Shown here: one piece after another, positions 1 through 64,000 of the stretch
How the letters are laid out: the number at the start of each line of letters is the position of its first letter
How positions within the stretch are numbered: position 1 is the stretch's first letter
DNA from: Candidatus Zambryskiibacteriota bacterium
Lineage (GTDB): Bacteria > Patescibacteriota > Minisyncoccia > Phycocordibacterales > DATDWN01
Reading direction: 5' to 3'
DNA: 64,000 bases
Assembly (NCBI GenBank): GCA_003173855.1
Contig: PPGI01000004.1
Span: 176-64,175, forward strand
The notes under the pieces: generated by a model
Databases searched by the model: none
Told to the model about the DNA's origin: nothing
The model's input: only the letters and a program-made list of their open reading frames with translations
Made by a program: the position numbers and the translations under genes

Positions 1-304
1 TTATTTTCATAACGATTGCTAGAGCCATTTTTTCTCGAGTCATCAATCCTTGTTTCTTTGTCATTCTGTAATCAAACCAAATGAGGAAAATAGCAACTAT
101 AGCGGCGATTTGAGTATATAAACCAATAATTAGAAGTACGCTTGAAATAATGTATAAAAAGGACATAGCCTGAGAACCTTTTTCTTGGCTTTTAAATCTT
201 TCAACTCCTACAAAAAGTCGCAAAACTCCTACAGTTACTCGCAAAATAAATGGAGCGAAAAGTCCAAACGTTAGGAGTGCGGGGAATACAGTTAAAGGAT
301 GCAT
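1..304 (-). CDS. Partial membrane protein (DoxX-like?), running off the window start
   Basis: Manual minus-strand translation from ATG at 304-302 gives MHPLTVFPALLTFGLFAPFILRVTVGVLRLF... with no stop before position 1. Hydrophobic multi-TM pattern. Confidence 0.4.
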   Translation of the reverse strand, partial: MHPLTVFPALLTFGLFAPFILRVTVGVLRLFVGVERFKSQEKGSQAMSFLYIISSVLLIIGLYTQIAAIVAIFLIWFDYRMTKKQGLMTREKMALAIVMKI

Positions 305-332
305 AAGATAATTATATGATATAGTCGAGCCT

Positions 333-806
333 ATGAAAAGCCAGAATAGAGTGCTTTTATATAACATCCGCAGCACTCACAATGTTGGCTCTATTTTTCG
401 CACAGCTGATACGCTTGGAATCGAAAAACTATATTTGGTCGGCACAACACCAACACCAATTGATAGATTTGAAAGAGTGCGGCTTGATATTGCAAAAGTT
501 GCACTGGGTGCAGAGAAGGTCCTCGATTGGGAATATTTAAAAGAAGCAAAAACAACTATTTCAAAATTAAAAAAAGAAGGTTGGAATATTATCGCAATTG
601 AACAAAACAATAATTCAGTAGATTACAAAAAAATAAAAACAAAAAACAAAAATCTTTTTATAATTGGCGAAGAAGTAAATGGAATTACAAATGATATTTT
701 AAAATTAGCAAATCAGATAGGAGAAATTCCAATGCAAGGCAAAAAGGAATCACTCAATGTTTCTGTCGCTTTTGGAGTTGCTTTGTTTAGAATTCTTAAT
801 AAGTAA
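333..806 (+). CDS. SpoU/TrmH family RNA 2'-O-methyltransferase
   Basis: Motifs LFIIGEEVNGIT and IPMQGKKESLNVSVAFGVALF are typical of SPOUT methylases. Confidence 0.8.
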   Translation: MKSQNRVLLYNIRSTHNVGSIFRTADTLGIEKLYLVGTTPTPIDRFERVRLDIAKVALGAEKVLDWEYLKEAKTTISKLKKEGWNIIAIEQNNNSVDYKKIKTKNKNLFIIGEEVNGITNDILKLANQIGEIPMQGKKESLNVSVAFGVALFRILNK

Positions 807-1686
807 GAGTTGCTACAATTTTATTTTGGTTATCATAAAGTACAATATTTTCTCTCTGACTTTTCCATAATATTGCTCCACGTTTTAAATAAACCCGCCA
901 TTCGTGCTGGTCAAAATCAATATCGCCTTTGTGAGCATTAATACAGTATGGATAATTTAGTCGAGTCTCAATAAAATTTTTGCATTCATAAGTCAAAGTG
1001 TTGGGAAGATTAGCAATTGGCACTGTGCATCTTGGATAAATGTTCAAATAATCCATACAAGAATCATTTGGCAAAGTTTGCGGAATAACAGTCGTGGAGC
1101 CTTCGTCCTTTGGCTTTGGACAAACTTTATTTATATAAGGATAAAATTTTTGAAATTGAGTTAAATAACCAGAGCATTTGTTTGATTTAAAGCTTACTCC
1201 TAAAGGTGAGACACCAGTAATGACATACATTGTGTCAGAAGGAACTAAATAAATATCTTGCTCTGTATTTTGCGAACCTTGGAAAAATAAATATGTGCCT
1301 TGCGGAATTACAACAGTATTGCCTGTATTTGTACTAACAAGTTTCCATCCAGTTACAGGAATTGTGGTTGTTCCATAACTTGGAACCTGAATGGCAATGT
1401 ATTCCTGGTTTGGATCGGCTGAATGATTAACGTATGAAAGATTTATTTTTCCATAATAAATTGATTGAGTTTTTGAATTTTCGGCAACCTTGATTTGTCT
1501 CTCTAATGTTTTTACCTGTATTTGTGCAGAATTAATCTGGTTTTGAATATTTTGCTGCTTTTGCTCTGGAGTTTGATTTGGAGTAGAAATTAAAGCGTTA
1601 TGAGACTCACCTTTTGAGCCGCCAAAGAGAGCAATGGCAATAATGCCAATCAAAATGGCTATGCCTAACCAGTTATCATTATCCAT
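796..1686 (-). CDS. Hypothetical secreted/membrane-anchored Cys-rich protein
   Basis: N-terminal TM helix, Q/N-rich linker, beta-rich body with multiple Cys. No recognisable family. Confidence 0.45.
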   Translation of the reverse strand: MDNDNWLGIAILIGIIAIALFGGSKGESHNALISTPNQTPEQKQQNIQNQINSAQIQVKTLERQIKVAENSKTQSIYYGKINLSYVNHSADPNQEYIAIQVPSYGTTTIPVTGWKLVSTNTGNTVVIPQGTYLFFQGSQNTEQDIYLVPSDTMYVITGVSPLGVSFKSNKCSGYLTQFQKFYPYINKVCPKPKDEGSTTVIPQTLPNDSCMDYLNIYPRCTVPIANLPNTLTYECKNFIETRLNYPYCINAHKGDIDFDQHEWRVYLKRGAILWKSQRENIVLYDNQNKIVATLTY

Positions 1687-1705
1687 ACCATAATTTTACT
1701 ACAAA

Positions 1706-2605
1706 TTATTTCTGATGTATTGAACAGAAATGAGCACTTCGTCCGCCTATAATTTTGCGTATAATTTTTCCTTTACAACCAGGCTTTAGACAATTTTGTC
1801 CTGTTCTTCTATAAGCCTTGTGAGAGTTTTGAAAATTTCCTTTTTTGCCATAAATATTTCGATAATCTGACATAGAGTCTCCACCCATCTCCACACCTTT
1901 TTTCAGAACTTTTTTCATTGCGTCATACATTTTCTTAAACTCATCGTTTTCTATGTTTTTAACCAATCGTTCAGGATGGATTCCTACAGTCCAAAGAATT
2001 TCATCAGAATAAATATTGCCAATTCCAGCCAAAATTTCCTGATCTATAAGAACTGTTTTTATTTTTTTATTTGGACGTTTGCTCAATTGTTTTTTAAAAA
2101 CCTCAAGAGACAAGCCATTTAAAGGTTCTGGTCCAAGATTTTTGATATCACTAAGCTCATCACGTTCATCTGTTTTAAAAAGTATTACTTTGGCAAACTT
2201 TCTCATGTCAGAAAAAGCCAGCTGTTTCCCGTTTGAGAAGCCCACTACAAAATGAATAAATTGGTTAAATGGATCTGAAAGAAATTTCTCCTTACTTTTC
2301 CAGATTTTTCCATCGAAATTGTATTTTCCATACAATAAATGACCAGTCATTTTCATATGAATTAGAATAGTTTTGTTATGACTCGAATGAATTAGAATGT
2401 TTTTTCCTCGTCTTTCAACAACCTTAACTTTTTCTCCTATAATTTGTTTTTTGAAATTTTTAAAATATTTTTCATTTTTAATCGTGTCTAACCTTTTGTG
2501 TGTCGTACGCAAAAAATAATCTGTCCAGACATCTCGGATAGTTAAATTTGGCAGGACTTCGTTTAATCCATTAACAGTAGTCGTTACTTCCGGTAATTCA
2601 GGCAT
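1706..2605 (-). CDS. mutM: Formamidopyrimidine-DNA glycosylase (Fpg/MutM)
   Basis: N-terminal PELPEVE catalytic motif and C-terminal zinc finger CLKPGCKGKIIRKIIGGRSAHFCSIHQ. Confidence 0.85.
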   Translation of the reverse strand: MPELPEVTTTVNGLNEVLPNLTIRDVWTDYFLRTTHKRLDTIKNEKYFKNFKKQIIGEKVKVVERRGKNILIHSSHNKTILIHMKMTGHLLYGKYNFDGKIWKSKEKFLSDPFNQFIHFVVGFSNGKQLAFSDMRKFAKVILFKTDERDELSDIKNLGPEPLNGLSLEVFKKQLSKRPNKKIKTVLIDQEILAGIGNIYSDEILWTVGIHPERLVKNIENDEFKKMYDAMKKVLKKGVEMGGDSMSDYRNIYGKKGNFQNSHKAYRRTGQNCLKPGCKGKIIRKIIGGRSAHFCSIHQK

Positions 2606-3163
2606 CTATTTGTTTAAGTTCTTCAATGCGGATCTTACCTTTTCCTCAGTTGTATTTCCAGTTGTTTTTTTAAGCGCTTCACGGGCTTCGCGTTCGCCAA
2701 ACCCAAGTGCTTTAAGAGCTTCAATTGCATCAACGTCTCCAGTAATCATGCTTGTTTCACCAGTTAATCCAGCAAGCTTATCTTTTAATTCAACAACAAT
2801 TTTTTCGGCATTTTTCTTACCGATACCAGAAACTTTAGTTAAGTGTGTTGTGTCTCCAGAGGCAATGGCATGACGAAGATTAGGAAGTGTTGCAATAGAA
2901 AGAATGCTCATGGCTGATTTTGGCCCGATTCCTGAGACAGTGATTAAAAGTTCAAAAAAATCGAGCTCTTCTTTTGATCGAAATCCGTACAAATCTAGAG
3001 CATTTTCCCGAACAGCCAAGTATGTCCAAAACTCTGTAACAGAGCCTTTTTTTGACTCTAATCCAACAGTATTTGTATAAATTTTGTATCCTACTCCAGA
3101 AACATCCAGAGTAATCGATTTAAGGTCTTGATATATTACTGTGCCTTTGAGATGAGAAATCAT
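2606..3163 (-). CDS. ruvA: Holliday junction DNA helicase RuvA
   Basis: N-terminal MISHLKGTV...VSGVGYKIY OB domain, HhH motifs (GIGKKNAEKIV), C-terminal domain III. Confidence 0.9.
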   Translation of the reverse strand: MISHLKGTVIYQDLKSITLDVSGVGYKIYTNTVGLESKKGSVTEFWTYLAVRENALDLYGFRSKEELDFFELLITVSGIGPKSAMSILSIATLPNLRHAIASGDTTHLTKVSGIGKKNAEKIVVELKDKLAGLTGETSMITGDVDAIEALKALGFGEREAREALKKTTGNTTEEKVRSALKNLNK

Positions 3164-3234
3164 GGCTCTATAATACTAAAGAAATCGAATTTCCACTATT
3201 TACAAAACAGAACTTGTGGTATAGTATGCACCTC

Positions 3235-3498
3235 ATGCCTATTACAACATCAGCTAAAAAAGCTCTTCGAGGATCAATGCGAAAGCATGCTTTTAACGAG
3301 CATAAAAAAGAAGAAATCAATAAATCAATCAAGCAAATTAAAAGACTTATTACTCAAAAGAAAATAAAAGAAGCTCGAGAGTTCTTGCCTCAAATTCAGA
3401 AGATTTTAGATAAGTCAGCAAAAACTGGTTTAATTAAGAAAAATTCCGCAGCTCGTAAGAAATCAAGGATTGTCGCATTAGTTAAACGATCAGCCTAA
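3235..3498 (+). CDS. rpsT: 30S ribosomal protein S20
   Basis: MPITTSAKKALR... basic helical protein matching the S20 N-terminus. The ORF-track start at 3214 is an upstream in-frame Met. Confidence 0.8.
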   Translation: MPITTSAKKALRGSMRKHAFNEHKKEEINKSIKQIKRLITQKKIKEAREFLPQIQKILDKSAKTGLIKKNSAARKKSRIVALVKRSA

Positions 3499-3524
3499 CA
3501 GGATTCCGGCTACAAGCCGGTTTT

Positions 3525-3962
3525 TTGTTGTATAATTTATTAATGCCTAAATATAAAGGTACCGGCGATCTGCTTGATCCAAAAGTCTACCGCTATCTTG
3601 TTAACCTCTGGACATTTATTCTCTACATTTCTATTCTTGTTGATTTTGTAATGCAAAATCGAATTGATGGATTTCTCGGTCCGATTTGTGCTGTTTATGT
3701 TGCGCTTCTTGCAGTTTACACTGCCGAAAAAGAATTTGAGAGATGGCACGACTACAATATCGGTCGTCATCCTGGAGAAATTTATGTTTTTATCTGGACT
3801 GTTTTAGTTGTTTGTTTACTCGTTTTAGAAGTTATTTATCATGGCAGCTATCATGTTCCCACTGAAGTTTATACAACTTATATTGTTGTAGTCGGAATTT
3901 TAGCCATTACACGAAAATCTCGATCGAATTATTTGTCTCGAAGAAAAAGAAATAGAAATTAG
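3525..3962 (+). CDS. Hypothetical membrane protein
   Basis: Three to four predicted TM helices. No family recognised. Confidence 0.45.
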   Translation: MLYNLLMPKYKGTGDLLDPKVYRYLVNLWTFILYISILVDFVMQNRIDGFLGPICAVYVALLAVYTAEKEFERWHDYNIGRHPGEIYVFIWTVLVVCLLVLEVIYHGSYHVPTEVYTTYIVVVGILAITRKSRSNYLSRRKRNRN

Positions 3963-3973
3963 ACAAGCTTCTG

Positions 3974-4045
3974 TGCTCTCGCCAAGAATCGAACTTGGAT
4001 CGCAAGATCCGCAATCTTGCATTCTATCCATTAAACTACGAGAGC
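3974..4045 (-). tRNA. tRNA-Arg, anticodon read as GCG
   Basis: Reverse complement folds as a cloverleaf: acceptor GCTCTCG/CGAGAGC, T-arm CCAAG-TTCGATT-CTTGG, anticodon loop TTGCGGA, discriminator A. No encoded CCA. Confidence 0.6.
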
Positions 4046-4083
4046 AAGGATTTGATTAAATTAGCATAAAAATTAACTAATTT

Positions 4084-4195
4084 CCAAATTTGGATGAAAT
4101 CCGACGTGAGAAATTAAAAATGCGAGGAGCCTTAGTTAATGCTAAGGTGACGAGCATTTTTAATTTGGGAACGAGGAGTTCGCTAAATTTGGAAA
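4084..4195 (-). repeat. Intergenic repeat element, copy F (E/F subfamily), immediately after the stop of the 4196..4651 gene
   Basis: Reverse complement is about 95% identical to 23892..24010. Carries the hairpin CACCTTAG-CATTAAC-TAAGGCTC and terminal CCAAATTT(A/G)G palindromes. Confidence 0.75.
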
Positions 4196-4651
4196 TTAGA
4201 AACCCAGGTAGATAAGGAGTTTTTCGAAGAAAGGTTCGAGGTGCTCTTGTTCAGGAAGATGATTAATTAATATTTGGTGAATGGCTTCTGGATCAACTGA
4301 ATCAAGGAAAGCAACAATAAATGGCATAAAAATTTTTTTAGATTTAAAAATTATTCGAGGATGTCTGTCTCGAGTTTCAATCCAAAATGATTCCAGATTA
4401 TTATAAGGATAGCGAATGTTGTTAAGCGTAACTCCCATTGGTCCGACTTCAATATCAATTAATTTTGGTTTTATCGAGGAAAAAAGAGTTAAGGTAAAAG
4501 AAGCCACAATAATAAGTATTGCAAAAATTATGTTATTTAAAATAATCGAAATCAAAGCGATTGAAATTGTGACAATTGCCACAATCCAATACCAATCTGT
4601 GGTTTTTTCTTGATGCAAATATTCGTGAGCTTTCCAGGAAATTTTATCCAT
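4196..4651 (-). CDS. Hypothetical membrane protein
   Basis: Two N-terminal TM helices followed by a soluble domain. Overlaps the next gene start by 8 nt, so the two are an operon. Confidence 0.45.
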   Translation of the reverse strand: MDKISWKAHEYLHQEKTTDWYWIVAIVTISIALISIILNNIIFAILIIVASFTLTLFSSIKPKLIDIEVGPMGVTLNNIRYPYNNLESFWIETRDRHPRIIFKSKKIFMPFIVAFLDSVDPEAIHQILINHLPEQEHLEPFFEKLLIYLGF

Positions 4652-5072
4652 AGATTTCTTTTTTTGGCGGCATTGCAGCCCAAATAGTCAGAACACAGAC
4701 AAGAAGCGCCAAATTTTTTATAATATACTGACCTTCAAGCGTTGGTACAAATGGATGAACCCAAATTTCTTTGCCCATGACAAAAATCGGCAAAGTAGTT
4801 GTTATCATATGAAGACAAAACAAAATAACAGCAGTTTTTTCTAGCCCGGGAATAATAAAAAGAATTCCGACAAGCATTTCGAAGAGTCCGAAAAGAATAA
4901 TAAACAAATTAAAGCTTAAAGTCGGCATCATTGGCCCGATAGTTTTAGAAAACAAACTTGCGACCATTGGACTTGCTGGACTCATGCCTATTACTTTTAA
5001 TAATCCAAACCAAAAATAGATGACAAATAACGCAATGCGTGCAAACAAAACGCATGTTTGTCGAATATTCAT
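4644..5072 (-). CDS. DoxX-like multi-TM membrane protein
   Basis: Four TM helices in about 140 aa, as in the DoxX family. Confidence 0.4.
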   Translation of the reverse strand: MNIRQTCVLFARIALFVIYFWFGLLKVIGMSPASPMVASLFSKTIGPMMPTLSFNLFIILFGLFEMLVGILFIIPGLEKTAVILFCLHMITTTLPIFVMGKEIWVHPFVPTLEGQYIIKNLALLVCVLTIWAAMPPKKEIYG

Positions 5073-5140
5073 ACATTTATGTTAACATGTGAAAGTATTG
5101 TGTGCTACAATGCAATCGCTTTATTAGTATTTAAAAACCA

Positions 5141-5599
5141 ATGAATAAAGGAACATTAATCGGACTAATTATTTTAATTATAATTATTGTTGGAGGATAT
5201 TTTATATATAAGAATTCAAATTCAAGCACTCCTAACCCTGCTACAAATGGCGGAACAAGTGCACCGCTAGAGACAACCAATCCAAATGCAGCCTTACCTT
5301 TAATGGCTACAACAACACCTGCTGTCAAAGAGTTTACAGTTTCTGGAAAAAATTATTCTTTTACTCCAAACACTTTGACTGTTAAAAAGGGAGATCACGT
5401 AAAAATTACTTTTGTTGACACGCAAGGAATGCACAATTTCAAAATTGATGAATTTAATGCCTTGTCTAAAACACTTAAAGGAGGTTCGCAAGATGTAGTC
5501 GAGTTTACAGCAGATAAGACAGGACAGTTCCAATATTACTGTGCAGTTGGTCAGCATAGAGCAATGGGAATGTGGGGAACTCTAACTGTTACGGAGTAA
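5141..5599 (+). CDS. Membrane-anchored cupredoxin-like (plastocyanin/azurin fold) copper protein
   Basis: N-terminal TM, then a beta domain with His (GMHNF), Cys-x4-His-x4-Met (CAVGQHRAMGM) type-1 copper ligand spacing. Confidence 0.6.
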   Translation: MNKGTLIGLIILIIIIVGGYFIYKNSNSSTPNPATNGGTSAPLETTNPNAALPLMATTTPAVKEFTVSGKNYSFTPNTLTVKKGDHVKITFVDTQGMHNFKIDEFNALSKTLKGGSQDVVEFTADKTGQFQYYCAVGQHRAMGMWGTLTVTE

Positions 5600-5735
5600 A
5601 CTTTAAAAAATAGAATTCTTTTTCACTATAACTTTTTCATCACCGGAATAATTTTTTGCTAAAAATTTTCCTCGCGCTCATGATTCACTCACTCCGCGAT
5701 GCGCTGAAAAAGTTATAGTTCAACGAATTCTACAT

Positions 5736-6695
5736 TTACTTGTAGTTACTCAATATACTTTTCACAGTATTAATTGGAATAGCAAAGCCAATGCTGTTTG
5801 CGCCTTGATCTGTGGCAACATTGATTCCAACAATATTTCCATTGAGATCCAATAATGGTCCACCAGAATTTCCTGGATTAATTGCAGCATCTGTTTGAAT
5901 AACACCTCTTAATGTCTCAAGAGTTCCGCTTTCATCTGCAGCTGTTATAGAACGATCAAGTCCAGAAATAATTCCGACTGAAACCGAGTTGTTGTATTCA
6001 CCCAGTGCGTTTCCGATAGCTGCAACTGTTTGACCAAGTTTTAGATTTGATGAATCACCGAGTGAGGCAATTGAATTATAATTTCCATTAATTTTAATTA
6101 TAGCTATGTCGTTTTTTGGATCCGTATAAACAACCTCGGCGATTTTTTCGCTTCCATCTGAGAGAAGGACTTTGTATTGAGCATTTGGATCAAAGATCAC
6201 ATGTTTATTTGTCACAATGTAACCGTCATGTGTGAACAATATTCCAGTTCCAGCACCAACTTTTTGTAAAGTTTGTCCTACTTGTTTGTAAACAGGAATG
6301 CGAATATTGCCAAATCTTGGATCATCACCAAACGGGTTTTCATAACTTATTTGATATTGCGGTGCATATTGAGATATGACAATGGAAACAACAGCTGGTG
6401 CTTCTTTTGCCACTGCCGATGTTATTAATTGATCTTGGGATTTTGCTGCGACTGTTTGTGTTTGAACTGGATTAGAGGATTTGTTCGCTGCTGCAGAAAT
6501 TTGAGCTACAGCATTTTTAGTCGCTGTGGCAATTGACGACTGTGTACCCTCGAGACTTGCAATTTGGGATTGGAGAGTTGCCACTTTAGAGTTCAGCAAA
6601 TGATTTTGGTAAAGGGTTAAAAAACCAAAGATTCCTACTCCAATCATTAGCATTGCTACAACGACAGCAATTGTTTGTAATGCATTTTTTCTCAT
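5736..6695 (-). CDS. Trypsin-like serine protease (HtrA/DegP family, no PDZ domain)
   Basis: N-terminal TM. GNSGGPLLDLNGNIVGINVA catalytic serine motif, His (TNKHVI) and Asp (DIAIIKI) triad elements. Confidence 0.8.
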   Translation of the reverse strand: MRKNALQTIAVVVAMLMIGVGIFGFLTLYQNHLLNSKVATLQSQIASLEGTQSSIATATKNAVAQISAAANKSSNPVQTQTVAAKSQDQLITSAVAKEAPAVVSIVISQYAPQYQISYENPFGDDPRFGNIRIPVYKQVGQTLQKVGAGTGILFTHDGYIVTNKHVIFDPNAQYKVLLSDGSEKIAEVVYTDPKNDIAIIKINGNYNSIASLGDSSNLKLGQTVAAIGNALGEYNNSVSVGIISGLDRSITAADESGTLETLRGVIQTDAAINPGNSGGPLLDLNGNIVGINVATDQGANSIGFAIPINTVKSILSNYK

Positions 6696-6760
6696 GGCAG
6701 TAACTACTACATCAGTATGAGAAAAAATATTTCACACGTCTCTACATTTTTATGAAGAAA

Positions 6761-9115
6761 TTAACGTAAGAGCTCTTGAACAAAATAAGGGAAGCTCGCG
6801 GTTACTAAAATTCCTCTTAGTCGTAGGGGATTATCTTGGTAAACTCCTTTATAAGTTGTTCGATAAGTTAAGTAACCTGCATCTTTTGCTAAATCAATTA
6901 AGTCGGAATTTGAATACCCATAAGGCGAAGCAAAATGATTTACAGGTTTTCCTAAAATCGCTTCCAAAGTTTTCTTGCTATTTGTCATTTCAATATTTAC
7001 TTGGTCCAATTGCAGATTTTTGAAAAATGGATGGCTTACACTATGACTTTCAAAAATCATTCCGGCGTTTTCCATCTCTTCAATATTACTTGTCGAGAGA
7101 AAATGATTTTTATTTATTGAATTTGTAAAAATATAAAATGTGGCCTGCATGCCGTATTTTTTTAAGAGTGGAAATGCATATTTGTACTGATTTTGCCAAC
7201 CATCATCAAAAGTTAGAACCACTGGTTTTTGTCCGGGTGTGGTTGTGCCATTTTTTAAATCATTAGCTACATCATCAAGACTAATTGCTGTAAATCCATT
7301 ATTTTTTAAATATTTCAGCTGACGCTCAAATAATTGAGGAGAAATTTCATATGCCTTAAGTTCTGCTGAATCATTTTGATTAATAGGCCGCACACTATGA
7401 TAAATAAGTATTGGAATTTTCAATGCTCCGGGCAACGGTGTTTCTTCCGGTTCATTTTGAAAAGATTTTTCAATACTTTCATCATCTATAATCTGAATCG
7501 GGGCTTCTTTTTTTGTAACTTTTGTAACACTAAAAATTTTAATTTTGCTAAGCAACCCTGCAAATGCATCTCCTAGATTTTTAAATGCAAGATAAATGGT
7601 TGCAAACAAATTTGAACTAGAGGCCACTTTTTTGTTTACCATAATAGTTTGGGTTTGAACTAAAATTGAACTAGTTGCAGTTTTTAAATACAAAGCAGAG
7701 ACATAAGTTCCTGCGGAACTATAATTATGGTTTAAACTAAAATTTTTAGATTTACAATAATTATTCGATACAGAAATTGTAGTGGTGCTTTTATCGCCAT
7801 ATCCAAAATTGTAAATTGAAGCTAAACAAGATTTGTTGTTGTTCACTGAACCATTAAATGAAACAGAAAGAGGCGCTGTTCCGGCAACTGGGTTAGCAGT
7901 ATATGATCCAAAAGCTGCACCAGGAGGGCCTGTAGGCGTCGTATTTGGAGTCGCTACAAAAGTAGGGTTTAATACAATGGTAGTTGAACACTGCATCGGT
8001 CCAAGTGGCCCAGATAATTTAATAATATAAGTATGCGTGCTTGAGGCAACAAAAGTTTTACTTCCACTCAAATCTGCTCCTGAACCATCATCAAAAACCA
8101 CTCGATTTGCTCCTGTTGTGTACCATGAAAGTGTTACTTCTGTAGGTGAGTCAATTATATTTGTATCAGCTTCAAGATCACAAGATAAAACGGGTGTTGC
8201 GTATCGTTCAATATTCAGTCCATAAAGAAGTTCCGGAAGGGCACTGCCATTAATCCAGCCAGCATCTAATAAGTCGAGAGAATTATTTGACCAGATAAAA
8301 TTGCTGGTGCTTTTAAGATCATAAAAAGTTTTACCAAAATCAATTATTTTATCGCCCAGCAAAGTTGTTTTTACAGTATAAGAGTCATCTACCGGAGTAA
8401 TTAATCCATCAAGATCAAAATAATAGTTTGAACCTGCAGGAATTTCTATCGGAGGATCAAATAATGTCGTTGCAATTGATGATGTTGCATCAAATTCTGT
8501 CGTTCCGATTGATCCGTCAGTTTCTCCAATAATAGGAGATGAATAAAGTAGATCCGTAAATCCATATAGAGTAAGAGTGTCTATTGTAGCGGCGTCCAAC
8601 CTAAGATTAAAAGTAAGTTTGGCAATTTTTACATTTTGTGTTGCATGAATTTTAAATCGCATTAAATGTCCATCAATAACATCGTACGGCGCTAAAGTTT
8701 GATCTAATGCTAGTGTTGGTGCTGTAGCTCCAATAAAAAGGCTGCCTCTATCTAAAATTATTCCGCCCGAAGAAAGTGTGACAAAGTATTCTCCAACAGA
8801 AATTGGTGGGTAAATTGTTGTTGACCATCTCTCTTCGTTAACGTCTAAATTTTTTGCTACAAGTATTTCGCCTGTGCTCGATGCAGAGATTTCTAGATGC
8901 AGAGGAGCAATTAAATTACTGGCTGTTCCAGTCAAAGTTGGGTTCGATTTAAGAGAAGTTATTATTTTATAATCGAGAGCAGCTTTCGGAGGCGGTATTT
9001 TGGTCGCAAATAGAGAATTTACCTGAATTAGAAGAAAAAAAAGTCCAAAAAAGATATACACATACGATTTGCCTAGACTCTTAAGTTTCAATGGTATAAT
9101 CTGTTGAGACTTCAT
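6761..9115 (-). CDS. Large secreted protein with C-terminal polysaccharide deacetylase (NodB/CE4) domain
   Basis: Signal peptide after Met at 9115 (the ORF track extends to 9361, probably spuriously). Beta-rich Thr/Ser repeats. C-terminus has LTFDDGW...HSVSHP NodB motifs. Confidence 0.7.
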   Translation of the reverse strand: MKSQQIIPLKLKSLGKSYVYIFFGLFFLLIQVNSLFATKIPPPKAALDYKIITSLKSNPTLTGTASNLIAPLHLEISASSTGEILVAKNLDVNEERWSTTIYPPISVGEYFVTLSSGGIILDRGSLFIGATAPTLALDQTLAPYDVIDGHLMRFKIHATQNVKIAKLTFNLRLDAATIDTLTLYGFTDLLYSSPIIGETDGSIGTTEFDATSSIATTLFDPPIEIPAGSNYYFDLDGLITPVDDSYTVKTTLLGDKIIDFGKTFYDLKSTSNFIWSNNSLDLLDAGWINGSALPELLYGLNIERYATPVLSCDLEADTNIIDSPTEVTLSWYTTGANRVVFDDGSGADLSGSKTFVASSTHTYIIKLSGPLGPMQCSTTIVLNPTFVATPNTTPTGPPGAAFGSYTANPVAGTAPLSVSFNGSVNNNKSCLASIYNFGYGDKSTTTISVSNNYCKSKNFSLNHNYSSAGTYVSALYLKTATSSILVQTQTIMVNKKVASSSNLFATIYLAFKNLGDAFAGLLSKIKIFSVTKVTKKEAPIQIIDDESIEKSFQNEPEETPLPGALKIPILIYHSVRPINQNDSAELKAYEISPQLFERQLKYLKNNGFTAISLDDVANDLKNGTTTPGQKPVVLTFDDGWQNQYKYAFPLLKKYGMQATFYIFTNSINKNHFLSTSNIEEMENAGMIFESHSVSHPFFKNLQLDQVNIEMTNSKKTLEAILGKPVNHFASPYGYSNSDLIDLAKDAGYLTYRTTYKGVYQDNPLRLRGILVTASFPYFVQELLR

Positions 9116-9137
9116 TTTTATTAATAATATAACGTAT

Positions 9138-9671
9138 ATGGCAAAAACAAAATGGATTTGGGTGTTGGTAATTATAGTAGTTGTTATTGGTTTATGGTGG
9201 TTTGGTGTATTTAATATGTTCGGAAACCAAGCAGCTGTTTTTACCAGCCAAGATTCATCACTTTCTCCTACAGTACTTAGAGCTGAACTTGCAAATATAT
9301 ATGCAAAACTTACTGTGGCAACAAAACCACTGGGCACAGCTCCAACTCGTGAACAAATCAAAACTGCAGCAGATGCAATTAATGTTGCAAACTCGCTGAT
9401 TCTGGCATTTGCCTCAAAACTTCAGGCAGTGGCGATTAATGCAAAAACAACTGGAGCAAAAATACCAGACAGCAAAGCACTCGCTGATTTGTTAGTTCAA
9501 GTATCAAATTCCGGTTCACTTGCAGGAACTGCTGTTGGGAATGCATTAGGTTCAAGTTCTACACCTGCACAAGTCCGAATTTCAGCTTCACAAATAATTA
9601 GTGCTCAAGCAATGCTAAATGTTGCTCGTATTGATCTCCAAAAAATCGCAAACGGATTAGGAATTAAGTAA
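9138..9671 (+). CDS. Hypothetical membrane-anchored Ala-rich protein
   Basis: N-terminal TM helix, low-complexity A/S/T-rich body. Confidence 0.45.
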   Translation: MAKTKWIWVLVIIVVVIGLWWFGVFNMFGNQAAVFTSQDSSLSPTVLRAELANIYAKLTVATKPLGTAPTREQIKTAADAINVANSLILAFASKLQAVAINAKTTGAKIPDSKALADLLVQVSNSGSLAGTAVGNALGSSSTPAQVRISASQIISAQAMLNVARIDLQKIANGLGIK

Positions 9672-9705
9672 TTGCATTCTCTCAAAATCCTGTTAAGATA
9701 GCACC

Positions 9706-9927
9706 ATGAACCCTACAGGAATTCCAGATTTTCCAACGTGGTTAATGGTATTAATATTGCTCTGGTCAATTCCATGGAAGGGAGTTGCCCTTTGGAAAGC
9801 TGCACGTTTGTCTCATAAAAAATGGTTCATCCTTCTACTTATCGTCAATACGATCGGTATTCTTGATATCGTTTATATCAGATTTATTGCTAGGAAATAT
9901 ACTGTTGAAACAATTGAAGGAAAATAA
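9706..9927 (+). CDS. Small two-TM membrane protein
   Basis: 73 aa with two hydrophobic helices. Confidence 0.35.
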   Translation: MNPTGIPDFPTWLMVLILLWSIPWKGVALWKAARLSHKKWFILLLIVNTIGILDIVYIRFIARKYTVETIEGK

Positions 9928-9930
9928 TAC

Positions 9931-10015
9931 GGAAGCGTGGCAGAGTGGTCTAACGCACTCGTCTTGAAAACGAGAGTCTCGCAAGGGACCGTGAGTTCGA
10001 ATCTCACCGCTTCCG
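9931..10015 (+). tRNA. tRNA-Ser (anticodon TGA)
   Basis: GGAAGCG acceptor, long variable arm AGTCTCGCAAGGGACC, T-arm GTGAG-TTCGAAT-CTCAC, anticodon loop CTTGAAA. Confidence 0.85.
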
Positions 10016-10020
10016 CAGTC

Positions 10021-10326
10021 ATGATTAATCAAAAAATCTCTTCAGGTACAGCCCACAAAATTCCAGATGATTTAAAAAAAGCCCTTATTTCTTCACCAAA
10101 AGCTCTTTCTCTATGGGAGAGTATTACTCCGCTTGCCCGAAATGAATGGATTTGTTGGACTGTTTCTGTCAAAAAAATTGAAACACGAAAAGATCATGTT
10201 AGGAGAGTTATCTCTGAATTAATTGAAGGAATGAGACGGCCTTGTTGCTGGTCAGGATGTATTCACCGACATGATAAAGCATTGAGCCCATCCCAAAAAT
10301 TTGTAAAAGACCGAAAAAAACTATGA
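10021..10326 (+). CDS. YdeI/OmpD-associated (bacteriocin-protection) family protein
   Basis: C-terminal ...SPKALSLWESITPLARNEWICWTVSVKKIETRKDHVRRVISEL matches the family consensus. Start trimmed to avoid overlap with tRNA-Ser. Confidence 0.5.
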   Translation: MINQKISSGTAHKIPDDLKKALISSPKALSLWESITPLARNEWICWTVSVKKIETRKDHVRRVISELIEGMRRPCCWSGCIHRHDKALSPSQKFVKDRKKL

Positions 10327-10709
10327 AATACTTAGGTATTGATTACGGAGAAAAAAGAGTGGGTATTGCAATATCTGATGCAGAAGGGAAATTAGCTTTT
10401 CCTCATAAGGTTTTAGTAAATGGAGAAAAATTAATTGAAGAAATTTTAAAAATTTCCAAAGAACAAGGTATTGAAAAAATTATCGTTGGCGACTCAAAAG
10501 ATTTTAAAGGAGAAAATAATAAAATAATGGAAAAAATTCTGCCATTTGTGCAAAATTTGAAATCAAAAACTAATTTAGAAGTCTTAATGCATCCAGAGTT
10601 TTTAACTTCACAAGAAGCGCGACGTTTGCAAGGAAAAAATGATATGCTTGATGCATCAGCCGCAGCACTTATTTTAAAAAGTTATTTAGATACTCATGAT
10701 AACAATTGA
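10323..10709 (+). CDS. ruvX: Holliday junction resolvase-like YqgF/RuvX
   Basis: MKYLGIDYGEKRVGIAISD N-terminus, RNase H-like fold motifs. Confidence 0.8.
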   Translation: MKYLGIDYGEKRVGIAISDAEGKLAFPHKVLVNGEKLIEEILKISKEQGIEKIIVGDSKDFKGENNKIMEKILPFVQNLKSKTNLEVLMHPEFLTSQEARRLQGKNDMLDASAAALILKSYLDTHDNN

Positions 10710-11022
10710 GGATTTTAAAAAATTAGAAATTAAAGTTGGTCACATTCTTTCTGCTGAACCTGTAGAAGGATCGGAAAAATTGCTTAAACTTTCTGTTGAT
10801 ATGGGGGAAGAATCTCCACGGCAAATTGTTTCAGGGATTGCTGCTTATTTTCTAGACCCGAACGAACTAATAGGTAAAAAATGCGCTTTTGCAGCGAATC
10901 TCGAACCACGAACAATCATGGGACTGGAAAGCCAGGGCATGATCCTTGCTGTTTCGGGCGATAATTTTTTCTCACTTCTCGAAGCTTCGGCGAATACTCC
11001 GCCAGGTAGCAAGGTTAAGTAA
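10696..11022 (+). CDS. Stand-alone tRNA-binding (CsaA/EMAP-like) domain protein
   Basis: DFKKLEIKVGHILSAEPVEGSEKLLKLSVDMGEE matches the OB-fold tRNA-binding domain of MetRS C-terminus/CsaA. Confidence 0.75.
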   Translation: MITIEDFKKLEIKVGHILSAEPVEGSEKLLKLSVDMGEESPRQIVSGIAAYFLDPNELIGKKCAFAANLEPRTIMGLESQGMILAVSGDNFFSLLEASANTPPGSKVK

Positions 11023-11056
11023 TTGGAAAGCTAAATTCCTTTGGTATAATTAGTTC

Positions 11057-12025
11057 ATGAAATTAGAGAAGCTTTTTGTCGCCTTTCCACCTCCCAAGTT
11101 TCTTCTTCCGCCATTCACTGGCCTTGCTTTCTCCGATTCAGGCATTCGAGCAATTCAGTTTAGTCGTAAGGGCAACGAATTTAAAATTGATAAATACAAA
11201 GAATTATCACTTGCTCCAGGAATAATTTCTAACGGGCAAGTTAATAACGAAGAAGTTCTCGTCAAAGCCCTCCAAGATTTAAAGAGAGAGCTAAATTTAA
11301 AATATGTAAAAACTTCTCTTCCAGAAGAAAAAGCTTATCTTTTTACAGCAAAATTGCCGATTGTTCGCGGGGACGAATTATTAACTGCCATTGAATCAAA
11401 AATTGAAGAAAATGTTCCCGTTCCCCAAAATGAATTAATTTTTGATTACAAATACAAAGAGCATAGAGAAAAAGAACATTTGGATGTGGTTGTTTCAACT
11501 CTGCAAATTAGCGTTGCCGAAACTTATGTACGTATTGCCGAAAAAGCCCAAATAAATCTTTTATCTCTTGAAATTGAGTCTCATGCAATTGCTCGAGCTT
11601 TATTTTCGGAAAATTCTTCCGGGACATCACTTGTTGTTTATTTTGGACTGGAAAAAGTTGGATTATTTGTGGTTCGTGATCGAATTGTTAATTTTACATC
11701 AACAATTCCGATTAAGGGTGATTCTTTAGCAAATTTGGATTTCATCTCTCAAGAGATAAAAAGACTTTTTATGTATTGGCATTCACTGAAAGATAATGTG
11801 GATAGACCTGAAAGAAAAATCACTGAAATTGTCGTTTGTGGCGAGAATTTTTCTCCAGCTGTAGTTGAATATCTTTCGACACACAACCAAACTAGAACAA
11901 TTTTAGGCAATGTCTGGACCAATGTTTTTGATATAAATAAAATAATTCCAGAAATTCAATTTACTGATTCTTTAAAATATGTAGCTGCTATAGGTTTAGC
12001 TTTGCCATCAGAAAATTTATTGTAA
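11057..12025 (+). CDS. pilM: Type IV pilus assembly protein PilM-like
   Basis: Actin-like ATPase fold pattern. Followed by two single-TM coiled-coil genes, the classical pilMNO order. Confidence 0.6.
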   Translation: MKLEKLFVAFPPPKFLLPPFTGLAFSDSGIRAIQFSRKGNEFKIDKYKELSLAPGIISNGQVNNEEVLVKALQDLKRELNLKYVKTSLPEEKAYLFTAKLPIVRGDELLTAIESKIEENVPVPQNELIFDYKYKEHREKEHLDVVVSTLQISVAETYVRIAEKAQINLLSLEIESHAIARALFSENSSGTSLVVYFGLEKVGLFVVRDRIVNFTSTIPIKGDSLANLDFISQEIKRLFMYWHSLKDNVDRPERKITEIVVCGENFSPAVVEYLSTHNQTRTILGNVWTNVFDINKIIPEIQFTDSLKYVAAIGLALPSENLL

Positions 12026-12026
12026 A

Positions 12027-12566
12027 ATGTTTAATTTATTACCTGAAAACTTAAAACAAAAAATTAAATCGGAATATAAAATCCGCCTGCTTATTGCCAT
12101 ATTGATATTCGTTGTCTTTCTTGAGTTTACTTTTCTTGCATTACTTGCACCATCTTGGCTCTCTTCTTATTATCGAAAAAAAGAAATGCTGGTTAATGAG
12201 GATGCAAAAATAGTAGCTCAATTAGCATCAAGCACCAGTTCTATTATTAGTACAATACAATTAACAAATAATCGTCTTAGAACTCTGGATAATTCATTTC
12301 AATATCCATCTGTTGCACCTGCACTTAATGTAATTCTTTCTAAAAAAACCAATTCAATTCACATAAATCAACTTTCATTTACATTAAATAATGACAAAAA
12401 CAAAACAGCAAGTATTGCCTTAAGCGGAATTTCGGCTACTCGTGAAGCTCTTGTTTCATTTTCAAAAAATTTACAAAATTCTGGAGTATTTAAAAGTGTC
12501 GATCTGCCCGTGTCATCTCTAACCAAAGATTCCAATTTAGAATTTTCTATAAATATTATTTTATAA
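12027..12566 (+). CDS. PilN-like inner membrane protein
   Basis: Short cytoplasmic N-terminus, one TM, periplasmic coiled coil. Position after pilM. Confidence 0.45.
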   Translation: MFNLLPENLKQKIKSEYKIRLLIAILIFVVFLEFTFLALLAPSWLSSYYRKKEMLVNEDAKIVAQLASSTSSIISTIQLTNNRLRTLDNSFQYPSVAPALNVILSKKTNSIHINQLSFTLNNDKNKTASIALSGISATREALVSFSKNLQNSGVFKSVDLPVSSLTKDSNLEFSINIIL

Positions 12567-12569
12567 CTT

Positions 12570-13136
12570 ATGGGAACTCAAAAATTAAAACAATATTTTG
12601 TTCTTTTGGGGATTCTTATAATTTTGCTTAGTGCAGCAATATATTTTGTTTGGACCGATCTTAAAAATAAAAATGAAATTATAGCAGAGATCAATAATGA
12701 TCTATCAACACAGTCGAGCAAACAACTATTTCTGGCTTCTATGGAACAACAAGTAAAAACCCGAGAAGATGATTTAGACAAAGTTAACGGCTCAATTATA
12801 GGAACCGATAAAGACGTGGATTTTATTGAAAATCTAGAATCATTGGCAAAATCAAATAATTTAAAAGTTAGTATTGATTCGCTTGCTCTTCAAGACGATT
12901 CGTCACTTACCACTAGCAAAGTTTCTTTTTTTAATATTCGAGCAAAAACTACTGGGGATTGGACAGGAACGTATATTTTCTTATCAGAACTTGAGTCATT
13001 ACCATTGAAAGTTAAAATAAATAAAATTAATTTAGTAAATACAACTAATGAAGTGAATGGCGAGGTAAGAAAAGTCGGCTCTGTTGGAAATACTTGGGAA
13101 TTAGATTTTGATATGACTGTTTTAAAAATGAAATAA
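12570..13136 (+). CDS. PilO-like inner membrane protein
   Basis: Single N-terminal TM plus coiled coil. Operon context. Confidence 0.4.
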   Translation: MGTQKLKQYFVLLGILIILLSAAIYFVWTDLKNKNEIIAEINNDLSTQSSKQLFLASMEQQVKTREDDLDKVNGSIIGTDKDVDFIENLESLAKSNNLKVSIDSLALQDDSSLTTSKVSFFNIRAKTTGDWTGTYIFLSELESLPLKVKINKINLVNTTNEVNGEVRKVGSVGNTWELDFDMTVLKMK

Positions 13137-13137
13137 C

Positions 13138-13473
13138 ATGTCTAAATTTACAGAAAAAATAAAAATTTGGTATGAAAAAATCTTAAGTCTTTCTCGGATT
13201 GAAAAAAGACATAAATTAAGTCCTGTCCGTGATTGGAGAATTATGCTAAGCACTGCTTTTATAATTTTATCTTTGGAAATAATTTTTACTTTTTATTTGT
13301 ACGAAGAAATTGATAAAGGAAAATTTTTTCAAGTTGATGAAACTAATTCAGGGCAACAAGTTAAATTGAATGATATTTTACTTCAGAAAATTGCTGGCCA
13401 AGCTTCCGAAAGAGAAACACAATTTAATAAATTAAAACAAGGCGGCGGAATTAAAGGGGAGCCTTCAGCCTAG
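13138..13473 (+). CDS. Hypothetical small membrane protein (pilus operon)
   Basis: Single TM. Starts 2 nt after the previous stop. Confidence 0.35.
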   Translation: MSKFTEKIKIWYEKILSLSRIEKRHKLSPVRDWRIMLSTAFIILSLEIIFTFYLYEEIDKGKFFQVDETNSGQQVKLNDILLQKIAGQASERETQFNKLKQGGGIKGEPSA

Positions 13474-13549
13474 TATGGTCAGGCATAATTTTCTGCTGAA
13501 AATTTGCCCTACCCGACCTCGTGCCTACGCGCTCCGGTTCACACATGTG

Positions 13550-13621
13550 TGCCCTCGCGAGGAATCGAACCTCGAACGGCGGCTTAGAAGTCCGCAGTTA
13601 TATCCATTTAACTACAAGGGC
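13550..13621 (-). tRNA. tRNA-Arg (anticodon TCT)
   Basis: Reverse complement: acceptor GCCCTTG/CGAGGGC, D-arm GTTA-AATGGATA-TAAC, anticodon loop CTTCTAA, T-arm CGAGG-TTCGATT-CCTCG. Confidence 0.7.
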
Positions 13622-13647
13622 GTGGTATTTACATTACCACATTTTTA

Positions 13648-14148
13648 TTACATTTGAGAATCAGCACTTGGGCCGTAAATTGATGGGACCTTGCCTCCCA
13701 TAGGACGCAAATGTGTTGAAAGCTGGCCACGATGGTGAATTAAATCGAGCAAAAATTCCCAAGCAACATGTCCGCGAGGAGCTTCCCAAACCATTTTGCC
13801 TGCCATCCACATTTGTGCAGGTTTTGCCCAATCCTTTTCAGACATTTTCTTTGCAATATTTCCTGCTGATTTCATTTGTTTTACGAATTCTTTTCTTACA
13901 TCTTCTGCAGTTTTCCATGCAGGTTTTGGCCAAGAAGAAAAATCTAATTTGCCATTTTTTAGGATTGCAGGAAACATTCCCGATTCTGATCCAAATGTAT
14001 GAGATAGTAATTCAAATGTACTTCGTGATTTTGGATCATGCTTGTACGAGTGCCTTGATTTCGGTACGGCTTCAACAGCTTTCATAACTCTTTCAAAACG
14101 AGGCAATTCACTTTTCAAAGTTTCAATAAATAGTTCTCGGTCTGTCAT
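13648..14148 (-). CDS. DinB/YfiT-like (DinB_2) metal-dependent hydrolase family protein
   Basis: HHRGQ motif near the C-terminus plus other conserved His residues typical of the DinB_2 four-helix bundle. Confidence 0.65.
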   Translation of the reverse strand: MTDRELFIETLKSELPRFERVMKAVEAVPKSRHSYKHDPKSRSTFELLSHTFGSESGMFPAILKNGKLDFSSWPKPAWKTAEDVRKEFVKQMKSAGNIAKKMSEKDWAKPAQMWMAGKMVWEAPRGHVAWEFLLDLIHHRGQLSTHLRPMGGKVPSIYGPSADSQM

Positions 14149-14248
14149 AAATAAATTTTAATAATAATCAAATCATTATACTTAAATAAAAATGTAGAAC
14201 AAATGATTCCTTGAAAAAGCCTATAATTTAGAGTATTGTTTCTCTATT

Positions 14249-14322
14249 GCGGGATTAGCTCAGTTGGTTAGAGCAATTCATTTACACTGAATAGGCCGGG
14301 GGTTCGAGTCCTCCATCCCGCA
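14249..14322 (+). tRNA. tRNA-Val (anticodon TAC)
   Basis: GCGGGAT acceptor, D-arm GCTC-AGTTGGTTA-GAGC, anticodon loop TTTACAC, T-arm GGGGG-TTCGAGT-CCTCC. Confidence 0.85.
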
Positions 14323-14326
14323 CTTG

Positions 14327-15043
14327 ATGCAACCTACTATTTTATACGAAGACAAAGATATTCTGGCAATAAACAAACCAGCAGGTTTAGTTGTTCATAA
14401 TGATGGAAAAACAAAAGAACCGACTCTAACCGATTGGATTTTAGAGAAATATCCTGATTTAAAAGAGGTTGGTGAGCCAGAACGAGACAGTAATGGGAAT
14501 GTTATTTATCGTCCAGGAATCGTTCATAGACTCGATCGAGAAACTTCAGGTGTAATGCTTGTTGCAAAAAATCAAAAAGCTTATGAGTACCTAAAAAATC
14601 AATTTAAAAAACGAGAAATAAAAAAAATTTATCATGCATTTGTCTGGGGAAATTTTAAAGAAAAAGAGGGAATAATTGACCGATCAATTGGAAGAAGCTC
14701 TTCCGATTTTCGCAAATGGTCAGCACAACGTGGGGCAAGAGGAGAAATGCGGGAAGCAGTAACAAATTATAAAGTTATTTCAGAAAATAATGATTATTCT
14801 TTTGTTGAAGTTAGACCAGAAACTGGCAGGACGCATCAGATTAGAGTTCATTTTAAGGCCATCAATCATCCATTAGTTTCTGATAAATTATACGGTCCAA
14901 AAGTCCCAAATACATTAGGATTTAACCGTCTAGCCTTGCATTCATCGGAAGTAACATTTAGAGATTTAAATAACCAAAATCATACAGTTTCTGCGCCATA
15001 TCCTGCAGATTTTGAAGAAGCAATTATATTATTGCAAAAGTAA
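14327..15043 (+). CDS. RluA-family pseudouridine synthase
   Basis: HRLDRETSGVMLVAK catalytic Asp motif. Starts 4 nt after tRNA-Val. Confidence 0.8.
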   Translation: MQPTILYEDKDILAINKPAGLVVHNDGKTKEPTLTDWILEKYPDLKEVGEPERDSNGNVIYRPGIVHRLDRETSGVMLVAKNQKAYEYLKNQFKKREIKKIYHAFVWGNFKEKEGIIDRSIGRSSSDFRKWSAQRGARGEMREAVTNYKVISENNDYSFVEVRPETGRTHQIRVHFKAINHPLVSDKLYGPKVPNTLGFNRLALHSSEVTFRDLNNQNHTVSAPYPADFEEAIILLQK

Positions 15044-15069
15044 AAAAGGTGTGTTAGATTAAGGCTCTT

Positions 15070-15480
15070 ATGGCAGACCAAGGAATACAAGTGCAGTCAC
15101 CAGTTAAAATCGAAGATCGAAAAAAACTCTCACTTTGCGCAGGCGATACTGTTCGTGTTTGGCAAAAAATTGTTGAAAAAGGAAAGACTCGTTTGCAGGC
15201 TTTCGAAGGCTTAGTTATTGCTGTTAAACACGGCAAAGAGGCAGGGGCTACATTTACAGTTCGAAAAGTTACATCTGGTGTGGGAGTTGAGAAAATTTTT
15301 CCACTCTATTCTCCAATGATTGATTCAATTGAAACAATTAAACGATCAGAAGTTCGTCGAGCAAAACTTTATCACATCCGAGAAAAAGCAGCTAAAGAAA
15401 TCCGCCGACAAATGAGAAATATTGCCGAACTTCCAGAAGTTCAAACTGAAGAAGCTGTTGTAGAGGAAAACAAAGAATAA
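15070..15480 (+). CDS. rplS: 50S ribosomal protein L19
   Basis: [24 protein letters not shown]...KIFPLYSP matches the L19 consensus. Confidence 0.9.
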
Positions 15481-15542
15481 GTCCACTTGACTAAATATAT
15501 ATAAGTGTTACTATCTAAAAAGACTTTCACAAGGAGATGTAG

Positions 15543-15899
15543 ATGGAGTTTCTCATTGAAGCTTGGGCGGTGTTTTTAGGTGTTGCATTTACCATATCAG
15601 TTGGTGCCTTATATGGAGTACTTGCTACTATTATAGAGGGTTACGCAATATCTATCCTCTGGAAATGGTTTGTAGTACCTGTATTTCATTCACCTGAATT
15701 AAGTATTGTGCAGGCCATTGGTTTAACCATTATCGCTACACATATACGAGGAGGTAATTGGAAGACTCTACAGGAATGGAGTAAATCAAAGAGAAAAAAG
15801 AAATTCACGACAAAAGAAACTGTTTGGCAAATTGTTTTTCCATTCCTCGGTCCGCTGCTATCTCTTGCTTTTGGTTGGATTGTTCTCAAGTTTTTCTGA
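15543..15899 (+). CDS. Hypothetical membrane protein
   Basis: Three TM helices. No family recognised. Confidence 0.4.
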   Translation: MEFLIEAWAVFLGVAFTISVGALYGVLATIIEGYAISILWKWFVVPVFHSPELSIVQAIGLTIIATHIRGGNWKTLQEWSKSKRKKKFTTKETVWQIVFPFLGPLLSLAFGWIVLKFF

Positions 15900-15920
15900 T
15901 AAAAAATCAGAAAAACAAAA

Positions 15921-15947
15921 GGGAGGCGTCGCCTCCTTTTTGTTTTG
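15921..15947 (+). terminator. Rho-independent terminator after the 15543..15899 gene
   Basis: GGGAGGC-GTC-GCCTCC hairpin followed by TTTTTGTTTT. Confidence 0.6.
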
Positions 15948-16088
15948 AATAAAATTTAAGTGCCCAGGAGAGGACTAGACTCTTACAGAGTCTGTACACC
16001 TGTTCTATTTTTTGCTTCGAAACTCACAAAAAAATTATCACAGGTTTTCAAATCCTCTCGCACATGCTCCCAGCATGTGATTTCCGGT

Positions 16089-16170
16089 GCCCAGGAGAGG
16101 ATTTGAACCTCCACACCTTACGGCACACCCACCTCAAGGGTGCTTGTCTACCAATTTCAACACCTGGGCT
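16089..16170 (-). tRNA. tRNA-Leu (anticodon GAG)
   Basis: Reverse complement GCCCAGG TG TTG AAATTGGTAGA CAA ... CACCC-TTGAGGT-GGGTG, long variable arm, T-arm GGAGG-TTCAAAT-CCTCT. Confidence 0.85.
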
Positions 16171-16234
16171 AAACGTTTGCAGTATATCTAAACTATAGAT
16201 TTTTAGCTATTTTTCTGTTAAATTGAAGCGCAAT

Positions 16235-16309
16235 GGTGGCTATGGTGTAGCAGTAGCACAAGAGCTTGTGGAGCTTTTAGTTCCGGAGCATCCCCGGATA
16301 GCCACCCCA
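16235..16309 (+). tRNA. Candidate tRNA-His (anticodon GTG) with G-1, C73 and encoded CCA. D- and T-loops are non-canonical.
   Basis: G-1 then GTGGCTA/TAGCCAC acceptor, D-stem GTGT/GCAC, anticodon stem AGAGC/GCTTT with loop TTGTGGA, T-stem TCCGG/CCGGA with loop AGCATCC, discriminator C, CCA. Confidence 0.45.
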
Positions 16310-16347
16310 AAAAGGTAGTTTTTGTGTGTGTGATATACTAATCACTT

Positions 16348-18090
16348 ATGAAAATTTTGTGGTCCTACTTAAAAAAATATTGGAAACTTTGCGTATTGGT
16401 TGTTGTCCTCGCTATTGTAAACCAAGTTTTTTCTTTATTTGAGCCTATTATCTTTCAGAGGATTATTGATAAGTATGCGTTACGTTTCCACGAAATTAGC
16501 CGAACTGAATTTTTTCATGGCACTATTTTTCTATTGCTTGTTTTTGTTGCAAATGCATTTATTTCTCGTATTGCAAAGAACTTTCAAGATTATTATTTAA
16601 ATACCATAAGTCAGCGTTCTGGTGCGGATATGTATCGAGAAGGAGTGAAGCATTCTCTTGATCTTCCTTACATGATTTTTGAAGATGAGAGAAGTGGAGA
16701 AACATTAGGAAAATTACAGAAAGCTCGTCAAGATACAGAAAAATTGGTGATAGACACAATAAATGTAGTCTTCATGTCGGTTATTATTTTGGCTTTTATT
16801 TTGATCTACGCCGCTTTCGTTTATTGGGTTATTCCTCTTATTTTTATAGCAATGTTTGGTATTGTCAGCACGATCACAATAATCTTTTCAAGAAAAATTA
16901 AAGAAGTTCAGCAAATTATAGTTAGAGAAACAACAGCGCTTGCTGGTGCAACAACTGAATCTTTACGAAATATAGAGTTGGTAAAAGCACTCGGCCTTGC
17001 AAATCAGGAAGTATCGAGACTCAACGGCGTAACAGAAAAAATTCTAGCTCTTGAATTAAAAAAACTTCGATATTTGCGCATGCTTGATTTTATACAAGGA
17101 ACTGTCACCAATTTTATTAGATCCGGACTCTATCTTTTCTTGTTTTATTTAATTTTTATCGAAAAAATCACATTTGGTCAGTATCTTTCTCTAAACATTT
17201 ATTCATTCTGGCTCTTCTTTCCTATGCAACAAATCACCACTTTTATTGGTACTTATCGTCAGGCAGAGGCATCACTTGCAAATTATTCCAAACTCATGGA
17301 AACAGAACCTGAACCTAAAGCTTTAAATCCTAAATCATTAGGAAAAATTAAAGATCTTTCATTTAAAAATATTTCTTTCGGATATAAATCTTCTGATGTA
17401 AAAGCTCTGTCTGATATTTCTTTTAAAGTATCTACTGGAGAGACAATAGCTTTTGTTGGCCCCTCAGGTTCTGGCAAGACTTCATTAGTTAAGCTTTTGG
17501 TAGGTTTGTATGAACCATCTGAAGGCTCAGTAATTTATAACGATATGCCACAGAGTGAAATCGACAAGGAAGAATTGCGCAAACAGATTGGTTTTGTAAC
17601 TCAAGAAACTCAACTTTTTTCTGGTACTATCCGCGAAAATTTATTGTTTGTAAATTCAGGTGCTAGTGATGAAGAATGCCTAGATGCTTTGAACAAGGCT
17701 CAATGTCAAAATTTACTTGAACGCGGAGGCAAGGGTTTGGATACTGTAATTGGCGAAGGTGGAGTGAAAGTTTCTGGTGGAGAAAAGCAAAGACTTTCTA
17801 TTGCCAGAGCATTGCTGCGAAATCCTAACATTCTTATTTTTGATGAGGCAACCAGTGCTCTCGATTCTATTACTGAAGGAGAGATAGAGAAAACTATTCG
17901 CGATATTTCAAAACTTCACGAGCATATAACTGTTCTTATTGCGCATCGATTATCGACTATTATGCATTCCGATAAAATATATGTGTTAGAGAAAGGAATT
18001 GTAATTGAGACTGGAACTCATGATGAACTCTTGGAAAAGAAGGGCTTGTATCATGCTATGTGGAGACAACAAATTGGTGAACGAGCATAA
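16348..18090 (+). CDS. ABC exporter, fused permease/ATPase (MsbA/MdlB-like)
   Basis: Six TM N-terminal domain. Walker A GPSGSGKTS, signature LSGGEKQR, Walker B ILIFDEATSALD. Confidence 0.85.
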   Translation: MKILWSYLKKYWKLCVLVVVLAIVNQVFSLFEPIIFQRIIDKYALRFHEISRTEFFHGTIFLLLVFVANAFISRIAKNFQDYYLNTISQRSGADMYREGVKHSLDLPYMIFEDERSGETLGKLQKARQDTEKLVIDTINVVFMSVIILAFILIYAAFVYWVIPLIFIAMFGIVSTITIIFSRKIKEVQQIIVRETTALAGATTESLRNIELVKALGLANQEVSRLNGVTEKILALELKKLRYLRMLDFIQGTVTNFIRSGLYLFLFYLIFIEKITFGQYLSLNIYSFWLFFPMQQITTFIGTYRQAEASLANYSKLMETEPEPKALNPKSLGKIKDLSFKNISFGYKSSDVKALSDISFKVSTGETIAFVGPSGSGKTSLVKLLVGLYEPSEGSVIYNDMPQSEIDKEELRKQIGFVTQETQLFSGTIRENLLFVNSGASDEECLDALNKAQCQNLLERGGKGLDTVIGEGGVKVSGGEKQRLSIARALLRNPNILIFDEATSALDSITEGEIEKTIRDISKLHEHITVLIAHRLSTIMHSDKIYVLEKGIVIETGTHDELLEKKGLYHAMWRQQIGERA

Positions 18091-18164
18091 GTTGATCTTC
18101 ATGAAATATGAACTATCAGATAGAACTTTTAGAAGTTTTCATTTCTTCTTAGTATAGTTAAGAT

Positions 18165-18473
18165 ATGAATAAACCAAAAGTTTTAACTGAAGAAGAAATA
18201 AAAAGTGCACTAAATGATTTGTCAGGTTGGACATATAGAGACAATAAAATTTCAAAGGAATTTAAATTTTCTGATTACGTAGGATCTCTGTCATTTATAA
18301 ATCGGATGGTAGCATATTTCCAAGAGATGGATCACCACCCTGACACGCATATTTTTTACAGCACGGTTAAATTTGAACTCACGCGTTTTGATTCCGGAGA
18401 AAAAGTAACAGATCGTGATATTGAGGTTGCTAAAAAAATCGAGGAAACTTATAAAACTGAAAACAAACTATAA
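18165..18473 (+). CDS. Pterin-4a-carbinolamine dehydratase (PCD/DCoH)
   Basis: EMDHHPD motif and about 100 aa size typical of PCD. Confidence 0.7.
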   Translation: MNKPKVLTEEEIKSALNDLSGWTYRDNKISKEFKFSDYVGSLSFINRMVAYFQEMDHHPDTHIFYSTVKFELTRFDSGEKVTDRDIEVAKKIEETYKTENKL

Positions 18474-18868
18474 TGAACGGCTTCAAACAATTTATTTTGC
18501 GTGGAAATGTTGTGGATTTGGCGGTTGGTGTTGTTATTGGTGCAGCTTTCAGCAGTGTTGTAAATTCGATTGTTAAGGATTTTGTAACACCGCTCATATC
18601 AGCTATAGCCAAAGTGCCTGATTTTTCTAATCAATTTTTTACGTTAAACGGCAGCAAATTCATGTACGGAGATTTTTTAAACAATTTAATATCCTTTCTT
18701 ATAGATGCGGCAGTAATTTATTTTTTTATTGTTCTTCCTATAAACAAATTAGTACAGTTCAATAAAAAACCTCCCCCTCCTGAAACAAAAAAATGTCCTG
18801 AGTGTTTAAGTGATATTCCAGTCGGAGCAAAACGTTGTTCACAGTGCACATCTATACTCGAACAATAA
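18473..18868 (+). CDS. mscL: Large-conductance mechanosensitive channel MscL with C-terminal zinc-ribbon
   Basis: MNGFKQFILRGNVVDLAVGVVIGAAF MscL N-terminus. C-terminal CPECLSDIPVGAKRCSQC. Confidence 0.8.
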   Translation: MNGFKQFILRGNVVDLAVGVVIGAAFSSVVNSIVKDFVTPLISAIAKVPDFSNQFFTLNGSKFMYGDFLNNLISFLIDAAVIYFFIVLPINKLVQFNKKPPPPETKKCPECLSDIPVGAKRCSQCTSILEQ

Positions 18869-18910
18869 TTGATATAATTAGTGTGTTCTTTTAGCACATA
18901 AAATATCAAT

Positions 18911-19504
18911 ATGAAGAAATATTTTGTCGAGGCTTTAGGTACGTTTGCGCTTTCTCTAACAGTGGCGTTGTCCTTGGCCGGGAGGTTTAGTATTGGCACG
19001 CCAGTTTTAGCAGCACTCGTACTTGCATTATTTGTTTATTCTGTTGGACACATTTCTGGTGCACACATTAATCCAGCAGTGACAATCGGTCTTTGGTCGA
19101 TTAAAAAGATTCGATCCGCAGAAGCTATAAATTATATTGGCAGTCAATTTGTCGGTGCAGCGGTGGCTTATTTTTTGGCATCATCAGTTGGCCACGTCGG
19201 AGTTTCGGCAGGAGTTCACGTTTCTAATTCTTTAATGACCGGATTTGCAGAAACACTAGGCGCCTTTTTCTTTACGTTTGGTCTGTCTTCAGTTGTCTAT
19301 GACAGAGTTTCGCAAGGAGCTTCAGGAGTGGTTGTTGGCGGTTCGCTATTGCTTGGAATATCAATCGCCTGGTTTCTTGGTTCAAATGGAGTTATAAATC
19401 CTGCAGTTTCTCTTGGAGCGGGATCATTTGGATTAATGTATGTTCTTGGTCCAATTGTAGGTGGAGTACTTGGCATGCAAGTCTACAAAGCCATTGAAGA
19501 TTGA
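18911..19504 (+). CDS. Short MIP/aquaporin family channel
   Basis: Two NPA motifs (HINPAVT and INPAVSLG) in a six-TM protein of about 200 aa. Confidence 0.7.
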   Translation: MKKYFVEALGTFALSLTVALSLAGRFSIGTPVLAALVLALFVYSVGHISGAHINPAVTIGLWSIKKIRSAEAINYIGSQFVGAAVAYFLASSVGHVGVSAGVHVSNSLMTGFAETLGAFFFTFGLSSVVYDRVSQGASGVVVGGSLLLGISIAWFLGSNGVINPAVSLGAGSFGLMYVLGPIVGGVLGMQVYKAIED

Positions 19505-20028
19505 TGAGTAATTTTCGGACGTACCTTGAAACAAAAAAATACAAGACTCGGTTTAGAACGGAGTTTATTACTATTACAAAAGACGTAGAAACTGCAATCA
19601 AAAAATCAAAAATTAAGCAGGGAAGTGTTTTAATTCAAACGCACCATACAACATGCGGTGTTTGGGTTAACGAAAACGAAAAAAATTTAATCGGCCCGAC
19701 AGAAGAGCTAGGCTACACTGCAGATTTGCGAAAGGTTCTAGATCGATTTGCTGATCCGATGCACGACTACGGTCACAATGATGTTCGAGATTCAAAAAAT
19801 AAAGGAGGTAAACGAAATACGCATTTGTGTGAACCAGATGAGAACGGAATTATACAGGAATGCATAAACGGCCATGCCCATGCACAAGGCATGATTTTGC
19901 AATCGTCACTTTCGATGATTGTAGATAAAGGTAATCTTCACAAAGGTCGCTGGCAAGAAATTATGCTTGTCGAGCTTGATCATGATAGGGAACGACAGGT
20001 TTCGTTTTTAATACAAGGAATTCAATGA
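19501..20028 (+). CDS. YjbQ/UPF0047 family protein (secondary thiamine-phosphate synthase-like)
   Basis: HTTCGVWVNENE and HAHAQGMILQSSLSM...GRWQEIMLVELD match UPF0047 conserved blocks. Confidence 0.65.
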   Translation: MMSNFRTYLETKKYKTRFRTEFITITKDVETAIKKSKIKQGSVLIQTHHTTCGVWVNENEKNLIGPTEELGYTADLRKVLDRFADPMHDYGHNDVRDSKNKGGKRNTHLCEPDENGIIQECINGHAHAQGMILQSSLSMIVDKGNLHKGRWQEIMLVELDHDRERQVSFLIQGIQ

Positions 20029-20393
20029 TCATGACTGAATCAAATTTGCCAGTCCTATTATTTTTAGGAATTATTTGGGCCAATATTATTTCGGAAGCAA
20101 TAAAGAATATTCGAGTTTTTATTTTATTAAGATATGTAAAATCCAAATATCCTGATTGGGATAGGATAAAAATGGAGCAACCAGGTTTTGGTAATAGATG
20201 GGCACGATATTATAGATGGTTTGAAAAAGTTGCGTTTTTAAAAGGTGATAAGAAATTAAGTATTAGAGTAAAGAAAATTGAAAAAATTAATAGCGTAGTT
20301 TTTTATTTTAGTTTATTTCTTTTAGTATGTGTTATTCTTCTACAATACAAAATACATGGAAACTTTAATCCTATCAGCGGATACCTACCATAA
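20025..20393 (+). CDS. Hypothetical small membrane protein
   Basis: Two TM helices. Overlaps neighbours by a few nt. Confidence 0.3.
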   Translation: MIMTESNLPVLLFLGIIWANIISEAIKNIRVFILLRYVKSKYPDWDRIKMEQPGFGNRWARYYRWFEKVAFLKGDKKLSIRVKKIEKINSVVFYFSLFLLVCVILLQYKIHGNFNPISGYLP

Positions 20394-21228
20394 TTCAGGG
20401 TACGAATTACTCGATAGTGGCAACGAAGAAAAGCTAGAACGGTATGGCAATATAATAATGTCTCGTCCTGATCCACAGGCAATCTGGAAAAAATCTCTCT
20501 TGGAAGACGAATGGAAAAATGCTGACGCAAAATATATTCGCGAGGGTTCGACTGGCAAATGGGAATTGAAAGAAGGAATTCCGGAAACTTGGCAAATAAA
20601 GTTTGCTGACTTTGTTTTTAATTTAAAATTTCTTCCTTCAAAACACCTCGGACTTTTCCCGGAGCAATCAGCACATTGGAAATGGTTAGAGGAAAAAATA
20701 AAATCATCTGGCCGAGAAATATCAGTTTTAAATCTATTTGCTTACACAGGCGGTGTGACAATGGCTTGCGCACATGCCGGAGCTAGCGTGGTGCATTTAG
20801 ATGCTTCAAAATTTGTTGTCGATGCTGCTCATAAAAATTTGGATGATTCGGGACTTGGCGACAAACCCGTGAGATTTATCGTTGATGATGTTCGTAAATT
20901 TGTTGAACGAGAAATAAAAAGAGGAAATAAATACGATGTCATTTTGCTTGATCCACCAGTTTATGGCAAAGGTGCAAACGATGAGGTTTGGAAAATCGAA
21001 GAAGATCTTTTGCCGTTTCTAATTAGATTGAAAGAACTTTGGTCAGAAAATCCTCTTGCCATGATTCTAAATGGCTATTCTTCAATTTATTCGCATATGA
21101 CTTATAAGCAAATGCTGGGTGAATCTGTTGACAATTTAGGTGGGGAAATTCAATCAGGAGAACTTCTAATACGAGAAAATTCCGGCAGGCTTCTTCCCTC
21201 AGGTATTTTTGCTCGTTGGTCAAAATAA
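20356..21228 (+). CDS. Class I SAM-dependent methyltransferase (RlmI/YccW-like)
   Basis: LNLFAYTGGVTMACAHAGASVVHLDAS motif I and ILLDPPVYGKG motif IV. Start set at the internal Met (METL). Confidence 0.6.
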   Translation: METLILSADTYHNSGYELLDSGNEEKLERYGNIIMSRPDPQAIWKKSLLEDEWKNADAKYIREGSTGKWELKEGIPETWQIKFADFVFNLKFLPSKHLGLFPEQSAHWKWLEEKIKSSGREISVLNLFAYTGGVTMACAHAGASVVHLDASKFVVDAAHKNLDDSGLGDKPVRFIVDDVRKFVEREIKRGNKYDVILLDPPVYGKGANDEVWKIEEDLLPFLIRLKELWSENPLAMILNGYSSIYSHMTYKQMLGESVDNLGGEIQSGELLIRENSGRLLPSGIFARWSK

Positions 21229-21757
21229 CATGCATTCAATCGATCTTTTTATTCAACAATATTTTGCAAGTGTTCGAACTGCTGGGTTAACAGAGGTGAT
21301 GTATCTTGTTTCTACACTTTTCAATTTTTCTATTTATTTTGTTTTGCTGTCAGTTTGCATCGCTTTACTTATTTGCTGCATTAGAAATATTCGATATATG
21401 TTGTTGTTTGTCGCATCACTTATCGCTGGCGGAATAATTGTCTATATTTTAAAAATAATTCTTAATGTTCCACGTCCAGAAGATGCGGTATATGTTGCTT
21501 TTGGTCAAAGCTTGCCGAGCTATCATGCCGCGCTCGTGACAATCTTTTTTGTGATGCTCATGTATATTTTTGATGATTATTTCCCATCATTACCTCGGAT
21601 TATCTTTAATAGCATCTGCACCTCCATTATTCTTGTGGTTTCATTTTCTCGCGTATATCTTGGTGTTCACTGGTTTAGCGATGTGATCATTGGAATTCTT
21701 CTTGGATCGGTGATTTCGTACTGCGCCATAGTCGTTTTTCGGCATGTCATAGAGTAG
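21209..21757 (+). CDS. PAP2-family phosphatase (BcrC/PgpB-like)
   Basis: PAP2 motifs KxxxxxxRP (NVPRPED), PSYH (PSYHAA), SRxxxxxHxxxD (SRVYLGVHWFSD). Confidence 0.7.
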   Translation: MLVGQNNMHSIDLFIQQYFASVRTAGLTEVMYLVSTLFNFSIYFVLLSVCIALLICCIRNIRYMLLFVASLIAGGIIVYILKIILNVPRPEDAVYVAFGQSLPSYHAALVTIFFVMLMYIFDDYFPSLPRIIFNSICTSIILVVSFSRVYLGVHWFSDVIIGILLGSVISYCAIVVFRHVIE

Positions 21758-21813
21758 ATACTCCATACGTCTATGATAAAATAAGAGTAGCTTTTATTAA
21801 TTAATTTTTTTCT

Positions 21814-22674
21814 ATGTTTAATCAATTAAATGATGTCCAGCGAGGAAGATTATTCAACGCTGTTCTAACAGTTGTAATTTTGCTTGGTGTTTATTTAGCA
21901 GCAGCTTCGGTCAATGCATTTAAGTCGAACGAATATATTGGTCGGGGAGAATATCCAGCAAATTCTATTACAGTTTCTGGTACCGGTGACGCTTATGCCG
22001 TACCGGACACAAGCACTATTTCTTTTTCTGTAACCGAAGAAGCAAAAACTGCAAGTGCAGCTCAAGATGCGTTAAATAAAAAAGCTAATGCGATTATTGC
22101 CGCTGTCAAAGATTTGGGAATTGATTCAAAAGATATTCAAACAAATTATTATAATTCTTATCCAAAGTACGAATACTCATCTGCTGTTTGTCCCGAGCCA
22201 CAACCAATGATTTACAGCGGATCATCTGTATCTGGCCAAGCAATAAAAGGTACAGCACCATACTATTGTCCACCAGGAAAACAAACACTTACTGGTTATG
22301 AAGCAACGGAGACAGTGACTATTAAAGTTAGAAAAACTCAAGACGCCGGAGCAGTGTTATCAAAAGTAGGCGAATTGGGTGCAACAAATGTTAGTGGTCC
22401 AAATTTTTCAATCGATGACATGGATTCTATCCAAGCCGAGGCTCGTGACAAAGCAATTGCCAACGCCAAAGAAAAAGCAAACGTTTTAGCAAAATCTCTT
22501 GGAGTAAAACTTGGCAAGGTTGTTAATTTCCAAGAACCTGGACAGCCAATTTACTACGCTATGGATAAGGCAATGGGGGCAGGGGTTTCCTCACCAGCTC
22601 CGACTATGCCGGATTTCGAGACGGGACAGAATAAAGTAACCTCTAACGTCACAATTACCTATGAAGTAGACTAG
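21814..22674 (+). CDS. SIMPL-domain (DUF541) periplasmic protein
   Basis: N-terminal TM, ITVSGTGDAYAVPDTSTISFSV..., architecture typical of SIMPL/26 kDa periplasmic immunogenic protein. Confidence 0.6.
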   Translation: MFNQLNDVQRGRLFNAVLTVVILLGVYLAAASVNAFKSNEYIGRGEYPANSITVSGTGDAYAVPDTSTISFSVTEEAKTASAAQDALNKKANAIIAAVKDLGIDSKDIQTNYYNSYPKYEYSSAVCPEPQPMIYSGSSVSGQAIKGTAPYYCPPGKQTLTGYEATETVTIKVRKTQDAGAVLSKVGELGATNVSGPNFSIDDMDSIQAEARDKAIANAKEKANVLAKSLGVKLGKVVNFQEPGQPIYYAMDKAMGAGVSSPAPTMPDFETGQNKVTSNVTITYEVD

Positions 22675-22822
22675 CTCAGGTCTTTTTGTCCGATTTCTGC
22701 GTTACTCGCTCCGGTTCTCCCTCACCTTACTCTTGTAAGGCTCAGTTCGCTCCTCACTCGCGCCTTGAACTCGAACAAAAATCCTCTGAGCATCTCACCT
22801 CGGATTTCATTCAAATTTGAAA
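22672..22822 (+). repeat. Intergenic repeat element copy A (A/B/C-type 5' module plus shared 3' module)
   Basis: Starts at the TAG stop. TAGCTCAGGTCTTTTTGTCCGATTTCTGCG..., hairpin CACCTTAC-TCTT-GTAAGGCTC, CGCCTTGAACTCGAA, ends CCTCGGATTTCATTCAAATTTGA. Confidence 0.8.
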
Positions 22823-22869
22823 GTTTGGAATACTTGACAATATAACAAGTACATGCTATCTTTAAACGA

Positions 22870-23090
22870 GGTGATTTAGCAAAAATCCTGTCGGAATACT
22901 CTTACGGGGTACAGAGTTAATTACAGAATCCGACTGCTAAGTTAGCGACCAGACTCCCCACAGGGAACTCAACTATCTGCTATTGAAGAGATGGCGGGGG
23001 AAACTGTTAAGAAAGTCTGGTGCGATACCACCCGTGGCCCACTCTGATTAGCCAATAAGGCGAAAGGTTTATAAGAGGGCCACTTTTTTA
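22870..23090 (+). ncRNA. Candidate structured ncRNA of unknown class, with its own promoter and terminator
   Basis: TTGACA (22834-22839), 17 nt spacer, TATCTT. About 215 nt with several hairpins, ending GTGGCCC...GGGCCAC plus a T-run at 23077-23089. No ORF. Confidence 0.3.
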
Positions 23091-23161
23091 TTTGACTAAA
23101 TTTTTAAAAGGAGTAGTATTCATTTTGACCCCGAGAGGGGATTTTTAATAACACAAAATCT

Positions 23162-23341
23162 ATGTCATTAATGTCATATTTACGAGACACACAAGCAGAA
23201 CTAAAACATGTGGCTTGGCCATCTAGAAATCAAGCAATAGCTTTTACTATTGTCGTGGTCGCGATTTCCATTCTTGTTTCATTTTTCTTGGGATTTTTTG
23301 ATTATCTTTTCCATTTAATTTTGCAAAAATTCGTAATATAA
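23162..23341 (+). CDS. secE: Preprotein translocase subunit SecE (59 aa, missed by the ORF track)
   Basis: MSLMSYLRDTQAELKHVAWPSRNQAIAFTIVVVAISILVSFFLGFFDYLF... single TM. Sits immediately upstream of nusG, the conserved secE-nusG order. Confidence 0.65.
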   Translation: MSLMSYLRDTQAELKHVAWPSRNQAIAFTIVVVAISILVSFFLGFFDYLFHLILQKFVI

Positions 23342-23345
23342 AAGC

Positions 23346-23891
23346 ATGTCAAAATCGCAATTAAACACAGGTCGCAATTGGTACGTCATCCACACTTATG
23401 CTGGATATGAAAACGCAGTGATGCGAAATCTAAAACAGCGTATCGAGTCTCTTGGCATGGAAGACAAGATTTTTAACGTCATTGTTCCAACAGAAAAGAA
23501 AATTAAAATCAAAGGAGGAAAACGTGTAGAAGAAGAGGAAAAAATTTATCCAGGATACATTTTAGTGGATATGATTGTGACTGAAGATTCATGGTTTGTT
23601 GTCAGAAATACTCCTCGAGTGACTGGTTTTGTTGGTTCTGGAGTCTATCCTGTACCTATTGATCCAAAGGAAATCGAAGTTCTATTTAGTCGAATGAATG
23701 CCGGAGACGTTAAACATAAGATTGATTTACAGTTAAATGATGCTGTTAAAATTGTCGATGGTCCATTCAAGGATTTGGAAGGCAAAGTTAACGAAGTTGA
23801 TGAGGAGAGAGGCAAAGTTAAAGTCCTTGTCGCTATGTTCGGTAGGGAGACACCAGTCGAACTAGATTTTCTTCAAGTTAAGAAAATCTAG
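23346..23891 (+). CDS. nusG: Transcription termination/antitermination factor NusG
   Basis: NWYVIHTYAGYEN NGN domain. C-terminal KOW (KIVDGPFKDLEGKV). Confidence 0.9.
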   Translation: MSKSQLNTGRNWYVIHTYAGYENAVMRNLKQRIESLGMEDKIFNVIVPTEKKIKIKGGKRVEEEEKIYPGYILVDMIVTEDSWFVVRNTPRVTGFVGSGVYPVPIDPKEIEVLFSRMNAGDVKHKIDLQLNDAVKIVDGPFKDLEGKVNEVDEERGKVKVLVAMFGRETPVELDFLQVKKI

Positions 23892-24010
23892 TTCTAAACT
23901 TTCAAATTTGGCGAACTCCTCGCTCCCAAATTAAAAATGCTCGTCACCTTAGCATTAACTAAGGCTTCTCGCATTTTTAATTTCTCACGTCGGATTTCAT
24001 CCAAATTTGG
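23892..24010 (+). repeat. Intergenic repeat element copy E (E/F subfamily)
   Basis: TTCAAATTTGGCGAACTCCTCGCTCCC...CACCTTAGCATTAACTAAGGCTT...CGGATTTCATCCAAATTTGG. Starts 1 nt after the nusG TAG. Confidence 0.8.
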
Positions 24011-24072
24011 AAGTTTCTAATCAGTGTTTGACTTAAAAGTTTTTAGTAATAGGATGAAATTGGAGGTGGATT

Positions 24073-24546
24073 TTGGCTAAAAAGCTTTCAAATCAAGACG
24101 TAGCACTTCGCAAGGCTGTGGAAAAGCGAGAGAAGTTTCTTAAGGTAGTGATTTCGGCTGTCAAAAAGATTCTTTGTGCGCATGGATTACAGACGAAACA
24201 TGAAGTTTGTAGCTCACACACGCATGTAGTCTGGGAACTTTTTGATTTCGCCGGATTCAATTTTTATGGTGATTTCGGACAGACCATGTTTGGTGGAGAC
24301 GAAATCAAGATAACTTACAAAAAGAAGCAGGTCTTCTGTGTATACTGGCAACATGACTTAAAGGTCAAATACTTTGAAAAGAATGACTGGGACAAGCATC
24401 TTTTGAGAGCCCTTGGTCGCAAGAAACAAATCTTGGAGGCAATGAAAAGAAAGGAGAAAAGACGAAGGGAAAAAGACTCTAGACTTTTCAGGAAAGAAGT
24501 TGATCGTCAAAGGCTTGAGGCAAAGGCCAAAGAACTAGCTCTGTAA
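24073..24546 (+). CDS. Hypothetical basic protein inserted between nusG and rplK
   Basis: 157 aa, Cys/His cluster (CAHGLQTKHEVCSSHTH), Lys/Arg-rich C-terminus. GC visibly higher than the flanks. Followed by terminator 24557..24592. Confidence 0.45.
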   Translation: MAKKLSNQDVALRKAVEKREKFLKVVISAVKKILCAHGLQTKHEVCSSHTHVVWELFDFAGFNFYGDFGQTMFGGDEIKITYKKKQVFCVYWQHDLKVKYFEKNDWDKHLLRALGRKKQILEAMKRKEKRRREKDSRLFRKEVDRQRLEAKAKELAL

Positions 24547-24556
24547 GTGACATACA

Positions 24557-24592
24557 AGGATTGCGGACTTCTCGCAATCCTTTGTCTTTTAT
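24557..24592 (+). terminator. Rho-independent terminator
   Basis: AAGGATTGCG-GACTTCT-CGCAATCCTT then TGTCTTTTATTT. Confidence 0.6.
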
Positions 24593-24635
24593 TTGCAATT
24601 TGAATAATTTTATAGTAGTCTTTCAACACAAAAAC

Positions 24636-25058
24636 ATGGCAAAGAAGATAACAAAAAAGCTAAAAATGTTAATCCCTGGAGGCAAAGCCGTTCCAGGTCA
24701 GCAACTTGGTCCTACACTAGGAGGAGCCGGTATTAACATTGGTGATTTCGTAAAGCGTTTTAATGACGAGACAAAAGATCGAGTTGGAGAAATGGTGCCG
24801 ACTATTGTTGAAGTTTATGATGATCGATCTTACAAAATGACTTACAAACTTGAGCCAGTTACTCAACTTATTTTAAAAACTCTAAAAAAAGAAAAAGGTT
24901 CAGGAAAAAATACAGTTTCAAAAGTCGGAACTCTAACAAAAGATCAAGTTCGAGCTATTGCGGAAAAGAAAATGCCAGATTTGAATGCAAACGATATCGA
25001 CGCTGCGATGAAAATCGTCGCCGGTTCTGCACGAAGCATGGGGGTGGATGTGAAGTAA
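24636..25058 (+). CDS. rplK: 50S ribosomal protein L11
   Basis: MAKKITKKLKMLIPGGKAVPGQQLGPTLGGAGINIGDFVKRFN matches L11. The ORF track starts upstream at a non-ATG codon. Confidence 0.9.
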   Translation: MAKKITKKLKMLIPGGKAVPGQQLGPTLGGAGINIGDFVKRFNDETKDRVGEMVPTIVEVYDDRSYKMTYKLEPVTQLILKTLKKEKGSGKNTVSKVGTLTKDQVRAIAEKKMPDLNANDIDAAMKIVAGSARSMGVDVK

Positions 25059-25084
25059 AAAATCACGAAGGTGATTTTTTATTT
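25058..25084 (+). terminator. Terminator after rplK
   Basis: AAAAATCAC-GAAG-GTGATTTTTT. Confidence 0.55.
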
Positions 25085-25135
25085 TGACTAAATTTAAATA
25101 GGTAAGTAATATCTTCAAAAGAAGGAGATAGTTCG

Positions 25136-25696
25136 ATGAATATTGGACTGGATTTTGACGGTGTCATCGTGAATACAGACGCACTGAAGCCCGTGATTGC
25201 CGAAAAAATGTTTGGGGTAAAAATCGAACCCCAAAACTATAACAAGAAATACGTTTTTTCGAAAAACCTACTCACGCCAGAACAATATCTGGCTGTTGCA
25301 GTAGAAGTTCATACAGGCAATCATCCTTTTGAAGAAGTTCCTGGAGCTCTTGAACATATTAAGATGCTTCAGGAGTTTGGTTGCAATATCTCTGTCGTTA
25401 CGAGCCGATCGTTCAGACAAGGTAATCTAGGGATTGCTCAAAATTGGATTTGGAGTAATGGCCTCGATTTGCCAATCATCGGAATTCCATACGGTTCATC
25501 AAAGGTTGAAGCGTGTCGAGAACTCGACATGTTTATCGATGATGATCTGGACGTCGTTGTTTCTTTGATTGGGATTGTTCCCCATCCATTTCTTTTCTCG
25601 TGGCCTCATAAAGTTTGGGATAACATACCCCGAGAAATTACTCAAGTGAGATCGTGGAACGAATTCTACATGTACGTGTACACGTACAGTAAGTGA
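25136..25696 (+). CDS. HAD-superfamily nucleotidase, NT5C-like (5'(3')-deoxyribonucleotidase family), putative
   Basis: N-terminal LDFDGVIV (DxDGV HAD motif I) and later DD motif. Size and pattern resemble NT5C deoxynucleotidases. First gene of the higher-GC island. Confidence 0.5.
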   Translation: MNIGLDFDGVIVNTDALKPVIAEKMFGVKIEPQNYNKKYVFSKNLLTPEQYLAVAVEVHTGNHPFEEVPGALEHIKMLQEFGCNISVVTSRSFRQGNLGIAQNWIWSNGLDLPIIGIPYGSSKVEACRELDMFIDDDLDVVVSLIGIVPHPFLFSWPHKVWDNIPREITQVRSWNEFYMYVYTYSK

Positions 25697-25706
25697 GGGA
25701 GTTCTG

Positions 25707-26342
25707 ATGCGTATCCTTAGACACGAAATGATCAACGAAAAGGAACTTCTTAGTCGATTGAAGCAGGTGCGGCTCAAGGGCTTTGGAGAACCTCTGATAT
25801 ATGAGAGTGCAAATCTCTCAATCGTTCCTGGGGTTATGACAGGAGCTTTGTATCCTCCACAGCGGTACGTCCTCAAGGGAACGGTCGAGACCATTCTCGA
25901 AATCGCGGACGCCTTTGAAAAAAGAAGTATCGACATCTTTGCTCTTCGAGGAGCAGTCTTTTTCTGGCTAGAAGGTTCTGATCCGCTTCTCGATCCTCCG
26001 ATTCCACTTCTGCCACCAATCGTTGAAATCTCTCACGAACCGGGTAATCGTATGGTACCTCTCATAAACGATGGGATGCACAGAACTTATAGTGCACGAA
26101 AACGTGGAAGGGAAATTAACATTGTTCTGGTTGCCAATGTTCCAAGAGAGTATCCGTATTACGCCTATGCACTTAAAGACGGATGGAAAGAGGTGCAGGA
26201 AATTGAGGAACTTACGGATGGTTTCAAGAAAAAGGAGTACAGAAACCCAGACAATTACAAAGCGCTCTTTCGAAATTTCAATGCGGTGTTCCAAGGAGTC
26301 CAGGAACAACGCAAACAAACTCAGCCGGAACTTAAAGAATAA
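25707..26342 (+). CDS. Hypothetical protein with ParB/sulfiredoxin-like (DGxHR) domain
   Basis: PPIVEISHEPGNRMVPLINDGMHRTYSARKRGREINIVLVANVP resembles the ParB-like motif PIvV...Y.iiDGhHR..A....G...i.vvV. Confidence 0.35.
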   Translation: MRILRHEMINEKELLSRLKQVRLKGFGEPLIYESANLSIVPGVMTGALYPPQRYVLKGTVETILEIADAFEKRSIDIFALRGAVFFWLEGSDPLLDPPIPLLPPIVEISHEPGNRMVPLINDGMHRTYSARKRGREINIVLVANVPREYPYYAYALKDGWKEVQEIEELTDGFKKKEYRNPDNYKALFRNFNAVFQGVQEQRKQTQPELKE

Positions 26343-26417
26343 TTTCTGGCACAGCGAGGCATTCGTGCCTCGCTTTTCTTTTTTGTTAGAGTATGTAAAA
26401 GTATTGCGAGAAAGGAG

Positions 26418-27032
26418 ATGTATATGCGTCCTACATGGGATGAGTCGTTCATGCTCAAGGCAATGGTTTCTGCAATAAGAAGTTCGTGTCTCGTTAGACC
26501 CGTTGGCGCAGTTCTTGTTCGAGACAAACGAGAAGTAGCATCTGGCTACAACGGAGCTCCGCCGAATGTAGAGACTTGTCTTGAAACAAGTGTTTGTTTT
26601 TATCAGGATCTAGCCTACAAAGATAGTCTGCTAGGTCATGGTACTTACGAAGATTTGAAAGACAAGAGAAAGCAGTTTTGTGTGGCAGCTCATGCAGAAA
26701 TAAACACTTTTGCACAGTGTTCGCTACTCGGAATTTCTGCTGCAGGTTGCTCACTTTACATCACAAACTTTCCTTGTCCGGGATGTGTTCGAGATGTAAT
26801 TATCCCGAACAAGATTTCTGAGATTGTGGTCTGGAAAGATTACCTCAGGAATCCAGCAATCACTCTTGACGAGCTAACGATGAGTGAACTCTGGCTTCAG
26901 AGAGCTGGCATCAAAGTTCGGAGACTCAAGTTCTCTGAAACAAGAATCAGAGAACTCTTCGTTCAGCTTTTGATGGCTGGTGAGCGTACCGACTACAAGT
27001 TCATTCCACTCACAGAGACCGTACAGAAGTAA
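26418..27032 (+). CDS. dCMP deaminase (ComEB/cytidine-deoxycytidylate deaminase family)
   Basis: CVAAHAEINTFAQC (H-A-E zinc/catalytic motif) and NFPCPGCVRDVI (PCxxC), with close alignment to ComEB. Confidence 0.8.
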   Translation: MYMRPTWDESFMLKAMVSAIRSSCLVRPVGAVLVRDKREVASGYNGAPPNVETCLETSVCFYQDLAYKDSLLGHGTYEDLKDKRKQFCVAAHAEINTFAQCSLLGISAAGCSLYITNFPCPGCVRDVIIPNKISEIVVWKDYLRNPAITLDELTMSELWLQRAGIKVRRLKFSETRIRELFVQLLMAGERTDYKFIPLTETVQK

Positions 27033-27132
27033 TTCTGTACGGTCTTTCTTTATACTTTATTATTATTTGTAAAAGTGATATAAAAATTTAAGAATTGCAC
27101 ATTTTCTTGCGGGTAACCGCTGAAAGGACAAA

Positions 27133-28617
27133 ATGGAATTCGTTCCACTCTACTATGCCGAGCGTCTCCGGGTCGTGAATCCGACCGGAGATGTTGGAAT
27201 TGCAACACTATGGTCAAAAGTGGAGTCAGTTATCGAAGTTCTGGAAAGCTCTGGTGTGGATTTATCTCCAGAAACATCGAGAATTGTTGTAGTGGCTAAT
27301 CTGTACGGAAATGGTTTGCCACACATGCTCCGAAATCTTCTTCACAATCCACAGATTCACTACATTGTAATTTGCGGGAAAAACCTCTCTGGTTCGCGGG
27401 AGTGGCTCCTGAACTTCTTTGCGCACGGGCTTGAAGAAGTAATGTTTCTTGGAGCAAAGTCATTTCGGATCATTGGTACTGAAAGAATCATCGATGGCGA
27501 AGTCAGGCGGGAAGATTTTTCAAATCCTCCACAGATTTCTGTCTTTGGTGAAATTAGTTCCAACGAAACGAAAGTTGGTATCAAAACTTTTCTTGAAACT
27601 TTGCCTCCGAAAATTGGAGACGAAATTATAAGGATTGATCCGCCAGAAGTTCCGCAACCTGCTGTCACGCGTTTTCCATCGAATGCGTTTGGTCATCAGA
27701 TTTTGCGAGAGAGACCAACGGAAGCTTGGCGTGAGCTTATCTTCCGGCTCTATCGTTTTGGTCATCGTACCACTATTACAAAAAGTAGTGGCCCCGAGCA
27801 GCGCATCGAACTTCCAAATGTTCGTGTTGTTGTGGAAGATCCAAGTGAAGAGTCAAAAGAAATAGTTAGTTCGGCGGGGTTTAGCTTGGAAAGATTCCGT
27901 GATTATCAAAAACGGATTCTCGATCCCATAAAGCCTGCTGATCTCGATTACAGCTATGGCTCACTACTTCGTATGGGGCTCGATAAGAAGCCAATCGATT
28001 CGCTAGAAATCATTGCGGATCGAATGACTTCAAATCCTGACACACGAAGTGCCTTTGCAACTCTCTGGAATAACGCCATACACCTTCCGATGGGTCGTGA
28101 CCTTCCATGCTTCGTTACGTTTTTTTTCAGGCGATTCGAAGAAAAGCTCACGATGACTGCTACTTTCCGTGCACATAATGCGATGGATGCATGGCTCGAG
28201 AATTTTTACGGCCTTGCAGCTATTCAAAGATTTGTTACGGAAAGATCAGGTTTAGAACGTGGTCCCATAACGGTCATAAGTCATTCAATAAGCATTGACC
28301 CTAATGCTCTTTCTCGGGCCAAGAGTATTGTTGATGACAAAAAGACAGACGAGATTCTCGATAAATCAACTGGCAAATTGGGCCCTCGTTTTGATCCGAA
28401 CGGCGCCTTTACGGTGACTATCGATCGCTCGACACTTGAACTCGTTGTCGAGCATTCGTTTCAAGGCATGAAGCTTGGCGAATATCGCGGCAGGACAGTG
28501 GAGGAAATCGAACACCAACTCTCACGTGATGAGGTACTGTCCGTATTCTCACATGCACTTTACCTAGGACGAGAGCTTGCAAGAAAGGAGATGGAATTAA
28601 AAGTTCTAAAGAAATAA
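27133..28617 (+). CDS. Thymidylate synthase / dCMP-hydroxymethylase superfamily enzyme with a novel roughly 200-aa N-terminal extension
   Basis: C-terminal half aligns to ThyA: YSYGSLLR...IDSLEIIADRMTSNPDTRSAFATLWN ~ PVYGKQWR...[26 protein letters not shown]. Nucleophile Cys in PCF (ThyA PCH) at nt 28108-28110. GPITVISHSISI ~ GDFVWTGGDTHLY. Confidence 0.6.
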   Translation: MEFVPLYYAERLRVVNPTGDVGIATLWSKVESVIEVLESSGVDLSPETSRIVVVANLYGNGLPHMLRNLLHNPQIHYIVICGKNLSGSREWLLNFFAHGLEEVMFLGAKSFRIIGTERIIDGEVRREDFSNPPQISVFGEISSNETKVGIKTFLETLPPKIGDEIIRIDPPEVPQPAVTRFPSNAFGHQILRERPTEAWRELIFRLYRFGHRTTITKSSGPEQRIELPNVRVVVEDPSEESKEIVSSAGFSLERFRDYQKRILDPIKPADLDYSYGSLLRMGLDKKPIDSLEIIADRMTSNPDTRSAFATLWNNAIHLPMGRDLPCFVTFFFRRFEEKLTMTATFRAHNAMDAWLENFYGLAAIQRFVTERSGLERGPITVISHSISIDPNALSRAKSIVDDKKTDEILDKSTGKLGPRFDPNGAFTVTIDRSTLELVVEHSFQGMKLGEYRGRTVEEIEHQLSRDEVLSVFSHALYLGRELARKEMELKVLKK

Positions 28618-28620
28618 GAG

Positions 28621-28652
28621 AGCCCCGCTGCTAAGTCAGAGCGGGGCTTTTT
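28621..28652 (+). terminator. Strong GC-rich rho-independent terminator closing the island
   Basis: AGCCCCGCTG-CTAAGTCAG-AGCGGGGCT then TTTTGT. Confidence 0.7.
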
Positions 28653-28682
28653 GTAATTTGAGCTCAATGTTATCATTCCAAT

Positions 28683-29108
28683 ATGATTCTGAAGGTTAAA
28701 AAACTTCATTCAGATGCCATTTTGCCATCATATGCTCACCCAGGAGATGCCGGACTGGATATGTATTCAAATGAGACTGTGACAATTGAACCCGGGCAGG
28801 CACATAAGGTGAAAACTGGGATTGCATTCGAGATTCCAGACGGCTACGTGGGACTGATTTGGGATAAAAGTGGAGTAGCATTTAATCATAAATTAAAAAC
28901 TTTAAGCGGAGTGATAGATTCAGGATACAGAGGTGAAGCTATGCTTAGTCTCATAAATTTAAGCAATACACCTTGCACGATAGAAAAAGGTCATAAAGTC
29001 TCGCAAATGTTAATTCAAAAAGTGGAAACAGTTGAAGTGAAAGAGGTTAATGAATTATCAGAAACGAAACGTGGTGAAGGTGGTTTTGGAAGTACTGGAA
29101 GAAAATGA
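28683..29108 (+). CDS. dut: dUTP diphosphatase (dUTPase)
   Basis: AGLDM, GVIDSGYRGE, and C-terminal RGEGGFGSTG motifs. Confidence 0.85.
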   Translation: MILKVKKLHSDAILPSYAHPGDAGLDMYSNETVTIEPGQAHKVKTGIAFEIPDGYVGLIWDKSGVAFNHKLKTLSGVIDSGYRGEAMLSLINLSNTPCTIEKGHKVSQMLIQKVETVEVKEVNELSETKRGEGGFGSTGRK

Positions 29109-30727
29109 TGAGAGAAAAATTAGAAAATTTAATAAATACTGCGTTAAAAGAACTCAAATTAAATGAGTTTGTAAATACTCAGTTTGGAAAAATTTATAGT
29201 ATTGATTATCCAAAAAGAATGGATTTCGGGGATTATAGTACAAATGTTGGAATAATTATTGGAGGGTCGGGTCACCCAGAGGATATTTTGAAATGGCTTG
29301 ATGAGCATAAACCAGAAGAAGTTGAAAAAATTGAAACAAAAGCTGGTTTTATTAATTTTTTTCTTAGTCCAAATTATTTTGAAAATGTGTTAAAGAATTT
29401 AGAAATTCCAAAAAATTCTGACGAGAATTTATTTATTGAACACACTCAACCCAATCCATTTAAAGCTTTTCATATCGGTCATTTGATGAACAATGCAATA
29501 GGTGAATCAATTGCTCGAATCACAAAATCTCTTGGTGCTGAAGTTCAAACGGCAACTTATCATGGTGACAAAGGTTTGCATGTTGCTAAAGCTGTATGGG
29601 CAATAAAAAAAGGAAAGAATTTAAATGAAGCATATGCATTTGGAAACAAAGCATATGAAGAGGATCAAATTGCAAAAGAAGAAATAATTGAAATAAATAA
29701 AAAAATTTACGACGAAAGTGATCCGGAAATAAATCAAATTTATGAGGATGGAAGAAAAGAGTCACTCGAGCATTTTGAATCAATATACAAAATGCTTGGC
29801 AGCGAATTTGATTTCCATTTCTTTGAAAGTGAGACAGGAGAAGTTGGTAAAGAACTAGTCGAAGAAAATTTAGGTAAGGTTTTTGAAAAAAGTGAAGGAG
29901 CTGTAGTTTTTAAGGGAGAAAACTTTGAGCCTAAAACTCATACACGTGTTTTTCTAAACTCTGATGGACTTCCGACATATGAAGCTAAAGAACTTGGAAT
30001 TGCCAAACTAAAAAGTGATTTTTTTGATTTCGACAAGTCTATAACAATTACTGCAAACGAACAGGATTCATTTTTCAAAGTCGTTGAAGTAGTTATTGGT
30101 GAAGTAATGCCAGAACTCAAAGGCAAAATTATGCATCTATCTCATGGGCTTTTGAAATTACCAACTGGAAAAATGTCATCAAGAACCGGATCGATAATCT
30201 CTGTGGAGTCTTTAATTGATCAAGTTAAAGAAAAGGTAAAAGCTAAAATTGATGATGATAAAATCTCTGAGATTATTGCCCTAGGAGCAATTAAGTATTC
30301 GATTTTAAGACAAGGTATCGGTAAGGATATTATTTTTGATTTTGATAAATCGATTTCATTTGAAGGTGATTCTGGCCCATATTTACAATATTCAACAGTT
30401 CGAGCAAGATCGCTTTTAAAAAAGGCAGAAGGTGTTATTAAATTATCAAATAAACTTCCAGAAAGCTGGCAAACGACAAATTTGGAAAGAATGCTTGAGA
30501 GATTTCCATCAATCGTAGCTCGAGCAGGTTCAGAATTTGCTCCTCATTATGTTGCAACATATTTAATTCAGTTAGCATCCGAATTTAACCATTTCTACAA
30601 TGAACACAAAATAATTGATGAAAAAGATCCTAAATCTCCTTATCGTTTAACTTTGGTTAAAGCATTTTCTGAAGTGATGGAAATGGGACTTGATTTACTT
30701 GCTATAAAAATACCAGACAGAATGTAA
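29105..30727 (+). CDS. argS: Arginyl-tRNA synthetase
   Basis: HIGH motif (FHIGHLMNN), DALR anticodon-binding domain, and the characteristic C-terminal ...DRM. Confidence 0.8.
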   Translation: MMREKLENLINTALKELKLNEFVNTQFGKIYSIDYPKRMDFGDYSTNVGIIIGGSGHPEDILKWLDEHKPEEVEKIETKAGFINFFLSPNYFENVLKNLEIPKNSDENLFIEHTQPNPFKAFHIGHLMNNAIGESIARITKSLGAEVQTATYHGDKGLHVAKAVWAIKKGKNLNEAYAFGNKAYEEDQIAKEEIIEINKKIYDESDPEINQIYEDGRKESLEHFESIYKMLGSEFDFHFFESETGEVGKELVEENLGKVFEKSEGAVVFKGENFEPKTHTRVFLNSDGLPTYEAKELGIAKLKSDFFDFDKSITITANEQDSFFKVVEVVIGEVMPELKGKIMHLSHGLLKLPTGKMSSRTGSIISVESLIDQVKEKVKAKIDDDKISEIIALGAIKYSILRQGIGKDIIFDFDKSISFEGDSGPYLQYSTVRARSLLKKAEGVIKLSNKLPESWQTTNLERMLERFPSIVARAGSEFAPHYVATYLIQLASEFNHFYNEHKIIDEKDPKSPYRLTLVKAFSEVMEMGLDLLAIKIPDRM

Positions 30728-30751
30728 TAAAAATGCTAGTATGACCTCTAT

Positions 30752-33700
30752 ATGGAAAAAGGAGAAGATAAATCCTTAAAAAGTCCAATTGCTATAAAGG
30801 AGGAAGAAATACTAGCTTTCTGGAAAGAAAACAAAATTTTTGAGAAGTCGTTAGAGAAAAAATCGCCAAAAGGTGAGTTTGTATTTTACGATGGTCCAGC
30901 AACTGCAAATACAAAACCAGTTTTTCATACAATGGAACCTTTTGCTTTCAAGGATTTGATTCCACGCTACAGAACAATGCGAGGTTATCACGTTCGTAGA
31001 AAGGGTGGGTGGGACACTCATGGTTTGCCAGTTGAATTGCAGATTGAGAAAAAACTTGGATTTAAATCAAAAAAAGATATTGAAAATTTTGGTATCGCCG
31101 AATTTAACAGACTCTGTAAAGAAAGTGTCTGGGAATTTATCGGATTGTGGAAAGATTTCACTTCGAGAATGGCTTACTGGGCTGATCAAGACAATGCTTA
31201 CGTCACTTACGATAACGCATACATCGAATCTGTATGGAATGTAATTAAATATGTTAATGACAGAAATTTACTCTACAAGGATTACAAAGTTCTACCTTGG
31301 TGTCCAAGATGTGGAACCGCTCTTTCTTCTCATGAGCTTGCTCAAGGATATCAAGATGACAAAGATCTTTCAGTAACTGCAAAATTTAAAGTTGTTGGGG
31401 AAGAAAATACGTATTTACTTGCTTGGACAACGACTCCTTGGACTTTGCCTGGAAATGTTGCTCTAGCTGTAGGGGCCGATATTGATTACGTAAAAATAAA
31501 AAAAGGAGAGGAATTTTTAATTCTGGCTAAAGAAAGATTATCAATTGTTGAAGACGAATATAAGATAGTTGAAGAATTCAAAGGTGTGAAATTAGTCGGT
31601 TTAAAATACGAGCCACTTTACCACTATCTTGCAAATAAATTTGATAAAAAAGATCCGATTGCTTTCGAAAAATCTTATCAAATCTACGCTGCGCCTTTTG
31701 TAAACACTGAAGATGGAACAGGAATTGTTCATACGGCTGTAATGTATGGCCAGGATGATTTTGTCCTAGGGACATCTGTCGGTTTGCCGAAGCATCATTT
31801 GGTAAAAGATGATGGGCATTTTGGAGATGATATGGATTTTCTCTCAGGCAGGTTTGTTAAAGACGAAGAGGTGGCAGTAGATATTGTTAAAGATTTGGCC
31901 AAGAGAGGATTATTGTTTGATAAAAAATATTATACTCACTCGTACCCTCATTGTTGGAGATGCAAAACTCCGCTTATTTATTATGCGCGAGATTCTTGGT
32001 ACATCTCGATGTCAAAATTGCGTTCAGAACTTGTTCGTGAAAACGAAGAAATTCATTGGGAACCAGAACATATTAAAGAAGGCCGATTTGGTGAGTGGCT
32101 TCGTGAGATAAAGGATTGGGCGCTTTCTCGAGAGAGATATTGGGGAACACCTCTGCCTGTTTGGTTTGATGATGAAGGAAATTTTACAGTTCTGGGTTCA
32201 ATTGAAGATTTAAAAAAACACATAAAAACTTCGGGGAATAAATATTTTTTGATGCGACATGGTTGGGCACTTTGTAATGAAAAAAATGTAGAAAGTTTAA
32301 ATCCAGGAGAAGAAAATGATTCAATAACCGAAAAGGGAATTGCTGAAGCAAAAAAATCATTAGGAAAATTAAAAAATATAGATTTAATTGTTACATCCAA
32401 TTTTCGACGAGCAAAACAGACTGCAGAACTTGCTGCAGAATATTTTGGAATTCCAAAAAATGAAATTATCGTTGATGAGGGTTTGTGTGAAGATGAGGGC
32501 ACAATGGAGCATTTTGCTGGAGTTCGAAAAAGAATGGTTGAAGCTATGTCAGATCTAGAGAAAAAAAATTTAAATAAAAATATTCTAGTTATTTCTCATC
32601 AGTACCCGCTTAGAGTTTTGATTTCATCACATGAAGCATTTAACGAAAGAGAAGAAAAAGAAAAATTTGAAGTTACTCCATTTGATACCGGAGAAATTAG
32701 AGAAATTAATTTCTTGCCATTACCTCGAAATTCCAATTCCGAAGTAGATTTACACCGACCATACATCGATGAAGTCGAGTTAGTAGATAAAAATGGAAAG
32801 AAATTACAGCGTGTAAAAGAGGTGATGGATGTTTGGTTTGATTCAGGTTGTATGCCATTTGCCCAAGATCATTATCCGTGGAATAGAGATATACTTTATC
32901 CTGCAGATTTTATTTCGGAGGCTATCGATCAGACGCGAGGCTGGTTTTATACGTTGCATGCAATTGGAGTGTTAATGGAAAAAGGCAGAGCGTTTAAAAA
33001 TGTAATTTGTCTCGGACATATTCTTGATAAAGAGGGCAAAAAAATGTCGAAATCTGTCGGCAATGTTGTTGATCCTTGGACAGTTATAGATAAATTTGGT
33101 GTCGATGCATTGCGTCTCTGGATGTATTCAGTAAATTCTCCGGGAGATTCAAAAAACTTTGATGAGAAAAGTGTGGATGAATTAATAAAAAAAGTCTTCA
33201 ATCCATTAAACAATATCGTAGCATTTTACGAATTATATAAAGACGAGAACACAAAAACGACTAACAAAAGCAAAAATGTTTTAGATAAGTGGATACTATC
33301 GAGGTTCGCACAGTTAATTAAAAGTGGGACAGAAAACATGGATAATTTCAAAGTTTTTGAATCAGCACGCCCGATAAGAGATTTTGTAAATGATTTTTCA
33401 ACTTGGTATGTCAGACGATCACGAGATAGGTTTAAGTCTGATAATGTTGACGAAAAGAACGAAGCTCTTGGAACAACTTTGTTTGTACTAATGGAATTGG
33501 CAAAATACATGGCACCGTTCACACCATTTTTTGCTGAAGAAATTTATCAAAAACTTAAGACTTCAAATGATCCAGAAAGTGTTCATTTAGAGAATTGGCC
33601 AGAAGCACCAAAGTTAGACAATGGTTTGCTCGATCAAATGGAAAAAGCTAGAGTTGTTGTATCTCGAGCACTGGAACTTAGACAAAAAGCAGGTCACAAA

Positions 33701-34075
33701 ATTCGTCAGCCATTGCAAAGTCTTTCTATTCCAGAAAAATTTGATAGAGAAATGCTAGAAATTATTGCTGACGAAGTGAATGTAAAAGTAGTAAAAATTT
33801 CTGGGAATGAAGTTGTTCTTGATACGAATCTCACAGAAGAACTTAAAACCGAAGGAATAATGAGAGATGTTATTCGTTTTATTCAAGATTCAAGGAAAAC
33901 AAAAGGATTGCTCGCTACAAAAGTTGTCTCGGCAACGATTTTCCTCCCGAATTCGATAGCAGAAGTTGTATCTACATATAAAAGCGAAATTATAAAAATT
34001 ACTAATCTTTCTGAACTTCAAGTGGTAATAGATAAAAAAGAAGGTGAAGAATTGAATGTTGATTTTGTGTCATAA
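30752..34075 (+). CDS. ileS: Isoleucyl-tRNA synthetase (type 2) with an inserted histidine-phosphatase-like domain and a degenerate HIGH motif
   Basis: WDTHGLPVE, WCPRCGTALSSHE, WALSRERYWGTPLP, DLHRPYID, KMSKSVGN all IleRS-like. About 155-aa insert with RHG...TSNFRRAKQTA...VISHQ between WGTPLP and DLHRPYID. Confidence 0.8.
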   Translation: MEKGEDKSLKSPIAIKEEEILAFWKENKIFEKSLEKKSPKGEFVFYDGPATANTKPVFHTMEPFAFKDLIPRYRTMRGYHVRRKGGWDTHGLPVELQIEKKLGFKSKKDIENFGIAEFNRLCKESVWEFIGLWKDFTSRMAYWADQDNAYVTYDNAYIESVWNVIKYVNDRNLLYKDYKVLPWCPRCGTALSSHELAQGYQDDKDLSVTAKFKVVGEENTYLLAWTTTPWTLPGNVALAVGADIDYVKIKKGEEFLILAKERLSIVEDEYKIVEEFKGVKLVGLKYEPLYHYLANKFDKKDPIAFEKSYQIYAAPFVNTEDGTGIVHTAVMYGQDDFVLGTSVGLPKHHLVKDDGHFGDDMDFLSGRFVKDEEVAVDIVKDLAKRGLLFDKKYYTHSYPHCWRCKTPLIYYARDSWYISMSKLRSELVRENEEIHWEPEHIKEGRFGEWLREIKDWALSRERYWGTPLPVWFDDEGNFTVLGSIEDLKKHIKTSGNKYFLMRHGWALCNEKNVESLNPGEENDSITEKGIAEAKKSLGKLKNIDLIVTSNFRRAKQTAELAAEYFGIPKNEIIVDEGLCEDEGTMEHFAGVRKRMVEAMSDLEKKNLNKNILVISHQYPLRVLISSHEAFNEREEKEKFEVTPFDTGEIREINFLPLPRNSNSEVDLHRPYIDEVELVDKNGKKLQRVKEVMDVWFDSGCMPFAQDHYPWNRDILYPADFISEAIDQTRGWFYTLHAIGVLMEKGRAFKNVICLGHILDKEGKKMSKSVGNVVDPWTVIDKFGVDALRLWMYSVNSPGDSKNFDEKSVDELIKKVFNPLNNIVAFYELYKDENTKTTNKSKNVLDKWILSRFAQLIKSGTENMDNFKVFESARPIRDFVNDFSTWYVRRSRDRFKSDNVDEKNEALGTTLFVLMELAKYMAPFTPFFAEEIYQKLKTSNDPESVHLENWPEAPKLDNGLLDQMEKARVVVSRALELRQKAGHKIRQPLQSLSIPEKFDREMLEIIADEVNVKVVKISGNEVVLDTNLTEELKTEGIMRDVIRFIQDSRKTKGLLATKVVSATIFLPNSIAEVVSTYKSEIIKITNLSELQVVIDKKEGEELNVDFVS

Positions 34076-34659
34076 TGGCTTATAATATTTATACAACTGA
34101 TGCTATTGTCCTGAAGCACTTAACTTCAGGCGATGCTGATTTAACTTTGTTTGTCCTGACTCGTGATTTGGGATTAATAATTGCTTCAGCTAAATCAGCA
34201 AGATTAGATAAATCGAAATTAAAAGGAGCACTTCAAGAATATTCTTACGGAAGTATTTCTTTTGTTCGAGCGCAATCTATCTGGAAAGTAACAAACGCCA
34301 AAAGCGAAGGGAATTTTTATTTCCAAAATCAGAAATTTGGCCAGGAAATTTTAGCTAGGATTTCTAGAGTTTTAACTCAGACAATTGTGGGCGAGTCTCC
34401 TCACAAGGAAATCTTCGAAATAGTTTCAAGTGGATTTAGCATTCTAAAAGATATTGAAGAAAATGATATAGCTAATTTTGAAATCTTGATTGTTCTGCGA
34501 ATTTTGTTTGAACTCGGCTATGTGGCAAAAGAAAAAAATAATGAGATGTATTTTAAAGACCCAAATGATTGGGGAAAGGAAATTCTCGACAAAACGTCTA
34601 AACATAGGACTATGCTAGTCAACTTGATTAACACTGCTCTAAAAGAAAGCCAATTATAA
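34075..34659 (+). CDS. recO: DNA repair protein RecO-like (short form, no zinc domain)
   Basis: N-terminal OB-fold pattern AIVLK...GDADLTLFVLTRDLGLIIASAKSARLDKSKLKGALQ resembles RecO (KGARSKRSTLKGALQ). Confidence 0.55.
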   Translation: MAYNIYTTDAIVLKHLTSGDADLTLFVLTRDLGLIIASAKSARLDKSKLKGALQEYSYGSISFVRAQSIWKVTNAKSEGNFYFQNQKFGQEILARISRVLTQTIVGESPHKEIFEIVSSGFSILKDIEENDIANFEILIVLRILFELGYVAKEKNNEMYFKDPNDWGKEILDKTSKHRTMLVNLINTALKESQL

Positions 34660-34689
34660 AGTTTTAATGGTATAATAAAGACCTCTTAT

Positions 34690-36594
34690 ATGACTGATTT
34701 TGATAAAAGTCGAATTGAAAAGCTGAAACAAACCTTGTATTCGAGGAACGAAAACATTGTTCCGAAGGAAAAACGCACTCCTGTGGAGGGTCACAATGTT
34801 GATGCACCTACAAATTGGGGTGAACCAAAAACATTTGAGTTTAATCCAGAGACAATGGCTCGTAAGAATAATTCTTTTTTCAATAAATTTCTACTCTGGT
34901 CTGTAATTTTTTTTGTTATTGCAGTGGGTGCAGCTATTTTTAGTTTTATGGGTGGTTTTAATATGATTTCCTCAAACAACTTAGATATTAAGGTTGTTTC
35001 TCCAAGTTCGGTTTCTTCTGGTGAAGAATTGGATATGGGTTTAACTATTTTAAATGCGAATCGTACTGATCTTACAGATGTGAGTCTTGAAATTATTTAT
35101 CCAGAGGGGAGTCAATCTGTGGGGGACAACTCAAAACCGCTGACTCGTGAGACAGAAGATCTTGGTACCATAAAAGCTGGAGGTAGTGCAAATTATACTC
35201 TCCGAGCATTGCTTTTTGGTGAAAAAGATTCGATAAAAACATTTGATTTGCGTTTGGAATATAAAGTTAAAAATTCAAACGCAGTATTTTCAAAGGAAAA
35301 ATTCTACGATGTTTCTATTGGCTCTTCGCCGTTACTTTTAAATGTTACTTATCCTCAAGAAATAAATTCTGGCCAGGATGTTCAGCTTTCTGTTGATGTC
35401 ACGTCCAATTCACCCGTTGTTCTATCAAACACGCTGTTAAAAGTTGAGTATCCATACGGATTTACTTACAAATCATCAAATATCAGACCGTTGCGAAATA
35501 ATTCCGTGTGGAATATCGGTGATTTAAAAAATGGTGACAAAAAAACTTTGGTTATTACCGGAACTTTGGTCGGCCAAGATCAAGAAGACAGATCGTTTAG
35601 AGTTTCTGTCGGCACACCATCATCTCCAGGGGACAGTGATTTCAGTACAGCCTTATCAGAATTTTTGGCCACTGTTGGTATCAGAAAATCCTTCTTTAAT
35701 CTTGAACTTGTTCCGGCAAATGGCTCAAGTGTTACGGCTCCAGGCCAATCTGCAGGCATAGCTATCAAGTGGCAGAACACCCTTCCTGATAAAATAGAAT
35801 CGAGCCAAATTCAAGCAACAATTTTTGGCAATGGATTTGATCACAATCAAGTTTCTGTTGGAAACAGTGGATTTTATCGTTCAGTCGATAACACTGTTTT
35901 GTGGGACAAATCTCAGGACAAGGATTTAATCGAAATCTTGCCAGGTGATGCTGGATCGGTAAGCTTAACTCCCAGTGCACTAAACGAAGCTTCAATTCGG
36001 CAAGTTCGCAATCCGCACATCGATGTTCATGTTGTGATGTCTGGCTCAAGATCCGGAACGCAATCTGGTCCTGTTCAATCAACAGCAGATATCAGCATTA
36101 AAGTAGCATCGACACTGACTTTGGCAGCAAAATCATTTAGAAATAATGGAACATTTTCTAACACTGGACCAATTCCTCCGCGAGCTGACCAAGAAACGAC
36201 CTATACAGTAAATTGGCTTCTAACTAACACCACAAACGATATTTCCAATACAACGGTTTCTGCAACTTTGCCACCGGGAGTTTCTTGGAAAGGGCAAACT
36301 AGTCCATCGGGAGAAAAAATTAATTATAATCCAGATTCTCACGTAGTTACTTGGAATGCTTCAAATGTCTCGGCTGGAACAGGATTTAATTATTCACCAC
36401 GGCAAGTTTCTTTCCAAGTTGGCATTACTCCAAGCGTTAATCAAATAAATACAGTTCCGCCGCTAACATCAAGCATTCAAGTTTCGGGTACAGATAGTTG
36501 GACAAATACGCCAGTAGCCCTTACTTTACCAGCGGTTACTACTCAATATAGTGATCCGGGATCGGGAGCTGCTCAAGCAACAGTTGTAAAGTAG
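34690..36594 (+). CDS. Large type-II membrane / surface protein, beta-rich, unknown function
   Basis: About 70-aa cytoplasmic N-terminus, one TM, then about 540 aa S/T/N-rich predicted beta domains. Confidence 0.45.
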   Translation: MTDFDKSRIEKLKQTLYSRNENIVPKEKRTPVEGHNVDAPTNWGEPKTFEFNPETMARKNNSFFNKFLLWSVIFFVIAVGAAIFSFMGGFNMISSNNLDIKVVSPSSVSSGEELDMGLTILNANRTDLTDVSLEIIYPEGSQSVGDNSKPLTRETEDLGTIKAGGSANYTLRALLFGEKDSIKTFDLRLEYKVKNSNAVFSKEKFYDVSIGSSPLLLNVTYPQEINSGQDVQLSVDVTSNSPVVLSNTLLKVEYPYGFTYKSSNIRPLRNNSVWNIGDLKNGDKKTLVITGTLVGQDQEDRSFRVSVGTPSSPGDSDFSTALSEFLATVGIRKSFFNLELVPANGSSVTAPGQSAGIAIKWQNTLPDKIESSQIQATIFGNGFDHNQVSVGNSGFYRSVDNTVLWDKSQDKDLIEILPGDAGSVSLTPSALNEASIRQVRNPHIDVHVVMSGSRSGTQSGPVQSTADISIKVASTLTLAAKSFRNNGTFSNTGPIPPRADQETTYTVNWLLTNTTNDISNTTVSATLPPGVSWKGQTSPSGEKINYNPDSHVVTWNASNVSAGTGFNYSPRQVSFQVGITPSVNQINTVPPLTSSIQVSGTDSWTNTPVALTLPAVTTQYSDPGSGAAQATVVK

Positions 36595-36714
36595 CTCAAG
36601 TCTTTTTGTCCGATTTCTGCGTTGAAACCTCAAAAATGATCGTCACCTTACTATTAGTAAGGCTCCTCACATTTTCTCATTTCGCCTTGAACTCAATCAA
36701 AAATTTTTCGAGCA
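36592..36714 (+). repeat. Intergenic repeat element copy B
   Basis: TAGCTCAAGTCTTTTTGTCCGATTTCTGCG...CACCTTAC-TATTA-GTAAGGCTC...CGCCTTGAACTCAATCAAAAAT. Begins with the stop TAG. Confidence 0.8.
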
Positions 36715-36750
36715 ATTGAAACTATTGGTACTTTACGTTAACATACAAAT

Positions 36751-38097
36751 ATGTCGGAAACTCAAGATCTAATGGAAAAAATCGTCTCCCTTTGTAAACG
36801 ACGTGGTTTTGTCTTTCAAGGATCTGAAATTTATGGAGGACTTTCAGGTATTTATGATTACGGACCATTAGGAGTAGAGTTAAGAAATAATATTAAGCAG
36901 TATTTCTGGCAAAAATTTATTACTGAACGTGATGATGTTTACGGAATGTCTGCTGCAATTTTAATGCCCAGAAAAGTTTGGGATGCATCAGGACATACTG
37001 GAGAAGCTGGTTTAAATGATCCGCTCGTTGAATGTAAAATTTGTCATGAGCGTGTTCGAGCAGATCAGCCTGAAGCAATAGCTGAACATGAAAAAAAGCA
37101 TGAAGGCAAAAAAGTTGAATGGACCGAGCCAGTGAAATTTAATTTGCTAGTGGAAACTAAACTTGGGTCGTCAGAGAAATCACAAATTGATGTTAATCTT
37201 CGTGGAGAAATTACTCAAGGAGTCCATGTAAATTTTAAAAATGTTTTGGATTCAATGCATCCAGAACTGCCTTTTGGAATTGGCCAAATTGGAAAAGCAT
37301 TTAGAAATGAAATTACTCCAAGAGATTTTCTTTTCCGACAAAGGGAATTTGAACAAATGGAATTGCAATACTATATTAAACCTGAAGAAGAAGAAGGAAA
37401 AAAATGGTTTGAATATTGGAAGCGATTTGCATGGGATTGGTATTTTGGTCTTGGATTTAAAAAAGAAAATCTCCGATTTCGACAGCATGCAGAAGATGAG
37501 CGGGCTCATTATGCAAAAGACGCTTGGGACATAGAATACAATACTCCATTTGCCGGATGGAAAGAAGCATGGGGGATACACCATCGTGCTGACTGGGATT
37601 TAAGGCGACACTCTGAATATTCAGGCGTTGATCTTTCATATTATGATGAAGAAAAAAAAGACAGACTTATTCCTTGGGATATTGAATGTTCAGGTGGAGT
37701 AGACAGAGCTGTTCTTTTTGTAATGCTTGAAGCCTATACTGAAGATGAGCTTGGTGGCGAGACAAGAACTTATTTAAAATTTTCTCCAAAACTTGCACCT
37801 GTAAAAATTGCAGTTTTTCCTTTGCTAAAAAATAAACCGGAGTTGGTAGAAAAAGCGCAGTCAATTTATAAAGAATTGAAAAAAGAATTCGGGGCAGTAG
37901 AGTTTGATGATAATGGCAATATTGGAAAGCGATATCGTAGGCAAGATGAAATCGGTACACCTTGGTGTGTGACTGTTGATTTTGAAACCATCGAGAAAGA
38001 CGCGGGTGTAACTCTTCGAGATAGAGATACAGGAGAGCAAAAAAGAATGTCTGTACAAGAAGTCAAAGATTTTGTAAAATCACAACTCTCAAATTAA
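36751..38097 (+). CDS. glyQS: Glycyl-tRNA synthetase (dimeric GlyQS type)
   Basis: N-terminal VSLCKRRGFVFQGSEIYGGLSGIYDYGPLG. Class II motifs. Confidence 0.9.
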   Translation: MSETQDLMEKIVSLCKRRGFVFQGSEIYGGLSGIYDYGPLGVELRNNIKQYFWQKFITERDDVYGMSAAILMPRKVWDASGHTGEAGLNDPLVECKICHERVRADQPEAIAEHEKKHEGKKVEWTEPVKFNLLVETKLGSSEKSQIDVNLRGEITQGVHVNFKNVLDSMHPELPFGIGQIGKAFRNEITPRDFLFRQREFEQMELQYYIKPEEEEGKKWFEYWKRFAWDWYFGLGFKKENLRFRQHAEDERAHYAKDAWDIEYNTPFAGWKEAWGIHHRADWDLRRHSEYSGVDLSYYDEEKKDRLIPWDIECSGGVDRAVLFVMLEAYTEDELGGETRTYLKFSPKLAPVKIAVFPLLKNKPELVEKAQSIYKELKKEFGAVEFDDNGNIGKRYRRQDEIGTPWCVTVDFETIEKDAGVTLRDRDTGEQKRMSVQEVKDFVKSQLSN

Positions 38098-38100
38098 ATT

Positions 38101-39369
38101 ATGAATTTTAAAAAGAAAACCTTAAAAAACGGGTTACGGATGGTTGTTGTACCTATGAAAGGATCTCCTTCAGTTACAGTTATGTCTCTAATTGAAGCTG
38201 GTTCTGAATACGAGGCAAAGGATAAAAACGGAATTTCTCATTTTCTTGAGCATATGTTTTTTAAAGGTACGACAAAGCGCCCGACATCTTTGGACATTTC
38301 TAAAGAATTTGACGGAATGGGTTCAGAGCACAACGCTTTTACATCAAATGAGGTCACTGGATATTATGGCAAAGCGGCTAACAAAAATTTCGAAAAAATC
38401 CTGGATTTGATTGCTGATATGTATTTGAATCCTACTTTTCCAAAAGATGAATTGGAAAAAGAAAAAGGAGTAATTACAGAAGAAATAAATATGTACGAAG
38501 ATTTGCCTCAGCGAAGCGTCCATGAGGTTTTTCAAGAGCTTTTGTATGGTGACACGCCATTTGGCTGGACAATTCTCGGTCCAAAAGAAAATATTAAAAA
38601 AATGGTTCGCGATGATTTTATCAATTATCGGGACACTCATTATGTTGCTCCAAAAACTCTCGTTATAGTTGCGGGAGATGTAAACCCATTTATTGCTTTC
38701 AGTAAAATTGAAAAAGCATTTAAGAATGTTCCTGTAGGCAGAGTAGTCGGTAAGCCTAAATTTAGGGAATCACAAAACGGCCCGCAAATTAAAATAAAAA
38801 ATAAAGAAACAGATCAGAGCCACCTGATCATAGGTTTTAGAACTTTTTCTATTCGTGACAAAAGAATGACAGCATTAAAAGTTCTTTCAACAATTTTGGG
38901 ACACGGCATGAGCTCACGATTATTTCAAAAAATGCGCGAGGAACTCGGAATTTGCTACTACGTGAGATCCGGAATAAATGATCTAACTGATCACGGTAAT
39001 TTTGTTATTGCTGCAGGAGTAGACAAAAATCGACTTGACCAGGCAATCAAAGGAATCTTAAGCGAGCTAAAGAAAATTGTTGACGATTCAGTTTCTGAAG
39101 AAGAGCTTAAAAAAGCCAAGGATTACCTAGTCGGTACAATGTATTTAGGTCTTGAATCATCAGATTCACTCGCACAATTTTTCGGATTTCAAGAAATAAT
39201 GAGAGAAAAATTAAAGACTCCAAAGGAAATGGAAAAAGAAATTATGCGTGTAAAATCCGGAGATATAAAAAAACTGGCAAAACAAATTTTTACAGATAAA
39301 AATTTAAATTTGGCAGTGGTCGGAAAAGTGGAAAACGAAGCGCAAATCAAAAAATTATTTCATTTTTAA
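38101..39369 (+). CDS. M16-family zinc peptidase (insulinase-like)
   Basis: HFLEHMFFKGT inverted zinc-binding motif (HxxEH). Confidence 0.8.
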   Translation: MNFKKKTLKNGLRMVVVPMKGSPSVTVMSLIEAGSEYEAKDKNGISHFLEHMFFKGTTKRPTSLDISKEFDGMGSEHNAFTSNEVTGYYGKAANKNFEKILDLIADMYLNPTFPKDELEKEKGVITEEINMYEDLPQRSVHEVFQELLYGDTPFGWTILGPKENIKKMVRDDFINYRDTHYVAPKTLVIVAGDVNPFIAFSKIEKAFKNVPVGRVVGKPKFRESQNGPQIKIKNKETDQSHLIIGFRTFSIRDKRMTALKVLSTILGHGMSSRLFQKMREELGICYYVRSGINDLTDHGNFVIAAGVDKNRLDQAIKGILSELKKIVDDSVSEEELKKAKDYLVGTMYLGLESSDSLAQFFGFQEIMREKLKTPKEMEKEIMRVKSGDIKKLAKQIFTDKNLNLAVVGKVENEAQIKKLFHF

Positions 39370-39398
39370 TTCACATTAAGTAGTGCTATTATTACTTT

Positions 39399-40475
39399 AT
39401 GGATCTTCGAGAACAAACAATACATATAAGTGTTGGTACGATCGTTAAAGCGATTGTTATTGTTCTCATCTTTGCACTTTTCTTTTATTTAAAAAGCCTG
39501 GTTCTAGTTGTACTAATGTCTATTGTTGTTGCCTCGGCAGTGGAGCCGGCAACAAGTTGGTTTGTTAGACGTGGGTTGCCCCGATTGTTTGCTGTTATTT
39601 TAATCTATCTTTCGATGGCCATTGCTTTTGTTGGAATAATTTATTTTCTTCTTTTGCCGCTTCTTTCAGAATCAAGTGATTTTTTGAAAAATTTTCCGAC
39701 TTATTTCAACGCAAGCACAGTCTCATCAACGATTGCTAACAATCCATATTTATCAAATCAACCTTTTGTTGAAGGACTAACAAACAGCGTTAATCTTCAA
39801 GCAGTCATCGGAAAAATTAATGACATCATAACTAGTCTTTCAACAGACTCATTCCAAACAATTACTAAATTTTTTGGCGGACTTTTAAGTGTTATTTTGA
39901 TGATCGTGCTGTCATTTTATCTGGCTGTAGAAGATGATGGAGTTGGAAAGTTCCTAAAAGCTGTGACAACACTTAAGCATGAAAGATATGTTATTGCGCT
40001 TTGGCGACGATCACAGAGAAAAATTGGACTTTGGATGCAAGGTCAACTTGTGCTCGCTATTATTATCGGAATGCTCGTTTATCTTGGTCTTCTATTAATC
40101 AATGTTCCAAATGCGCTGGTGCTCGCTTGTCTTGCTGCGGCTTTTGAGATTATCCCTCTTTTCGGGCCGATTCTTGCCTCAATACCAGCAATTGGCATTG
40201 CTTTTGTTAGCGGCGGTCTCTCACTTGCTCTTGTTGTTGTTTGTCTCTATATCATAGTGCATCAATTTGAAAACCAGCTCATTTATCCTCTTGTTGTGAA
40301 AAAAGTTGTGGGAGTTTCTCCGGTAGTTTCAATTATTGCGCTTGTTGCTGGTTGGGAATTAGCAGGATTTATCGGACTAGTCCTTTCTGTTCCGATCGCC
40401 ACAGTATTGATTGAATTCTTCAATGATCTCGAAAAAGATAAAATTGAGAAAATTGAAAGAATGAACAATGCCTAA
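39399..40475 (+). CDS. AI-2E family (PerM/UPF0118) membrane transporter
   Basis: Eight TM helices with the family-typical layout. Confidence 0.55.
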   Translation: MDLREQTIHISVGTIVKAIVIVLIFALFFYLKSLVLVVLMSIVVASAVEPATSWFVRRGLPRLFAVILIYLSMAIAFVGIIYFLLLPLLSESSDFLKNFPTYFNASTVSSTIANNPYLSNQPFVEGLTNSVNLQAVIGKINDIITSLSTDSFQTITKFFGGLLSVILMIVLSFYLAVEDDGVGKFLKAVTTLKHERYVIALWRRSQRKIGLWMQGQLVLAIIIGMLVYLGLLLINVPNALVLACLAAAFEIIPLFGPILASIPAIGIAFVSGGLSLALVVVCLYIIVHQFENQLIYPLVVKKVVGVSPVVSIIALVAGWELAGFIGLVLSVPIATVLIEFFNDLEKDKIEKIERMNNA

Positions 40476-41907
40476 GATGGATTCTAAGAATCTCTATATA
40501 ACAACTACTCTTCCTTATGTAAACGCTGATCCACATATCGGTTTTGCTTTTGAACTGGTTCAGGCTGACATTATTGCTCGTGTCAAAAAACTTCAAGGAT
40601 TTAATGTTTTTTTTAACACAGGTACAGACGAGCATGGAATGAAAATTTTCCAAAAAGCTAAGGAAGAAGGCAAAGATCCGCAGGCTTACGTTGATGAATA
40701 TGCAGAAAAATTTAAACAGCTTAAAAATAATCTAAATCTTGATCCAGGTCTGCATTTTATCCGCACTACTGATTCAAAACATATTGAAGCTGCACAAGAA
40801 ATTTGGAAGAAATGTTTTAAAAAAGGCGATATTTATAAAAAAAAATACAAAGGCTTGTATTGTGTAGGGGATGAAGCTTTTGTTAAAGAATCCGATTTAG
40901 TTGATGGAAAATGTCCAAATCATCCAAATATGGACTTAGTAGAAATCGAAGAGGAAAATTATTTTTTTAAACTGACAAATTACAAAGAACAATTAAAAGA
41001 ATATCTAAACAAAAAAGAATCGGTTATTCCAGAAACTCGCAGGAAAGAAGCTCAATCAATTGTTGATGCTCTGGAAGACATAAGCATTTCTCGCGATAAG
41101 TCACGATTTTCTTGGGGAGTTCCTGTTCCAGAAGACGACTCACAAGTGATGTATGTGTGGTTTGATGCACTGACAAGTTACATTTCAACTTTAGGTTGGC
41201 CAAATTCCGATGAATTCGACAAATTTTGGACAAATGGGCAAACTCTGCAGCTTGCTGGAAAAGATCAGGTTAAATTTCAATCTATTATCTGGCAGGCGAT
41301 GCTTTTCTCTGCTGACCTACCTAACACCAAAACTGTCCTCTATCACGGATTTATTACCTCAGGAGGCAAAAAAATGTCTAAATCCCTTGGGAATGTCATT
41401 AATCCCAATGATTTGATCGAAAAATATGGGGTAGACGCTCTGCGTTACTATTTGGCTAGGGAAGTGACACCTTTTGAAGACTCTGATGTTACGGAAGAAA
41501 AATTCAAAGTTGCTTATAATGCTAATTTGGCAAATGGCTTAGGTAATCTAGTTTCTCGCGTCATGAAAATGGCCGAAGACAATTTGGAAGAAGCAGTAAA
41601 AATTGTTGAATTTGAAGATATGAATAAATTTTTTGGAATTATAAATAATTTTGAAATCAACAAAGCTGCTGATTATATCTGGTTAGAAATAGGAAAGATG
41701 GATTTGTTTATTCAGGAAAATGTACCATTTAAAGTTGTTAAGACTGATAAAGATGCAGGACAGAAAATGATTTCAGAACTTGTTACTCGTTTGTATTCAG
41801 TCGCTCGAATGCTAAATCCAATTCTCCCTGAAACATCATCAAAAATTAAAGAACTAATAGAACAAAACAAATCTCCTGGCCAGCCGTTATTTGCTAGAAT
41901 GGATTAA
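40468..41907 (+). CDS. metG: Methionyl-tRNA synthetase (short form)
   Basis: LYITTTLPYVNADPHIGFAFE (HIGH-region, here HIGF), KMSKSLGN, anticodon-binding helical domain. Confidence 0.85.
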   Translation: MPKMDSKNLYITTTLPYVNADPHIGFAFELVQADIIARVKKLQGFNVFFNTGTDEHGMKIFQKAKEEGKDPQAYVDEYAEKFKQLKNNLNLDPGLHFIRTTDSKHIEAAQEIWKKCFKKGDIYKKKYKGLYCVGDEAFVKESDLVDGKCPNHPNMDLVEIEEENYFFKLTNYKEQLKEYLNKKESVIPETRRKEAQSIVDALEDISISRDKSRFSWGVPVPEDDSQVMYVWFDALTSYISTLGWPNSDEFDKFWTNGQTLQLAGKDQVKFQSIIWQAMLFSADLPNTKTVLYHGFITSGGKKMSKSLGNVINPNDLIEKYGVDALRYYLAREVTPFEDSDVTEEKFKVAYNANLANGLGNLVSRVMKMAEDNLEEAVKIVEFEDMNKFFGIINNFEINKAADYIWLEIGKMDLFIQENVPFKVVKTDKDAGQKMISELVTRLYSVARMLNPILPETSSKIKELIEQNKSPGQPLFARMD

Positions 41908-41908
41908 T

Positions 41909-42712
41909 ATGGAGTACGAATATTTTGATATACACTCACACATTTATTTTCCTGACTATAATAAAGATAGGGAAGAGGAAATTGAAAAATTAAGGAATGC
42001 AAAAATTGGAACAATAACGGTTGGGACAAGTGTTGAATCAAGTCAAAAAGCAATTGACCTTGCAAAACGACATGAAAATTTATTTGCTTGTGTAGGTCAG
42101 CATCCTGGCGATTTGGATGTTGATTCAGTTTTTGAGGAAGAGTTGCGGGACATGGCGGGGGAGGAAAAAGTGGTGGCAATTGGGGAGTGTGGACTGGATT
42201 ACTTTAGAATCGATGAGGATGATCTGGAAGTGAAGTCTATTCAAAAAACAGTTTTTGAATATCACATTGATCTTGCACTTGAGAGAAAATTGCCATTGAT
42301 GCTTCACATTCGATCGAGCAAAGGTACATTTGATGCGTACGAAGATGCACTTACTATTTTGGAGCATCATGCAAAAATTTCTGGTTCTGATTTGCGAGGC
42401 AACGCGCATTTTTTTGCAGGAGACATGGAAATTCTTGAAAGATTTTTAGCAATTGGCTTTTCTGTTTCTTTTACAGGAGTTATAACATTTACGCATGACT
42501 ACGATGAATTAATTAAAGCCACACCGATAGATAGAATAATGGCAGAAACTGATGCACCATTTGTTGCACCGGTACCACATAGGGGGGAGAGAAACTCATC
42601 ACTTTATATACCTGAAATCGTTAAAAAAATTGCTGAAATTCGAAATGAATCATTCAATCAGATAAGGAAGTCTTTGATAGAGAACTCAAAAAAAGACTTC
42701 AAAATCGGCTAA
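41909..42712 (+). CDS. tatD: TatD-family metal-dependent hydrolase
   Basis: FDIHSHI N-terminal His pair, GECGLDY, and other TIM-barrel metal ligands. Overlaps the metG stop. Confidence 0.8.
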   Translation: MEYEYFDIHSHIYFPDYNKDREEEIEKLRNAKIGTITVGTSVESSQKAIDLAKRHENLFACVGQHPGDLDVDSVFEEELRDMAGEEKVVAIGECGLDYFRIDEDDLEVKSIQKTVFEYHIDLALERKLPLMLHIRSSKGTFDAYEDALTILEHHAKISGSDLRGNAHFFAGDMEILERFLAIGFSVSFTGVITFTHDYDELIKATPIDRIMAETDAPFVAPVPHRGERNSSLYIPEIVKKIAEIRNESFNQIRKSLIENSKKDFKIG

Positions 42713-43129
42713 ATTAGACTTACTTATCCACATTTCATACATTACAATTTTTTCTAAAAAAGACTGATTTTGTTAGAAATGATCAGGATTGATCAAACAC
42801 TTTTTAAGTCAAATTTTGAATTTTAGCCATCATAAGGGTTTTGTATTTCTATACTAGAAACCTATATAAACCTTTATAAACATTCATAAAAAAAGCAGGT
42901 TTTATTAACCTTTAGTTCAATTATAATTTGGCTTGATCTTTCTCGGATATTAATTTAATTTTCTAAAAATTTTTTAAAAATTAGCATTTCTTAGAAATTT
43001 CAAATTTTAATAAAATCAACGAAATTGGAAAAATCATTTTCTAAGGCCAAAACCTCGTTTTATGGCTAATAATAAGTGATAAAATATTATTATTGCTACG
43101 CTCGCTTTGTAGCAAAGTACCTTATTCTG

Positions 43130-46100
43130 ATGAAACTCAGGAAGTATAAATCTTTGAAAGGAAGGTATGCTTTGTGCCTAATTACATTTTTTTTGGGGTC
43201 TTTTTTGCTCTCTCCAAGTAGTGTCTTCGCTGCCCCAATGATTTCTAGCGAATTCAAAGAGGGTCTTTATAATAAAGGTTTTATTGATTTGCGAGAAATA
43301 AATAAAGTCATAAATCAATTATCAAGCAAAATAAATTATAATTTAACATTTTCAAGTTCTTTCCCAACAAGCACAAATTTTTCAAATGTAGAATCAGCAA
43401 ATATAAATATTTCAGATTTTTTTTCTTCTGCAATTTCTGAGGCAAAATATTTAACAGATGGCCAGGTTGCATTAATCAAAAATTATTTGGATTCAGTAGC
43501 CGGCGGTCTGCAATATGTTTCTAGTTCATTTAAAATTGCATACCAACGATCAAACAATCGAAGATCAACTGCCAGTGCTTTAAATTCTGGTAAGTTTAGA
43601 AATCGAGCGGCGGTTCAAAAAACGACTACAAAAGTTGCAGTTGTTAAAAACGAAAATCAATCACCTCCTGCAAAAAATGTTGCTGCGATTTCTTTCCCAC
43701 AAGTAATTAAAAAAATTCTAAATCCTTCTCGAGTGTCAGTGCCAAGTGCAACTGAACAAATTTTAGCATCTGCAAACTTTGTTACAAAAGTTGATTTAGA
43801 ATCTAGTTTGCAAAAAATCTATAATGAAATTTTACAGAAATTTTCAAACACAGGATCAGTGAGCTCCACAGATCTGGCAGCAATTTACAGACAAATTGCT
43901 CTTAGTCAAAAAATTGATAATTTATCAAATGTTGTTATAACAAATCCAACTATTTCTGGTGGAACAATTACTAACGTCACCAATCTGACAGTTGCAGCAA
44001 CTGGTTCAACAACAATTACAAACCTGGTAGTTACAAATACTTCAACATCAACATTTGCAGGTGGAATAGCGATAACAGGTGGATGTCTTTCTGTAAACGG
44101 CACATGTATTAGTTCTGGCTCTGGTTCCGGAACCCCTGGAGGATCAGATGGGTATGTTCAATTTAACAGTGGAGGATCATCTTTTGGAGGCTCGTCAAAT
44201 TTTGTTTGGGATAATACAAATATTAGGCTTGGAATAGGCACATCATCCCCATATTCAACTCTCTCTGTCGCAGGTCAGATAGTAGGAGCATATTTTACAG
44301 CAACTACAACAACTGCAAGCACATTTCCTTATGCATCGACTACCGGTGTCTCTATTACCGGGGGATTAACCCTTCCAACAACTTTTAATGGCCCTCTTCA
44401 GGCGAATGCTGGAATAGTTTCTGCAACAACATCAATTGGAATTCTTTATGGAGGTACCGGAGCTACAACTTTCGGAGCCAACTCGATTATTACTTCAAAC
44501 TCAGCTGGTACAGCATTGATTGCAACGACTTCAAACAACTTTACTATCGGATCTCTCATTGCCACGAGTTCAACTCTGAACAATATTTTTCTTAACAATT
44601 GGAATGGTTTTGGAACAAGTACGCCAAAATGGTTAGCACAATTTTCATCTTCAACTGCACCTCAGCTGGCTTTATCTGATGCAGGAAGTAACATCTGGAC
44701 ATTCAGAGTGGATTCAGGTTCACTTACAATTGGAACATCTTCACCAACTACATTTGCTACCAGCACTACACCTCAAATTTCTATTGCCAATACTGGATTT
44801 GGTACAACGACACTTCGTGGACTAAATATTAATGCTCAAGCTACGAGCACTTCTAACGTTGGTGAAAATATCTCAACTGGTTGTTTTGCTATGTCTGGAA
44901 CTTGTATGGGCATCTTCCCATTCACGACAAATGCTGGATACAACTCAACATCTACAATACTTGGACTTAACGGACTATTCTCAACTGCCTCATCAACATT
45001 CAGTTCATCACTTTATTTATCAAGTCTCACTCAAGGATTTAGCTACCTGGGATCTAATGGATTAATACAAACTATTGCAACAAGTACTCTAGCAAATTAC
45101 ATCCTTCCATTTACCTCATACGGAGCTTCAACCTCAACAATACTTGGATTTACAAATGGTCTGTTTTCTACAGCATCATCAACATTCTCATCTAACCTAT
45201 ATCTCTCGAACCTCACTCAAGGATTTAGCTATCTAGGTTCAAATGGACTATTTCAAACAATCTCAACATCAACATTAGCCAACTACATCCTTCCATTCAC
45301 TTCCTACGGAGCATCAACTTCAACAGTTCTAGGTCTAACAGGAGGTTACTTCTCAACAGGATCATCAACGCAGAGTGGAAACTTCTTCCTTCCAGCACTA
45401 ACTCAAGGTTTCACCTACACTGGTTCAAACGGATTGGTTTCTATAGTTTCGACTTCAACTCTAACCAACTTCATTTTGACTTTCAAATCATACGGAGTCT
45501 CGACCTCATCCGTTACCGGCTTTTTGGGCGGTTTCTTCTCAACTGCCTCCTCAACACAATCTTCTAACTTTTATCTTCCAGCTCTAACACAAGGTTTCCT
45601 TTACAACGGATCAAGTGGTCTAACACAAACTATTGCTTCTTCTTCTGTAAACCTATCTTGGTTTAATAACGATGCGGCATTTGCCAATAACCCATTTACT
45701 GCAATATCATCACAAGCAGGATATTCCGCTACTACATCTTCATTGGTTATTGGAACAACTACGGCTCCAGTAAACATTGCTTCTGTTACAATCGCGTCAT
45801 CAACCGCCTCTCAACTTGCACTTAGTGGTGGAGCAGGTCAATCAATATGGACATTTAGAAATGCTGGAAGTAACTTCTACCTAGCAACTACTACAACTGC
45901 CGGCACAGCAACCACATCAACAAACGCTATGACAATATTGGGAAGCAGCGGTTTTGTTGGCTTTGGAACAACAACTCCAACTCTTGGCCCTCTGACAATG
46001 AACTCTGGAGCGTATGTAACAACTGGAGGTGTTTGGACGAATGCTTCAGATCGAAATTTGAAAGAGAATTTTCTTGAAGTAAATATTGAAGAAATACTTA

Positions 46101-46819
46101 ATAAAATTGTTCAATTGCCTATCACGCAATGGAACTATAAAGCTGAACCAGCAAGCACCACTCACATAGGTCCAGTGGCTCAAGATTTTTATGCTGCATT
46201 TCATACTGGAGGTTCAAATACTTCTATTTCTACTATAGATCCTGCGGGCGTTGCTCTAGTCGGAATAAAAGCTTTGTATAAGATGATTACAGACATCAGT
46301 AAATATTTTGTTAATGATGTTTTGAAAATTGGCCAAGTTTCTACTAAAAAACTTTGTGTTTCTGACGAAAACGGAGAAACTTGCATTACACGAGCAGAAC
46401 TTACAGCACTTCTTCTTAAGCTTAAAGATTCTGGCAGTAATTCAAACACACAAACACCACCACCAAACAGTCCACCTCCTCCTCAAAATTCCAACGCAAC
46501 TAGCACTGAAACTTCTGCGGACACAACTGCACCAGTTATAACTATCATTAGCGATAACCCTGCAAATGTATTTTTTGGAACAACATATTCTGATATGGGA
46601 GCAACGATAACTGATACTGGCGCTGATGGGACTGTAAATAATAATCTCGGGTTACATTTCAGCGTAGATGGAGTAAATGTAGATCAAGTTATTATAGATA
46701 CCTCGATAAGTAGCACCTCAGTTCAGGCAACCACAACCCATACAGTGGTTTATTCAGCAGTCGATAGTTCAGGCAACTGGGGTTATGCTACGCGTACAGT
46801 TAACGTTTTACCTCAATAA
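43130..46819 (+). CDS. Giant tail-fibre-like surface protein with internal tandem repeats, S74 intramolecular-chaperone domain and C-terminal DUF5011 Ig-like domain
   Basis: Signal peptide. Four 60-aa tandem repeats (nt 44944-45660). SDRNLKENF...QWNYK...HIGPVAQDF matches the endosialidase chaperone domain. C-terminus APVITIISDNPANVFFGTTYSDMGATITD...TRTVNV matches DUF5011. Confidence 0.6.
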   Translation: MKLRKYKSLKGRYALCLITFFLGSFLLSPSSVFAAPMISSEFKEGLYNKGFIDLREINKVINQLSSKINYNLTFSSSFPTSTNFSNVESANINISDFFSSAISEAKYLTDGQVALIKNYLDSVAGGLQYVSSSFKIAYQRSNNRRSTASALNSGKFRNRAAVQKTTTKVAVVKNENQSPPAKNVAAISFPQVIKKILNPSRVSVPSATEQILASANFVTKVDLESSLQKIYNEILQKFSNTGSVSSTDLAAIYRQIALSQKIDNLSNVVITNPTISGGTITNVTNLTVAATGSTTITNLVVTNTSTSTFAGGIAITGGCLSVNGTCISSGSGSGTPGGSDGYVQFNSGGSSFGGSSNFVWDNTNIRLGIGTSSPYSTLSVAGQIVGAYFTATTTTASTFPYASTTGVSITGGLTLPTTFNGPLQANAGIVSATTSIGILYGGTGATTFGANSIITSNSAGTALIATTSNNFTIGSLIATSSTLNNIFLNNWNGFGTSTPKWLAQFSSSTAPQLALSDAGSNIWTFRVDSGSLTIGTSSPTTFATSTTPQISIANTGFGTTTLRGLNINAQATSTSNVGENISTGCFAMSGTCMGIFPFTTNAGYNSTSTILGLNGLFSTASSTFSSSLYLSSLTQGFSYLGSNGLIQTIATSTLANYILPFTSYGASTSTILGFTNGLFSTASSTFSSNLYLSNLTQGFSYLGSNGLFQTISTSTLANYILPFTSYGASTSTVLGLTGGYFSTGSSTQSGNFFLPALTQGFTYTGSNGLVSIVSTSTLTNFILTFKSYGVSTSSVTGFLGGFFSTASSTQSSNFYLPALTQGFLYNGSSGLTQTIASSSVNLSWFNNDAAFANNPFTAISSQAGYSATTSSLVIGTTTAPVNIASVTIASSTASQLALSGGAGQSIWTFRNAGSNFYLATTTTAGTATTSTNAMTILGSSGFVGFGTTTPTLGPLTMNSGAYVTTGGVWTNASDRNLKENFLEVNIEEILNKIVQLPITQWNYKAEPASTTHIGPVAQDFYAAFHTGGSNTSISTIDPAGVALVGIKALYKMITDISKYFVNDVLKIGQVSTKKLCVSDENGETCITRAELTALLLKLKDSGSNSNTQTPPPNSPPPPQNSNATSTETSADTTAPVITIISDNPANVFFGTTYSDMGATITDTGADGTVNNNLGLHFSVDGVNVDQVIIDTSISSTSVQATTTHTVVYSAVDSSGNWGYATRTVNVLPQ

Positions 46820-46865
46820 TCTTCTCTATTGCATAGGTTAGGTAATTTATGATAGGCTTCAGTTC

Positions 46866-47396
46866 ATGGCAAAACAGGCTAAAGAGGCGAAAGCGCCAAA
46901 AGATGACTCGATAACAATATACGAGGTCTCATTTATATTTCTGCCAACTATCGCTGAAGCAGACGTTGTTTCAAAGGTAGAAAATTTAAGACAAACTATT
47001 TCGAAAGCAGGTGGAACAATAATTTCCCACGAAGATCCAGTACTGATCGATTTGGCATATAGAATGACAAAAGTGACTCCAAACTCACGTCACAAAGCTG
47101 ATTCTGGTTATTTTGGGTGGGTAAAGTTTGAAATTTCTCGAGATAATGTTGAGGCAATTAAAAAAATCCAGAAATCTTTAGACGACAACGAAGAAATTCT
47201 ACGTTCACTTATCATAAAAACAGTTCGAGAAAATACTTTGATAAATGGCAAAATGAAATTGCAAAAGGAGGAAAAAACAAAGAAAACATATTCAACAGAA
47301 GAAATTGATGAGTCAGTTGATCTTGGCGAAGAATTACCAAAGGAAGCTTCTAGTGAAGATATGGATAAAAGCATCGACGAGCTTGTAATAAACTAA
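46866..47396 (+). CDS. rpsF: 30S ribosomal protein S6 (acidic C-terminal extension)
   Basis: YEVSFIFLPTI...DLAYRM S6 core. rpsF-ssb-rpsR order. Confidence 0.85.
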   Translation: MAKQAKEAKAPKDDSITIYEVSFIFLPTIAEADVVSKVENLRQTISKAGGTIISHEDPVLIDLAYRMTKVTPNSRHKADSGYFGWVKFEISRDNVEAIKKIQKSLDDNEEILRSLIIKTVRENTLINGKMKLQKEEKTKKTYSTEEIDESVDLGEELPKEASSEDMDKSIDELVIN

Positions 47397-47397
47397 T

Positions 47398-47841
47398 ATG
47401 TATCTAAACAAAGCAATCATCATCGGAAATCTGACTCGAGACCCTGAAATGCGCGCACTGCCGTCTGGAATTAAAGTTGCAAGCTTTGCAGTTGCTACAA
47501 ACCGAGTTTGGAAAGATAAAAACGGAGTAAAGCAGGAAAATGTTGATTATCACAATGTGGTTGTTTTTGGCAGACAAGCAGACATTGTCGGACAATATAT
47601 GAAAAAGGGAAGTTCAATTTTAGTTGAAGGCCGAATGCAGACACGATCATGGGATGATGCTTCAGGCCAGAAAAAATACCGAACTGAAATAATTGCAGAT
47701 CGAATCCAGTTTGGTCCACGAAAAGAAGGCGGCAATGGCGGATACTCTGCGCCAGTTTCTGCACCAGTTGAAGATAAGAAAGCAATGGATACAATTGAGT
47801 ATCCAGAAGAAGAGATTAACCCAGAAGATATTCCATTTTAA
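47398..47841 (+). CDS. ssb: Single-stranded DNA-binding protein
   Basis: MYLNKAIIIGNLTRDPEMR OB fold. C-terminal acidic tail ending DIPF. Confidence 0.9.
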   Translation: MYLNKAIIIGNLTRDPEMRALPSGIKVASFAVATNRVWKDKNGVKQENVDYHNVVVFGRQADIVGQYMKKGSSILVEGRMQTRSWDDASGQKKYRTEIIADRIQFGPRKEGGNGGYSAPVSAPVEDKKAMDTIEYPEEEINPEDIPF

Positions 47842-47849
47842 TCGAATTT

Positions 47850-48050
47850 ATGAAACAAGATTTTTTTAACGAAAACAATATTAAATATATCGACTACAAA
47901 GATGTCGAAGTTTTGAAGAAATTTCTAAATCCTCATGCACGAATTATTTCTCGAAAGAGATCTGGAATTACTGCAAAGAATCAGAGGAATCTAGCAGTAG
48001 CCATCAAACGCGCTCGCTTTATGGGATTGTTACCTTTTGTGTCCAGATAG
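47850..48050 (+). CDS. rpsR: 30S ribosomal protein S18
   Basis: IDYKDVEVLKKFL...ARIISRKRSGITAKNQRNLAVAIKRARFMGLLPF. Confidence 0.9.
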   Translation: MKQDFFNENNIKYIDYKDVEVLKKFLNPHARIISRKRSGITAKNQRNLAVAIKRARFMGLLPFVSR

Positions 48051-48166
48051 CTCGGGTCTTTTTGTCCGATTTCTTCGTTACTCGCTCCGGTGCTCCTTCA
48101 CCTTATACTTATAAGGCTCAGTTCGCTCCTCACTCGCACCTTGAACTCGAATAAAAATCCTCCGAG
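48048..48166 (+). repeat. Intergenic repeat element copy C
   Basis: TAGCTCGGGTCTTTTTGTCCGATTTCTTCG... hairpin CACCTTAT-ACTT-ATAAGGCTC (compensatory change) ...CACCTTGAACTCGAATAAAAATCC. Starts at the rpsR stop TAG. Confidence 0.8.
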
Positions 48167-48199
48167 ATTCTTTGTTTTTATTAGTTATAATAAATATAT

Positions 48200-48649
48200 A
48201 TGGAAGTTAAGATACGATCATCGAATCTGCAAGATCTTGAAGTCATTTCAAAAATTAATGGTCAAGGATCAAATGAAGGAGAAGAAATTGCTAGACAAAG
48301 ATTACCTTCTTTTATAAAAGATAACAATCTTTTTGTAGCTGAATCAGATTCAGAAATTTTAGGCTTACTTTATTTTGATAGAAAATTTTTTGATATAGCA
48401 GAGGATAATAATTGGTTTCTTACCCAAATAACAGTTAGAGAAGATTCGAAAAGAAAAGGTGTTGGAGAAAAGTTATTACGTTATTTTCTTGGATTTGCAA
48501 AAGAAAATGAGGCTAAACACATATTTTTAGATGCTTTAGAATCAAACCTTGCTTCTTTCCAACTTATAAAAAAATTGGGTGCACAAGACGCAGGATATTT
48601 AGATTTTGGTAATGGAGAAAGAAGAAACTTTTTTAGATTTGATTTCTAA
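48200..48649 (+). CDS. GNAT-family N-acetyltransferase
   Basis: VREDSKRKGVGEKLL acetyl-CoA binding motif (R/Q-x-x-G-x-G/A). Confidence 0.7.
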   Translation: MEVKIRSSNLQDLEVISKINGQGSNEGEEIARQRLPSFIKDNNLFVAESDSEILGLLYFDRKFFDIAEDNNWFLTQITVREDSKRKGVGEKLLRYFLGFAKENEAKHIFLDALESNLASFQLIKKLGAQDAGYLDFGNGERRNFFRFDF

Positions 48650-49224
48650 AAGCTGGAACCGACTCGTTCGGTGTATTCTTCGGTTTCTGTGTTCACTCGT
48701 ATAATTTCGCCTTCTTTAATAAACATTGGCACTTGGATTTCGGCACCAGTTTCAAGTTTTACTGATTTAGTTCCGCCTTGAGCAGTGTTTCCTTTAACAG
48801 CAGGATGAGCCTCTGTAACTTTGAGTTCAACTTTAATCGGCATTTTAACTCCGATAGTTTTTTCACCAAAAGATAGAATTTCAATAATTGAATTTGCTTT
48901 TAAAAATTTTCCGCGTGGTCCGATAACATCTTGAGGCAGGGAATAGCGCTTCGATGGATCACTTGGATCGCAAAACCAAAATTCTCCACGATTGTTGTAT
49001 AAATATTTTGCCTGACGTGAATCAATTTCTGCTTCTTCGACTTTTTCTGATACATGAAAAGATCGCTCGGTTACTTTTCCAGTAATTAGATTTTTTAATT
49101 TTGTAGCATTAACAGGCTTTCTTTGCTGTTTGCGAAAAACATGAGAATCAATAACTTCCCATGGTTCGCCGTCAAGAACAATATATTTTCGCTGTACTAT
49201 TTCACTGTAATCCAACATTGCCAT
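48646..49224 (-). CDS. efp: Elongation factor P
   Basis: Three OB/KOW-like domains. Close match to the EF-P consensus throughout. Confidence 0.9.
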   Translation of the reverse strand: MAMLDYSEIVQRKYIVLDGEPWEVIDSHVFRKQQRKPVNATKLKNLITGKVTERSFHVSEKVEEAEIDSRQAKYLYNNRGEFWFCDPSDPSKRYSLPQDVIGPRGKFLKANSIIEILSFGEKTIGVKMPIKVELKVTEAHPAVKGNTAQGGTKSVKLETGAEIQVPMFIKEGEIIRVNTETEEYTERVGSSF

Positions 49225-49312
49225 AAGAACTAAAAATATAACGTATTTAAGCCACTTTATCTACTTGACTTTTTGTAAACAATAGGTACAATTAAGAAAG
49301 ATGAGGTGTTAA

Positions 49313-49480
49313 ATGAGTCGTGATCGCAGTGAGGAAGAGCAAAAACTCCGTAATCTTCTCATATTCAAAATGTATGTAACAGACGAGGAGAGGATTAGAA
49401 TCACCACATCACCAACTTTCTACGTTTTTGTTGGGATTGTGATCGGCATCCTCTCGCTTTTTGCCTGGCTCATTTCATAG
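49313..49480 (+). CDS. Small membrane-anchored protein (55 aa) in the higher-GC islet
   Basis: MSRDRSEEEQKLRNLLIFKMYVTDEERIRITTSPTFYVFVGIVIGILSLFAWLIS. One C-terminal TM. Below the 60-aa ORF-track cutoff. Confidence 0.3.
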   Translation: MSRDRSEEEQKLRNLLIFKMYVTDEERIRITTSPTFYVFVGIVIGILSLFAWLIS

Positions 49481-49578
49481 CCGGTCAAGCAGAAACTTGC
49501 TAAGCACAAGTTTCAAGCGTGGCCGGTTTTCTGTTGACAAAATTTCTGAAAAGAATAGCCTAAATTTAGGAGGTTTCG

Positions 49579-49803
49579 ATGGAATTGCAAACTGGTCGGC
49601 TGAAAGTCGAAACTGGGCAAGTTCCAGTTGTTGTCATGCGTCAGTGTGAAGGTGGTCACATATTGTGGCCAAAGCACTTTCAGGAGATAAGGTGTTTGTT
49701 GTTTCCGATGAAGAGTGGCCAACAGTCTTCATCCCGGATGCACAACCGACCATTACTCATTAGCTCTCGAGTCCCTCACTTGCATGCAGGTGGGGGATTT
49801 TGA
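49579..49803 (+). CDS. Hypothetical 74-aa protein with strong RBS
   Basis: AGGAGG seven nt upstream of the ATG. Higher-GC codon usage. No homology recognised. Confidence 0.3.
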   Translation: MELQTGRLKVETGQVPVVVMRQCEGGHILWPKHFQEIRCLLFPMKSGQQSSSRMHNRPLLISSRVPHLHAGGGF

Positions 49804-49849
49804 TTTGACAAATGTTAATTTTAATGTAATTTAAAAATAGAGGTGAACT

Positions 49850-50149
49850 ATGAAAAAGTCTGCTGCCGTCGTGACTGTGATTGGTATGGTGGGTTTTGTG
49901 TTTATCCTTGGAATTTTTACAGGATCAGCTCTCGGGAAAACTGGAGTCACAGTTTTTGCTCAGGAACCGAACAGACTCCAGCTACATGCACGGATTGAAA
50001 TTAGTGAAGGAGCAACTATCGTTGCCTTGTGTGATACCGGCAATGGTGTCATGGTTTATAGTGGGCATTCAAAATATGGTCACAATGATATTCCGTCAGT
50101 TTCTTCCGTGCCAAACGCTTGCAAAGTGACACCAGAAAAAACTCGTTAA
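49850..50149 (+). CDS. Small secreted/membrane-anchored protein (99 aa, two Cys)
   Basis: RBS GAGGTG, N-terminal TM/signal (VVTVIGMVGFVFILGIFTGSALG), then a soluble domain with C62 and C91. Confidence 0.4.
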   Translation: MKKSAAVVTVIGMVGFVFILGIFTGSALGKTGVTVFAQEPNRLQLHARIEISEGATIVALCDTGNGVMVYSGHSKYGHNDIPSVSSVPNACKVTPEKTR

Positions 50150-50158
50150 GGAGATCAC

Positions 50159-50329
50159 ATGGACAAACGTTTGGGGCAGATGATTGCAGGTACAATCCTG
50201 ATCATCTTCTCAGTGTTTCTGGCCTGGTTAAGTGTTATCTACATTCCAGGAAAAGGCGGCTACTTTGTCGGGTTTGTTTTCATCAGTGTAGCAGCTTGGG
50301 CTGTTAGGCTGACAATCCCAAAAGGTTAG
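50159..50329 (+). CDS. Small two-TM membrane protein (56 aa)
   Basis: RBS AAGGAG. MDKRLGQMIAGTILIIFSVFLAWLSVIYIPGKGGYFVGFVFISVAAWAVRL. Immediately followed by a terminator. Confidence 0.3.
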   Translation: MDKRLGQMIAGTILIIFSVFLAWLSVIYIPGKGGYFVGFVFISVAAWAVRLTIPKG

Positions 50330-50333
50330 CTTG

Positions 50334-50365
50334 CACCCGCGCTCGAAATTGAGCGCGGGTTTTGT
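50334..50365 (+). terminator. Rho-independent terminator closing the islet
   Basis: CACCCGCGCTC-GAAATTG-AGCGCGGGT then TTTGTTT. Confidence 0.7.
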
Positions 50366-50546
50366 TTACAAAAATCCACTTGAACGAAAGTATTATTTTT
50401 TGAAACATTGCGCAGGAGATTAGAAAATAACAATAAAATAAAAGACTGAAGCAGTTTTATTTTATTGATTGTTTTCTTGATCGACGAGCAAAGCAAAAAT
50501 TCAACAGAATTTTATGCGGGTTTCAAAAAAGAATAATTGAGTGAGT

Positions 50547-51614
50547 TTATTCCTCTGACTCACCACCAGATACTGCTACTACCGAGCCGCCGTTTTTAGC
50601 CAAACCTCCACGAATATCTTTTAGAATGCTGTTTGCAATTTTTGAATTTGTTTTATCTTTCAAAAATTGTCGAGTAGCATCATAGCCTCGGCCAAGTTTC
50701 TCTTGTCCATATGCATAACTTGTTCCAGATTTTTGAATAATTCCCATTTTTTCGCCAAGAGCGATGATTTCTCCTTCTCGTGAAATGCCTTCGTTATACA
50801 TTAGGTCAAATTCAGTTTGTTTAAACGGTGCAGCTACTTTGTTTTTAACAACTTTTACTCTGACACGGCCACCCATAACTTCTTCGCCTTTTTTAATTTG
50901 AGCAATTCTGCGGATATCGATTCGAACTGATGTATAAAATTTCAAAGCTTTTCCTCCCGGTGTTGTTTCCGGATTTCCAAACATTACACCAATCTGCATT
51001 CGGATTTGGTTTATAAAAATAACTATTGTTTTTGATTTAGCCACTATAGCCGTAAGTTTTCGAAGAGCTTGAGACATTAATCGAGCTTGTTTACCAACAT
51101 GGTGCGCTCCCATATCACCTTCGATCTCATCTTTTGGAGTTAGAGCGGCAACAGAGTCGACAACGATAACGTCAATTTTTCCTGATCGGACTAGGGAATC
51201 GACAATTTCAAGAGCTTGTTCACCGTTATCAGGTTGTGAGATAAGTAGGTGATCGACGTTTACACCAATTCGCTTTGCATATTCAGGATCCATTGCATGT
51301 TCAGCGTCAATAAATGCACAAATCCCGCCTTTTTTCTGGGCTTCAGCGATAACATGGAGTGTAAGTGTTGTTTTTCCTGACGATTCAGGACCAAAGATTT
51401 CGATTATTCTTCCGCGAGGAAGTCCACCGACACCTAAAGCAGTATCCAAACCAATTGAGCCAGTAGAAATTGCATTTACATCAACATGAGGCTTTTCGCC
51501 AAGCATCATGATGGCGTCTTCACCAAATTTAGTTTTTATTTCTCGAAGGGTATTTTCAATGTTTACTTTGCCTTCTTGTTTTGGTTTTTCGTCTTTGGCC
51601 TTTTTCTTAATCAT
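50547..51614 (-). CDS. recA: Recombinase RecA
   Basis: [16 protein letters not shown] Walker A. Full-length RecA signature. Confidence 0.95.
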
Positions 51615-51670
51615 GTTTATGTAAATTAACTAATGCACGAATTATACGAATGGCTTAAAATTATGCAAGG

Positions 51671-52024
51671 CTACTCTTTTAATATTACTTGGATTATCTT
51701 TTCTCGATAAGTTTTAAATTTATCTCGAGCATCAAGTTTTATAATATTGTAACCGGGAGAAAGAAGCATTAGTTCGTGAAAATAACCATTTTGGTCAGTA
51801 AATATCGGTCGGTCATCAAGATTTAAATATGCAATATTTCTAGCTCGACCAGAGATCTCAATCAGACTTTGATTATAAGTTGATCCATTTTCTGGGGTGT
51901 AAATATCTATTATTGGTCCAAAAATAACTTTTTGAGCTTGAAAAAGCGTGTAGCCGATTATTACTAAAACTAAAAGAGAAAAAAGAGTTATTTTTAAGAT
52001 TGAAGCAGCGTTGCGAGTCATCAA
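51671..52024 (-). CDS. Hypothetical membrane-anchored protein downstream of ftsK
   Basis: N-terminal TM, small soluble domain. Confidence 0.4.
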   Translation of the reverse strand: MMTRNAASILKITLFSLLVLVIIGYTLFQAQKVIFGPIIDIYTPENGSTYNQSLIEISGRARNIAYLNLDDRPIFTDQNGYFHELMLLSPGYNIIKLDARDKFKTYREKIIQVILKE

Positions 52025-52033
52025 ATCACTATA

Positions 52034-54205
52034 CTACTCCAATTCCTCTTCCGCTACATTTCCTACAGCATGTCCACCAAGAATTTCACGAGGCTTAGCT
52101 CCGCTACCTGGTCCAATAACCCCGCGTTCCTCGAGCATATCGATTAATCGAGCAGCACGAGCATAACCAACACCTAGTTTGCGCTGAAGGTATGATGTCG
52201 AGGCCTTACCAGCTTCGAGAACGGTTTTCTTTGCTTCATCATATAGCTCGTCATCATTTTCCATTTTTTCGTCCTCCAGAGCTGCTTCAAAAATGCTGGC
52301 TTTTTGAACAGGTTGATCGGTCAGATTAATTTCTTGCGGTACTTCGCTTTCATAACTATCTGCAAGGAATTTAACCACGGATTTTGTTTCTGATTCTGTA
52401 ATATAGGCCGATTGAATGCGCTGCGGTTGTGACATTTCGCCGGAAAGATAAAGCATGTCACCTGCACCAAGAAGTTTTTCTGCTCCAGCCATATCGAGAA
52501 TTGTTCGTGAGTCGATCTGTGAAGCAACTTGGAGAGCAATGCGTGTTGGAATGTTAGCTTTAATTAGACCAGTAATTACATTTACCGATGGACGCTGGGT
52601 TGAAAAGATCAAATGAATTCCGACAGCACGTGACATTTGGGCAAGACGAACAATAGCTGCTTCGAGTTCTCGCGGATAAGCTGACATAATATCTGCCAGC
52701 TCATCAATAACCACAATAATGTACGGCATTGTCTCAATTTTCTTTTCCTCGTCACTCTTTCGAGACTTAGCTTTTTTTAATTCAGGTTCAAGAACGTTTT
52801 TATGATACGAAGCAATATTTTGTAAACCTTCTGCTTGGAGTACATCATAACGGCGATCCATTTCTTTGGCTGCCCATTTTAAAGCTAAGATTGTTTTTTT
52901 GGCATCAGTTATAACCGGCGTTAAGAGATGGGGAATTTTATTATAAAGCGTTAATTCAACGCGCTTTGGATCAACCATAATAAATTTTAAATTGTCAGGG
53001 GAGTTGCGATACAAAAGTGAAGTTATGATTGCGTGAATTGTTACAGATTTTCCGGAGCCAGTTGCTCCAGCTATAAGCATATGGGGAGATTTAGCTAAAT
53101 TTGCAAAATAAGATGTTCCAGAAATCCCCTTTCCAAGCGATACAAGAAGTGGAACATTCGAGTTTTGAAATTCGTTTGATGATAGAAGAGTTCCGAGGCC
53201 AACTGTTGTTTTTGTGCTGTTAGGAATTTCAATTCCAACGAGCGATTTTCCCGGAATCGGCGCTTCGATTCGAATTGGGTGAGCTGCAAGAGCAAGAGCC
53301 AAATCATTTTGAAGAGCAACAATACGAGAAAGTTTTACACCTTCAGCCGGTTTTAGTGCATAACGAGTAATGGATGGACCTATGGAAATTTCATCCATTT
53401 CTACATTAATTCCGAAGTTTTGCAGAGTCCTTTTTATAATATTTGAATTGGCTTTAATATCTCCTACTCCAGGTTTTCCATGATCTTCTTGAAGCAGCGA
53501 AAGTGGAGGCGGAGTAAATTCTTTACCATTCCAAAGTAGAGGACTAATGCCAAAATCATCCTTTTTATCTTCGGTTTTTTTAGCTAGCACCGGCTCGGAT
53601 GTTCTTGATTCACGAGATGTTTCCATGAGTTGTTCCGGATTTGAGATAAGCAATTCAGGGCCATTATCTTCAACATTTTCGAGTTCTTTTTTCTTGAAAA
53701 GGGAAGTTAAGAATGAGAATCGAAGTGGGGCATCAAACATCACGAGTATTGATATAACAATAAGGATAATTAAAAGAACTATGCTTACCGGAGTATCAAA
53801 AAGTGAAACAAGAGGACTTGAAATATGAGTACCGACAAGTCCCCCACTTCCAGGCATTGTAATATCAACAAGGGCAAGGGAAGATAAGAAAAATAATAAG
53901 CCTCCAATAGTGTGTGTTGTCGCTAATTTTTTATGTAAAGACCGGAAAAAGGAGACACAAAGGGTAAAGAAAAGTATCGGCAATAAATAATAACCAATAC
54001 CAAATAAATAATGAAAAAATTGATAAGCAAGCTTACCAAGGGAGCCTCCTTTCTCCACTGGTCCTGCTGAAAGAGATAAGAAAATACCAAAAGCAAAAAA
54101 GACTAAAGCAACGATTCCCCTAATAGTTTCTTCTTGCAAATATCTTGATTCAGGTAGATCAGCATCCTTCCTGCGATCCTTTTTGGACTTTTCATTACGG
54201 GACAT
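52034..54205 (-). CDS. ftsK: DNA translocase FtsK/SpoIIIE
   Basis: N-terminal four TM helices, Walker A GATGSGKSV, C-terminal winged-helix gamma domain (LYDEAKKTVLEAGKASTSYLQRKLGVGYARAARL). Confidence 0.9.
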   Translation of the reverse strand: MSRNEKSKKDRRKDADLPESRYLQEETIRGIVALVFFAFGIFLSLSAGPVEKGGSLGKLAYQFFHYLFGIGYYLLPILFFTLCVSFFRSLHKKLATTHTIGGLLFFLSSLALVDITMPGSGGLVGTHISSPLVSLFDTPVSIVLLIILIVISILVMFDAPLRFSFLTSLFKKKELENVEDNGPELLISNPEQLMETSRESRTSEPVLAKKTEDKKDDFGISPLLWNGKEFTPPPLSLLQEDHGKPGVGDIKANSNIIKRTLQNFGINVEMDEISIGPSITRYALKPAEGVKLSRIVALQNDLALALAAHPIRIEAPIPGKSLVGIEIPNSTKTTVGLGTLLSSNEFQNSNVPLLVSLGKGISGTSYFANLAKSPHMLIAGATGSGKSVTIHAIITSLLYRNSPDNLKFIMVDPKRVELTLYNKIPHLLTPVITDAKKTILALKWAAKEMDRRYDVLQAEGLQNIASYHKNVLEPELKKAKSRKSDEEKKIETMPYIIVVIDELADIMSAYPRELEAAIVRLAQMSRAVGIHLIFSTQRPSVNVITGLIKANIPTRIALQVASQIDSRTILDMAGAEKLLGAGDMLYLSGEMSQPQRIQSAYITESETKSVVKFLADSYESEVPQEINLTDQPVQKASIFEAALEDEKMENDDELYDEAKKTVLEAGKASTSYLQRKLGVGYARAARLIDMLEERGVIGPGSGAKPREILGGHAVGNVAEEELE

Positions 54206-54368
54206 GAATTAATTTTATCAGAATAAAGATTAATTCGAAAGTTTAGACAAAAAATTTGCACGAATGTCCTTGAATCGATATAATAGACATTGACATAAAA
54301 CAATAAAGGACATAAATTTTTGTAAAAGACTAAAAGACATTAAATAACTTAGAAAAATCATAAAGGAC

Positions 54369-55100
54369 ATGGATCAGGAGAAGAAAATATCACCACATAT
54401 TGATTCTCAAAATAAAGTAGATTTTTCAATGATTTTTAATGAAGAGCCAAGCTTTGTTTTTATTTTTAAAAAGACAGAAAAATTAGTGTCCGCAATTTTT
54501 CTTGTTACAAATCTATTCAAGGACACAGAATCAATAAAATGGACACTTAGGGATAAAGCCACTAATTTATTGTCTTTTGTGATTGGAAGCAAGAATAATG
54601 TCTTTTTAAATAAATTAGAGTTTATAGATAACCTAAAGATAAAAGTTGCTGAGACAGTTTCTTTACTGGAAGTCAGTTTTGCTGGAGAGTTAATCTCTAA
54701 GATGAATTTGTCGGTTCTAAAAGATGAATTTTTTAATCTTATTTTAGAATTAGATAATTTAGATTATTCAAAAAAAAATTCTATAAATTCTTTAATTTCC
54801 AAGGAGTATTTTCAATTTAAAAAGCCGGAAACTACTGATAATTTTAATGGCATTCAGAGGCCAGCTGAATTAAAAGAAAAAAATGTATTTAAAGAAAAAA
54901 TTGATCTAAAACGCTCCAATCGTCAGAATTTAATATTGAATTTAATTAGAAAGAAAAAAGAGCTGACAATTAAGGATATTTCTGAAGTCATTACAGATTG
55001 TAGTGAAAAAACCATTCAAAGAGAGCTTATAACCTTCATTTCTCTAGGAATATTAAAAAGAACAGGTGAAAGGCGCTGGAGCAAGTATTCTCTCGCTTAA
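54369..55100 (+). CDS. Hypothetical protein with C-terminal DeoR-like winged-HTH
   Basis: C-terminal LILNLIRKKKELTIKDISEVITDCSEKTIQRELITFISLGILKRTG resembles the DeoR/HrcA-type HTH. Confidence 0.4.
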   Translation: MDQEKKISPHIDSQNKVDFSMIFNEEPSFVFIFKKTEKLVSAIFLVTNLFKDTESIKWTLRDKATNLLSFVIGSKNNVFLNKLEFIDNLKIKVAETVSLLEVSFAGELISKMNLSVLKDEFFNLILELDNLDYSKKNSINSLISKEYFQFKKPETTDNFNGIQRPAELKEKNVFKEKIDLKRSNRQNLILNLIRKKKELTIKDISEVITDCSEKTIQRELITFISLGILKRTGERRWSKYSLA

Positions 55101-55691
55101 GCCTTGTAATAATAGTGTGATATTTACGTCTATGCCCATAGTAATCGACTTGACAGAATAGTTGACTTTTTTAGCCTTTTCATGAAATAATGGCCAAACG
55201 GATGATTTGGCTTTAAAAGCTATATATTTAGCCACATAAAGTCGTAGTTATCCACATATTCTGGTTGGAAGTATATAAAAGAGTGTATATAATTAGTCTC
55301 ATACGGCAATTGTATTCACTTCATTTTTATACTGAATTTCAGAACGAATCAGAACTTTGACAACTGAATATGGATTTAAAAATTAAAGCATGATTTTTGT
55401 CATGCTTACTCACAGTCTAACTGATTATTCTTTAATTACAGTGATGGATGAACTCAGTCAAAAAATACATCTATACCTTTGCTTTATGTGTCGATTAGCA
55501 AATGAAGTGAAGGATTAGAATGAAAGGTATAACTCTTCATCTTTATGTATGCAAAGTTTTTTTTGCGGACATAGAGATGAACGAGTTGTATCGGAATTAT
55601 TAAGTTCGGTATAATCGTTTTTCAAAATAATTTTTTCTTAAAATTATTTAACAGTAAAAGAGAAAATTATTTCATTATTAAAAATACACAT

Positions 55692-58600
55692 ATGAATTTA
55701 ACAAAATCAAAAACTGCAAAGATTGCGGCTGGTGTTGTTGGATTTGCAATGGTAGTAACAGCATTCATGCCAGTATTGGCATCTGCTGACACTGCTTCAG
55801 ATCTACAAGCACAGATCAACAGCTTGCTTGCGACAATTCAGTCACTACAAGCACAGCTTGCAGCAACAACAGGCGGTAGCTCTTCAGTAGGAAGCTTTAG
55901 CTTCAGTACCAACTTAACAGTTGGTTCAAAAGGTACTGATGTTATGAATCTTCAAAAGGTTCTAAACATGAGTGCTGATACGCAAGTAGCTGCTTCAGGT
56001 CCAGGTTCAAAAGGAATGGAAACATCAACTTTTGGTCCTTTGACAAAGGCTGCTGTAATCAAATTCCAAATTAAATTTGGAATTTCTCCAGCTGCTGGAT
56101 ATGTTGGTCCAAAGACTCGAGCAAAGTTGAGCACAATGGGTGGAGTTTCATCTACACCTACACCAGTTACTCCAGGCACTCCAACAGGAGGAGCATTGTC
56201 AGTATCTAGTGCAGTTCAACCTTCAAACTCACTTGCACCAAAAAATGCTTCACGAGTTCCTTTCACAAGGTTTACTCTTACAGCAGGAGCAAGCGATGTC
56301 ACAGTTAACTCTGTAACAGTCCAGCGATCAGGATTTGCAAACGATGCAGTCTTCTCTGGAATTGTTCTATTGGATCAAAATGGAATGCAAGTCGGCATTT
56401 CAAAGACTTTGAACTCTAATCACCAAGCAAATCTTGGCGATAATTTCATTGTTCGAGCAGGTACATCACAGACATACACAGTTGCAGGTAACATGGCATC
56501 TGACGAATCAAGCTATGTTGGTCAAATTGCTTCACTTGATGTAGTTGCAGTCAACTCAAGCGCAACAGTTTCTGGTGCACTTCCTATTACAGGAGCACAG
56601 CAAACTGTAAACAACAGCTTGACAGTTGGTACAGTTACAATTGGAACATCTTCATTTGACCCTAATAACGGAGCTTCAAACTCAGTTGGAACAACAGGTC
56701 TTCGATTTACAGGCTTCCGAATCACAGCAGGTTCAGCAGAGGACCTTACATTGAAATCAATTCGATGGAATCAATCAGGTTCAGCAGGATCAAATGATCT
56801 TGGAAACATTATGACTGTTGTAAATGGTGTATCTTACCCAACAACAGTTTCAGCTGATGGTAAGTATTACTCAACAGTATTTCCTAGCGGAATTGTTATC
56901 GCAAAAGGTAACTCTGTTGATGTATACGTTCAGGGTGATCTAGTAGGATCAGGCGCTGCAGGTAGAACTGTAGAGTTCGATGTCTACAAAAACACTGACC
57001 TTTACCTAAGTGGAAATACATACGGTTACGGTATCACTGCAGCAACAGGTTCTGGGGTAGTATTGACTACAGCTAACCATGCTACAGTTTTGAACACATC
57101 TTCTAACCCATGGTTGGAAGGTTCACAAATGTCTGTAACAGCTGGTCAAGTAACACTTATTGGAAAAGCTAGCGAAATTGCAGCACAAAACATTGCTACA
57201 AACGTTCCAAATCAACCTTTGGGAGGATTTGCAACAAACTTCACTGGTGAACCAGTATCTGTACAGGGTCTATGGTTGGTGCTTTCAACAACAACAACAG
57301 CAGGTCCTACAGCTAACTCTCCATTCTCTGCTATCACGAACATTACGCTCGTTGATCAGAATGGTGCAGTAGTTGCTGGTCCAGTTGATGCTACAGTTGG
57401 TGATGGTACTTCATCACACGGTGGTATCACTCCAAACACATCAGGATACGCTGTTGTACACTTTACTGACACAGTTACATTCCCAGTTGGACGACGAGTC
57501 TACACTGTGAAAGGTAAGATTCCATCTGCTTGGGCAAATGGTGCTACTGTAACTTTGTACACGAAGCCTTCAACAGACTTCACAACACCTACTGGACAGA
57601 CAACTGGAAACTCAGTTGATCTATCTAGTCAGGCAACTGCATTCACTATGAACCAAATGACTGTTAAGGGTGCAGCTTTGCAAGTTAACATTGCAGCTCA
57701 ACCTGCATCTCAAAACGTTGTAGGAGGAGTTCAGGGATTTGTTCTTGCAAACTATCAGTTTGACGCTACACAATCAGGTGAGGATGTAAGATTGTCATCA
57801 ATGCCAGTAGTAATTACTGCAGGTGGTGCTGCTACAGCTTCTCAACTTACTGGTTGTCAGCTATGGAATGGTACGACACCTTTGAACACTGGTTCAGGAG
57901 TTGTTAACACATTCTCATCTGGTACAGCTAAGACATACAGCTTTGACAACGCTCTAATTATTCCAAAAGGAACTGCAGTGACATTGTCACTTGCATGTAA
58001 TGTTTCAAGCGCAGTTACATCTGGTACATTCCAGGTATCTGCTGATTCAACAACATCAGATTGGTCTGTAACAGGACTAACATCTGGTAACACTGTTACA
58101 CCTACATTCGGTACTGGAAGCGGTGGTACGATGACAGTTGGAACTGGCTCATTTGCAGTTACAGTTGACTCATCATCCCCTGCTACAACTACAGTTGCTG
58201 GAGGTGCAAGTGGAATTACACTTGGAGTCTTCAAATTCCGAGCATCTAACGAAGATATTAACCTTACAAAGGTTGCTATTCAGTTAGCTACAGGAACATC
58301 TGCAAACATTGGAACAATGTATGTTTACCAAGGTTCAACACTTCTTGGTACAGCAATCTTCCCACAGGGTAACCTTGCAATAGCTACTTCAACATTGAAT
58401 ACACCATTCAAACTCACACGAGATACAGATGTATTGATCACTGTGAAAGCTGATATGGCAGCTATCGGAACAGGTCAATCTGGAGTTGAAGGACAGCCAG
58501 TTATTGCTAACGTTTCAGTTGCTGAAGGATCAGGTCTATCATCAGGTTTGACTCTTGATGTAGTTGGTATTAGTACAGGTGCTGCTGGAGTGCGAACATT

Positions 58601-59207
58601 CAAGTCGTTCCCAACAGTCGCAGCTGACACATTGCCAGGTACAGGAGTTGCTGACGGTAAACTTATGCGATTCAAGATTACAGCTGACTCACATGGTCAA
58701 GTTGGTATCTATCAGCTAAGCTTCAAGGTCGCTACTTCATCCTTTGCAACAGGAGGTGGTGTATCTAACGTCAAGGTAATGGTTTACTCTGATGCAGCTT
58801 ACTCACAGCCTGTGAGTGGTACATACGGAGCAGCTACAGGACAATTTGGTGCAACAGCATCTGTGTTCTCAACAAACACAACCTTCAACGTAACAGCTAC
58901 AACAAACCCACTCGAGATCCCTGCTGGAACAACTTATTACGTCCAGCTTGAATCAACAGTACAGAGCACTCAGACAGGTACATCTGTGACAACTACACTT
59001 AATGGTGATGCAGCATACATTTCTGCAGCTCACTTAGGTGCAAGCTTTGTCTCAACTACAACTGGTGCAGTTGCTGATACAAACAACAACTTTATCTGGT
59101 CAGGTAACGCTACTTCGACGGCAGTATTCAACTCAAATGACTGGGCTAACGGCTTCAGCATCTTGGGTCTTCCATCAGGTGGTTTGAGCCAGACTCGATC
59201 AAACTAA
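55692..59207 (+). CDS. Giant secreted S-layer-like protein with N-terminal coiled coil and peptidoglycan-binding (PGB1) domain
   Basis: Signal peptide (AFMPVLASA). PGB1-like block GSKGTDVMNLQKVLN...FGPLTKAAVIKFQIKFGISPAAGYVGPKTRAKL. About 1000 aa of T/S/G/A/V-rich beta repeats. Monocistronic with strong terminator. Confidence 0.55.
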   Translation: MNLTKSKTAKIAAGVVGFAMVVTAFMPVLASADTASDLQAQINSLLATIQSLQAQLAATTGGSSSVGSFSFSTNLTVGSKGTDVMNLQKVLNMSADTQVAASGPGSKGMETSTFGPLTKAAVIKFQIKFGISPAAGYVGPKTRAKLSTMGGVSSTPTPVTPGTPTGGALSVSSAVQPSNSLAPKNASRVPFTRFTLTAGASDVTVNSVTVQRSGFANDAVFSGIVLLDQNGMQVGISKTLNSNHQANLGDNFIVRAGTSQTYTVAGNMASDESSYVGQIASLDVVAVNSSATVSGALPITGAQQTVNNSLTVGTVTIGTSSFDPNNGASNSVGTTGLRFTGFRITAGSAEDLTLKSIRWNQSGSAGSNDLGNIMTVVNGVSYPTTVSADGKYYSTVFPSGIVIAKGNSVDVYVQGDLVGSGAAGRTVEFDVYKNTDLYLSGNTYGYGITAATGSGVVLTTANHATVLNTSSNPWLEGSQMSVTAGQVTLIGKASEIAAQNIATNVPNQPLGGFATNFTGEPVSVQGLWLVLSTTTTAGPTANSPFSAITNITLVDQNGAVVAGPVDATVGDGTSSHGGITPNTSGYAVVHFTDTVTFPVGRRVYTVKGKIPSAWANGATVTLYTKPSTDFTTPTGQTTGNSVDLSSQATAFTMNQMTVKGAALQVNIAAQPASQNVVGGVQGFVLANYQFDATQSGEDVRLSSMPVVITAGGAATASQLTGCQLWNGTTPLNTGSGVVNTFSSGTAKTYSFDNALIIPKGTAVTLSLACNVSSAVTSGTFQVSADSTTSDWSVTGLTSGNTVTPTFGTGSGGTMTVGTGSFAVTVDSSSPATTTVAGGASGITLGVFKFRASNEDINLTKVAIQLATGTSANIGTMYVYQGSTLLGTAIFPQGNLAIATSTLNTPFKLTRDTDVLITVKADMAAIGTGQSGVEGQPVIANVSVAEGSGLSSGLTLDVVGISTGAAGVRTFKSFPTVAADTLPGTGVADGKLMRFKITADSHGQVGIYQLSFKVATSSFATGGGVSNVKVMVYSDAAYSQPVSGTYGAATGQFGATASVFSTNTTFNVTATTNPLEIPAGTTYYVQLESTVQSTQTGTSVTTTLNGDAAYISAAHLGASFVSTTTGAVADTNNNFIWSGNATSTAVFNSNDWANGFSILGLPSGGLSQTRSN

Positions 59208-59247
59208 CTCTTGTGATTGCTTAACTAATACTTAGGCAATAGTTACA

Positions 59248-59275
59248 AAAAACACCCTTCGGGGTGTTTTTTGTT
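59248..59275 (+). terminator. Rho-independent terminator
   Basis: AAACACCC-TTCG-GGGTGTTT then TTTGTT. Confidence 0.7.
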
Positions 59276-59310
59276 ATTTAAAGTTTTTAATTAGTGAAAA
59301 TTGTGATAAT

Positions 59311-59997
59311 ATGGCAAATATGCAAAAAAAGATTCTAATCGGAATAGGCATAGCAATCGTAGTTATTTTAGGAGTGTATTTTATTTTTCGAAAAAGGAAT
59401 ACTGAAGTTCCTACTTCTCAAATGAGCAATGCTACAAGCACTCAAAATATCCCAAGTGGAATAGTCGCAACTGGAAATTATAAAATTGAACAAATAACTC
59501 CCCAAAACAGCGTTCCACAGCCTATTCCTGATTTGAATCGTTCAATTCACCCAGCCGGATCAGCCGCAGTTTCTCCTGAAGCTTTAGCGTTGGCATCTCA
59601 AAAAATTCCAATAATTCAAGCTGCACTAAAAAAAGATCCTTCACAATTTTCTGATTGGCTTAATTTAGCAATGTATCAAAAAATGGCAGGGGATTACGAG
59701 GGTACATCAATTTCTTGGCTTTATGCCTCAAGACTTGCACCAAATGATTATATTTCCCTGGGTAATTTAGGTAATTTATATGGATATTTTATAAAAGATA
59801 ATACAAAGGCCATAAATTATTATAATCAGGCAATTGCTAAGGGACCAAAGCTCGATTATCTATATGAACAATTTGCTGAATTTTACAGAGATGTTATGAA
59901 TGATAAGTCCAAAGCTAAAGCTATTATTGACGAAGGTTTAATAGAGATTCCAAATGATCCAGTCTTGCTTTCTCTTAAAAATCAGTTGAATAAATAA
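59311..59997 (+). CDS. Membrane-anchored TPR-repeat protein
   Basis: N-terminal TM. C-terminal helical repeats with TPR-like W-LG-Y-A-P patterns. Confidence 0.5.
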   Translation: MANMQKKILIGIGIAIVVILGVYFIFRKRNTEVPTSQMSNATSTQNIPSGIVATGNYKIEQITPQNSVPQPIPDLNRSIHPAGSAAVSPEALALASQKIPIIQAALKKDPSQFSDWLNLAMYQKMAGDYEGTSISWLYASRLAPNDYISLGNLGNLYGYFIKDNTKAINYYNQAIAKGPKLDYLYEQFAEFYRDVMNDKSKAKAIIDEGLIEIPNDPVLLSLKNQLNK

Positions 59998-59998
59998 A

Positions 59999-60148
59999 AT
60001 GAAGTACATTGATCGAGATTTTTTCAAATTTGTCTTTGGTTTTATGGCAATTATTACTTTGAGCATGATTATTATCATGGCTACAAGAATTTACGAGGAG
60101 AGTTCACAACAAACAGCCTCTGTAGTAGAATCCGAACGTACAAAATAA
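59999..60148 (+). CDS. Possible 49-aa membrane peptide
   Basis: MKYIDRDFFKFVFGFMAIITLSMIIIMATRIY... one TM. Overlaps the previous stop. Weak evidence. Confidence 0.2.
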   Translation: MKYIDRDFFKFVFGFMAIITLSMIIIMATRIYEESSQQTASVVESERTK

Positions 60149-60154
60149 TCCGGA

Positions 60155-60748
60155 TTGATGAAAAAATATATTCTGCTTTCGACCTCACTTTTCGTTGTCT
60201 ATAGTCTTGCCCAAGCTCGCACTTCTTCTTTTGTTTTTATTACTCCTCCTCAAGTTGTCTTACCAAACGCTATTTCAAAAGAAATAACTATTGAAGCTCG
60301 AAACGAGGATTCTAAAGTAGAAAATGTCCTTGAGACATTTGATCTAAATTTTGTTTCAACTTCTCCAACTGGAAAATTTCTAGCAAGTTCCGGCAAACCA
60401 ATCTCAAGGACAATGAATAAGAGTACAGCTCATAGAACCTTTTATTATATTGATAGTAGAGAAGGAAATTTTCTAATTTCTGTAACTTTGACTGGGAGAG
60501 GAAGCCGAGAGTCCTTTACAATAACCCAACCGATAACTATAGGACAAAAAATAATTCCACAAGCTAAAAAAGGATTAAAGACAATTGCACAAACTGAAAG
60601 GACAAATGTATCACTCATATCATCGACAAGCGATGTTTTAAGCGAAAATGTTTTTACGGCTGATCATCACCAAGGATTTTTTGAGAAAATTTCTTATTGG
60701 CCTGTACGATTTTTTGGATTTATAAAAAGATTATTTGTTGAAGGGTGA
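60155..60748 (+). CDS. Hypothetical secreted protein
   Basis: Signal peptide (LSTSLFVVYSLAQA), beta-rich. Confidence 0.4.
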   Translation: MMKKYILLSTSLFVVYSLAQARTSSFVFITPPQVVLPNAISKEITIEARNEDSKVENVLETFDLNFVSTSPTGKFLASSGKPISRTMNKSTAHRTFYYIDSREGNFLISVTLTGRGSRESFTITQPITIGQKIIPQAKKGLKTIAQTERTNVSLISSTSDVLSENVFTADHHQGFFEKISYWPVRFFGFIKRLFVEG

Positions 60749-60769
60749 TTTGACACAAAAGCCTAATTT

Positions 60770-60965
60770 CTGTACTCTAGAGCTCATAAGGTCAAAGACA
60801 GGTGGCAACCATAAGTCCGCCCGAGACAACCTCTAGACCTTATTAGGTCGAGTAGCTAAACGAGGGTTTTAGCTTTGTGTAAAGTTCGCGAAGAAGGATA
60901 AAAATAATTGGAGGCTTATCGAGTATAAGACGAGAATTATTTTTTGAACTTCGACAAAGAAATTT
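60770..60965 (+). promoter_or_regulatory. Putative ribosomal protein L10 leader (autoregulatory 5' UTR)
   Basis: About 200 nt non-coding upstream of rplJ with mutually exclusive inverted repeats (TCTAGAG/CTCTAGA and ATAAGGTC/GACCTTAT). Confidence 0.35.
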
Positions 60966-60989
60966 ACCAAAGATAAAAGCCGTAATATT

Positions 60990-61478
60990 ATGGCAGTAAC
61001 TAAAGAAAAGAAAGCAGAAGTATTAGAAAAATTAAGAAAAATCGTAAAAGATTCAGAAAGTTTAGTTTTTATAAACTTTCATTCACTTCCAGTGGAAGAA
61101 TCGAAAACGATTAGAAAAGCTCTTCGGGAAAAAGGAGTTGGCTACACTATTGCCAAGAAAACTCTGACTCGAAAAGCAATTTCTGAAGGAAAGTTTTCTG
61201 GTACGCTACCAGAACTTCCAGGCGAACTTGGAATTGTTTACGGAACTGATCCCATCGAAGGAGCACGTGGAGTTTACGAATTCCAAAAGAAACTTGATAA
61301 GAAAATTCAAATTGTCGGCGGAGTTTTTGAGGGTAAGTTTATGACAAAAGACGAGATGACCGTTATTGCTCAGATTCCTGGCCTTAAAACACTTCAAACA
61401 ATGTTTGTTAATCTTATTAATTCGCCAATACAGAGACTCGTAATAGGTCTTAATGCTATTGCTGAAAAGAAACAATAA
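60990..61478 (+). CDS. rplJ: 50S ribosomal protein L10
   Basis: MAVTKEKKAEVLEKL...VFINFHSL matches L10. Followed by rplL. Confidence 0.9.
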   Translation: MAVTKEKKAEVLEKLRKIVKDSESLVFINFHSLPVEESKTIRKALREKGVGYTIAKKTLTRKAISEGKFSGTLPELPGELGIVYGTDPIEGARGVYEFQKKLDKKIQIVGGVFEGKFMTKDEMTVIAQIPGLKTLQTMFVNLINSPIQRLVIGLNAIAEKKQ

Positions 61479-61493
61479 TTAATTATTAATAAT

Positions 61494-61907
61494 ATGGAAA
61501 CAGAAACAACAAAAGAAAAAGGCAGCGTAGAAACTCCATCAAAATTCAAAACAATTGTGGAGTCAATTGAAAAAATGTCAGTGCTTGATTTGCACGAACT
61601 AGTAAAACATCTAGAAGAAAAATTTGGTGTATCAGCTCAGGCAGTTGCCGTTGCGGCTCCGGGAAATGGTGCAGCAAGTGGAGCAGCTGAGGAAAAATCA
61701 ACATTCAATGTTGAGCTTACAGATGGTGGTGCAGCAAAAATTGGTGTTATTAAAGTAGTTAAAGAAGCATTAGGAATTGGTCTAAAAGAAGCAAAAGATT
61801 TAGTTGATGCAGCTCCTTCAATTCTAAAAGAAGGAATGAAGAAAGAAGACGCTGAAAAATTAAAGAAAGACATTGAAGCGGCTGGAGGTAAGATTACACT
61901 AAAATAA
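61494..61907 (+). CDS. rplL: 50S ribosomal protein L7/L12
   Basis: Ala/Gly-rich hinge and C-terminal KVVKEALGIGLKEAKDLVD...KEDAEKLKKDIEAAGGKITLK. Confidence 0.9.
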   Translation: METETTKEKGSVETPSKFKTIVESIEKMSVLDLHELVKHLEEKFGVSAQAVAVAAPGNGAASGAAEEKSTFNVELTDGGAAKIGVIKVVKEALGIGLKEAKDLVDAAPSILKEGMKKEDAEKLKKDIEAAGGKITLK

Positions 61908-62044
61908 GCATTGCTTATTTTAGGTAATCTTACGGTCGGAGCGGGTTACGGTCTCATCAGAGACTGTAGCGAGACATGGTCAGAGAATTTTGTGAGCGAC
62001 GGCGAACAAAATATCTATGGCAAAGTTACATTAATACACATAAC

Positions 62045-62072
62045 AAAAAGCGCCTACAAGGCGCTTTTTGTT
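62045..62072 (+). terminator. Rho-independent terminator after rplL
   Basis: AAAAAGCGCC-TACAA-GGCGCTTTTT. Confidence 0.7.
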
Positions 62073-62170
62073 ATCTCTTGTCAATCGTAGCATTTAGCTC
62101 TCAACCTGCTATGATACGAGTAGGACTTTCACAATCCCGTTTTTCTGTTATTGTGAAAGTCTTTTCTTAT

Positions 62171-62755
62171 ATGGAAACACTGTCGAAACTTTTCGGTTCT
62201 GAAGCAAAGGTAAAAATTCTTAGACTTTTTATTTTCAATCCGGAACATATTTTTGATACATCTCAAATATCCCAACGTGTTAAAGAACCCCGGCCAAAGG
62301 TGCGTAGGGAAATTTCCTTGCTAGAAAAGGTTGGCCTTGTAAAACGTCGTGGCCTAGGTACAAGAAAAAAGAAAAGTTACGGTTTTGCAGTCAATCCAAG
62401 CTTTAACTATTTTTCGCAATTACAAAATTTTCTTATAACAACTGAGCCTCTAAATCCAAAGGAGCTAATTAAAAGAATCTCTCGGCTTGGTTCAATAAAA
62501 TTGATTATTGCTGCCGGAGTATTTATCCAGGAGCCTGAAAGTCGCATCGATTTGCTTATTGTAGGTGATAACGTCAGTCCAAAAAGACTCGATAATATGA
62601 TGAAAAAAATTGAATCAGAAGTTGGAAAAGAATTAAAGTACGCTTTTTTTTCCACAGAAGACTTTAAATATCGCCTAAATATGTACGATAAGCTTGTTCG
62701 GGACGTTCTGGACTATCCACATAAGGTCATTTTAAACAAGCTTTCATTTATATGA
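62171..62755 (+). CDS. Hypothetical protein with N-terminal ArsR-like wHTH
   Basis: KILRLFIFNPEHIFDTSQISQRVKEPRPKVRREISLLEKVGLVKRR. Start trimmed to METLS because the upstream part overlaps the terminator. Confidence 0.4.
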   Translation: METLSKLFGSEAKVKILRLFIFNPEHIFDTSQISQRVKEPRPKVRREISLLEKVGLVKRRGLGTRKKKSYGFAVNPSFNYFSQLQNFLITTEPLNPKELIKRISRLGSIKLIIAAGVFIQEPESRIDLLIVGDNVSPKRLDNMMKKIESEVGKELKYAFFSTEDFKYRLNMYDKLVRDVLDYPHKVILNKLSFI

Positions 62756-62797
62756 AGCGAAGAGTATAATAAGACTATTATTGGTTAATATAGCATT

Positions 62798-63484
62798 ATG
62801 ATTTTAAATACATGGGGCAGTGTTTTGACCACTTCATTCCAGAATCTTTGGGTAGGAGTGATCACATTCATTCCGAATTTAATTGTAGCTATCGTCATTT
62901 TGCTCATTGGCTGGGCTATTGGAGCAATTGTTCAAAAGGGAATTGCTCACTTTATGAAAATGATCCAGTTTGATGAGGCATTGCGAAAAGCTGGATTTGA
63001 GGATTTAGTAAGGCGTTCGGGATTGAATCTTAATTCAGGAAAATTCCTTGGTGCGCTTGTTAAATATTTCATTATCGTCGTATTTTTGATTGCAAGTTTT
63101 GATGTTCTTGGATTAAATCAAGTAACTCTATTTCTACAGCAAGTAGTCATGGGTTATCTTCCACAACTTATCATTGCTGTATTGATTCTACTTGTTGGTG
63201 GTGTTGTTGGTGATGTTCTATCAAGAATTGTTATTGCTTCAGCTCGAACAGCTGGATTAGGCTCCGCATCATTTCTTGGTGTTGTAACTCGATGGGCCGT
63301 TTGGATTTTCGTTCTTTTGGTTGCTCTAGATAAAATGGGAATCACAGGTCCAATAGTGCAGACACTCTTTACGGGAGTTGTTGTGGCGATCTCACTTGCA
63401 CTAGGTCTTGCGTTCGGACTTGGTGGACAGGATGCTGCGAGCCGCACCATCGAACGAATTAGACACGAAGTTTCAGAGAAGTAA
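62798..63484 (+). CDS. Membrane protein with two 'conserved TM helix' repeats (MscS-associated N-terminal domain type)
   Basis: Internal duplication LIVAIVILLIGWAIGAIVQKGIAHF / LIIAVLILLVGGVVGDVLSRIVIA. Confidence 0.45.
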   Translation: MILNTWGSVLTTSFQNLWVGVITFIPNLIVAIVILLIGWAIGAIVQKGIAHFMKMIQFDEALRKAGFEDLVRRSGLNLNSGKFLGALVKYFIIVVFLIASFDVLGLNQVTLFLQQVVMGYLPQLIIAVLILLVGGVVGDVLSRIVIASARTAGLGSASFLGVVTRWAVWIFVLLVALDKMGITGPIVQTLFTGVVVAISLALGLAFGLGGQDAASRTIERIRHEVSEK

Positions 63485-63487
63485 ATT

Positions 63488-63648
63488 TCCCAAATTAGCG
63501 AACTTTAGCTGGAACTGCAAAAATTAGGGCTCACCTTACAACTCGTAAGGCTCGCGCTATTTTTCTTGTTCGCCTTGAATTTCATCTAATTTGTAAAATT
63601 TATTATATATTGCTAGAGAAATTGACCTCGGATTTCATCCAAATTTAC
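63488..63648 (+). repeat. Intergenic repeat element copy D (mosaic of E/F-type 5' end and A-type core)
   Basis: CCCAAATTAGCGAAC..., hairpin CACCTTAC-AACTC-GTAAGGCTC, CGCCTTGAATTTCAT, ending GACCTCGGATTTCATCCAAATTTA. Begins 4 nt after the stop TAA. Confidence 0.75.
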
Positions 63649-63781
63649 TATTTTTCGCTACTTAAGAGGTGTGGTTTGACACAATTTTTGCCTTCGTATA
63701 TACTTTCTTTTGTCACAGATATGTTAAACAATCACCTAATTTTAGAGCGGTATAAATAACGTGCTTATTTGCGTGTTGTTC

Positions 63782-63812
63782 GAAAATCCCGCTCTACAAA
63801 GCGGGATTTTCA
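63782..63812. terminator. Perfect bidirectional hairpin
   Basis: GAAAATCCCGCT-CTACAA-AGCGGGATTTTC. Confidence 0.5.
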
Positions 63813-64000
63813 ATTCTGCGGTGAGAGTTAGAACAGTCTTGTAAATTGAAAACTGAATTCCATCACATTTTTAAGATTCGAACTTTTGTTCGGGGTCTTT
63901 TCGGAAATGTAGATGGGTAGGTAAAAAGTAAAAGTAAGTAAATAAAAGTGTTACATAAGATTCATTTTATGTAACAGGATAATATGTTAAGTGGTTTTTA

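What the first reader, a model, noticed from the sequence alone, without database searches (positions are those of the whole stretch)
32235..32750. Histidine-phosphatase (PGAM-like) domain inserted inside the catalytic core of IleRS
Between the conserved WALSRERYWGTPLPVW block and the DLHRPYIDEV block, canonical type-2 IleRS has about 45 residues. Here there are about 200. The extra part contains the full histidine-phosphatase signature: FLMRHGWALCNEKN (RHG catalytic His), ITEKGIAEAKKSLGKL, IVTSNFRRAKQTAEL (conserved Arg plus QTA) and VISHQYPL (second His). There are no intein splicing motifs. It looks like a folded enzymatic domain grafted into an aminoacyl-tRNA synthetase. I do not know of this architecture being described. 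Possible roles are hydrolysis of a phosphorylated intermediate or nucleotide (Ap4A, 2',3'-cyclic phosphate tRNA), or a regulatory phosphatase.
Basis: partly seen in the sequence, partly recalled or inferred. Interest (0 to 1): 0.75.

Follow-up and report, generated by a model that had tools for sequence, protein, structure and literature searches.

The report
Histidine phosphatase nested inside isoleucyl-tRNA synthetase
The essential enzyme that charges tRNA with isoleucine carries a complete, apparently active phosphatase domain in one of its surface loops; this turns out to be a conserved, undescribed trait of a whole class of ultra-small (CPR) bacteria, and it recurs in valyl-tRNA synthetase of a second class.

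Summary
Window 30752-34075 (+) is one uninterrupted 1107-aa type-2 IleRS. Residues 497-654 (nt 32240-32713) form a branch-1 histidine phosphatase (HP) domain (Pfam E=1e-18; AF2 pLDDT 91; Foldseek probability 1.0 to PspA, CobC and PhoE). It sits in the CP3 connective-peptide subdomain, where T. thermophilus IleRS has about 9 residues. It is not an artefact: the 119 closest IleRS cluster representatives besides the query itself and at least 328 GTDB species genomes (Paceibacteria/Parcubacteria) share it. The catalytic residues R502, H503, N509, R553 and H616 are 120/120 conserved and E580 119/120, although the insert diverges faster (43% identity) than the IleRS body (71%). Related lineages encode the same phosphatase as a standalone gene directly upstream of an insert-free ileS (7 of 9 examined), in the same argS-ileS-recO synteny, so this is a fusion/fission pair. 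Other relatives have 2-4 tandem copies, a second insertion site, or an added HD or GNAT module. ValRS of Peregrinibacteria/Gracilibacteria carries the domain at the equivalent CP3 site. No paper in the searchable library describes it. The substrate is unknown. I favour an active phosphatase functionally tied to class Ia synthetases, possibly acting on nucleotide or tRNA-end phosphates. A hitch-hiking housekeeping phosphatase is the main rival.

The parts
30752..34075 (+). ileS: type-2 isoleucyl-tRNA synthetase, 1107 aa, with a nested phosphatase domain
   Evidence: Single ORF. TIGR00392 scores 858 bits, above the 621 cutoff. The AF2 model has pLDDT 84, and its body superimposes on 8C8W (TMt 0.81) and 1ILE (TMt 0.88).
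30920..30931 (+). Class I signature motif position, here VFHT (non-canonical; only one His)
   Evidence: Family alignment: ALHH/GIHH in about 100 of 120, and V[FL]HT in the window's group. The G/AXHH motif is described for IleRS2 in PMC10485003.
31427..31738 (+). CP1 editing domain motifs TTTPWTLPGN (31427-31456) and DGTGIVHTA (31712-31738), intact
   Evidence: At least 90% conserved in the family. Matches IleRS editing-domain structures 1WK8 and 1UE0.
32114..32164 (+). DWALSRERYWGTPLPVW: CP2-CP3 linker plus Rossmann strand, immediately before CP3
   Evidence: Invariant in the family. The homologous yeast segment ARDWNVSRNRYWG lines the pocket that binds the tRNA CCA end and reveromycin (PMC7955072).
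32165..32239 (+). N-terminal half of native CP3 (FDDEGNFTVLGSIEDLKKHIKTSGN); the Zn-binding cysteines of Tth IleRS are absent
   Evidence: Aligns to Tth 460-478. CP3 definition from PMC7191050.
32240..32713 (+). Histidine phosphatase (His_Phos_1, branch 1) domain, residues 497-654; short cap-less variant
   Evidence: Pfam E=1.2e-18. AF2 insert model has pLDDT 91 and pTM 0.89. Foldseek probability 1.0 and TM about 0.72 to 4IJ5, 6E4B and 1H2E. About 30 residues are missing relative to the family consensus between E580 and E586.
32255..32263 (+). RHG motif: R502, nucleophile H503, G504
   Evidence: R and H are 120/120, G is 118/120.
32276..32278 (+). N509, phosphate-pocket Asn
   Evidence: 120/120.
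32408..32410 (+). R553, second phosphate-pocket Arg (SNFRRAKQTAE)
   Evidence: 120/120.
32489..32491 (+). E580, predicted general acid / proton donor
   Evidence: 119/120, with one Asp.
32597..32599 (+). H616, second catalytic His (VISHQ)
   Evidence: 120/120.
32714..32770 (+). C-terminal half of native CP3 (LPLPRNSNSEVDLHRPYID)
   Evidence: Corresponds to Tth PLPEPFDPHRPYVD. F654, P658 and N660 are at least 95% conserved.
32828..32848 (+). DVWFDSG: start of the second half of the Rossmann fold (amino-acid pocket Trp)
   Evidence: Invariant in the family. Aligned to Tth DVWYDSG.
33041..33055 (+). KMSKS loop, canonical
   Evidence: GKKMSKS in 116/120.
29105..30727 (+). argS (ArgRS), upstream neighbour. 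In related genomes the standalone phosphatase gene lies between argS and ileS.
   Evidence: Pfam Arg_tRNA_synt_N, tRNA-synt_1d and DALR_1. Synteny in L081, L084-L089 and L096-L098.
34075..34659 (+). recO, downstream neighbour (conserved synteny)
   Evidence: Pfam RecO_N. Same order in L084, L085, L087 and L097.

Best explanation
SHOWN: The segment is a genuine, structurally autonomous branch-1 histidine phosphatase domain nested in the CP3 connective-peptide loop of an otherwise complete type-2 IleRS. The KMSKS loop and the editing motifs are intact, and the class I signature is non-canonical. The domain is fixed across Paceibacteria. It is evolutionarily interchangeable with a standalone gene of about 190 aa that sits directly upstream of an insert-free ileS. 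INFERRED: It works as a phosphomonoesterase. H503 attacks the phosphate held by R502, R553, N509 and H616, E580 protonates the leaving group, and the phospho-His intermediate is then hydrolysed. Two patterns suggest its activity is functionally coupled to class Ia aminoacylation rather than being a random passenger. The same phosphatase clade is either fused into or encoded next to IleRS. It has also been placed repeatedly at the equivalent CP3 site of ValRS, at a second IleRS site, and in 2-4 tandem copies. MOST SPECULATIVE: The substrate is a generic nucleotide-type phosphate connected with charging, for example a 2'/3'-phosphate or pyrophosphate blocking a tRNA 3' end, or a nucleoside mono- or bisphosphate. 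Only one synthetase per lineage hosts the domain, so it probably acts in trans on a shared substrate pool rather than only on the tRNA bound in cis. Sub-probabilities: active phosphatase, about 0.85; functionally coupled to the synthetase or translation, about 0.55; tRNA 3'-end or nucleotide substrate specifically, about 0.25.
For: Identity and fold. Not an artefact, and lineage-wide: apart from the query itself, all 119 best IleRS hits carry PF00300; at least 328 GTDB species genomes; 80 of 80 fetched loci are a single IleN-HP-IleC ORF. Selection on catalysis: R502, H503, N509, R553 and H616 are 120/120 and E580 is 119/120, while the insert shows 43% pairwise identity against 71% for the IleRS body. 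Catalytic residues are kept even in cap-less variants such as this one. Fusion/fission: standalone relatives score E about 1e-43 to 1e-50 against the insert profile. They lie 1-8 bp (or overlapping) upstream of an insert-free ileS in 7 of 9 cases, within the same argS-ileS-recO order as the window. Insert-bearing loci lack a standalone copy. Recurrence: tandem copies and a second site after KMSKS, where one copy usually keeps RHG. ValRS: 72 of 120 carry HP, 74 of 88 copies are at the CP3-equivalent site, and 84 of 88 keep RHG. Site context: the motif just before CP3 lines the CCA-end pocket. Nucleotide hint: close relatives add a C-terminal HDDC2/YfbR-like HD phosphohydrolase. Precedent for tRNA-specific 3'-end pyrophosphorylation and enzymatic reversal: PMC11559606. 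Standalone forms are basic (pI 9-10) while tethered forms are acidic. This is compatible with the free form needing electrostatic attraction to an acidic synthetase or to RNA.
Against: No substrate is identified. No curated subfamily threshold is reached. The nearest solved structures are all small-molecule phosphatases (phosphoserine, alpha-ribazole-P, FMN-type, 3-PG). No histidine phosphatase is known to me to act on an RNA 3' end. The inserted domains are acidic (median pI 5.7), which is unfavourable for RNA binding. In human IARS1 a protein docked on CP3 does not clash with bound tRNA, so the exposed face of CP3 probably points away from the tRNA path. The host is IleRS in one class and ValRS in another, and Nomurabacteria ValRS lacks the domain. 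This argues against an amino-acid- or tRNA-specific role in cis. Two insert-free ValRS loci have no HP neighbour. CPR synthetases also host unrelated inserts (IS200-like, DUF559, HU, GNAT), so permissiveness alone could explain part of the pattern. I had no model coordinates, so I could not measure the distance or orientation between the two active sites.
Confidence: 0.55

Rival explanations
1. Hitch-hiking housekeeping phosphatase. The neighbouring upstream gene, a small-molecule phosphatase with an unrelated cellular job, was captured into a structurally permissive surface loop (CP3) of the adjacent essential gene. It is retained only because its own activity is needed, with no mechanistic link to aminoacylation.
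For: The closest structures are small-molecule phosphatases. Most family members keep the small 'cap' typical of small-molecule enzymes. CP3 is variable and tolerates bulky partners. Ancestral adjacency provides an easy route to fusion. The host differs by lineage (IleRS or ValRS), with one host per lineage. Other unrelated domains are also inserted in CPR synthetases. Copy number (1-4) and a second site suggest that geometry is not critical.
Against: Independent placement in two paralogous class Ia enzymes at the same CP3 site is hard to explain this way. Adjacency to ileS persists although the HP proteins have diverged to about 30% identity. Cap-less variants keep all catalytic residues, which would be odd for a substrate-specific metabolic enzyme. 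My sampling was seeded from the IleRS insert, so ascertainment bias cuts both ways.
Confidence: 0.3
2. Regulatory or protein-directed phosphatase. Like SixA, PGAM5 or Sts-1, the domain would dephosphorylate a phosphoprotein (possibly the synthetase itself after inhibitory phosphorylation), or sense a phosphorylated metabolite to tune charging.
For: The window's copy is cap-less and SixA-sized, with a predicted open active site. Weak SixA model hits occur. From my own knowledge, not tested here: HipA-type kinases are reported to inhibit class I synthetases by phosphorylation.
Against: SixA scores are far below cutoff (25-39 bits against 74.5) and always weaker than the CobC/dPGM-like hits. Most family members do have a cap. 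No kinase partner was seen in the conserved neighbourhood. The lineage-wide housekeeping distribution argues against a role linked to a toxin-antitoxin system.
Confidence: 0.08
3. Artefact or non-functional relic: an assembly chimera, a frameshifted gene pair, an intein, or a decaying pseudo-enzyme.
For: None beyond the prior. The insert has lower GC (0.31) than flanking ileS (0.37-0.40), and one tandem copy has lost RHG in some multi-copy relatives.
Against: One continuous ORF. The same architecture occurs in 119 further independent protein clusters, 80 of 80 fetched GTDB loci and at least 328 species. Catalytic residues are invariant. The fold is confident. There is no Hint/intein domain and no spare residues to hold one.
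Confidence: 0.01

Closest known systems
Type-2 (eukaryote-like) bacterial IleRS, e.g. T. thermophilus IleRS (1ILE) and P. megaterium IleRS2 (8C8U-W)
   Same: Same overall fold and domain order: Rossmann fold, CP core, CP1 editing, CP2, CP3, anticodon-binding domain and the DUF5915 C-terminal domain. The KMSKS loop is shared. The non-canonical G/AXHH-type signature is common in this family.
   Different: About 165 extra residues form a phosphatase domain inside CP3. CP3 lacks the Tth zinc cysteines. The window's signature motif is VFHT, with a single His.
Small branch-1 histidine phosphatases: PspA-type phosphoserine phosphatase (4IJ5), CobC alpha-ribazole phosphatase (6E4B), PhoE/YhfR (1H2E), RosC (9EMU)
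   Same: Same fold and the same catalytic set (RHG His, two Arg, Asn, Glu, second His), at about 160-200 aa.
   Different: Only 18-22% identity, and below every curated family cutoff. Nested in another enzyme rather than free-standing. The window's copy lacks the substrate 'cap' segment.
NCBIfam NF040702 'isoleucine--tRNA ligase, N-acetyltransferase domain-containing'
   Same: A curated precedent for an IleRS carrying an additional enzymatic domain.
   Different: A different domain (GNAT), and judging by profile offsets a different position, N-terminal to the editing region. The window protein scores 307 bits against a cutoff of 1999, so it is not a member.
Bifunctional RNase H / CobC-type acid phosphatase (PRK07238, M. 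tuberculosis Rv2228c type)
   Same: A CobC-like histidine phosphatase covalently joined to a nucleic-acid enzyme. It is among the best NCBIfam hits for the insert and its standalone relatives.
   Different: An end-to-end fusion, not a nested insertion. The partner is RNase H, not a synthetase. Scores are far below cutoff (44-88 bits against 326).
Known idiosyncratic insertions of class Ia synthetases (CP1 editing domain, LeuRS leucine-specific domain, zinc-binding CP3 of Tth IleRS)
   Same: Modules nested in loops of the Rossmann fold without disrupting it. CP3 is one of these variable positions.
   Different: Those modules are synthetase-specific folds serving charging or editing. Here the module is a member of an unrelated, widespread enzyme superfamily with its own active site.

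Membership tests
Isoleucyl-tRNA synthetase, type 2 (TIGR00392 ileS; IleRS2) | Full-length match to the ileS equivalog model above its curated cutoff | tested here: met
   858.5 bits against a cutoff of 621.4, in two stretches around the insert.
Isoleucyl-tRNA synthetase, type 2 (TIGR00392 ileS; IleRS2) | Class I signatures: HIGH-type motif and KMSKS | tested here: inconclusive
   KMSKS is canonical (aa 764-768). The HIGH position reads VFHT: the third-position His of the published G/AXHH variant is kept, but the fourth His is Thr. Activity of such a motif has not been tested.
Isoleucyl-tRNA synthetase, type 2 (TIGR00392 ileS; IleRS2) | CP1 editing domain with the Thr-rich and GTG(I/V)VH motifs; type-2 C-terminal domain (DUF5915) | tested here: met
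   TTTPWTLPGN and DGTGIVHTA are present and conserved. PF19302 E=6e-10. Structural match to IleRS2 8C8W, TMt 0.81.
Isoleucyl-tRNA synthetase, type 2 (TIGR00392 ileS; IleRS2) | Charges tRNA-Ile with isoleucine; sole IleRS of the genome | not testable with these tools
   Only 64 kb of the genome is available. Housekeeping synteny (argS-ileS-recO) suggests the primary copy.
Histidine phosphatase superfamily, branch 1 (Pfam PF00300) | Match to the PF00300 profile above the gathering threshold | tested here: met
   67.9 bits against 21.7, E=1.2e-18.
Histidine phosphatase superfamily, branch 1 (Pfam PF00300) | N-terminal RHG motif with the nucleophilic His (PMC3866925) | tested here: met
   R502-H503-G504; R and H are 120/120 in the family.
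Histidine phosphatase superfamily, branch 1 (Pfam PF00300) | Phosphate pocket (second Arg, second His, Asn) and acidic proton donor | tested here: met
   R553, H616 and N509 are 120/120; E580 is 119/120. The role assignment follows from alignment to the family and from general knowledge of the superfamily.
Histidine phosphatase superfamily, branch 1 (Pfam PF00300) | Alpha/beta fold of the superfamily | tested here: met
   AF2 pLDDT 91. Foldseek probability 1.00 and TMq 0.72-0.73 to 4IJ5, 6E4B and 1H2E.
Histidine phosphatase superfamily, branch 1 (Pfam PF00300) | Phosphatase or mutase activity via a phospho-His intermediate | not testable with these tools
   Needs an enzyme assay.
Cofactor-dependent phosphoglycerate mutase (dPGM; NF038349, TIGR01258) | Score above the curated cutoff, and the substrate-binding cap residues | tested here: not met
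   Best dPGM_arch score is 54.8 (window) to 102 bits (relatives) against a cutoff of 225. The cap segment is deleted in the window's copy.
Alpha-ribazole phosphatase CobC (TIGR03162) / phosphoserine phosphatase PspA (NF045917) / SixA (TIGR00249) | Score above the curated equivalog cutoff | tested here: not met
   CobC reaches at most 99 bits against 162.9, PspA at most 89 against 350, and SixA at most 39 against 74.5.
Intein | Hint domain with N-terminal Cys/Ser and C-terminal His-Asn plus a nucleophile | tested here: not met
   No Hint/intein Pfam hit. The whole extra segment is accounted for by the phosphatase fold.

The most novel reading that the evidence does not exclude
The phosphatase would be a new kind of synthetase-associated quality-control or repair activity. 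It would strip a blocking 2'/3'-phosphate or pyrophosphate from tRNA CCA ends, for example damage inflicted by toxSAS-type pyrophosphokinases or by ribonucleases of hosts, competitors or phages. Some lineages would pair it with an HD phosphohydrolase. In these episymbiotic bacteria, class Ia synthetases (IleRS or ValRS) would then act as platforms for tRNA-end healing as well as charging.
Probability: 0.15. Interest if true: 0.9.

Novelty: new variant of a known kind. Interest (0 to 1): 0.68.

Why it matters
Aminoacyl-tRNA synthetases are among the most conserved and best-studied enzymes. Accessory domains on them have repeatedly revealed new biology, such as editing, signalling and complex assembly. 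Here a second, apparently active enzyme from an unrelated superfamily is nested in the Rossmann-fold insertion CP3. It has been maintained under purifying selection across hundreds of Patescibacteria species. It is mirrored by an operon-encoded standalone form, and it arose again at the same site in ValRS. That pattern suggests an unrecognised phosphate-removing step linked to translation in organisms with minimal genomes. At the least, it is a striking natural example of how far a class I catalytic domain tolerates domain insertion. There is also a practical consequence: NCBI often names these proteins only 'class I tRNA ligase family protein', so the essential IleRS is under-annotated in many CPR genomes.

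Tried and rejected
1. Searching the word-indexed protein database with the insert alone found one standalone hit and missed the whole IleRS family, including the self protein. The full-length query was needed.
2. The first GTDB scan, with the diverse insert alignment, failed for lack of a conserved 7-10-mer. A narrower alignment worked, but its pattern K[KT]S[GN]NKYF samples only part of the family, so 328 species is a lower bound.
3. My first regex check of the loci missed 30 of 80 because of motif variation. HMM-based checking gave 80 of 80.
4. The AFDB fold library was unavailable.
5. The viral-contig scan gave only three weak standalone hits at 27% identity, so there is no evidence for a phage link.
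6. Curated NCBIfam subfamilies (dPGM, CobC, PspA, SixA, GpmB, RNase H/acid phosphatase) were tested as identities for the domain and rejected on score.
7. The intein and assembly-artefact explanations were rejected.
8. The 'standalone gene next to the insert-free synthetase' pattern was tested for ValRS and not found in two loci.
9. Short-cap HP variants do not track the VxHT signature clade strictly, so those two oddities are not a single linked trait.
10. The distance and orientation between the HP and IleRS active sites could not be measured, because model coordinates are not exposed.
Full report
**1. What is in the sequence**

Window 30752-34075 (+) is a single 1107-codon reading frame with no stop or frameshift. 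Pfam splits the class I synthetase domain (PF00133) around a His_Phos_1 domain (PF00300). The match has E=1.4e-16 in the context of the whole protein. For the insert alone it has E=1.2e-18 and 67.9 bits against a gathering cutoff of 21.7. Anticodon_1 and the type-2 C-terminal domain DUF5915 follow. The NCBIfam ileS equivalog TIGR00392 scores 858 bits against a cutoff of 621.

Against solved structures, T. thermophilus IleRS (1ILE) aligns to query residues 16-489 and 665-981, with only its residues 479-487 in between. P. megaterium IleRS2 behaves the same way. The folded phosphatase proper is residues 497-654 (nt 32240-32713). It is flanked by the two halves of the native CP3 element: GSIEDLKKHIKTSGN, equivalent to Tth GSFQELKARATK, and LPLPRNSNSEVDLHRP, equivalent to Tth PLPEPFDPHRP.

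**2. The host site**

The C. albicans and yeast IleRS structure papers define CP3 as the subdomain between CP2 and the second half of the Rossmann fold (Ca 473-534, Sc 459-526). They note that its topology differs among the Tt, Sa and Ca enzymes, and that only Tt has a zinc motif there (PMC7191050; PMC7955072). The insert therefore splits the Rossmann fold in sequence, between the WGTPLPVW strand and the DVWFDSG helix. Structurally, though, it lies in a variable peripheral module rather than the catalytic core.

Two facts frame what that position could mean:
- The motif just upstream (yeast ARDWNVSRNRYWG, here DWALSRERYWG, residues 455-465) lines the pocket that binds the tRNA CCA end and reveromycin.
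- In human IARS1, CP3 together with the catalytic domain is the docking surface for LARS1, and modelling plus pull-downs show no clash with bound tRNA-Ile (PMC13439101).

**3. The fold**

An AlphaFold2 model of the full protein, built with 51 family sequences, has mean pLDDT 84 and pTM 0.75. The insert blocks are mostly 80-93. The body superimposes on IleRS2 structures (8C8W TMt 0.81, 1ILE TMt 0.88). The insert modelled alone has pLDDT 91 and pTM 0.89. It matches small branch-1 histidine phosphatases with probability 1.00 and TM about 0.72, at 18-22% identity: PspA-type phosphoserine phosphatase 4IJ5/4IJ6, RosC, Entamoeba PSP, CobC 6E4B and PhoE 1H2E. No Hint/intein domain is detected, and the phosphatase fold accounts for all the extra residues.

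**4. It is not an artefact, and it is not rare**

- A full-length search returned the protein itself plus 119 cluster representatives at 56-68% identity, from NCBI, JGI, ENA and Logan assemblies. Every one carries PF00300 together with the IleRS domains. Where named, they are Parcubacteria, Minisyncoccia, Zambryskibacteria, Paceibacterota or Patescibacteria.
These included Nomurabacteria, Zambryskibacteria, Campbellbacteria, Wolfebacteria and Paceibacteria.
- In all 80 fetched loci the domain lies in a single ORF between the IleRS N- and C-terminal parts.
- An exhaustive profile search of 1.84 billion representatives found 454 proteins at E<=1e-30.

**5. Selection**

Across the 120 family members, R502, H503, N509, R553 and H616 are each 120/120, E580 is 119/120 (one Asp), and G504 is 118/120. 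Mean pairwise identity is 43% in the insert, against 71% in the IleRS body and 68% in the editing domain. The RHG histidine is the residue that becomes phosphorylated in this superfamily (PMC3866925). A fast-evolving domain with an invariant catalytic set indicates purifying selection on catalysis, or at least on phosphate binding.

The window's copy is one of 18 short variants among the 120, at 175 aa against a median of 205. It lacks about 30 residues between E580 and E586, which form the small 'cap' in the majority, yet it keeps every catalytic residue.

**6. A standalone counterpart next to ileS**

The profile search also returned proteins of about 190 aa that match the insert profile at E about 1e-43 to 1e-50. 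I examined the genomic context of nine of them:
- Seven lie directly upstream of an insert-free type-2 ileS of 931-988 aa, with a 1-8 bp gap or an overlap: P0001 (two tandem copies), P0202, P0210, P0229, P0219, P0241 and P0236.
- One is probably the same arrangement (P0197: argS, then HP, then a gene cut by the contig end).
- One is not adjacent (P0194).

The surrounding order is argS, HP, ileS, recO and a DUF11/CLIPPER protein. The window has dut, argS, ileS with HP inside, recO and a DUF11 protein. Insert-bearing loci have no standalone copy within 4 kb, and this window has no other HP ORF. A rough neighbour-joining tree interleaves the standalone genes with some IleRS inserts. This is a classic fusion/fission ('Rosetta stone') pattern. 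It gives a simple origin for the insert, by capture of the adjacent gene, and it is evidence for a functional tie. Caveat: adjacency in very compact genomes can persist without a functional link, and my sample was seeded from the IleRS insert.

**7. Variations on the theme**

- Some IleRS relatives have two tandem copies in CP3 (P0136, P0188).
- Others have one copy in CP3 and a second about 70 residues after KMSKS (P0169, P0184, P0189, P0223). In those, one copy has often lost RHG while the other keeps it.
- Close relatives of the window protein (P0096, P0111) replace the last ~60 residues or so with an HD phosphohydrolase module that weakly resembles HDDC2/YfbR-type nucleotidases.
- P0207 combines the phosphatase with a GNAT domain and an IS200-like domain.
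- Most strikingly, ValRS carries the same phosphatase clade. Of the 120 best hits to one such ValRS, 72 have it (where named, Peregrinibacteria or Gracilibacteria). Of 88 domain copies, 74 lie between WxxSRQxxWG and DxWFxS, the CP3-equivalent site, and 84 of 88 keep RHG. There are up to four tandem copies (P0122).
- A Nomurabacteria ValRS lacks the domain, so each lineage seems to use one host synthetase.
- Two insert-free ValRS loci showed no neighbouring HP gene, so the adjacency half of the pattern is so far specific to ileS.

**8. What it most likely does**

Shown: an intact phosphatase fold and catalytic set, stable nesting in an otherwise complete IleRS, lineage-wide conservation, and interchangeability with an operon partner.

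Inferred: it is an active phosphomonoesterase using H503 as the nucleophile. Its activity is linked to class Ia synthetases rather than being a random passenger, because of the fusion/fission pattern and the repeated independent placements.

The substrate is not identified. No curated subfamily cutoff is reached by the window's insert, by typical long inserts or by the standalone partners: dPGM_arch reaches at most 102 bits against 225, CobC at most 99 against 163, PspA at most 89 against 350, and SixA at most 39 against 74.5. It is not a dPGM, both on score and because the cap is missing here.

Evidence leaning towards a nucleotide or tRNA-end substrate:
- The insertion lies next to the CCA-pocket linker.
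- Some close relatives add an HD nucleotidase-like module.
- The cap is dispensable.
- The free-standing forms are basic (pI 9-10), whereas the tethered forms are acidic (median 5.7).
- tRNA-specific 3'-CCA pyrophosphorylation exists and is reversed by dedicated hydrolases (PMC11559606).

Evidence leaning against:
- All the nearest structures are small-molecule enzymes.
- The tethered domain is acidic.
- The outer face of CP3 is off the tRNA path in the human complex.
- There is one host per lineage (IleRS or ValRS), which suggests a generic, trans-acting or independent activity.
- CPR synthetases also carry unrelated inserts.

I put about 0.85 on 'active phosphatase', about 0.55 on 'functionally coupled to the synthetase or translation', about 0.25 on 'tRNA-end or nucleotide substrate', and about 0.30 on the pure hitch-hiker alternative.

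**9. Comparison with what is known, and novelty**

Both parts are members of known families, IleRS2 and PF00300, and the membership tests are met except for the unusual signature motif. The combination is not described in any paper I could find:
- Searches pairing IleRS or tRNA synthetase with histidine phosphatase, PGAM or His_Phos_1, and with CPR, Patescibacteria or Parcubacteria, found nothing relevant.
- The two recent IleRS evolution papers do not mention it.

The closest precedents are the curated 'IleRS with GNAT domain' family, the RNase H/CobC-type bifunctional enzyme, and the native idiosyncratic insertions of class Ia synthetases. The sequences themselves are public, and their Pfam architecture is precomputed, so the novelty lies in recognition and interpretation. 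I rate it a new variant of a known kind: a multidomain synthetase in which an unrelated active enzyme is nested in CP3.

**10. Side observation**

The class I signature of this family is the non-canonical G/AXHH type (ALHH or GIHH) that PMC10485003 links to mupirocin hyper-resistance. The window and 18 relatives go further, to V[FL]HT, which leaves a single histidine. Whether such an enzyme activates isoleucine normally has not been tested.

Noticed in passing
window 30920-30931 (IleRS aa 57-60): The class I 'HIGH' signature reads VFHT, with only one His. Most of the family has ALHH or GIHH, the non-canonical G/AXHH motif linked to mupirocin hyper-resistance in IleRS2 (PMC10485003). 19 of 120 members have Thr or Ser at the fourth position.
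   Followed up: partly
relatives P0249, P0122, P0272-P0385 (ValRS; no window coordinates): ValRS of Peregrinibacteria/Gracilibacteria carries 1-4 copies of the same phosphatase clade, mostly at the CP3-equivalent site (74 of 88 copies). Two insert-free ValRS loci (L093, L095) have no HP gene nearby.
   Followed up: partly
relatives P0169, P0184, P0189, P0223 (IleRS): There is a second insertion site for the phosphatase about 70 residues after KMSKS. In these two-site proteins the CP3 copy has often lost RHG while the other keeps it.
   Followed up: partly
relatives P0096 (aa ~1105-1314), P0111: Close relatives of the window IleRS replace the last ~60 residues or so with an HD phosphohydrolase module that weakly resembles HDDC2/YfbR-type 5'-nucleotidases.
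   Followed up: partly
relatives P0207 (IleRS); P0289, P0370, P0339 (ValRS): Other foreign domains are embedded in CPR class Ia synthetases: an IS200-like Y1 transposase domain and GNAT (P0207), DUF559/Vsr-like endonuclease PF04480 (P0289, P0370), and HU PF00216 (P0339). These enzymes seem to be hot spots for in-frame domain insertion.
   Followed up: no
standalone relatives P0197, P0202, P0229, P0241 etc. versus the inserts: Standalone ileS-adjacent phosphatases are mostly basic (pI 9-10), whereas the inserted domains are acidic (median pI 5.7).
   Followed up: no
window 32200-32650: GC content dips to about 0.31 over the insert, against 0.37-0.40 in the flanking ileS sequence. This is consistent with weaker constraint or a separate origin of the insert.
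   Followed up: no
window 16236-16309 (+): ARAGORN calls a tRNA-His (GTG) here, but the Rfam tRNA model does not report it at the gathering threshold (6 tRNAs against 5).
   Followed up: no
window 43076-46819 (+): A 1247-aa ORF has a Peptidase_S74 (endosialidase chaperone) domain, typical of phage tail fibres or spikes. Nearby large ORFs have PG_binding_1 (55692-59207) and polysaccharide deacetylase (6761-9361) domains.
   Followed up: no
database names of P0009, P0014, P0027, P0057, P0092 etc.: NCBI annotation calls many of these essential IleRS proteins only 'class I tRNA ligase family protein', presumably because the insert disrupts naming rules. IleRS may look missing in CPR genome annotations.
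   Followed up: no

What the first reader, a model, noticed from the sequence alone, without database searches (positions are those of the whole stretch)
30890..30940. IleRS HIGH signature is degenerate ([14 protein letters not shown] instead of PPTANGLPHVGHA)
The flanking sequence aligns residue-for-residue with canonical IleRS (FYDGP..TAN......[24 protein letters not shown]). At the HxGH position, however, the sequence reads VFHT. Both histidines of the ATP-binding HIGH motif are displaced or lost, while KMSKS (KMSKSVGN) is intact. Together with the phosphatase insert, this raises the question whether this is a catalytically altered or neofunctionalised IleRS, or whether CPR IleRS tolerates this change.
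Basis: seen in the sequence. Interest (0 to 1): 0.55.

Follow-up and report, generated by a model that had tools for sequence, protein, structure and literature searches.

The report
One-histidine signature motif in IleRS
The isoleucine tRNA-charging enzyme of this tiny groundwater-type bacterium really lacks two of the classic ATP-site histidines, but dozens of relatives conserve the same variant, so it is most likely a working enzyme with a new version of an already known altered motif that has been linked to antibiotic resistance.

Summary
ileS (30752-34075, +) reads V57-F58-H59-T60 (nt 30920-30931) where class I synthetases have H-x-G-H. KMSKS, the editing motifs and the anticodon domains are intact.

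HxGH is the wrong comparator. This is a type 2 IleRS, and all 120 closest relatives carry the published non-canonical G/A-x-H-H motif or a derivative of it. V-[FL]-H-T goes one step further: the third-position His is kept, and the fourth His becomes Thr.

The variant is invariant in 18 of the 120 closest relatives, in 5 full-length genes among 80 GTDB genome loci, and in about 41 metagenome contigs. It sits in the same argS-ileS-recO locus as the ordinary alleles. So it is not an error, a pseudogene or a spare paralogue. A separate Patescibacteria IleRS2 lineage has P-L-H-T.

The unexpected part is the distribution. V-type residues are confined to aa 46-161, and this block has a genealogy discordant with the rest of the gene and with flanking genes. 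That points to cassette-like exchange. The ALHH and GIHH forms show the same block-limited pattern.

Verdict: a functional new variant of a known kind. Resistance to natural IleRS inhibitors is the most plausible driver, but it is untested. A second, divergent ileS elsewhere in the genome could not be excluded.

The parts
30752..34075 (+). ileS, a type 2 isoleucyl-tRNA synthetase of 1107 aa with an inserted histidine-phosphatase domain
   Evidence: ORF. Pfam finds tRNA-synt_1, His_Phos_1, Anticodon_1 and DUF5915. Best solved relatives are 1ILE and 8C8U/V/W, E about 1e-223.
30920..30931 (+). Signature-motif position reading V57-F58-H59-T60 (canonical H-x-G-H; known IleRS2 variant G/A-x-H-H)
   Evidence: His59 is invariant in all relatives examined. 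V57 and T60 are invariant in all V-type relatives.
30893..30955 (+). Motif-bearing block [21 protein letters not shown] (aa 48-68). V-type residues A/V50, V57, T60, M61, P63 and F64 replace P50, G/A57, H60, L61, A/S63 and R64.
   Evidence: Discriminating columns; group consensus sequences.
30887..31234 (+). Active-site module aa 46-161. By class I architecture this is inferred to be the first half of the Rossmann fold, spanning the HIGH helix to helix alpha2. It holds all V-type-specific residues and has its own genealogy.
   Evidence: The second cluster of V-type residues (aa 121-151) overlaps the region matching P. megaterium IleRS2 residues 123-130, which lie next to the HXGH motif.
31427..31456 (+). 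Editing-domain Thr-rich motif TTTPWTLPGN, intact
31715..31759 (+). Editing-domain motif GTGIVHTAVMYGQDD, intact
32225..32740 (+). His_Phos_1 (PF00300) domain inserted between the two halves of the catalytic domain (aa about 492-663; RHG at 32255-32263). Present in relatives of every motif type.
33041..33055 (+). KMSKS loop, intact
29105..30727 (+). argS, the upstream synteny anchor, with a canonical HIGH motif
   Evidence: neighbour annotations
34075..34659 (+). recO-like gene, the downstream synteny anchor

Best explanation
This is the housekeeping type 2 isoleucyl-tRNA synthetase of a Parcubacteria/Paceibacteria bacterium. It carries a further-derived form of the known non-canonical IleRS2 signature motif.

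Shown:
- The clade's usual state is G/A-x-H-H.
- The window has V-F-H-T. It keeps the third-position His, which in G/AxHH enzymes takes over the catalytic role of the first His (PMC10485003). It replaces the fourth His with Thr.
- About 15-20 further residues change with it, in the motif-bearing block and in aa 104-151.
- The whole set is invariant or nearly so in many relatives. Everything else needed for Ile activation, editing and tRNA binding is conserved.
- The gene occupies the same locus as the ordinary alleles.

Inferred:
- The enzyme still activates isoleucine, with His59 plus the KMSKS lysines stabilising the transition state. Thr60 supplies at most a hydrogen bond.
- Natural class I enzymes without a fourth His make this plausible: bacterial TrpRS has TIGN, and many MetRS have HxG[F/Y/T/S].

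Inferred, less certain:
- The aa 46-161 block behaves as an exchangeable cassette with three alleles (A-type ALHH, G-type GIHH, V-type V[FL]HT). These have moved between divergent lineages by intragenic recombination.
- The most plausible selective agent is natural IleRS inhibitors of the mupirocin kind. The changed residues sit on or beside positions that contact mupirocin, and they include the fourth His.
For: - Type 2 IleRS with all domains present.
- Motif census: 120 closest homologues give ALHH 53, GIHH 43, V[FL]HT 18, PLHS 1. The 80 GTDB loci give VLHT 5, PLHS 2. The metagenome scan gives VLHT 36, VFHT 5, PLHS 6, PLHT 2.
- Purifying selection: V-type modules are about 83-85% identical in amino acids, while codon identity at conserved residues is about 0.48, close to the 0.41 baseline.
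- Other functional motifs are equally conserved in V-type and other relatives.
- Same argS-ileS-recO locus.
- No assembly has two loci, and the window has no second ileS.
- The known G/AxHH motif is functional and gives up to 1000-fold mupirocin resistance, with the third His replacing the first. A fourth-position H-to-Q change arises in laboratory mupirocin-resistant S. aureus.
- Cassette behaviour: every fully discriminating column lies in aa 47-151. Module identity is V-V 0.845 against V-N 0.68, while the rest of the protein is 0.593 against 0.600. The V trait needs 13-16 changes on the rest-of-protein tree in all 60 bootstraps, but one change on the module tree. Triplet tests give 31:2 in the module against 44:204 in the rest.
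- Flanking ArgRS and RecO confirm that V-type genomes are close relatives of A- or G-type genomes (81-83% ArgRS) and distant from each other (RecO 33-37%).
- Positive control: in the insert-less P-L-H-T lineage, discriminating columns spread over the whole protein.
- Fourth-His loss in other class I enzymes: TIGN in TrpRS, and 49 of the 139 best MetRS representatives with a matchable motif lack it.
Against: - No enzymology exists for any x-x-H-[T/S] IleRS, so activity is inferred from conservation only.
- The rest of this genome could not be scanned, so a second, divergent ileS (for example type 1) is not excluded.
- Synonymous sites are saturated even between the closest backbone pairs. There is therefore no DNA-level proof of recombination, and no recent transfer event was caught.
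- Intermediates exist (P0136, P0010, L027, P0090) that also fit stepwise in-situ evolution.
- Distance matrices of other gene segments agree only moderately with each other, so the backbone tree is itself noisy or mosaic.
- The link to inhibitors rests on analogy with IleRS1/IleRS2 work in other bacteria.
Confidence: 0.78

Rival explanations
1. The V-type IleRS is a catalytically impaired or neofunctionalised synthetase, perhaps working through its phosphatase insert, and a second, canonical IleRS elsewhere in the genome charges tRNA-Ile.
For: Two of the three conserved signature-motif residues are non-canonical and the fourth His is gone. An unusual His_Phos_1 domain is inserted. The rest of the genome could not be searched.
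Against: - The phosphatase insert is in all 120 relatives, including ordinary G/AxHH ones, so it does not track the motif.
- The gene occupies the same argS-ileS-recO locus as the ordinary alleles.
- KMSKS, editing, zinc-knuckle and anticodon-domain motifs are fully conserved.
- There is no rate acceleration outside the module.
- No assembly gave two ileS loci, and the 64-kb window has none.
- From general knowledge, these small genomes rarely keep duplicate synthetases.
Confidence: 0.05
2. The V-type module arose repeatedly in place, by parallel coupled substitutions that switch between a few stable active-site configurations, rather than by recombination or transfer of a DNA segment.
For: - The changed residues fall in two stretches, the motif-bearing block and aa 104-151. 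The second overlaps the region that PMC10485003 places next to the HXGH motif, so strong epistasis is plausible.
- Partial or intermediate forms exist.
- Fourth-His loss arose independently in another lineage.
- Synonymous sites give no sign of recent import.
Against: - This would need 13 or more independent origins of the same 15-20 residue set, many requiring two nucleotide changes each.
- V-type sequences also resemble each other at module columns that do not distinguish the types: 14:2, 7:2 and 5:1 as the filter tightens, against 44:204 in the rest, and 0.685 against 0.535 identity.
- In P0007 the block is bounded on both sides by backbone-type sites.
Confidence: 0.2
3. The enzyme is functional, but the variant has nothing to do with inhibitors. 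It is kinetic tuning, for example altered ATP affinity or turnover suited to a slow-growing symbiont, or a nearly neutral alternative packing of the active site.
For: Non-canonical motifs change KM and kcat modestly (Table 1 of PMC10485003). Fourth-position variation is common in MetRS without any known link to antibiotics. No inhibitor data exist for these organisms.
Against: Discordant spread of a tightly conserved block across distant lineages suggests positive or balancing selection rather than neutrality. The changed positions coincide with residues implicated in mupirocin binding or resistance, namely the fourth His and its neighbours.
Confidence: 0.3
4. Sequencing, assembly or frame error in this 50-nt stretch.
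For: None beyond its rarity relative to the textbook motif.
Against: The reading frame is intact. The same motif appears in independent assemblies from NCBI, JGI, ENA and Logan; for example the P0014 cluster has 17 members on 25 contigs. His to Thr needs two base changes.
Confidence: 0.01

Closest known systems
IleRS2 with the non-canonical G/A-x-H-H signature motif (D. radiodurans ALHH, S. griseus; Brkic et al. 2023, PMC10485003)
   Same: Type 2 IleRS. His at the third motif position and no His at the first. The nearest relatives of the window's protein have exactly ALHH or GIHH. The motif is a housekeeping-compatible alteration of the ATP site.
   Different: The first position is Val (or Pro in sister forms), not Gly/Ala. 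The fourth His, which is kept in every motif form that paper describes, is Thr (or Ser). Arg at +4 becomes Phe, and about 15 further residues up to aa 151 change with it. No kinetic or inhibition data exist.
Canonical HVGH type 2 IleRS with solved structures (T. thermophilus 1ILE/1JZQ/1JZS; P. megaterium IleRS2 8C8U/8C8V)
   Same: Full-length alignment at E about 1e-223. Same domain order, KMSKS, editing site, zinc knuckles and type 2 C-terminus.
   Different: The signature motif differs. A histidine-phosphatase domain of about 170 aa is inserted between the catalytic half-domains.
Class I synthetases that naturally lack the fourth His: bacterial TrpRS (TIGN) and many MetRS (HxG[F/Y/T/S/N])
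   Same: They show that a class I active site can work without the fourth His. 49 of the 139 best MetRS representatives with a matchable motif, including this window's own MetRS (HIGF), lack it.
   Different: These are different enzyme families. They keep Gly at position 3 and, in MetRS, His at position 1. None has the single-His-at-position-3 arrangement.
Mosaic drug-target alleles created by intragenic recombination (for example penA and pbp2x; my own knowledge, not tested here)
   Same: An internal block of an essential target gene has a genealogy discordant with the rest of the gene and with the genome.
   Different: Here the donors and recipients are very divergent, synonymous sites are saturated, no selective agent is known, and recombination is inferred rather than shown.

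Membership tests
Isoleucyl-tRNA synthetase, type 2 (IleRS2) | Class I catalytic domain (PF00133) with a KMSKS loop | tested here: met
   Pfam E = 1.5e-108. KMSKS at aa 764-768.
Isoleucyl-tRNA synthetase, type 2 (IleRS2) | Type 2 C-terminal organisation (Anticodon_1 plus an ARD3/DUF5915-type end, no IleRS1 zinc-binding C-terminus) and closest similarity to IleRS2 structures | tested here: met
   PF08264 and PF19302 hits. 1ILE and 8C8U/V/W score about 745-750 bits, against 320 bits for IleRS1 structures 1FFY and 8C9E.
Isoleucyl-tRNA synthetase, type 2 (IleRS2) | CP1 editing domain with the Thr-rich and GTG.VH...D motifs | tested here: met
   TTTPWTLPGN and GTGIVHTAVMYGQDD are present and conserved.
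Isoleucyl-tRNA synthetase, type 2 (IleRS2) | Isoleucine activation and tRNA-Ile charging activity | not testable with these tools
   Inferred only, from conservation and from the single-copy conserved locus.
Class I aaRS canonical signature (H-x-G-H) | His at position 1, Gly at position 3, His at position 4 | tested here: not met
   V57, H59 and T60.
IleRS2 non-canonical G/A-x-H-H motif class (PMC10485003) | His at the third position | tested here: met
   H59, invariant in every relative examined.
IleRS2 non-canonical G/A-x-H-H motif class (PMC10485003) | Gly or Ala at the first position | tested here: not met
   Val57.
IleRS2 non-canonical G/A-x-H-H motif class (PMC10485003) | His retained at the fourth position | tested here: not met
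   Thr60.
IleRS2 non-canonical G/A-x-H-H motif class (PMC10485003) | Millimolar Ki for mupirocin (hyper-resistance) | not testable with these tools
   No biochemical data.
Redundant or neofunctionalised aaRS paralogue | Coexists with a canonical copy in the same genome | tested here: inconclusive
   No second ileS in the 64-kb window. All 80 loci come from 80 different assemblies.
Redundant or neofunctionalised aaRS paralogue | Relaxed constraint or loss of other functional motifs, and a non-orthologous genomic position | tested here: not met
   Equal conservation to relatives. Orthologous argS-ileS-recO position.

The most novel reading that the evidence does not exclude
Patescibacteria IleRS2 has evolved a third class of signature motif, x-x-H-[T/S], in which a single histidine at position 3 suffices for catalysis. 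In the phosphatase-bearing Paceibacteria clade, the roughly 115-residue active-site block that carries it is one of three discrete cassettes (A-, G- and V-type). These are shuffled between distantly related genomes by intragenic recombination, under selection from natural IleRS inhibitors. This would be a mosaic resistance-allele system in an essential synthetase of uncultivated symbiotic bacteria.
Probability: 0.3. Interest if true: 0.75.

Novelty: new variant of a known kind. Interest (0 to 1): 0.52.

Why it matters
The HIGH motif is one of the two defining signatures of class I synthetases. In 2023 it was reported as remarkable that IleRS2 can swap positions 1 and 3 (G/AxHH) and thereby become hyper-resistant to mupirocin. 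The present variant shows that nature went further: the fourth His is also dispensable in at least two Patescibacteria lineages, leaving one histidine.

This gives ready-made natural sequences for testing three things:
- what the fourth His contributes in IleRS2;
- how far the ATP site can be remodelled;
- whether such remodelling raises inhibitor resistance further.

The block-wise, genome-discordant distribution of three active-site alleles suggests that even an essential translation enzyme in reduced-genome bacteria is a target of recombination-driven allele exchange. That can be tested with denser genome sampling.

For annotation, motif-based flags of 'degenerate HIGH' should not be read as loss of function in IleRS2 or MetRS.

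Tried and rejected
- Sequencing or assembly error: rejected. The frame is intact, the Thr codon is two changes from His, and the motif recurs in independent assemblies.
- Second ileS in the window: tblastn found only ileS itself and a weak class I hit that is MetRS.
- Synonymous-site tests for recombination, on 81 genes and on the three closest V/N backbone pairs fetched for the purpose: uninformative. Codon identity at conserved residues is 0.41-0.53 everywhere, so the sites are saturated.
- Homologue search with the 137-aa module alone: it returned only short gene fragments. These were useful for spotting intermediates (P0127, P0136, P0186) but not for a census.
- Literature searches found nothing on the phosphatase insert in IleRS, on CPR HIGH-motif variants, or on the structural role of the fourth His in IleRS.
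- Structure prediction was not run. The tool returns no coordinates, so residue contacts around the motif could not have been measured.
- A whole-genome check for a second ileS was not possible.
Full report
**1. The observation**

The ORF at 30752-34075 (+) encodes a 1107-aa protein. The DNA at 30920-30931 reads GTT TTT CAT ACA, which is V57-F58-H59-T60, inside ...[53 protein letters not shown]....

Pfam finds tRNA-synt_1 (E = 1.5e-108), an inserted His_Phos_1 domain, Anticodon_1 and DUF5915. The best solved relatives are T. thermophilus IleRS (1ILE) and P. megaterium IleRS2 (8C8U/V/W), at E about 1e-223. IleRS1 structures score far lower. The protein is therefore a type 2 IleRS.

The HMMER alignments put VFHT exactly on HVGH of 1ILE and on GVHH of the engineered 8C8W. 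KMSKS is intact at aa 764-768.

**2. The right comparator**

Brkic et al. 2023 (PMC10485003) showed that many natural IleRS2 carry a non-canonical G/A-x-H-H motif. In those enzymes:
- the third-position His occupies the place of the catalytic first His;
- activity is about normal (D. radiodurans ALHH enzyme);
- the motif raises the Ki for mupirocin by up to 1000-fold.

Among the 120 closest homologues of the window's protein (56-68% identity, all with the phosphatase insert), none has HxGH. The counts are ALHH 53, GIHH 43, AFHH/GTHH/GVHH 5, V[FL]HT 18 and PLHS 1. The window's motif is therefore a derivative of G/AxHH. What is new is Val at position 1 and Thr at position 4.

**3. A conserved, selected state**

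V57, H59 and T60 are invariant in all V-type sequences:
- 18 of the 120 homologues;
- 5 full-length genes among 80 species-representative GTDB genome loci, plus one truncated V-like gene;
- about 41 JGI/ENA metagenome contigs.

V-type modules are 83-85% identical in amino acids. Codon identity at conserved residues is only about 0.48, against a baseline of about 0.41. That indicates strong purifying selection.

All other functional landmarks are as conserved in V-type as in other relatives. These are WDTHG, the CPRCGT/CWRCKT zinc knuckles, the editing motifs TTTPWTLPGN and GTGIVHTAVMYGQDD, DQTRGWFYTLH and KMSKS. Outside the module, V-type proteins are no more divergent than others (0.593 against 0.600-0.618).

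**4. The ordinary ileS locus**

In the window the gene order is dut-argS-ileS-recO-DUF11 protein-class II synthetase. The same order surrounds both V-type and G/A-type ileS in the GTDB loci and in six contigs fetched individually.

The phosphatase insert is present whatever the motif, so the two oddities are unrelated. The window has no second ileS, and all 80 GTDB loci come from 80 different assemblies. A divergent second ileS elsewhere in this genome cannot be excluded with the tools available.

**5. Precedent for losing the fourth His**

Bacterial TrpRS uses TIGN in place of HIGH (PMC10201369).

The window's own MetRS (40468/40477-41904) reads HIGF where T. thermophilus MetRS has HLGH. Of its 150 best representative relatives, 139 had a matchable motif, and 49 of those have F, Y, T, S, N, Q or A at the fourth position.

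Brkic et al. call positions 1 and 3 the most conserved of the motif, and they mention a fourth-position H-to-Q change in laboratory mupirocin-resistant S. aureus.

A separate Patescibacteria IleRS2 lineage without the phosphatase insert has P-L-H-T followed by xVPM[S/T]FKD. It appears in 24 protein clusters, some on contigs of 0.6-0.95 Mb. P-L-H-S forms also occur. So x-x-H-[T/S] is a recurrent state that always keeps the third His.

**6. The unexpected part: a block with its own history**

*Where the V-type residues lie.* Every alignment column that fully separates V-type from other relatives lies between aa 47 and 151. The clearest positions are 47, 50, 57, 60, 61, 63, 64, 104, 121, 134, 140 and 144. 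No column beyond aa 155 separates the types strongly.

The second cluster of these positions (aa 121-151) overlaps the region that corresponds to P. megaterium IleRS2 residues 123-130. Brkic et al. place those residues (the helix alpha2 kink and W130) next to the HXGH motif (the window numbering is +3).

*Identity by region.*

| Region | V-V | V-N | N-N |
|---|---|---|---|
| Module | 0.845 | 0.68 | 0.78 |
| Remaining ~950 residues | 0.593 | 0.600 | 0.618 |

*Discordance with the backbone.*
- Individual V-type proteins have A- or G-type proteins as nearest backbone relatives: P0007/P0026 at 81%, P0016/P0019 at 78%, P0119/P0088 at 77%.
- In P0007 against P0026, the 160 residues after the module are 94% identical, while the module is 63% identical.
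- On bootstrapped NJ trees of aa 156 to the end, the V trait needs 13-16 changes in all 60 replicates. On the module tree it needs one change in 58 of 60 replicates.
- In triplet tests, P0007 matches a V-type partner at 31 module sites and its backbone sister at 2. In the rest of the protein the counts are 44 and 204.
- After removing type-discriminating columns the bias persists (14:2, 7:2, 5:1 as the filter tightens).
- The V-supporting block in P0007 runs from aa 46 to 161 and has backbone-type sites on both sides.

*Flanking genes agree with the backbone.* ArgRS is 83% and 81% identical within the V/A pairs, but 60% between the two V-type genomes. RecO is 76% identical within P0119/P0088, but 33-37% between P0119 and the other V-type genomes.

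*The ALHH and GIHH forms behave the same way.* Their discriminating columns also lie only in aa 54-155, and they need 17-19 changes on the backbone tree.

*Positive control.* In the insert-less P-L-H-T lineage the discriminating columns spread over the whole protein, as expected for a simple clade.

**7. Interpretation of the mosaic**

The simplest reading is that aa 46-161 behaves as an exchangeable active-site cassette with three alleles, moved between lineages by intragenic recombination.

Several caveats apply:
- Synonymous sites are saturated even in the closest pairs, so there is no DNA-level breakpoint evidence.
- Intermediates or chimeras exist. These are P0136 (V-type motif helix with an N-type second half), P0010 (ALHH with several V-like residues), L027/P0127 and L005/P0090.
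- Distance matrices of other gene segments correlate only moderately, and less with distance along the gene. This suggests gene-wide mosaicism or noise.
- Repeated parallel switching between epistatically stable states remains a rival, at roughly 20%.

**8. Mechanism**

*Shown.* The third-position His is retained. The fourth His and the Arg one helical turn later (position 64) are lost together, in favour of Thr and Phe. Nearby residues on the motif-bearing block and in aa 104-151 change with them, while the second half of the catalytic domain is unchanged.

*Inferred.* Isoleucyl-adenylate formation proceeds with His59 and the KMSKS lysines stabilising the transition state. Thr60 offers at most a hydrogen bond.

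*Why it is selected.* The changed residues are the fourth His, the residue next to the conserved Pro, and the +3 position. These lie on or beside positions that bind mupirocin in IleRS1 and that mutate in resistant laboratory strains. Together with the discordant spread of the block, this makes selection by natural IleRS inhibitors the most plausible driver, at roughly 35%. It is untested. Kinetic tuning is the main alternative.

**9. Verdict**

The feature is real, and it is a lineage-specific and almost certainly functional variant. It is not a dead or repurposed enzyme. It is a new variant of a known kind, the non-canonical IleRS2 signature motif. I found no description of x-x-H-[T/S] motifs or of CPR IleRS in the papers searched.

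Interest is moderate, for two reasons. The variant extends a recent, well-noticed result to a one-histidine motif. Its block-wise, genome-discordant distribution is unexplained and can be tested.

Noticed in passing
window 40534-40545 (within MetRS, ORF about 40468-41904, +): The MetRS signature motif reads H-I-G-F where T. thermophilus MetRS has H-L-G-H; KMSKS is intact. Of its 150 best representative relatives, 139 had a matchable motif, and 49 of those have a non-His fourth residue (F 28, T 6, Y 5, S 4, N 3, Q 2, A 1). ArgRS in the same window keeps a canonical HIGH.
   Followed up: partly
window 32225-32740 (IleRS aa about 492-663): A histidine-phosphatase (PF00300) domain with an RHG motif (32255-32263) is inserted between the two halves of the IleRS catalytic domain. 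It is present in all 120 closest homologues whatever their signature motif. No paper describing it was found. Its function is unknown.
   Followed up: partly
P0001-P0120 alignment, IleRS aa 54-155: The ALHH-type and GIHH-type relatives also differ only within the same N-terminal block (positions 54, 57, 58, 98, 101, 121, 127, 130-132, 146-155) and are scattered over the backbone tree (17-19 changes). The block therefore appears to exist in three discrete allelic forms. Distance-matrix correlations between gene segments fall with distance along the gene.
   Followed up: partly
L087 (2145-2183) and proteins P0405-P0426, P0453, P0455: A separate Patescibacteria IleRS2 lineage without the phosphatase insert carries P-L-H-T followed by xVPM[S/T]FKD. 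It forms a coherent clade, with some members on contigs of 0.6-0.95 Mb. Discriminating residues there include positions near the KMSKS region.
   Followed up: partly
P0095 and P0110 (relatives): Two phosphatase-bearing IleRS relatives are 1314-1349 aa long and additionally carry an HD domain (PF01966).
   Followed up: no
P0136, P0010, L027/P0127, L005/P0090, P0186: Intermediate or chimeric forms of the signature region occur. They include a V-type motif helix with an N-type second half, ALHH with V-like flanking residues, PLHS with either EAR or VPR, and GVHR.
   Followed up: partly
window 27133-41904: Nucleotide-metabolism and translation genes are clustered: a 494-aa ORF at 27133-28617 (its homologues in related contigs hit thymidylate-synthase families: Thy1, and Thymidylat_synt/PterinBD-DUF4346), dUTPase, ArgRS, IleRS, RecO-like, a DUF11 protein, a class II synthetase (36742-38094) and MetRS. 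The argS-ileS-recO-DUF11-class II aaRS order is conserved across Paceibacteria contigs.
   Followed up: partly

Follow-up and report, generated by a model that had tools for sequence, protein, structure and literature searches.

A Patescibacteria chromosomal gene for a predicted exported fibre with an internal phage-type S74 chaperone domain

The stretch of DNA analysed here (64,000 nucleotides, hereafter the window) comes from a Candidatus Zambryskiibacteriota bacterium, and in it a single large gene with its leader lies between tatD and rpsF. The open reading frame is real and runs on the + strand, as do all features given below, from either a GTG at 43076 or an ATG at 43130 to 46819. A sequence-only reading of the same DNA had reported 1247 aa, a length that fits the GTG and clashes with the start of 43130 that it gave; we prefer the ATG, which yields a gene of 1229 codons plus stop (43130..46819), and consider the GTG start unlikely. 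Read from the ATG, the 1229-aa product opens with MKLRKYKSLKGRYALCLITFFLGSFLLSPSSVFA/AP, a canonical Sec signal peptide by sequence (aa 1–34, 43130..43231) with a basic n-region, a 15-residue hydrophobic core and a VFA/AP site. In the public annotation (P0001, 1193 aa), translation begins only at Met37, so that this signal is lost; the ortholog P0002 likewise has one at its N terminus.

Between tatD and the fibre gene lies an AT-rich intergenic leader of 417 bp (42713..43129; GC content 24.5% versus 36.8% in the window), close to the roughly 400 bp claimed earlier. It has no Rfam match, and a site scan returned no sigma-70-like site on its + strand; its RNA fold z-score is −3.5, compared to −1.1 for the 416-bp leader of the ortholog, and its sequence is not conserved with that of locus L001. 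On the other side, the rpsF–ssb–rpsR operon (46866..48050, Pfam) starts 46 bp downstream of the fibre gene, with no terminator predicted between the two on the + strand in a terminator scan. The 20 neighbouring ORFs that we scanned are all cellular housekeeping or envelope genes, with products that include a HisRS-like protein, an M16 peptidase, an AI-2E transporter, MetRS (metG), TatD, S6, SSB, S18, a GNAT protein, EF-P (efp), RecA, FtsK, IleRS and ArgRS. No phage, integrase or lysis gene is found among them, no tRNA lies at the gene borders and the protein has no PHROG match. The gene order around the fibre gene and the rpsF–ssb–rpsR arrangement are the same in L001, and P0002 (52% identity) occupies the syntenic position in a genome whose RecA is 88% identical. 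The gene thus lies outside any prophage, a setting that, for the sequence-only reading, would have made it simply a phage tail fibre. In a closer relative (L074), both leader and fibre gene are absent and tatD and rpsF are 25 bp apart, from which we conclude that the gene is accessory and, since this relative lacks it at the syntenic site, dispensable for the basic lifestyle, a point that weighs against our favoured explanation.

Behind the signal peptide, the protein starts with a variable region (aa 35–250, 43232..43879; 18–36% identity to the ortholog), presumed to be the cell-proximal end, which in other family members is swapped for an HTH_17 domain plus a transmembrane segment. A sub-threshold Pfam match to Cpf1_REC2 in this region was taken as spurious. 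The signal peptide looks cleavable, leaving no obvious N-terminal anchor, and the N-terminal region is poorly conserved; both observations count against the explanation that we favour below. A conserved neck and proximal shaft block follows (aa 251–450, 43880..44479; 60–80% identity to the ortholog), containing YRQIALSQKIDNLSNVVITNPTISGG, a C319-x6-C326 hairpin, GIGTSSPYSTLSV and NGPLQANAGIVSATTSIGILYGGTG, motifs that are common to family members and the phage contig L012. Farther along, four tandem 62-aa repeats (PFTSYGASTSTILG...TQGFSYLGSNGL...; aa 596–844, 44915..45661) were delineated with TRF, which finds a period of 186 at 45026–45369, and with a repeat HMM, which counts four copies here versus one or two scattered copies in four homologs. 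These repeats are the least conserved part of the protein relative to the ortholog (18–32% identity). The shaft is indeed rich in Ser (16%), Thr (15%) and Gly (10%), as had been read from the sequence. Its AlphaFold monomer model has a pLDDT of 59, so that the beta-helix-like fold suggested earlier, like the trimer, stays putative, which counts against our favoured explanation. Shortly before the S74 domain, a motif scan places the loop motif GFVGFGTTTPTLGPLT (aa 941–956, 45950..45997), an inexact match to the capping-loop consensus V-G-G/N-pi-x-x-P-x-x-x-L described for the region before S74 in MyRF and in the MAT fibres of Bdellovibrio (PMC10769870); both VGFGTTTPTLGPL (aa 944–956) and LGIGTSSPYSTL (aa 366–377) are capping-loop-like, with one residue more between Gly and Pro. 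The protein holds three C-x6-8-C pairs, which together with the signal peptide fit an extracellular protein.

The S74 intramolecular chaperone and predicted self-cleaving domain spans aa 973–1064 (46046..46321). The sequence-only reading had placed it at about 46040–46330, and the profile search bears this out: PF13884 matches aa 973–1025 (nt 46046–46204) with E = 3e-12 and 47.1 bits, or 49.5 bits with the C-terminal fragment alone, above the curated gathering cut-off of 22 bits. A profile of the family further matches the PDB entries 8jov (7e-16), 6f45 (3e-11), the MyRF ICA domain 7dc3 (8e-10; Foldseek probability 1.0) and T5 pb1 8hqz (8e-8), as well as 3gud, with alignments extending to fragment position ~130. 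The AlphaFold model of the fragment shows the hallmark of S74, an alpha/beta core followed by the long helix that builds the trimeric coiled coil in such domains, with helices at fragment residues 47–55, 78–85 and 99–125 (pLDDT 70–86), the long one corresponding to aa 1038–1064. The catalytic pair is not the Ser–Asp dyad named earlier; it is Ser973 (codon 46046–46048) and Lys978 (codon 46061–46063) within S973-D-R-N-L-K978, an SDxxxK motif. Both residues are invariant across 20 aligned homologs, and S-x4-K is kept in 55 of 58 S74-bearing homologs and lost in the other three. In T5 pb1, the Thr1263–Ser1264 bond is cut with the involvement of Lys1269 and a correct trimer is required (PMC4690869), and the cellular fibre Bd3182, which carries an SDxxxK motif, self-cleaves at S782 (PMC10769870); for the window protein we infer self-cleavage from the conserved residues alone. 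The nearest upstream Arg is R910, with none at the T5-like position ~14 residues before Ser973, an absence that counts against our favoured explanation.

As the sequence-only reading had noticed, the domain does not end the protein: the part that begins with Ser973 is 257 residues long, compared to a released piece of ~130–150 aa for an S74 at the extreme C terminus. The domain is followed by a family-specific beta-hairpin plus helix (KKLCVSDENGETCITRAELTALLLKL; aa 1074–1100, 46349..46429), defined from the alignment and the AlphaFold model and matching no Pfam family. Its two cysteines, C1076 and C1085, are both invariant in the homolog alignment and lie in paired strands of the modelled fragment (E135–140 and E143–148); the module occurs in 38 of 47 extended homologs and at a Saccharibacteria locus (L006). 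The proline-rich linker described earlier corresponds to the low-complexity Pro/Ser/Thr/Asn-rich segment QTPPPNSPPPPQ, read off the sequence at aa 1101–1135 (46430..46534) and modelled with a pLDDT below 50. The last module (aa 1136–1227, 46535..46810) is an Ig-like domain of the Bact_surface_Ig-like (formerly DUF5011) type, supported by AlphaFold, Foldseek and profile searches. Here the earlier claim of a DUF5011 Ig domain holds for the fold, which is modelled as an Ig sandwich with a pLDDT of 92–94, resembles Ig-like, Rib, PKD and Big_3 domains in Foldseek (probability about 1.0) and matches PDB 2kpn (Big_3) with E = 1.4e-5; the PF16403 score itself stays below the curated cut-off of 27 bits, at 19.9 bits for the whole protein and 25.1 bits for the fragment. 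PF16403 is matched by 13 of 20 family members at E ≤ 1e-3, with a precomputed match in P0002. The Ig domain is 60–76% identical to that of the ortholog, a conservation that would be hard to explain if the fragment were merely discarded after cleavage and that counts to this extent against the explanation set out below.

Across the homologs, an internal S74, defined as one with more than 150 residues from the catalytic Ser to the protein end, is found in 47 of the 58 S74-bearing proteins; what had been called unusual is therefore the rule in this Patescibacteria family. Where an Ig domain is present it lies downstream of S74 (25/25), the order S74, hairpin, Ig is constant, and every S74+Ig protein with a named organism belongs to Patescibacteria. 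The endings after S74 are an Ig domain, a hydrophobic tail or low-complexity Pro/Thr-rich tails, all of which are of a retention or anchor type. Some S74+Ig members sit within or beside ribosomal-protein operons, and one family member (P0018, locus L008) lies in a cluster of co-directional genes that is phage-like and gives PHROG tail matches. The shaft motifs of the family are present on 64 IMG/VR contigs, one of which bears portal, major-head and endolysin genes; beyond the S74 core, phage records, viral contigs and viral structure predictions gave no match. Because the shaft motifs occur on real phage contigs, and with an S74 domain that matches solved phage fibre chaperones, the earlier suggestion of a domesticated phage tail fibre gains support, and the protein may be a cellular fibre of phage origin, an analogue of the MAT fibres of Bdellovibrio. 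Automatic annotation labels the family just 'tail fiber domain-containing' or 'DUF5011 domain-containing'.

We consider it probable that this is a chromosomal accessory gene of Patescibacteria (Minisyncoccia) for a Sec-exported fibre built of phage-tail-fibre modules, most likely a homotrimeric and self-cleaving adhesin. The modules and their order, the conserved catalytic and cysteine residues, the setting outside a prophage, the distribution of the family and the shaft modules held in common with phages are observed; that the chains trimerise and are cleaved, how the fibre is oriented, that its C-terminal extension is a tether and that it is an adhesin is what we infer from them. Sec would export the chain in an unfolded state, and the S74 chaperone domains (aa 973–1064) of three chains would join and act as a template on which the Ser/Thr/Gly-rich shaft folds, starting at its C-terminal end, as in the phage K1F endosialidase, T5 pb1 and Bdellovibrio Bd3182. 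Once a correct trimer has formed, Ser973 and Lys978 would cut the Ala972–Ser973 bond, giving a mature fibre of ~938 residues (aa 35–972), whose N-terminal end would stay at the cell, and a 257-residue fragment comprising the chaperone, the disulfide hairpin, the Pro-rich linker and the Ig domain. That the N terminus would be at the membrane is suggested by the HTH_17 plus transmembrane segment of other family members. The modules after S74, which are the hairpin, the linker and the Ig domain in this protein and a hydrophobic tail in some of its relatives, may retain the end with the chaperone at the envelope and increase its local concentration, a tethering by which three exported chains could trimerise outside a cell that lacks a periplasm. 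On the cell surface, the mature fibre would then mediate adhesion, be it to a host or partner cell or to a substrate. RecA places the organism in Patescibacteria (Minisyncoccia), near Zambryskibacteria, so that it is reasonable to think, as had been suggested earlier, of an episymbiotic cell bearing such a fibre; attachment to a host is pure conjecture.

That the gene encodes an ordinary phage or prophage tail fibre merely located in the window is largely refuted and, in our view, highly improbable. Although an S74 domain is typical of phage fibres, viral contigs carry the shaft motifs, P0018 sits in a phage-like cluster with PHROG tail matches and the site is empty in a close relative, as expected for an inserted element, the surroundings speak otherwise: the scanned neighbours are devoid of phage hallmarks, there is neither a border tRNA nor a PHROG match, and what separates tatD from rpsF is one gene and its leader, with an ortholog at the identical position in the 88% RecA identity genome. 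A fibre protein with a Sec signal peptide, further S74+Ig members within or beside ribosomal-protein operons, and phage records and viral contigs that match the S74 core at most also argue against a phage gene.

Two other alternatives keep a cellular fibre and differ in what becomes of its C-terminal part. The S74 domain could serve as a trimerisation module that does not cut, leaving an intact full-length protein with the C-terminal Ig domain as its distal adhesive tip, since Ig, Big and Rib domains are frequent adhesin tips, and the Ig domain is both well conserved and always last (25/25). The lack of an evident T5-like Arg just before Ser973, and the loss of S-x4-K in 3 of 58 homologs, which indicates that the family tolerates non-catalytic versions, point the same way; we nevertheless find this unlikely, as the invariance of Ser973 and Lys978 in the 20-member alignment and their retention in 55 of 58 homologs indicate purifying selection on the catalytic pair, which favours catalysis, and all tested SDxxxK S74 domains cleave (PMC10769870, PMC4690869). 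Less likely still is a reversed polarity, in which the protein is anchored to the cell by its C-terminal fragment, with the hairpin, the Ig domain and a Pro-rich linker that spans the wall, or in relatives by a membrane helix, and S74 cleavage sheds the fibre in a MyRF-like manner. Linkers rich in Pro/Thr and Ig domains of the Big type are characteristic of the wall-associated parts of monoderm surface proteins, and the seemingly cleavable signal peptide may leave the N terminus free. Moreover, in eight relatives a hydrophobic helix and then basic residues (EENWQWLA...RKK) come after S74 and end the protein, the domain order of MyRF (ICA, then transmembrane segment), whose ICA is a significant match to the family profile. 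However, the one transmembrane-tail variant examined for context lies in a phage-like cluster, so that it may not inform on cellular proteins, the HTH_17 plus transmembrane segment of many relatives fixes the N terminus in the membrane, and the working tip of all characterised S74 fibres is the C-terminal shaft end that cleavage sets free.

A broader reading, which we regard as speculative, is that Patescibacteria built a large family of their own envelope fibres out of phage tail-fibre parts, with S74 as an internal processing switch, post-S74 modules (disulfide hairpin, Pro-rich linker and Ig domain) or a membrane helix tethering the folding nucleus to the envelope of a cell that lacks a periplasm, and trimer-dependent cleavage freeing the tip or shedding the fibre. 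Such fibres would be abundantly made surface structures, as several members lie in or next to ribosomal-protein operons, and could be the attachment organelles long sought in episymbiotic CPR cells. To our knowledge, little is known about host attachment and recognition by ultra-small CPR/Patescibacteria besides type IV pili, and the gene described here belongs to a widespread, unstudied family in which a fibre chaperone of the self-cleaving phage type is combined with additional modules at the C terminus. Should these proteins serve as adhesins in host recognition, a cell-dependent bacterium would have reused phage receptor-binding hardware in a second, independent case after the Bdellovibrio MAT fibres, and the variable middle parts of the proteins could help to predict host range. 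Experiments on the idea may be feasible, as relatives are found in Saccharibacteria, a CPR lineage of which members have been cultured.

Among known systems, the phage chaperone domains (MEROPS S74/PF13884: K1F endosialidase, T5 pb1, GA-1 gp12 and S16 gp37) share with the window protein the S-D-x-x-x-K core followed by a long helix, as well as the long Ser/Thr/Gly-rich fibre that precedes it. In phages, S74 makes up the last 130–150 residues, and the virion protein that it ends is synthesised in the cytoplasm; the window protein, by contrast, has a Sec signal peptide, a housekeeping neighbourhood and about 165 further residues (disulfide hairpin, linker and Ig) past the chaperone. Its C-terminal 92 residues are modelled as an Ig sandwich similar to bacterial surface Ig-like domains (PF16403; Big_3, HYR, Rib and PKD-type), which elsewhere usually come in arrays, the top matches being multi-Ig giants, whereas here a single copy follows a predicted self-cleaving domain.

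The mosaic adhesive trimer (MAT) fibres of Bdellovibrio bacteriovorus, in particular the S74 subgroup with Bd3182 (Caulton et al. 2024, PMC10769870), are also cellular proteins of ~1000 aa with a signal peptide, a phage-like fibre, an SDxxxK S74 and a possibly related Gly/Pro loop upstream of it, and in our reading both cases concern a bacterium that lives on other cells. They differ in that MAT S74 members end in S74, whereas that of the window protein is internal and followed by hairpin, linker and Ig, where a MAT fibre would end in S74 or in an adhesive tip domain; in that, by their description, MATs have a conserved beta-rich N-terminal domain of ~130 aa after the signal peptide, where the window protein has a variable region; and in the envelope, that of a diderm predator versus that of a Patescibacteria cell. 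The MAT-like proteins that this work lists for other organisms come from Micavibrio, Uabimicrobium and Omnitrophica, and Patescibacteria are not among them. In the myelin regulatory factor (MyRF), the S74-type ICA domain is likewise interior, and self-cleavage yields two functional pieces. MyRF is a eukaryotic transcription factor of the ER membrane, from which cleavage releases the N-terminal, DNA-binding part to the cytosol; the window protein is predicted to be wholly extracellular, and the membrane helix that follows S74 in MyRF and some relatives is absent from it; in its internal S74, the cleavage switch of MyRF would have a counterpart that is extracellular and prokaryotic.

The fibre gene is a single long open reading frame on the forward strand that begins at 43076 (GTG) or 43130 (ATG) and ends at 46819. 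We took the ATG as its start, which gives 1229 aa; the sequence-only reading was right about the frame, but counting 1247 aa means starting at the GTG 54 nt further upstream. Judged by its basic n-region, its hydrophobic core of 15 residues and its VFA/A site, the N-terminus (MKLRKYKSLKGRYALCLITFFLGSFLLSPSSVFA/AP) reads as a textbook Sec signal peptide. The ortholog P0002 has a signal peptide at its N-terminus too, and P0001 (1193 aa), the gene model in the public record, begins at Met37 and thereby loses it. The mature protein is rich in Ser (16%), Thr (15%) and Gly (10%), as had been noticed, and the seven cysteines are distributed as one in the signal peptide and the pairs C319/C326, C585/C592 and C1076/C1085, with four tandem 62-aa repeats at aa 596-844. 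Scanning the protein against PHROGs returned no family and against NCBIfam nothing useful. A conserved shaft block (aa 286-500), modelled with AlphaFold on a 17-sequence alignment, is almost without secondary structure (mean pLDDT 59), as one would expect of an obligate oligomer, and this model says nothing for or against the beta-helix-like fold suggested earlier.

Pfam places a Peptidase_S74 domain (PF13884) at aa 973-1025 (E = 3e-12, 47.1 bits against a cut-off of 22), which bears out the S74 domain proposed earlier. The 'Ser-Asp' cleavage dyad proposed with it was mistaken, as S74 domains use a Ser/Lys pair for catalysis (S-D-x-x-x-K), which in this protein corresponds to Ser973 and Lys978. 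When aa 940-1229 are aligned with the corresponding parts of 19 homologs, six columns are invariant (Ser973, Lys978, Gly1014, Ala1017, Cys1076 and Cys1085), and the AlphaFold model built on this C-terminal alignment (mean pLDDT 72) comprises the S74 alpha/beta core and the long helix after it (aa 1038-1064), then a hairpin of two beta-strands that bear the two invariant cysteines, with a helix behind it (aa 1074-1100), next a Pro-rich linker that is disordered (aa 1101-1135) and finally an Ig sandwich (aa 1136-1227, pLDDT 92-94). The model thus reproduces the order read from the sequence, in which S74 is not C-terminal and is followed by a proline-rich linker and a DUF5011-like domain. No Pfam family matched the hairpin-helix module.

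Searching the PDB with the fibre sequence by itself gave a chance match only, and the structural matches came through the alignment profile. These include tail fibre 8jov (7e-16), the phage S16 long tail fibre (6f45, 3e-11), the ICA domain of myelin regulatory factor (MyRF; 7dc3, 8e-10), T5 pb1 (8hqz, 8e-8) and GA-1 gp12 (3gud, 0.05), and, for the Ig part, the Big_3 domain 2kpn (1.4e-5); Foldseek agrees with the profile on both the Ig domain and MyRF. For the DUF5011-like domain, the Ig fold is supported by the model and the 2kpn match, but its score against Bact_surface_Ig-like (PF16403, the former DUF5011; aa 1137-1226) stays under the cut-off of 27 bits, both for the whole protein (19.9 bits) and for the isolated C-terminal fragment (25.1 bits).

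A first homolog search returned 192 relatives, and those with a name are nearly all Patescibacteria, Parcubacteria or Paceibacterota MAGs. Our census took in 119 of them, 58 with a detectable S74, which keeps S-x4-K in 55 cases. More than 150 residues follow the catalytic serine in 47 of the 58, and 38 of these 47 extended members contain either the two-cysteine hairpin or GITLYDE..G.PYC, another motif with two cysteines. An Ig domain is found in 25 census members, after S74 every time. In the other 11 S74 members the domain is 'terminal', and in eight of these (P0018, P0026, P0034, P0045, P0053, P0067, P0070 and P0113) we recognized by eye, directly after S74, a conserved tail (EENWQWLA...RKK) that is hydrophobic and includes basic residues. 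Three members (P0076, P0079 and P0086) hold a tandem pair of S74 domains about 130 residues apart. A Saccharibacteria MAG (L006) encodes two tandem paralogs (3130-6633 and 6688-8931), each with S74, a two-cysteine hairpin and a Pro-rich tail; their first ~80 residues are identical to each other.

The N-termini of the family are of several kinds, namely a signal peptide, a signal peptide with a Y.PG.TLDP.C.P...C motif, or HTH_17 with a membrane segment. The last arrangement, in which a cytoplasmic DNA-binding HTH_17 domain and then a membrane segment precede the extracellular fibre, occurs in P0027, P0029, P0040 and P0076 (Pfam also detects HTH_17 in P0012, P0049, P0063 and P0065), and makes these members membrane-spanning DNA-binding proteins with a giant fibre as their outer part.

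A search with the profile of the C-terminal alignment found S74 combined with the Ig domain solely in proteins that carry the name Minisyncoccia, Zambryskibacteria or Paceibacterota, and S74-only matches extend to Omnitrophota, Nitrospirae and Bacteroidales. An exhaustive search of representatives with the same alignment returned 4555 matches at E <= 1e-30, a count that does not measure the S74+Ig architecture because giant multi-Ig proteins dominate the top of the list; 15 of the 150 best matches run from S74 to Ig in a single stretch. The single C-terminal fragment, searched against the genome collection, found only one Acidobacteriota and one Saccharibacteria relative.

The gene lies among cellular genes. 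Scanning 20 neighbouring ORFs, we found a DUF11 protein, a class II aaRS, an M16 peptidase, an AI-2E transporter, MetRS and TatD upstream and S6, SSB, S18, GNAT, EF-P, RecA and FtsK downstream, with no tRNA beside the fibre gene; judged by these neighbours, the fibre gene is not part of a prophage. The nearest named relatives of the RecA are Minisyncoccia, Candidatus Zambryskibacteria and Paceibacterota, which makes the organism a member of the CPR/Patescibacteria. The window also encodes ArgRS and IleRS; the IleRS ORF (30752-34075, 1107 aa) has a His_Phos_1 match at aa 499-586, within the catalytic domain, a combination that recurs in the related genome L074. A stretch at 25000-29000 has about 43% GC against 36.8% overall and includes an ORF (27133-28617) with thymidylate-synthase-like and PterinBD-DUF4346 matches. 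The 1171-aa ORF at 55692-59207 was considered as a fibre paralog and rejected (BLASTP E = 2.8); its sole domain is PG_binding_1 (aa 81-146), and L074 and L075 have this ORF in syntenic position.

The nearest homolog, P0002 in GCA_964576615.1 (L001), stands in a gene order identical to that of the window, with a 416-bp gap before the fibre gene and rpsF directly after it. The two fibres share 52% identity, compared with 58-88% for most neighbours; RpsF alone is lower (47%). Conservation varies along the chain, from 18-36% in the repeats and in the first 250 residues to 60-80% at aa 251-450, which form the neck and the proximal part of the shaft, 66-82% in S74 and the hairpin (aa 901-1100) and 60-76% in the Ig domain. 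In L074, a closer relative (RecA 93%), the fibre gene is absent and tatD and rpsF are 25 bp apart (13355-13379); the M16 peptidase gene is also absent there. Because of this empty site, the fibre gene and its leader (42713-46865) are an accessory presence/absence cassette between tatD and rpsF, and, because L001 has a positional ortholog, loss in L074 is the simplest account. The fibre genes of the window and L001 lie immediately upstream of rpsF-ssb-rpsR (46866-48050 in the window), an S74+Ig gene in L007 (7001-11980) lies between rpsG and fusA, and another in L009 (7001-11335) is near infA-rpmJ-rpsM-rpsK-rpsD-rpoA; in all, three of the six independent loci examined have their S74+Ig gene in or beside a ribosomal-protein operon.

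The AT-rich leader of about 400 bp noted earlier measures 417 bp (42713-43129), and its GC content of 24.5% compares with 36.8% in the whole window. We considered whether it could be a conserved regulatory or RNA element and ruled this out: an Rfam scan gave no family, its sequence is not conserved in the leader of the ortholog, and its predicted RNA structure is significant in the window only (z of -3.5 against -1.1 in the ortholog). We found no promoter-like site on its forward strand. Words of the TTTCTAAAAA and TTCTTAGAAA type recur several times at 42750-43004, in direct as well as inverted orientation, and are not conserved in L001. A perfect DnaA-box 9-mer (TTATCCACA) lies just past the tatD stop at 42724-42732, and likewise near 7596 in L001; with a second at 55248-55256, the window has two against 0.68 expected, which is not above chance.

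Phage records and predicted viral structures match the S74 core only (32-36% identity over aa 973-1058), and the C-terminal fragment found no match among viral contigs. The family shaft signature, GIGTTSPYAKLSV..YFTAT..ASTFPYASTTAL, occurs on 64 IMG/VR contigs. One of these, L012, has PHROG matches to portal/adaptor, major-head and endolysin genes and encodes at 8502-11882 a fibre of 1126 aa whose shaft motifs and Cys hairpins are those of the Patescibacteria family, but whose tip is different and lacks S74; its N-terminus is signal-peptide-like. The one hydrophobic-tail locus examined, that of P0018 (L008), is a phage-like cluster of co-directional unknown genes with PHROG tail-fibre matches. 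Because the shaft signature is found on the IMG/VR contigs, including L012 with its phage genes, shaft modules are common to phages and these cellular genes, which fits an exaptation of phage fibre parts, with transfer possible either way.

In T5 pb1, a 133-residue chaperone forms a trimer that embraces the fibre end, and Lys1269 assists in cutting Thr1263-Ser1264, which does not happen until the trimer has formed correctly (PMC4690869); Bd3182, a cellular Bdellovibrio fibre with SDxxxK, cleaves itself at S782, which S782A blocks (PMC10769870). By analogy with both, and because the Ser/Lys pair is invariant, we would expect the chain to be exported through Sec, aa 973-1064 to nucleate trimerization and the Ala972-Ser973 bond to be cleaved, leaving aa 35-972 as the mature fibre. 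The chain could instead stay whole, with the Ig domain as the fibre tip; its place at the end of the chain would suit this, and the invariant catalytic pair makes it unlikely. Cleavage could also be a switch that, as in MyRF, sheds the fibre from a C-terminal anchor, as the profile match to the ICA domain and the hydrophobic tails of some relatives might suggest; we hold this to be quite improbable. Our preferred reading is that hairpin, linker and Ig domain would hold the chaperone end at the envelope, letting three exported chains meet, and that the hydrophobic tail would play the same role where it occurs. By analogy only, with phage fibres and with the mosaic adhesive trimer (MAT) fibres of Bdellovibrio, and from the lifestyle commonly attributed to CPR, the fibre may be an adhesin or serve in host attachment.

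Existing automatic annotation calls such proteins 'tail fiber domain-containing' or 'DUF5011 domain-containing'. Literature searches on S74, intramolecular chaperones or tail fibres in Patescibacteria, CPR or Saccharibacteria found nothing relevant, and the published list of S74-type MAT-like proteins names Micavibrio, Uabimicrobium and Omnitrophica and no Patescibacteria (PMC10769870). The nearest known systems are phage S74 fibres, Bdellovibrio MAT S74 fibres and MyRF. The window protein is an S74 protein in profile, motif and fold, but its S74 is not the C-terminal domain. In its logic it is MAT-like, a cellular, secreted and phage-like fibre, whereas its internal S74 sets it apart from MAT fibres; the eight hydrophobic-tail relatives share the domain order of MyRF, with S74 ahead of a hydrophobic segment. 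What is new with respect to known S74 proteins is the set of modules that follows S74.
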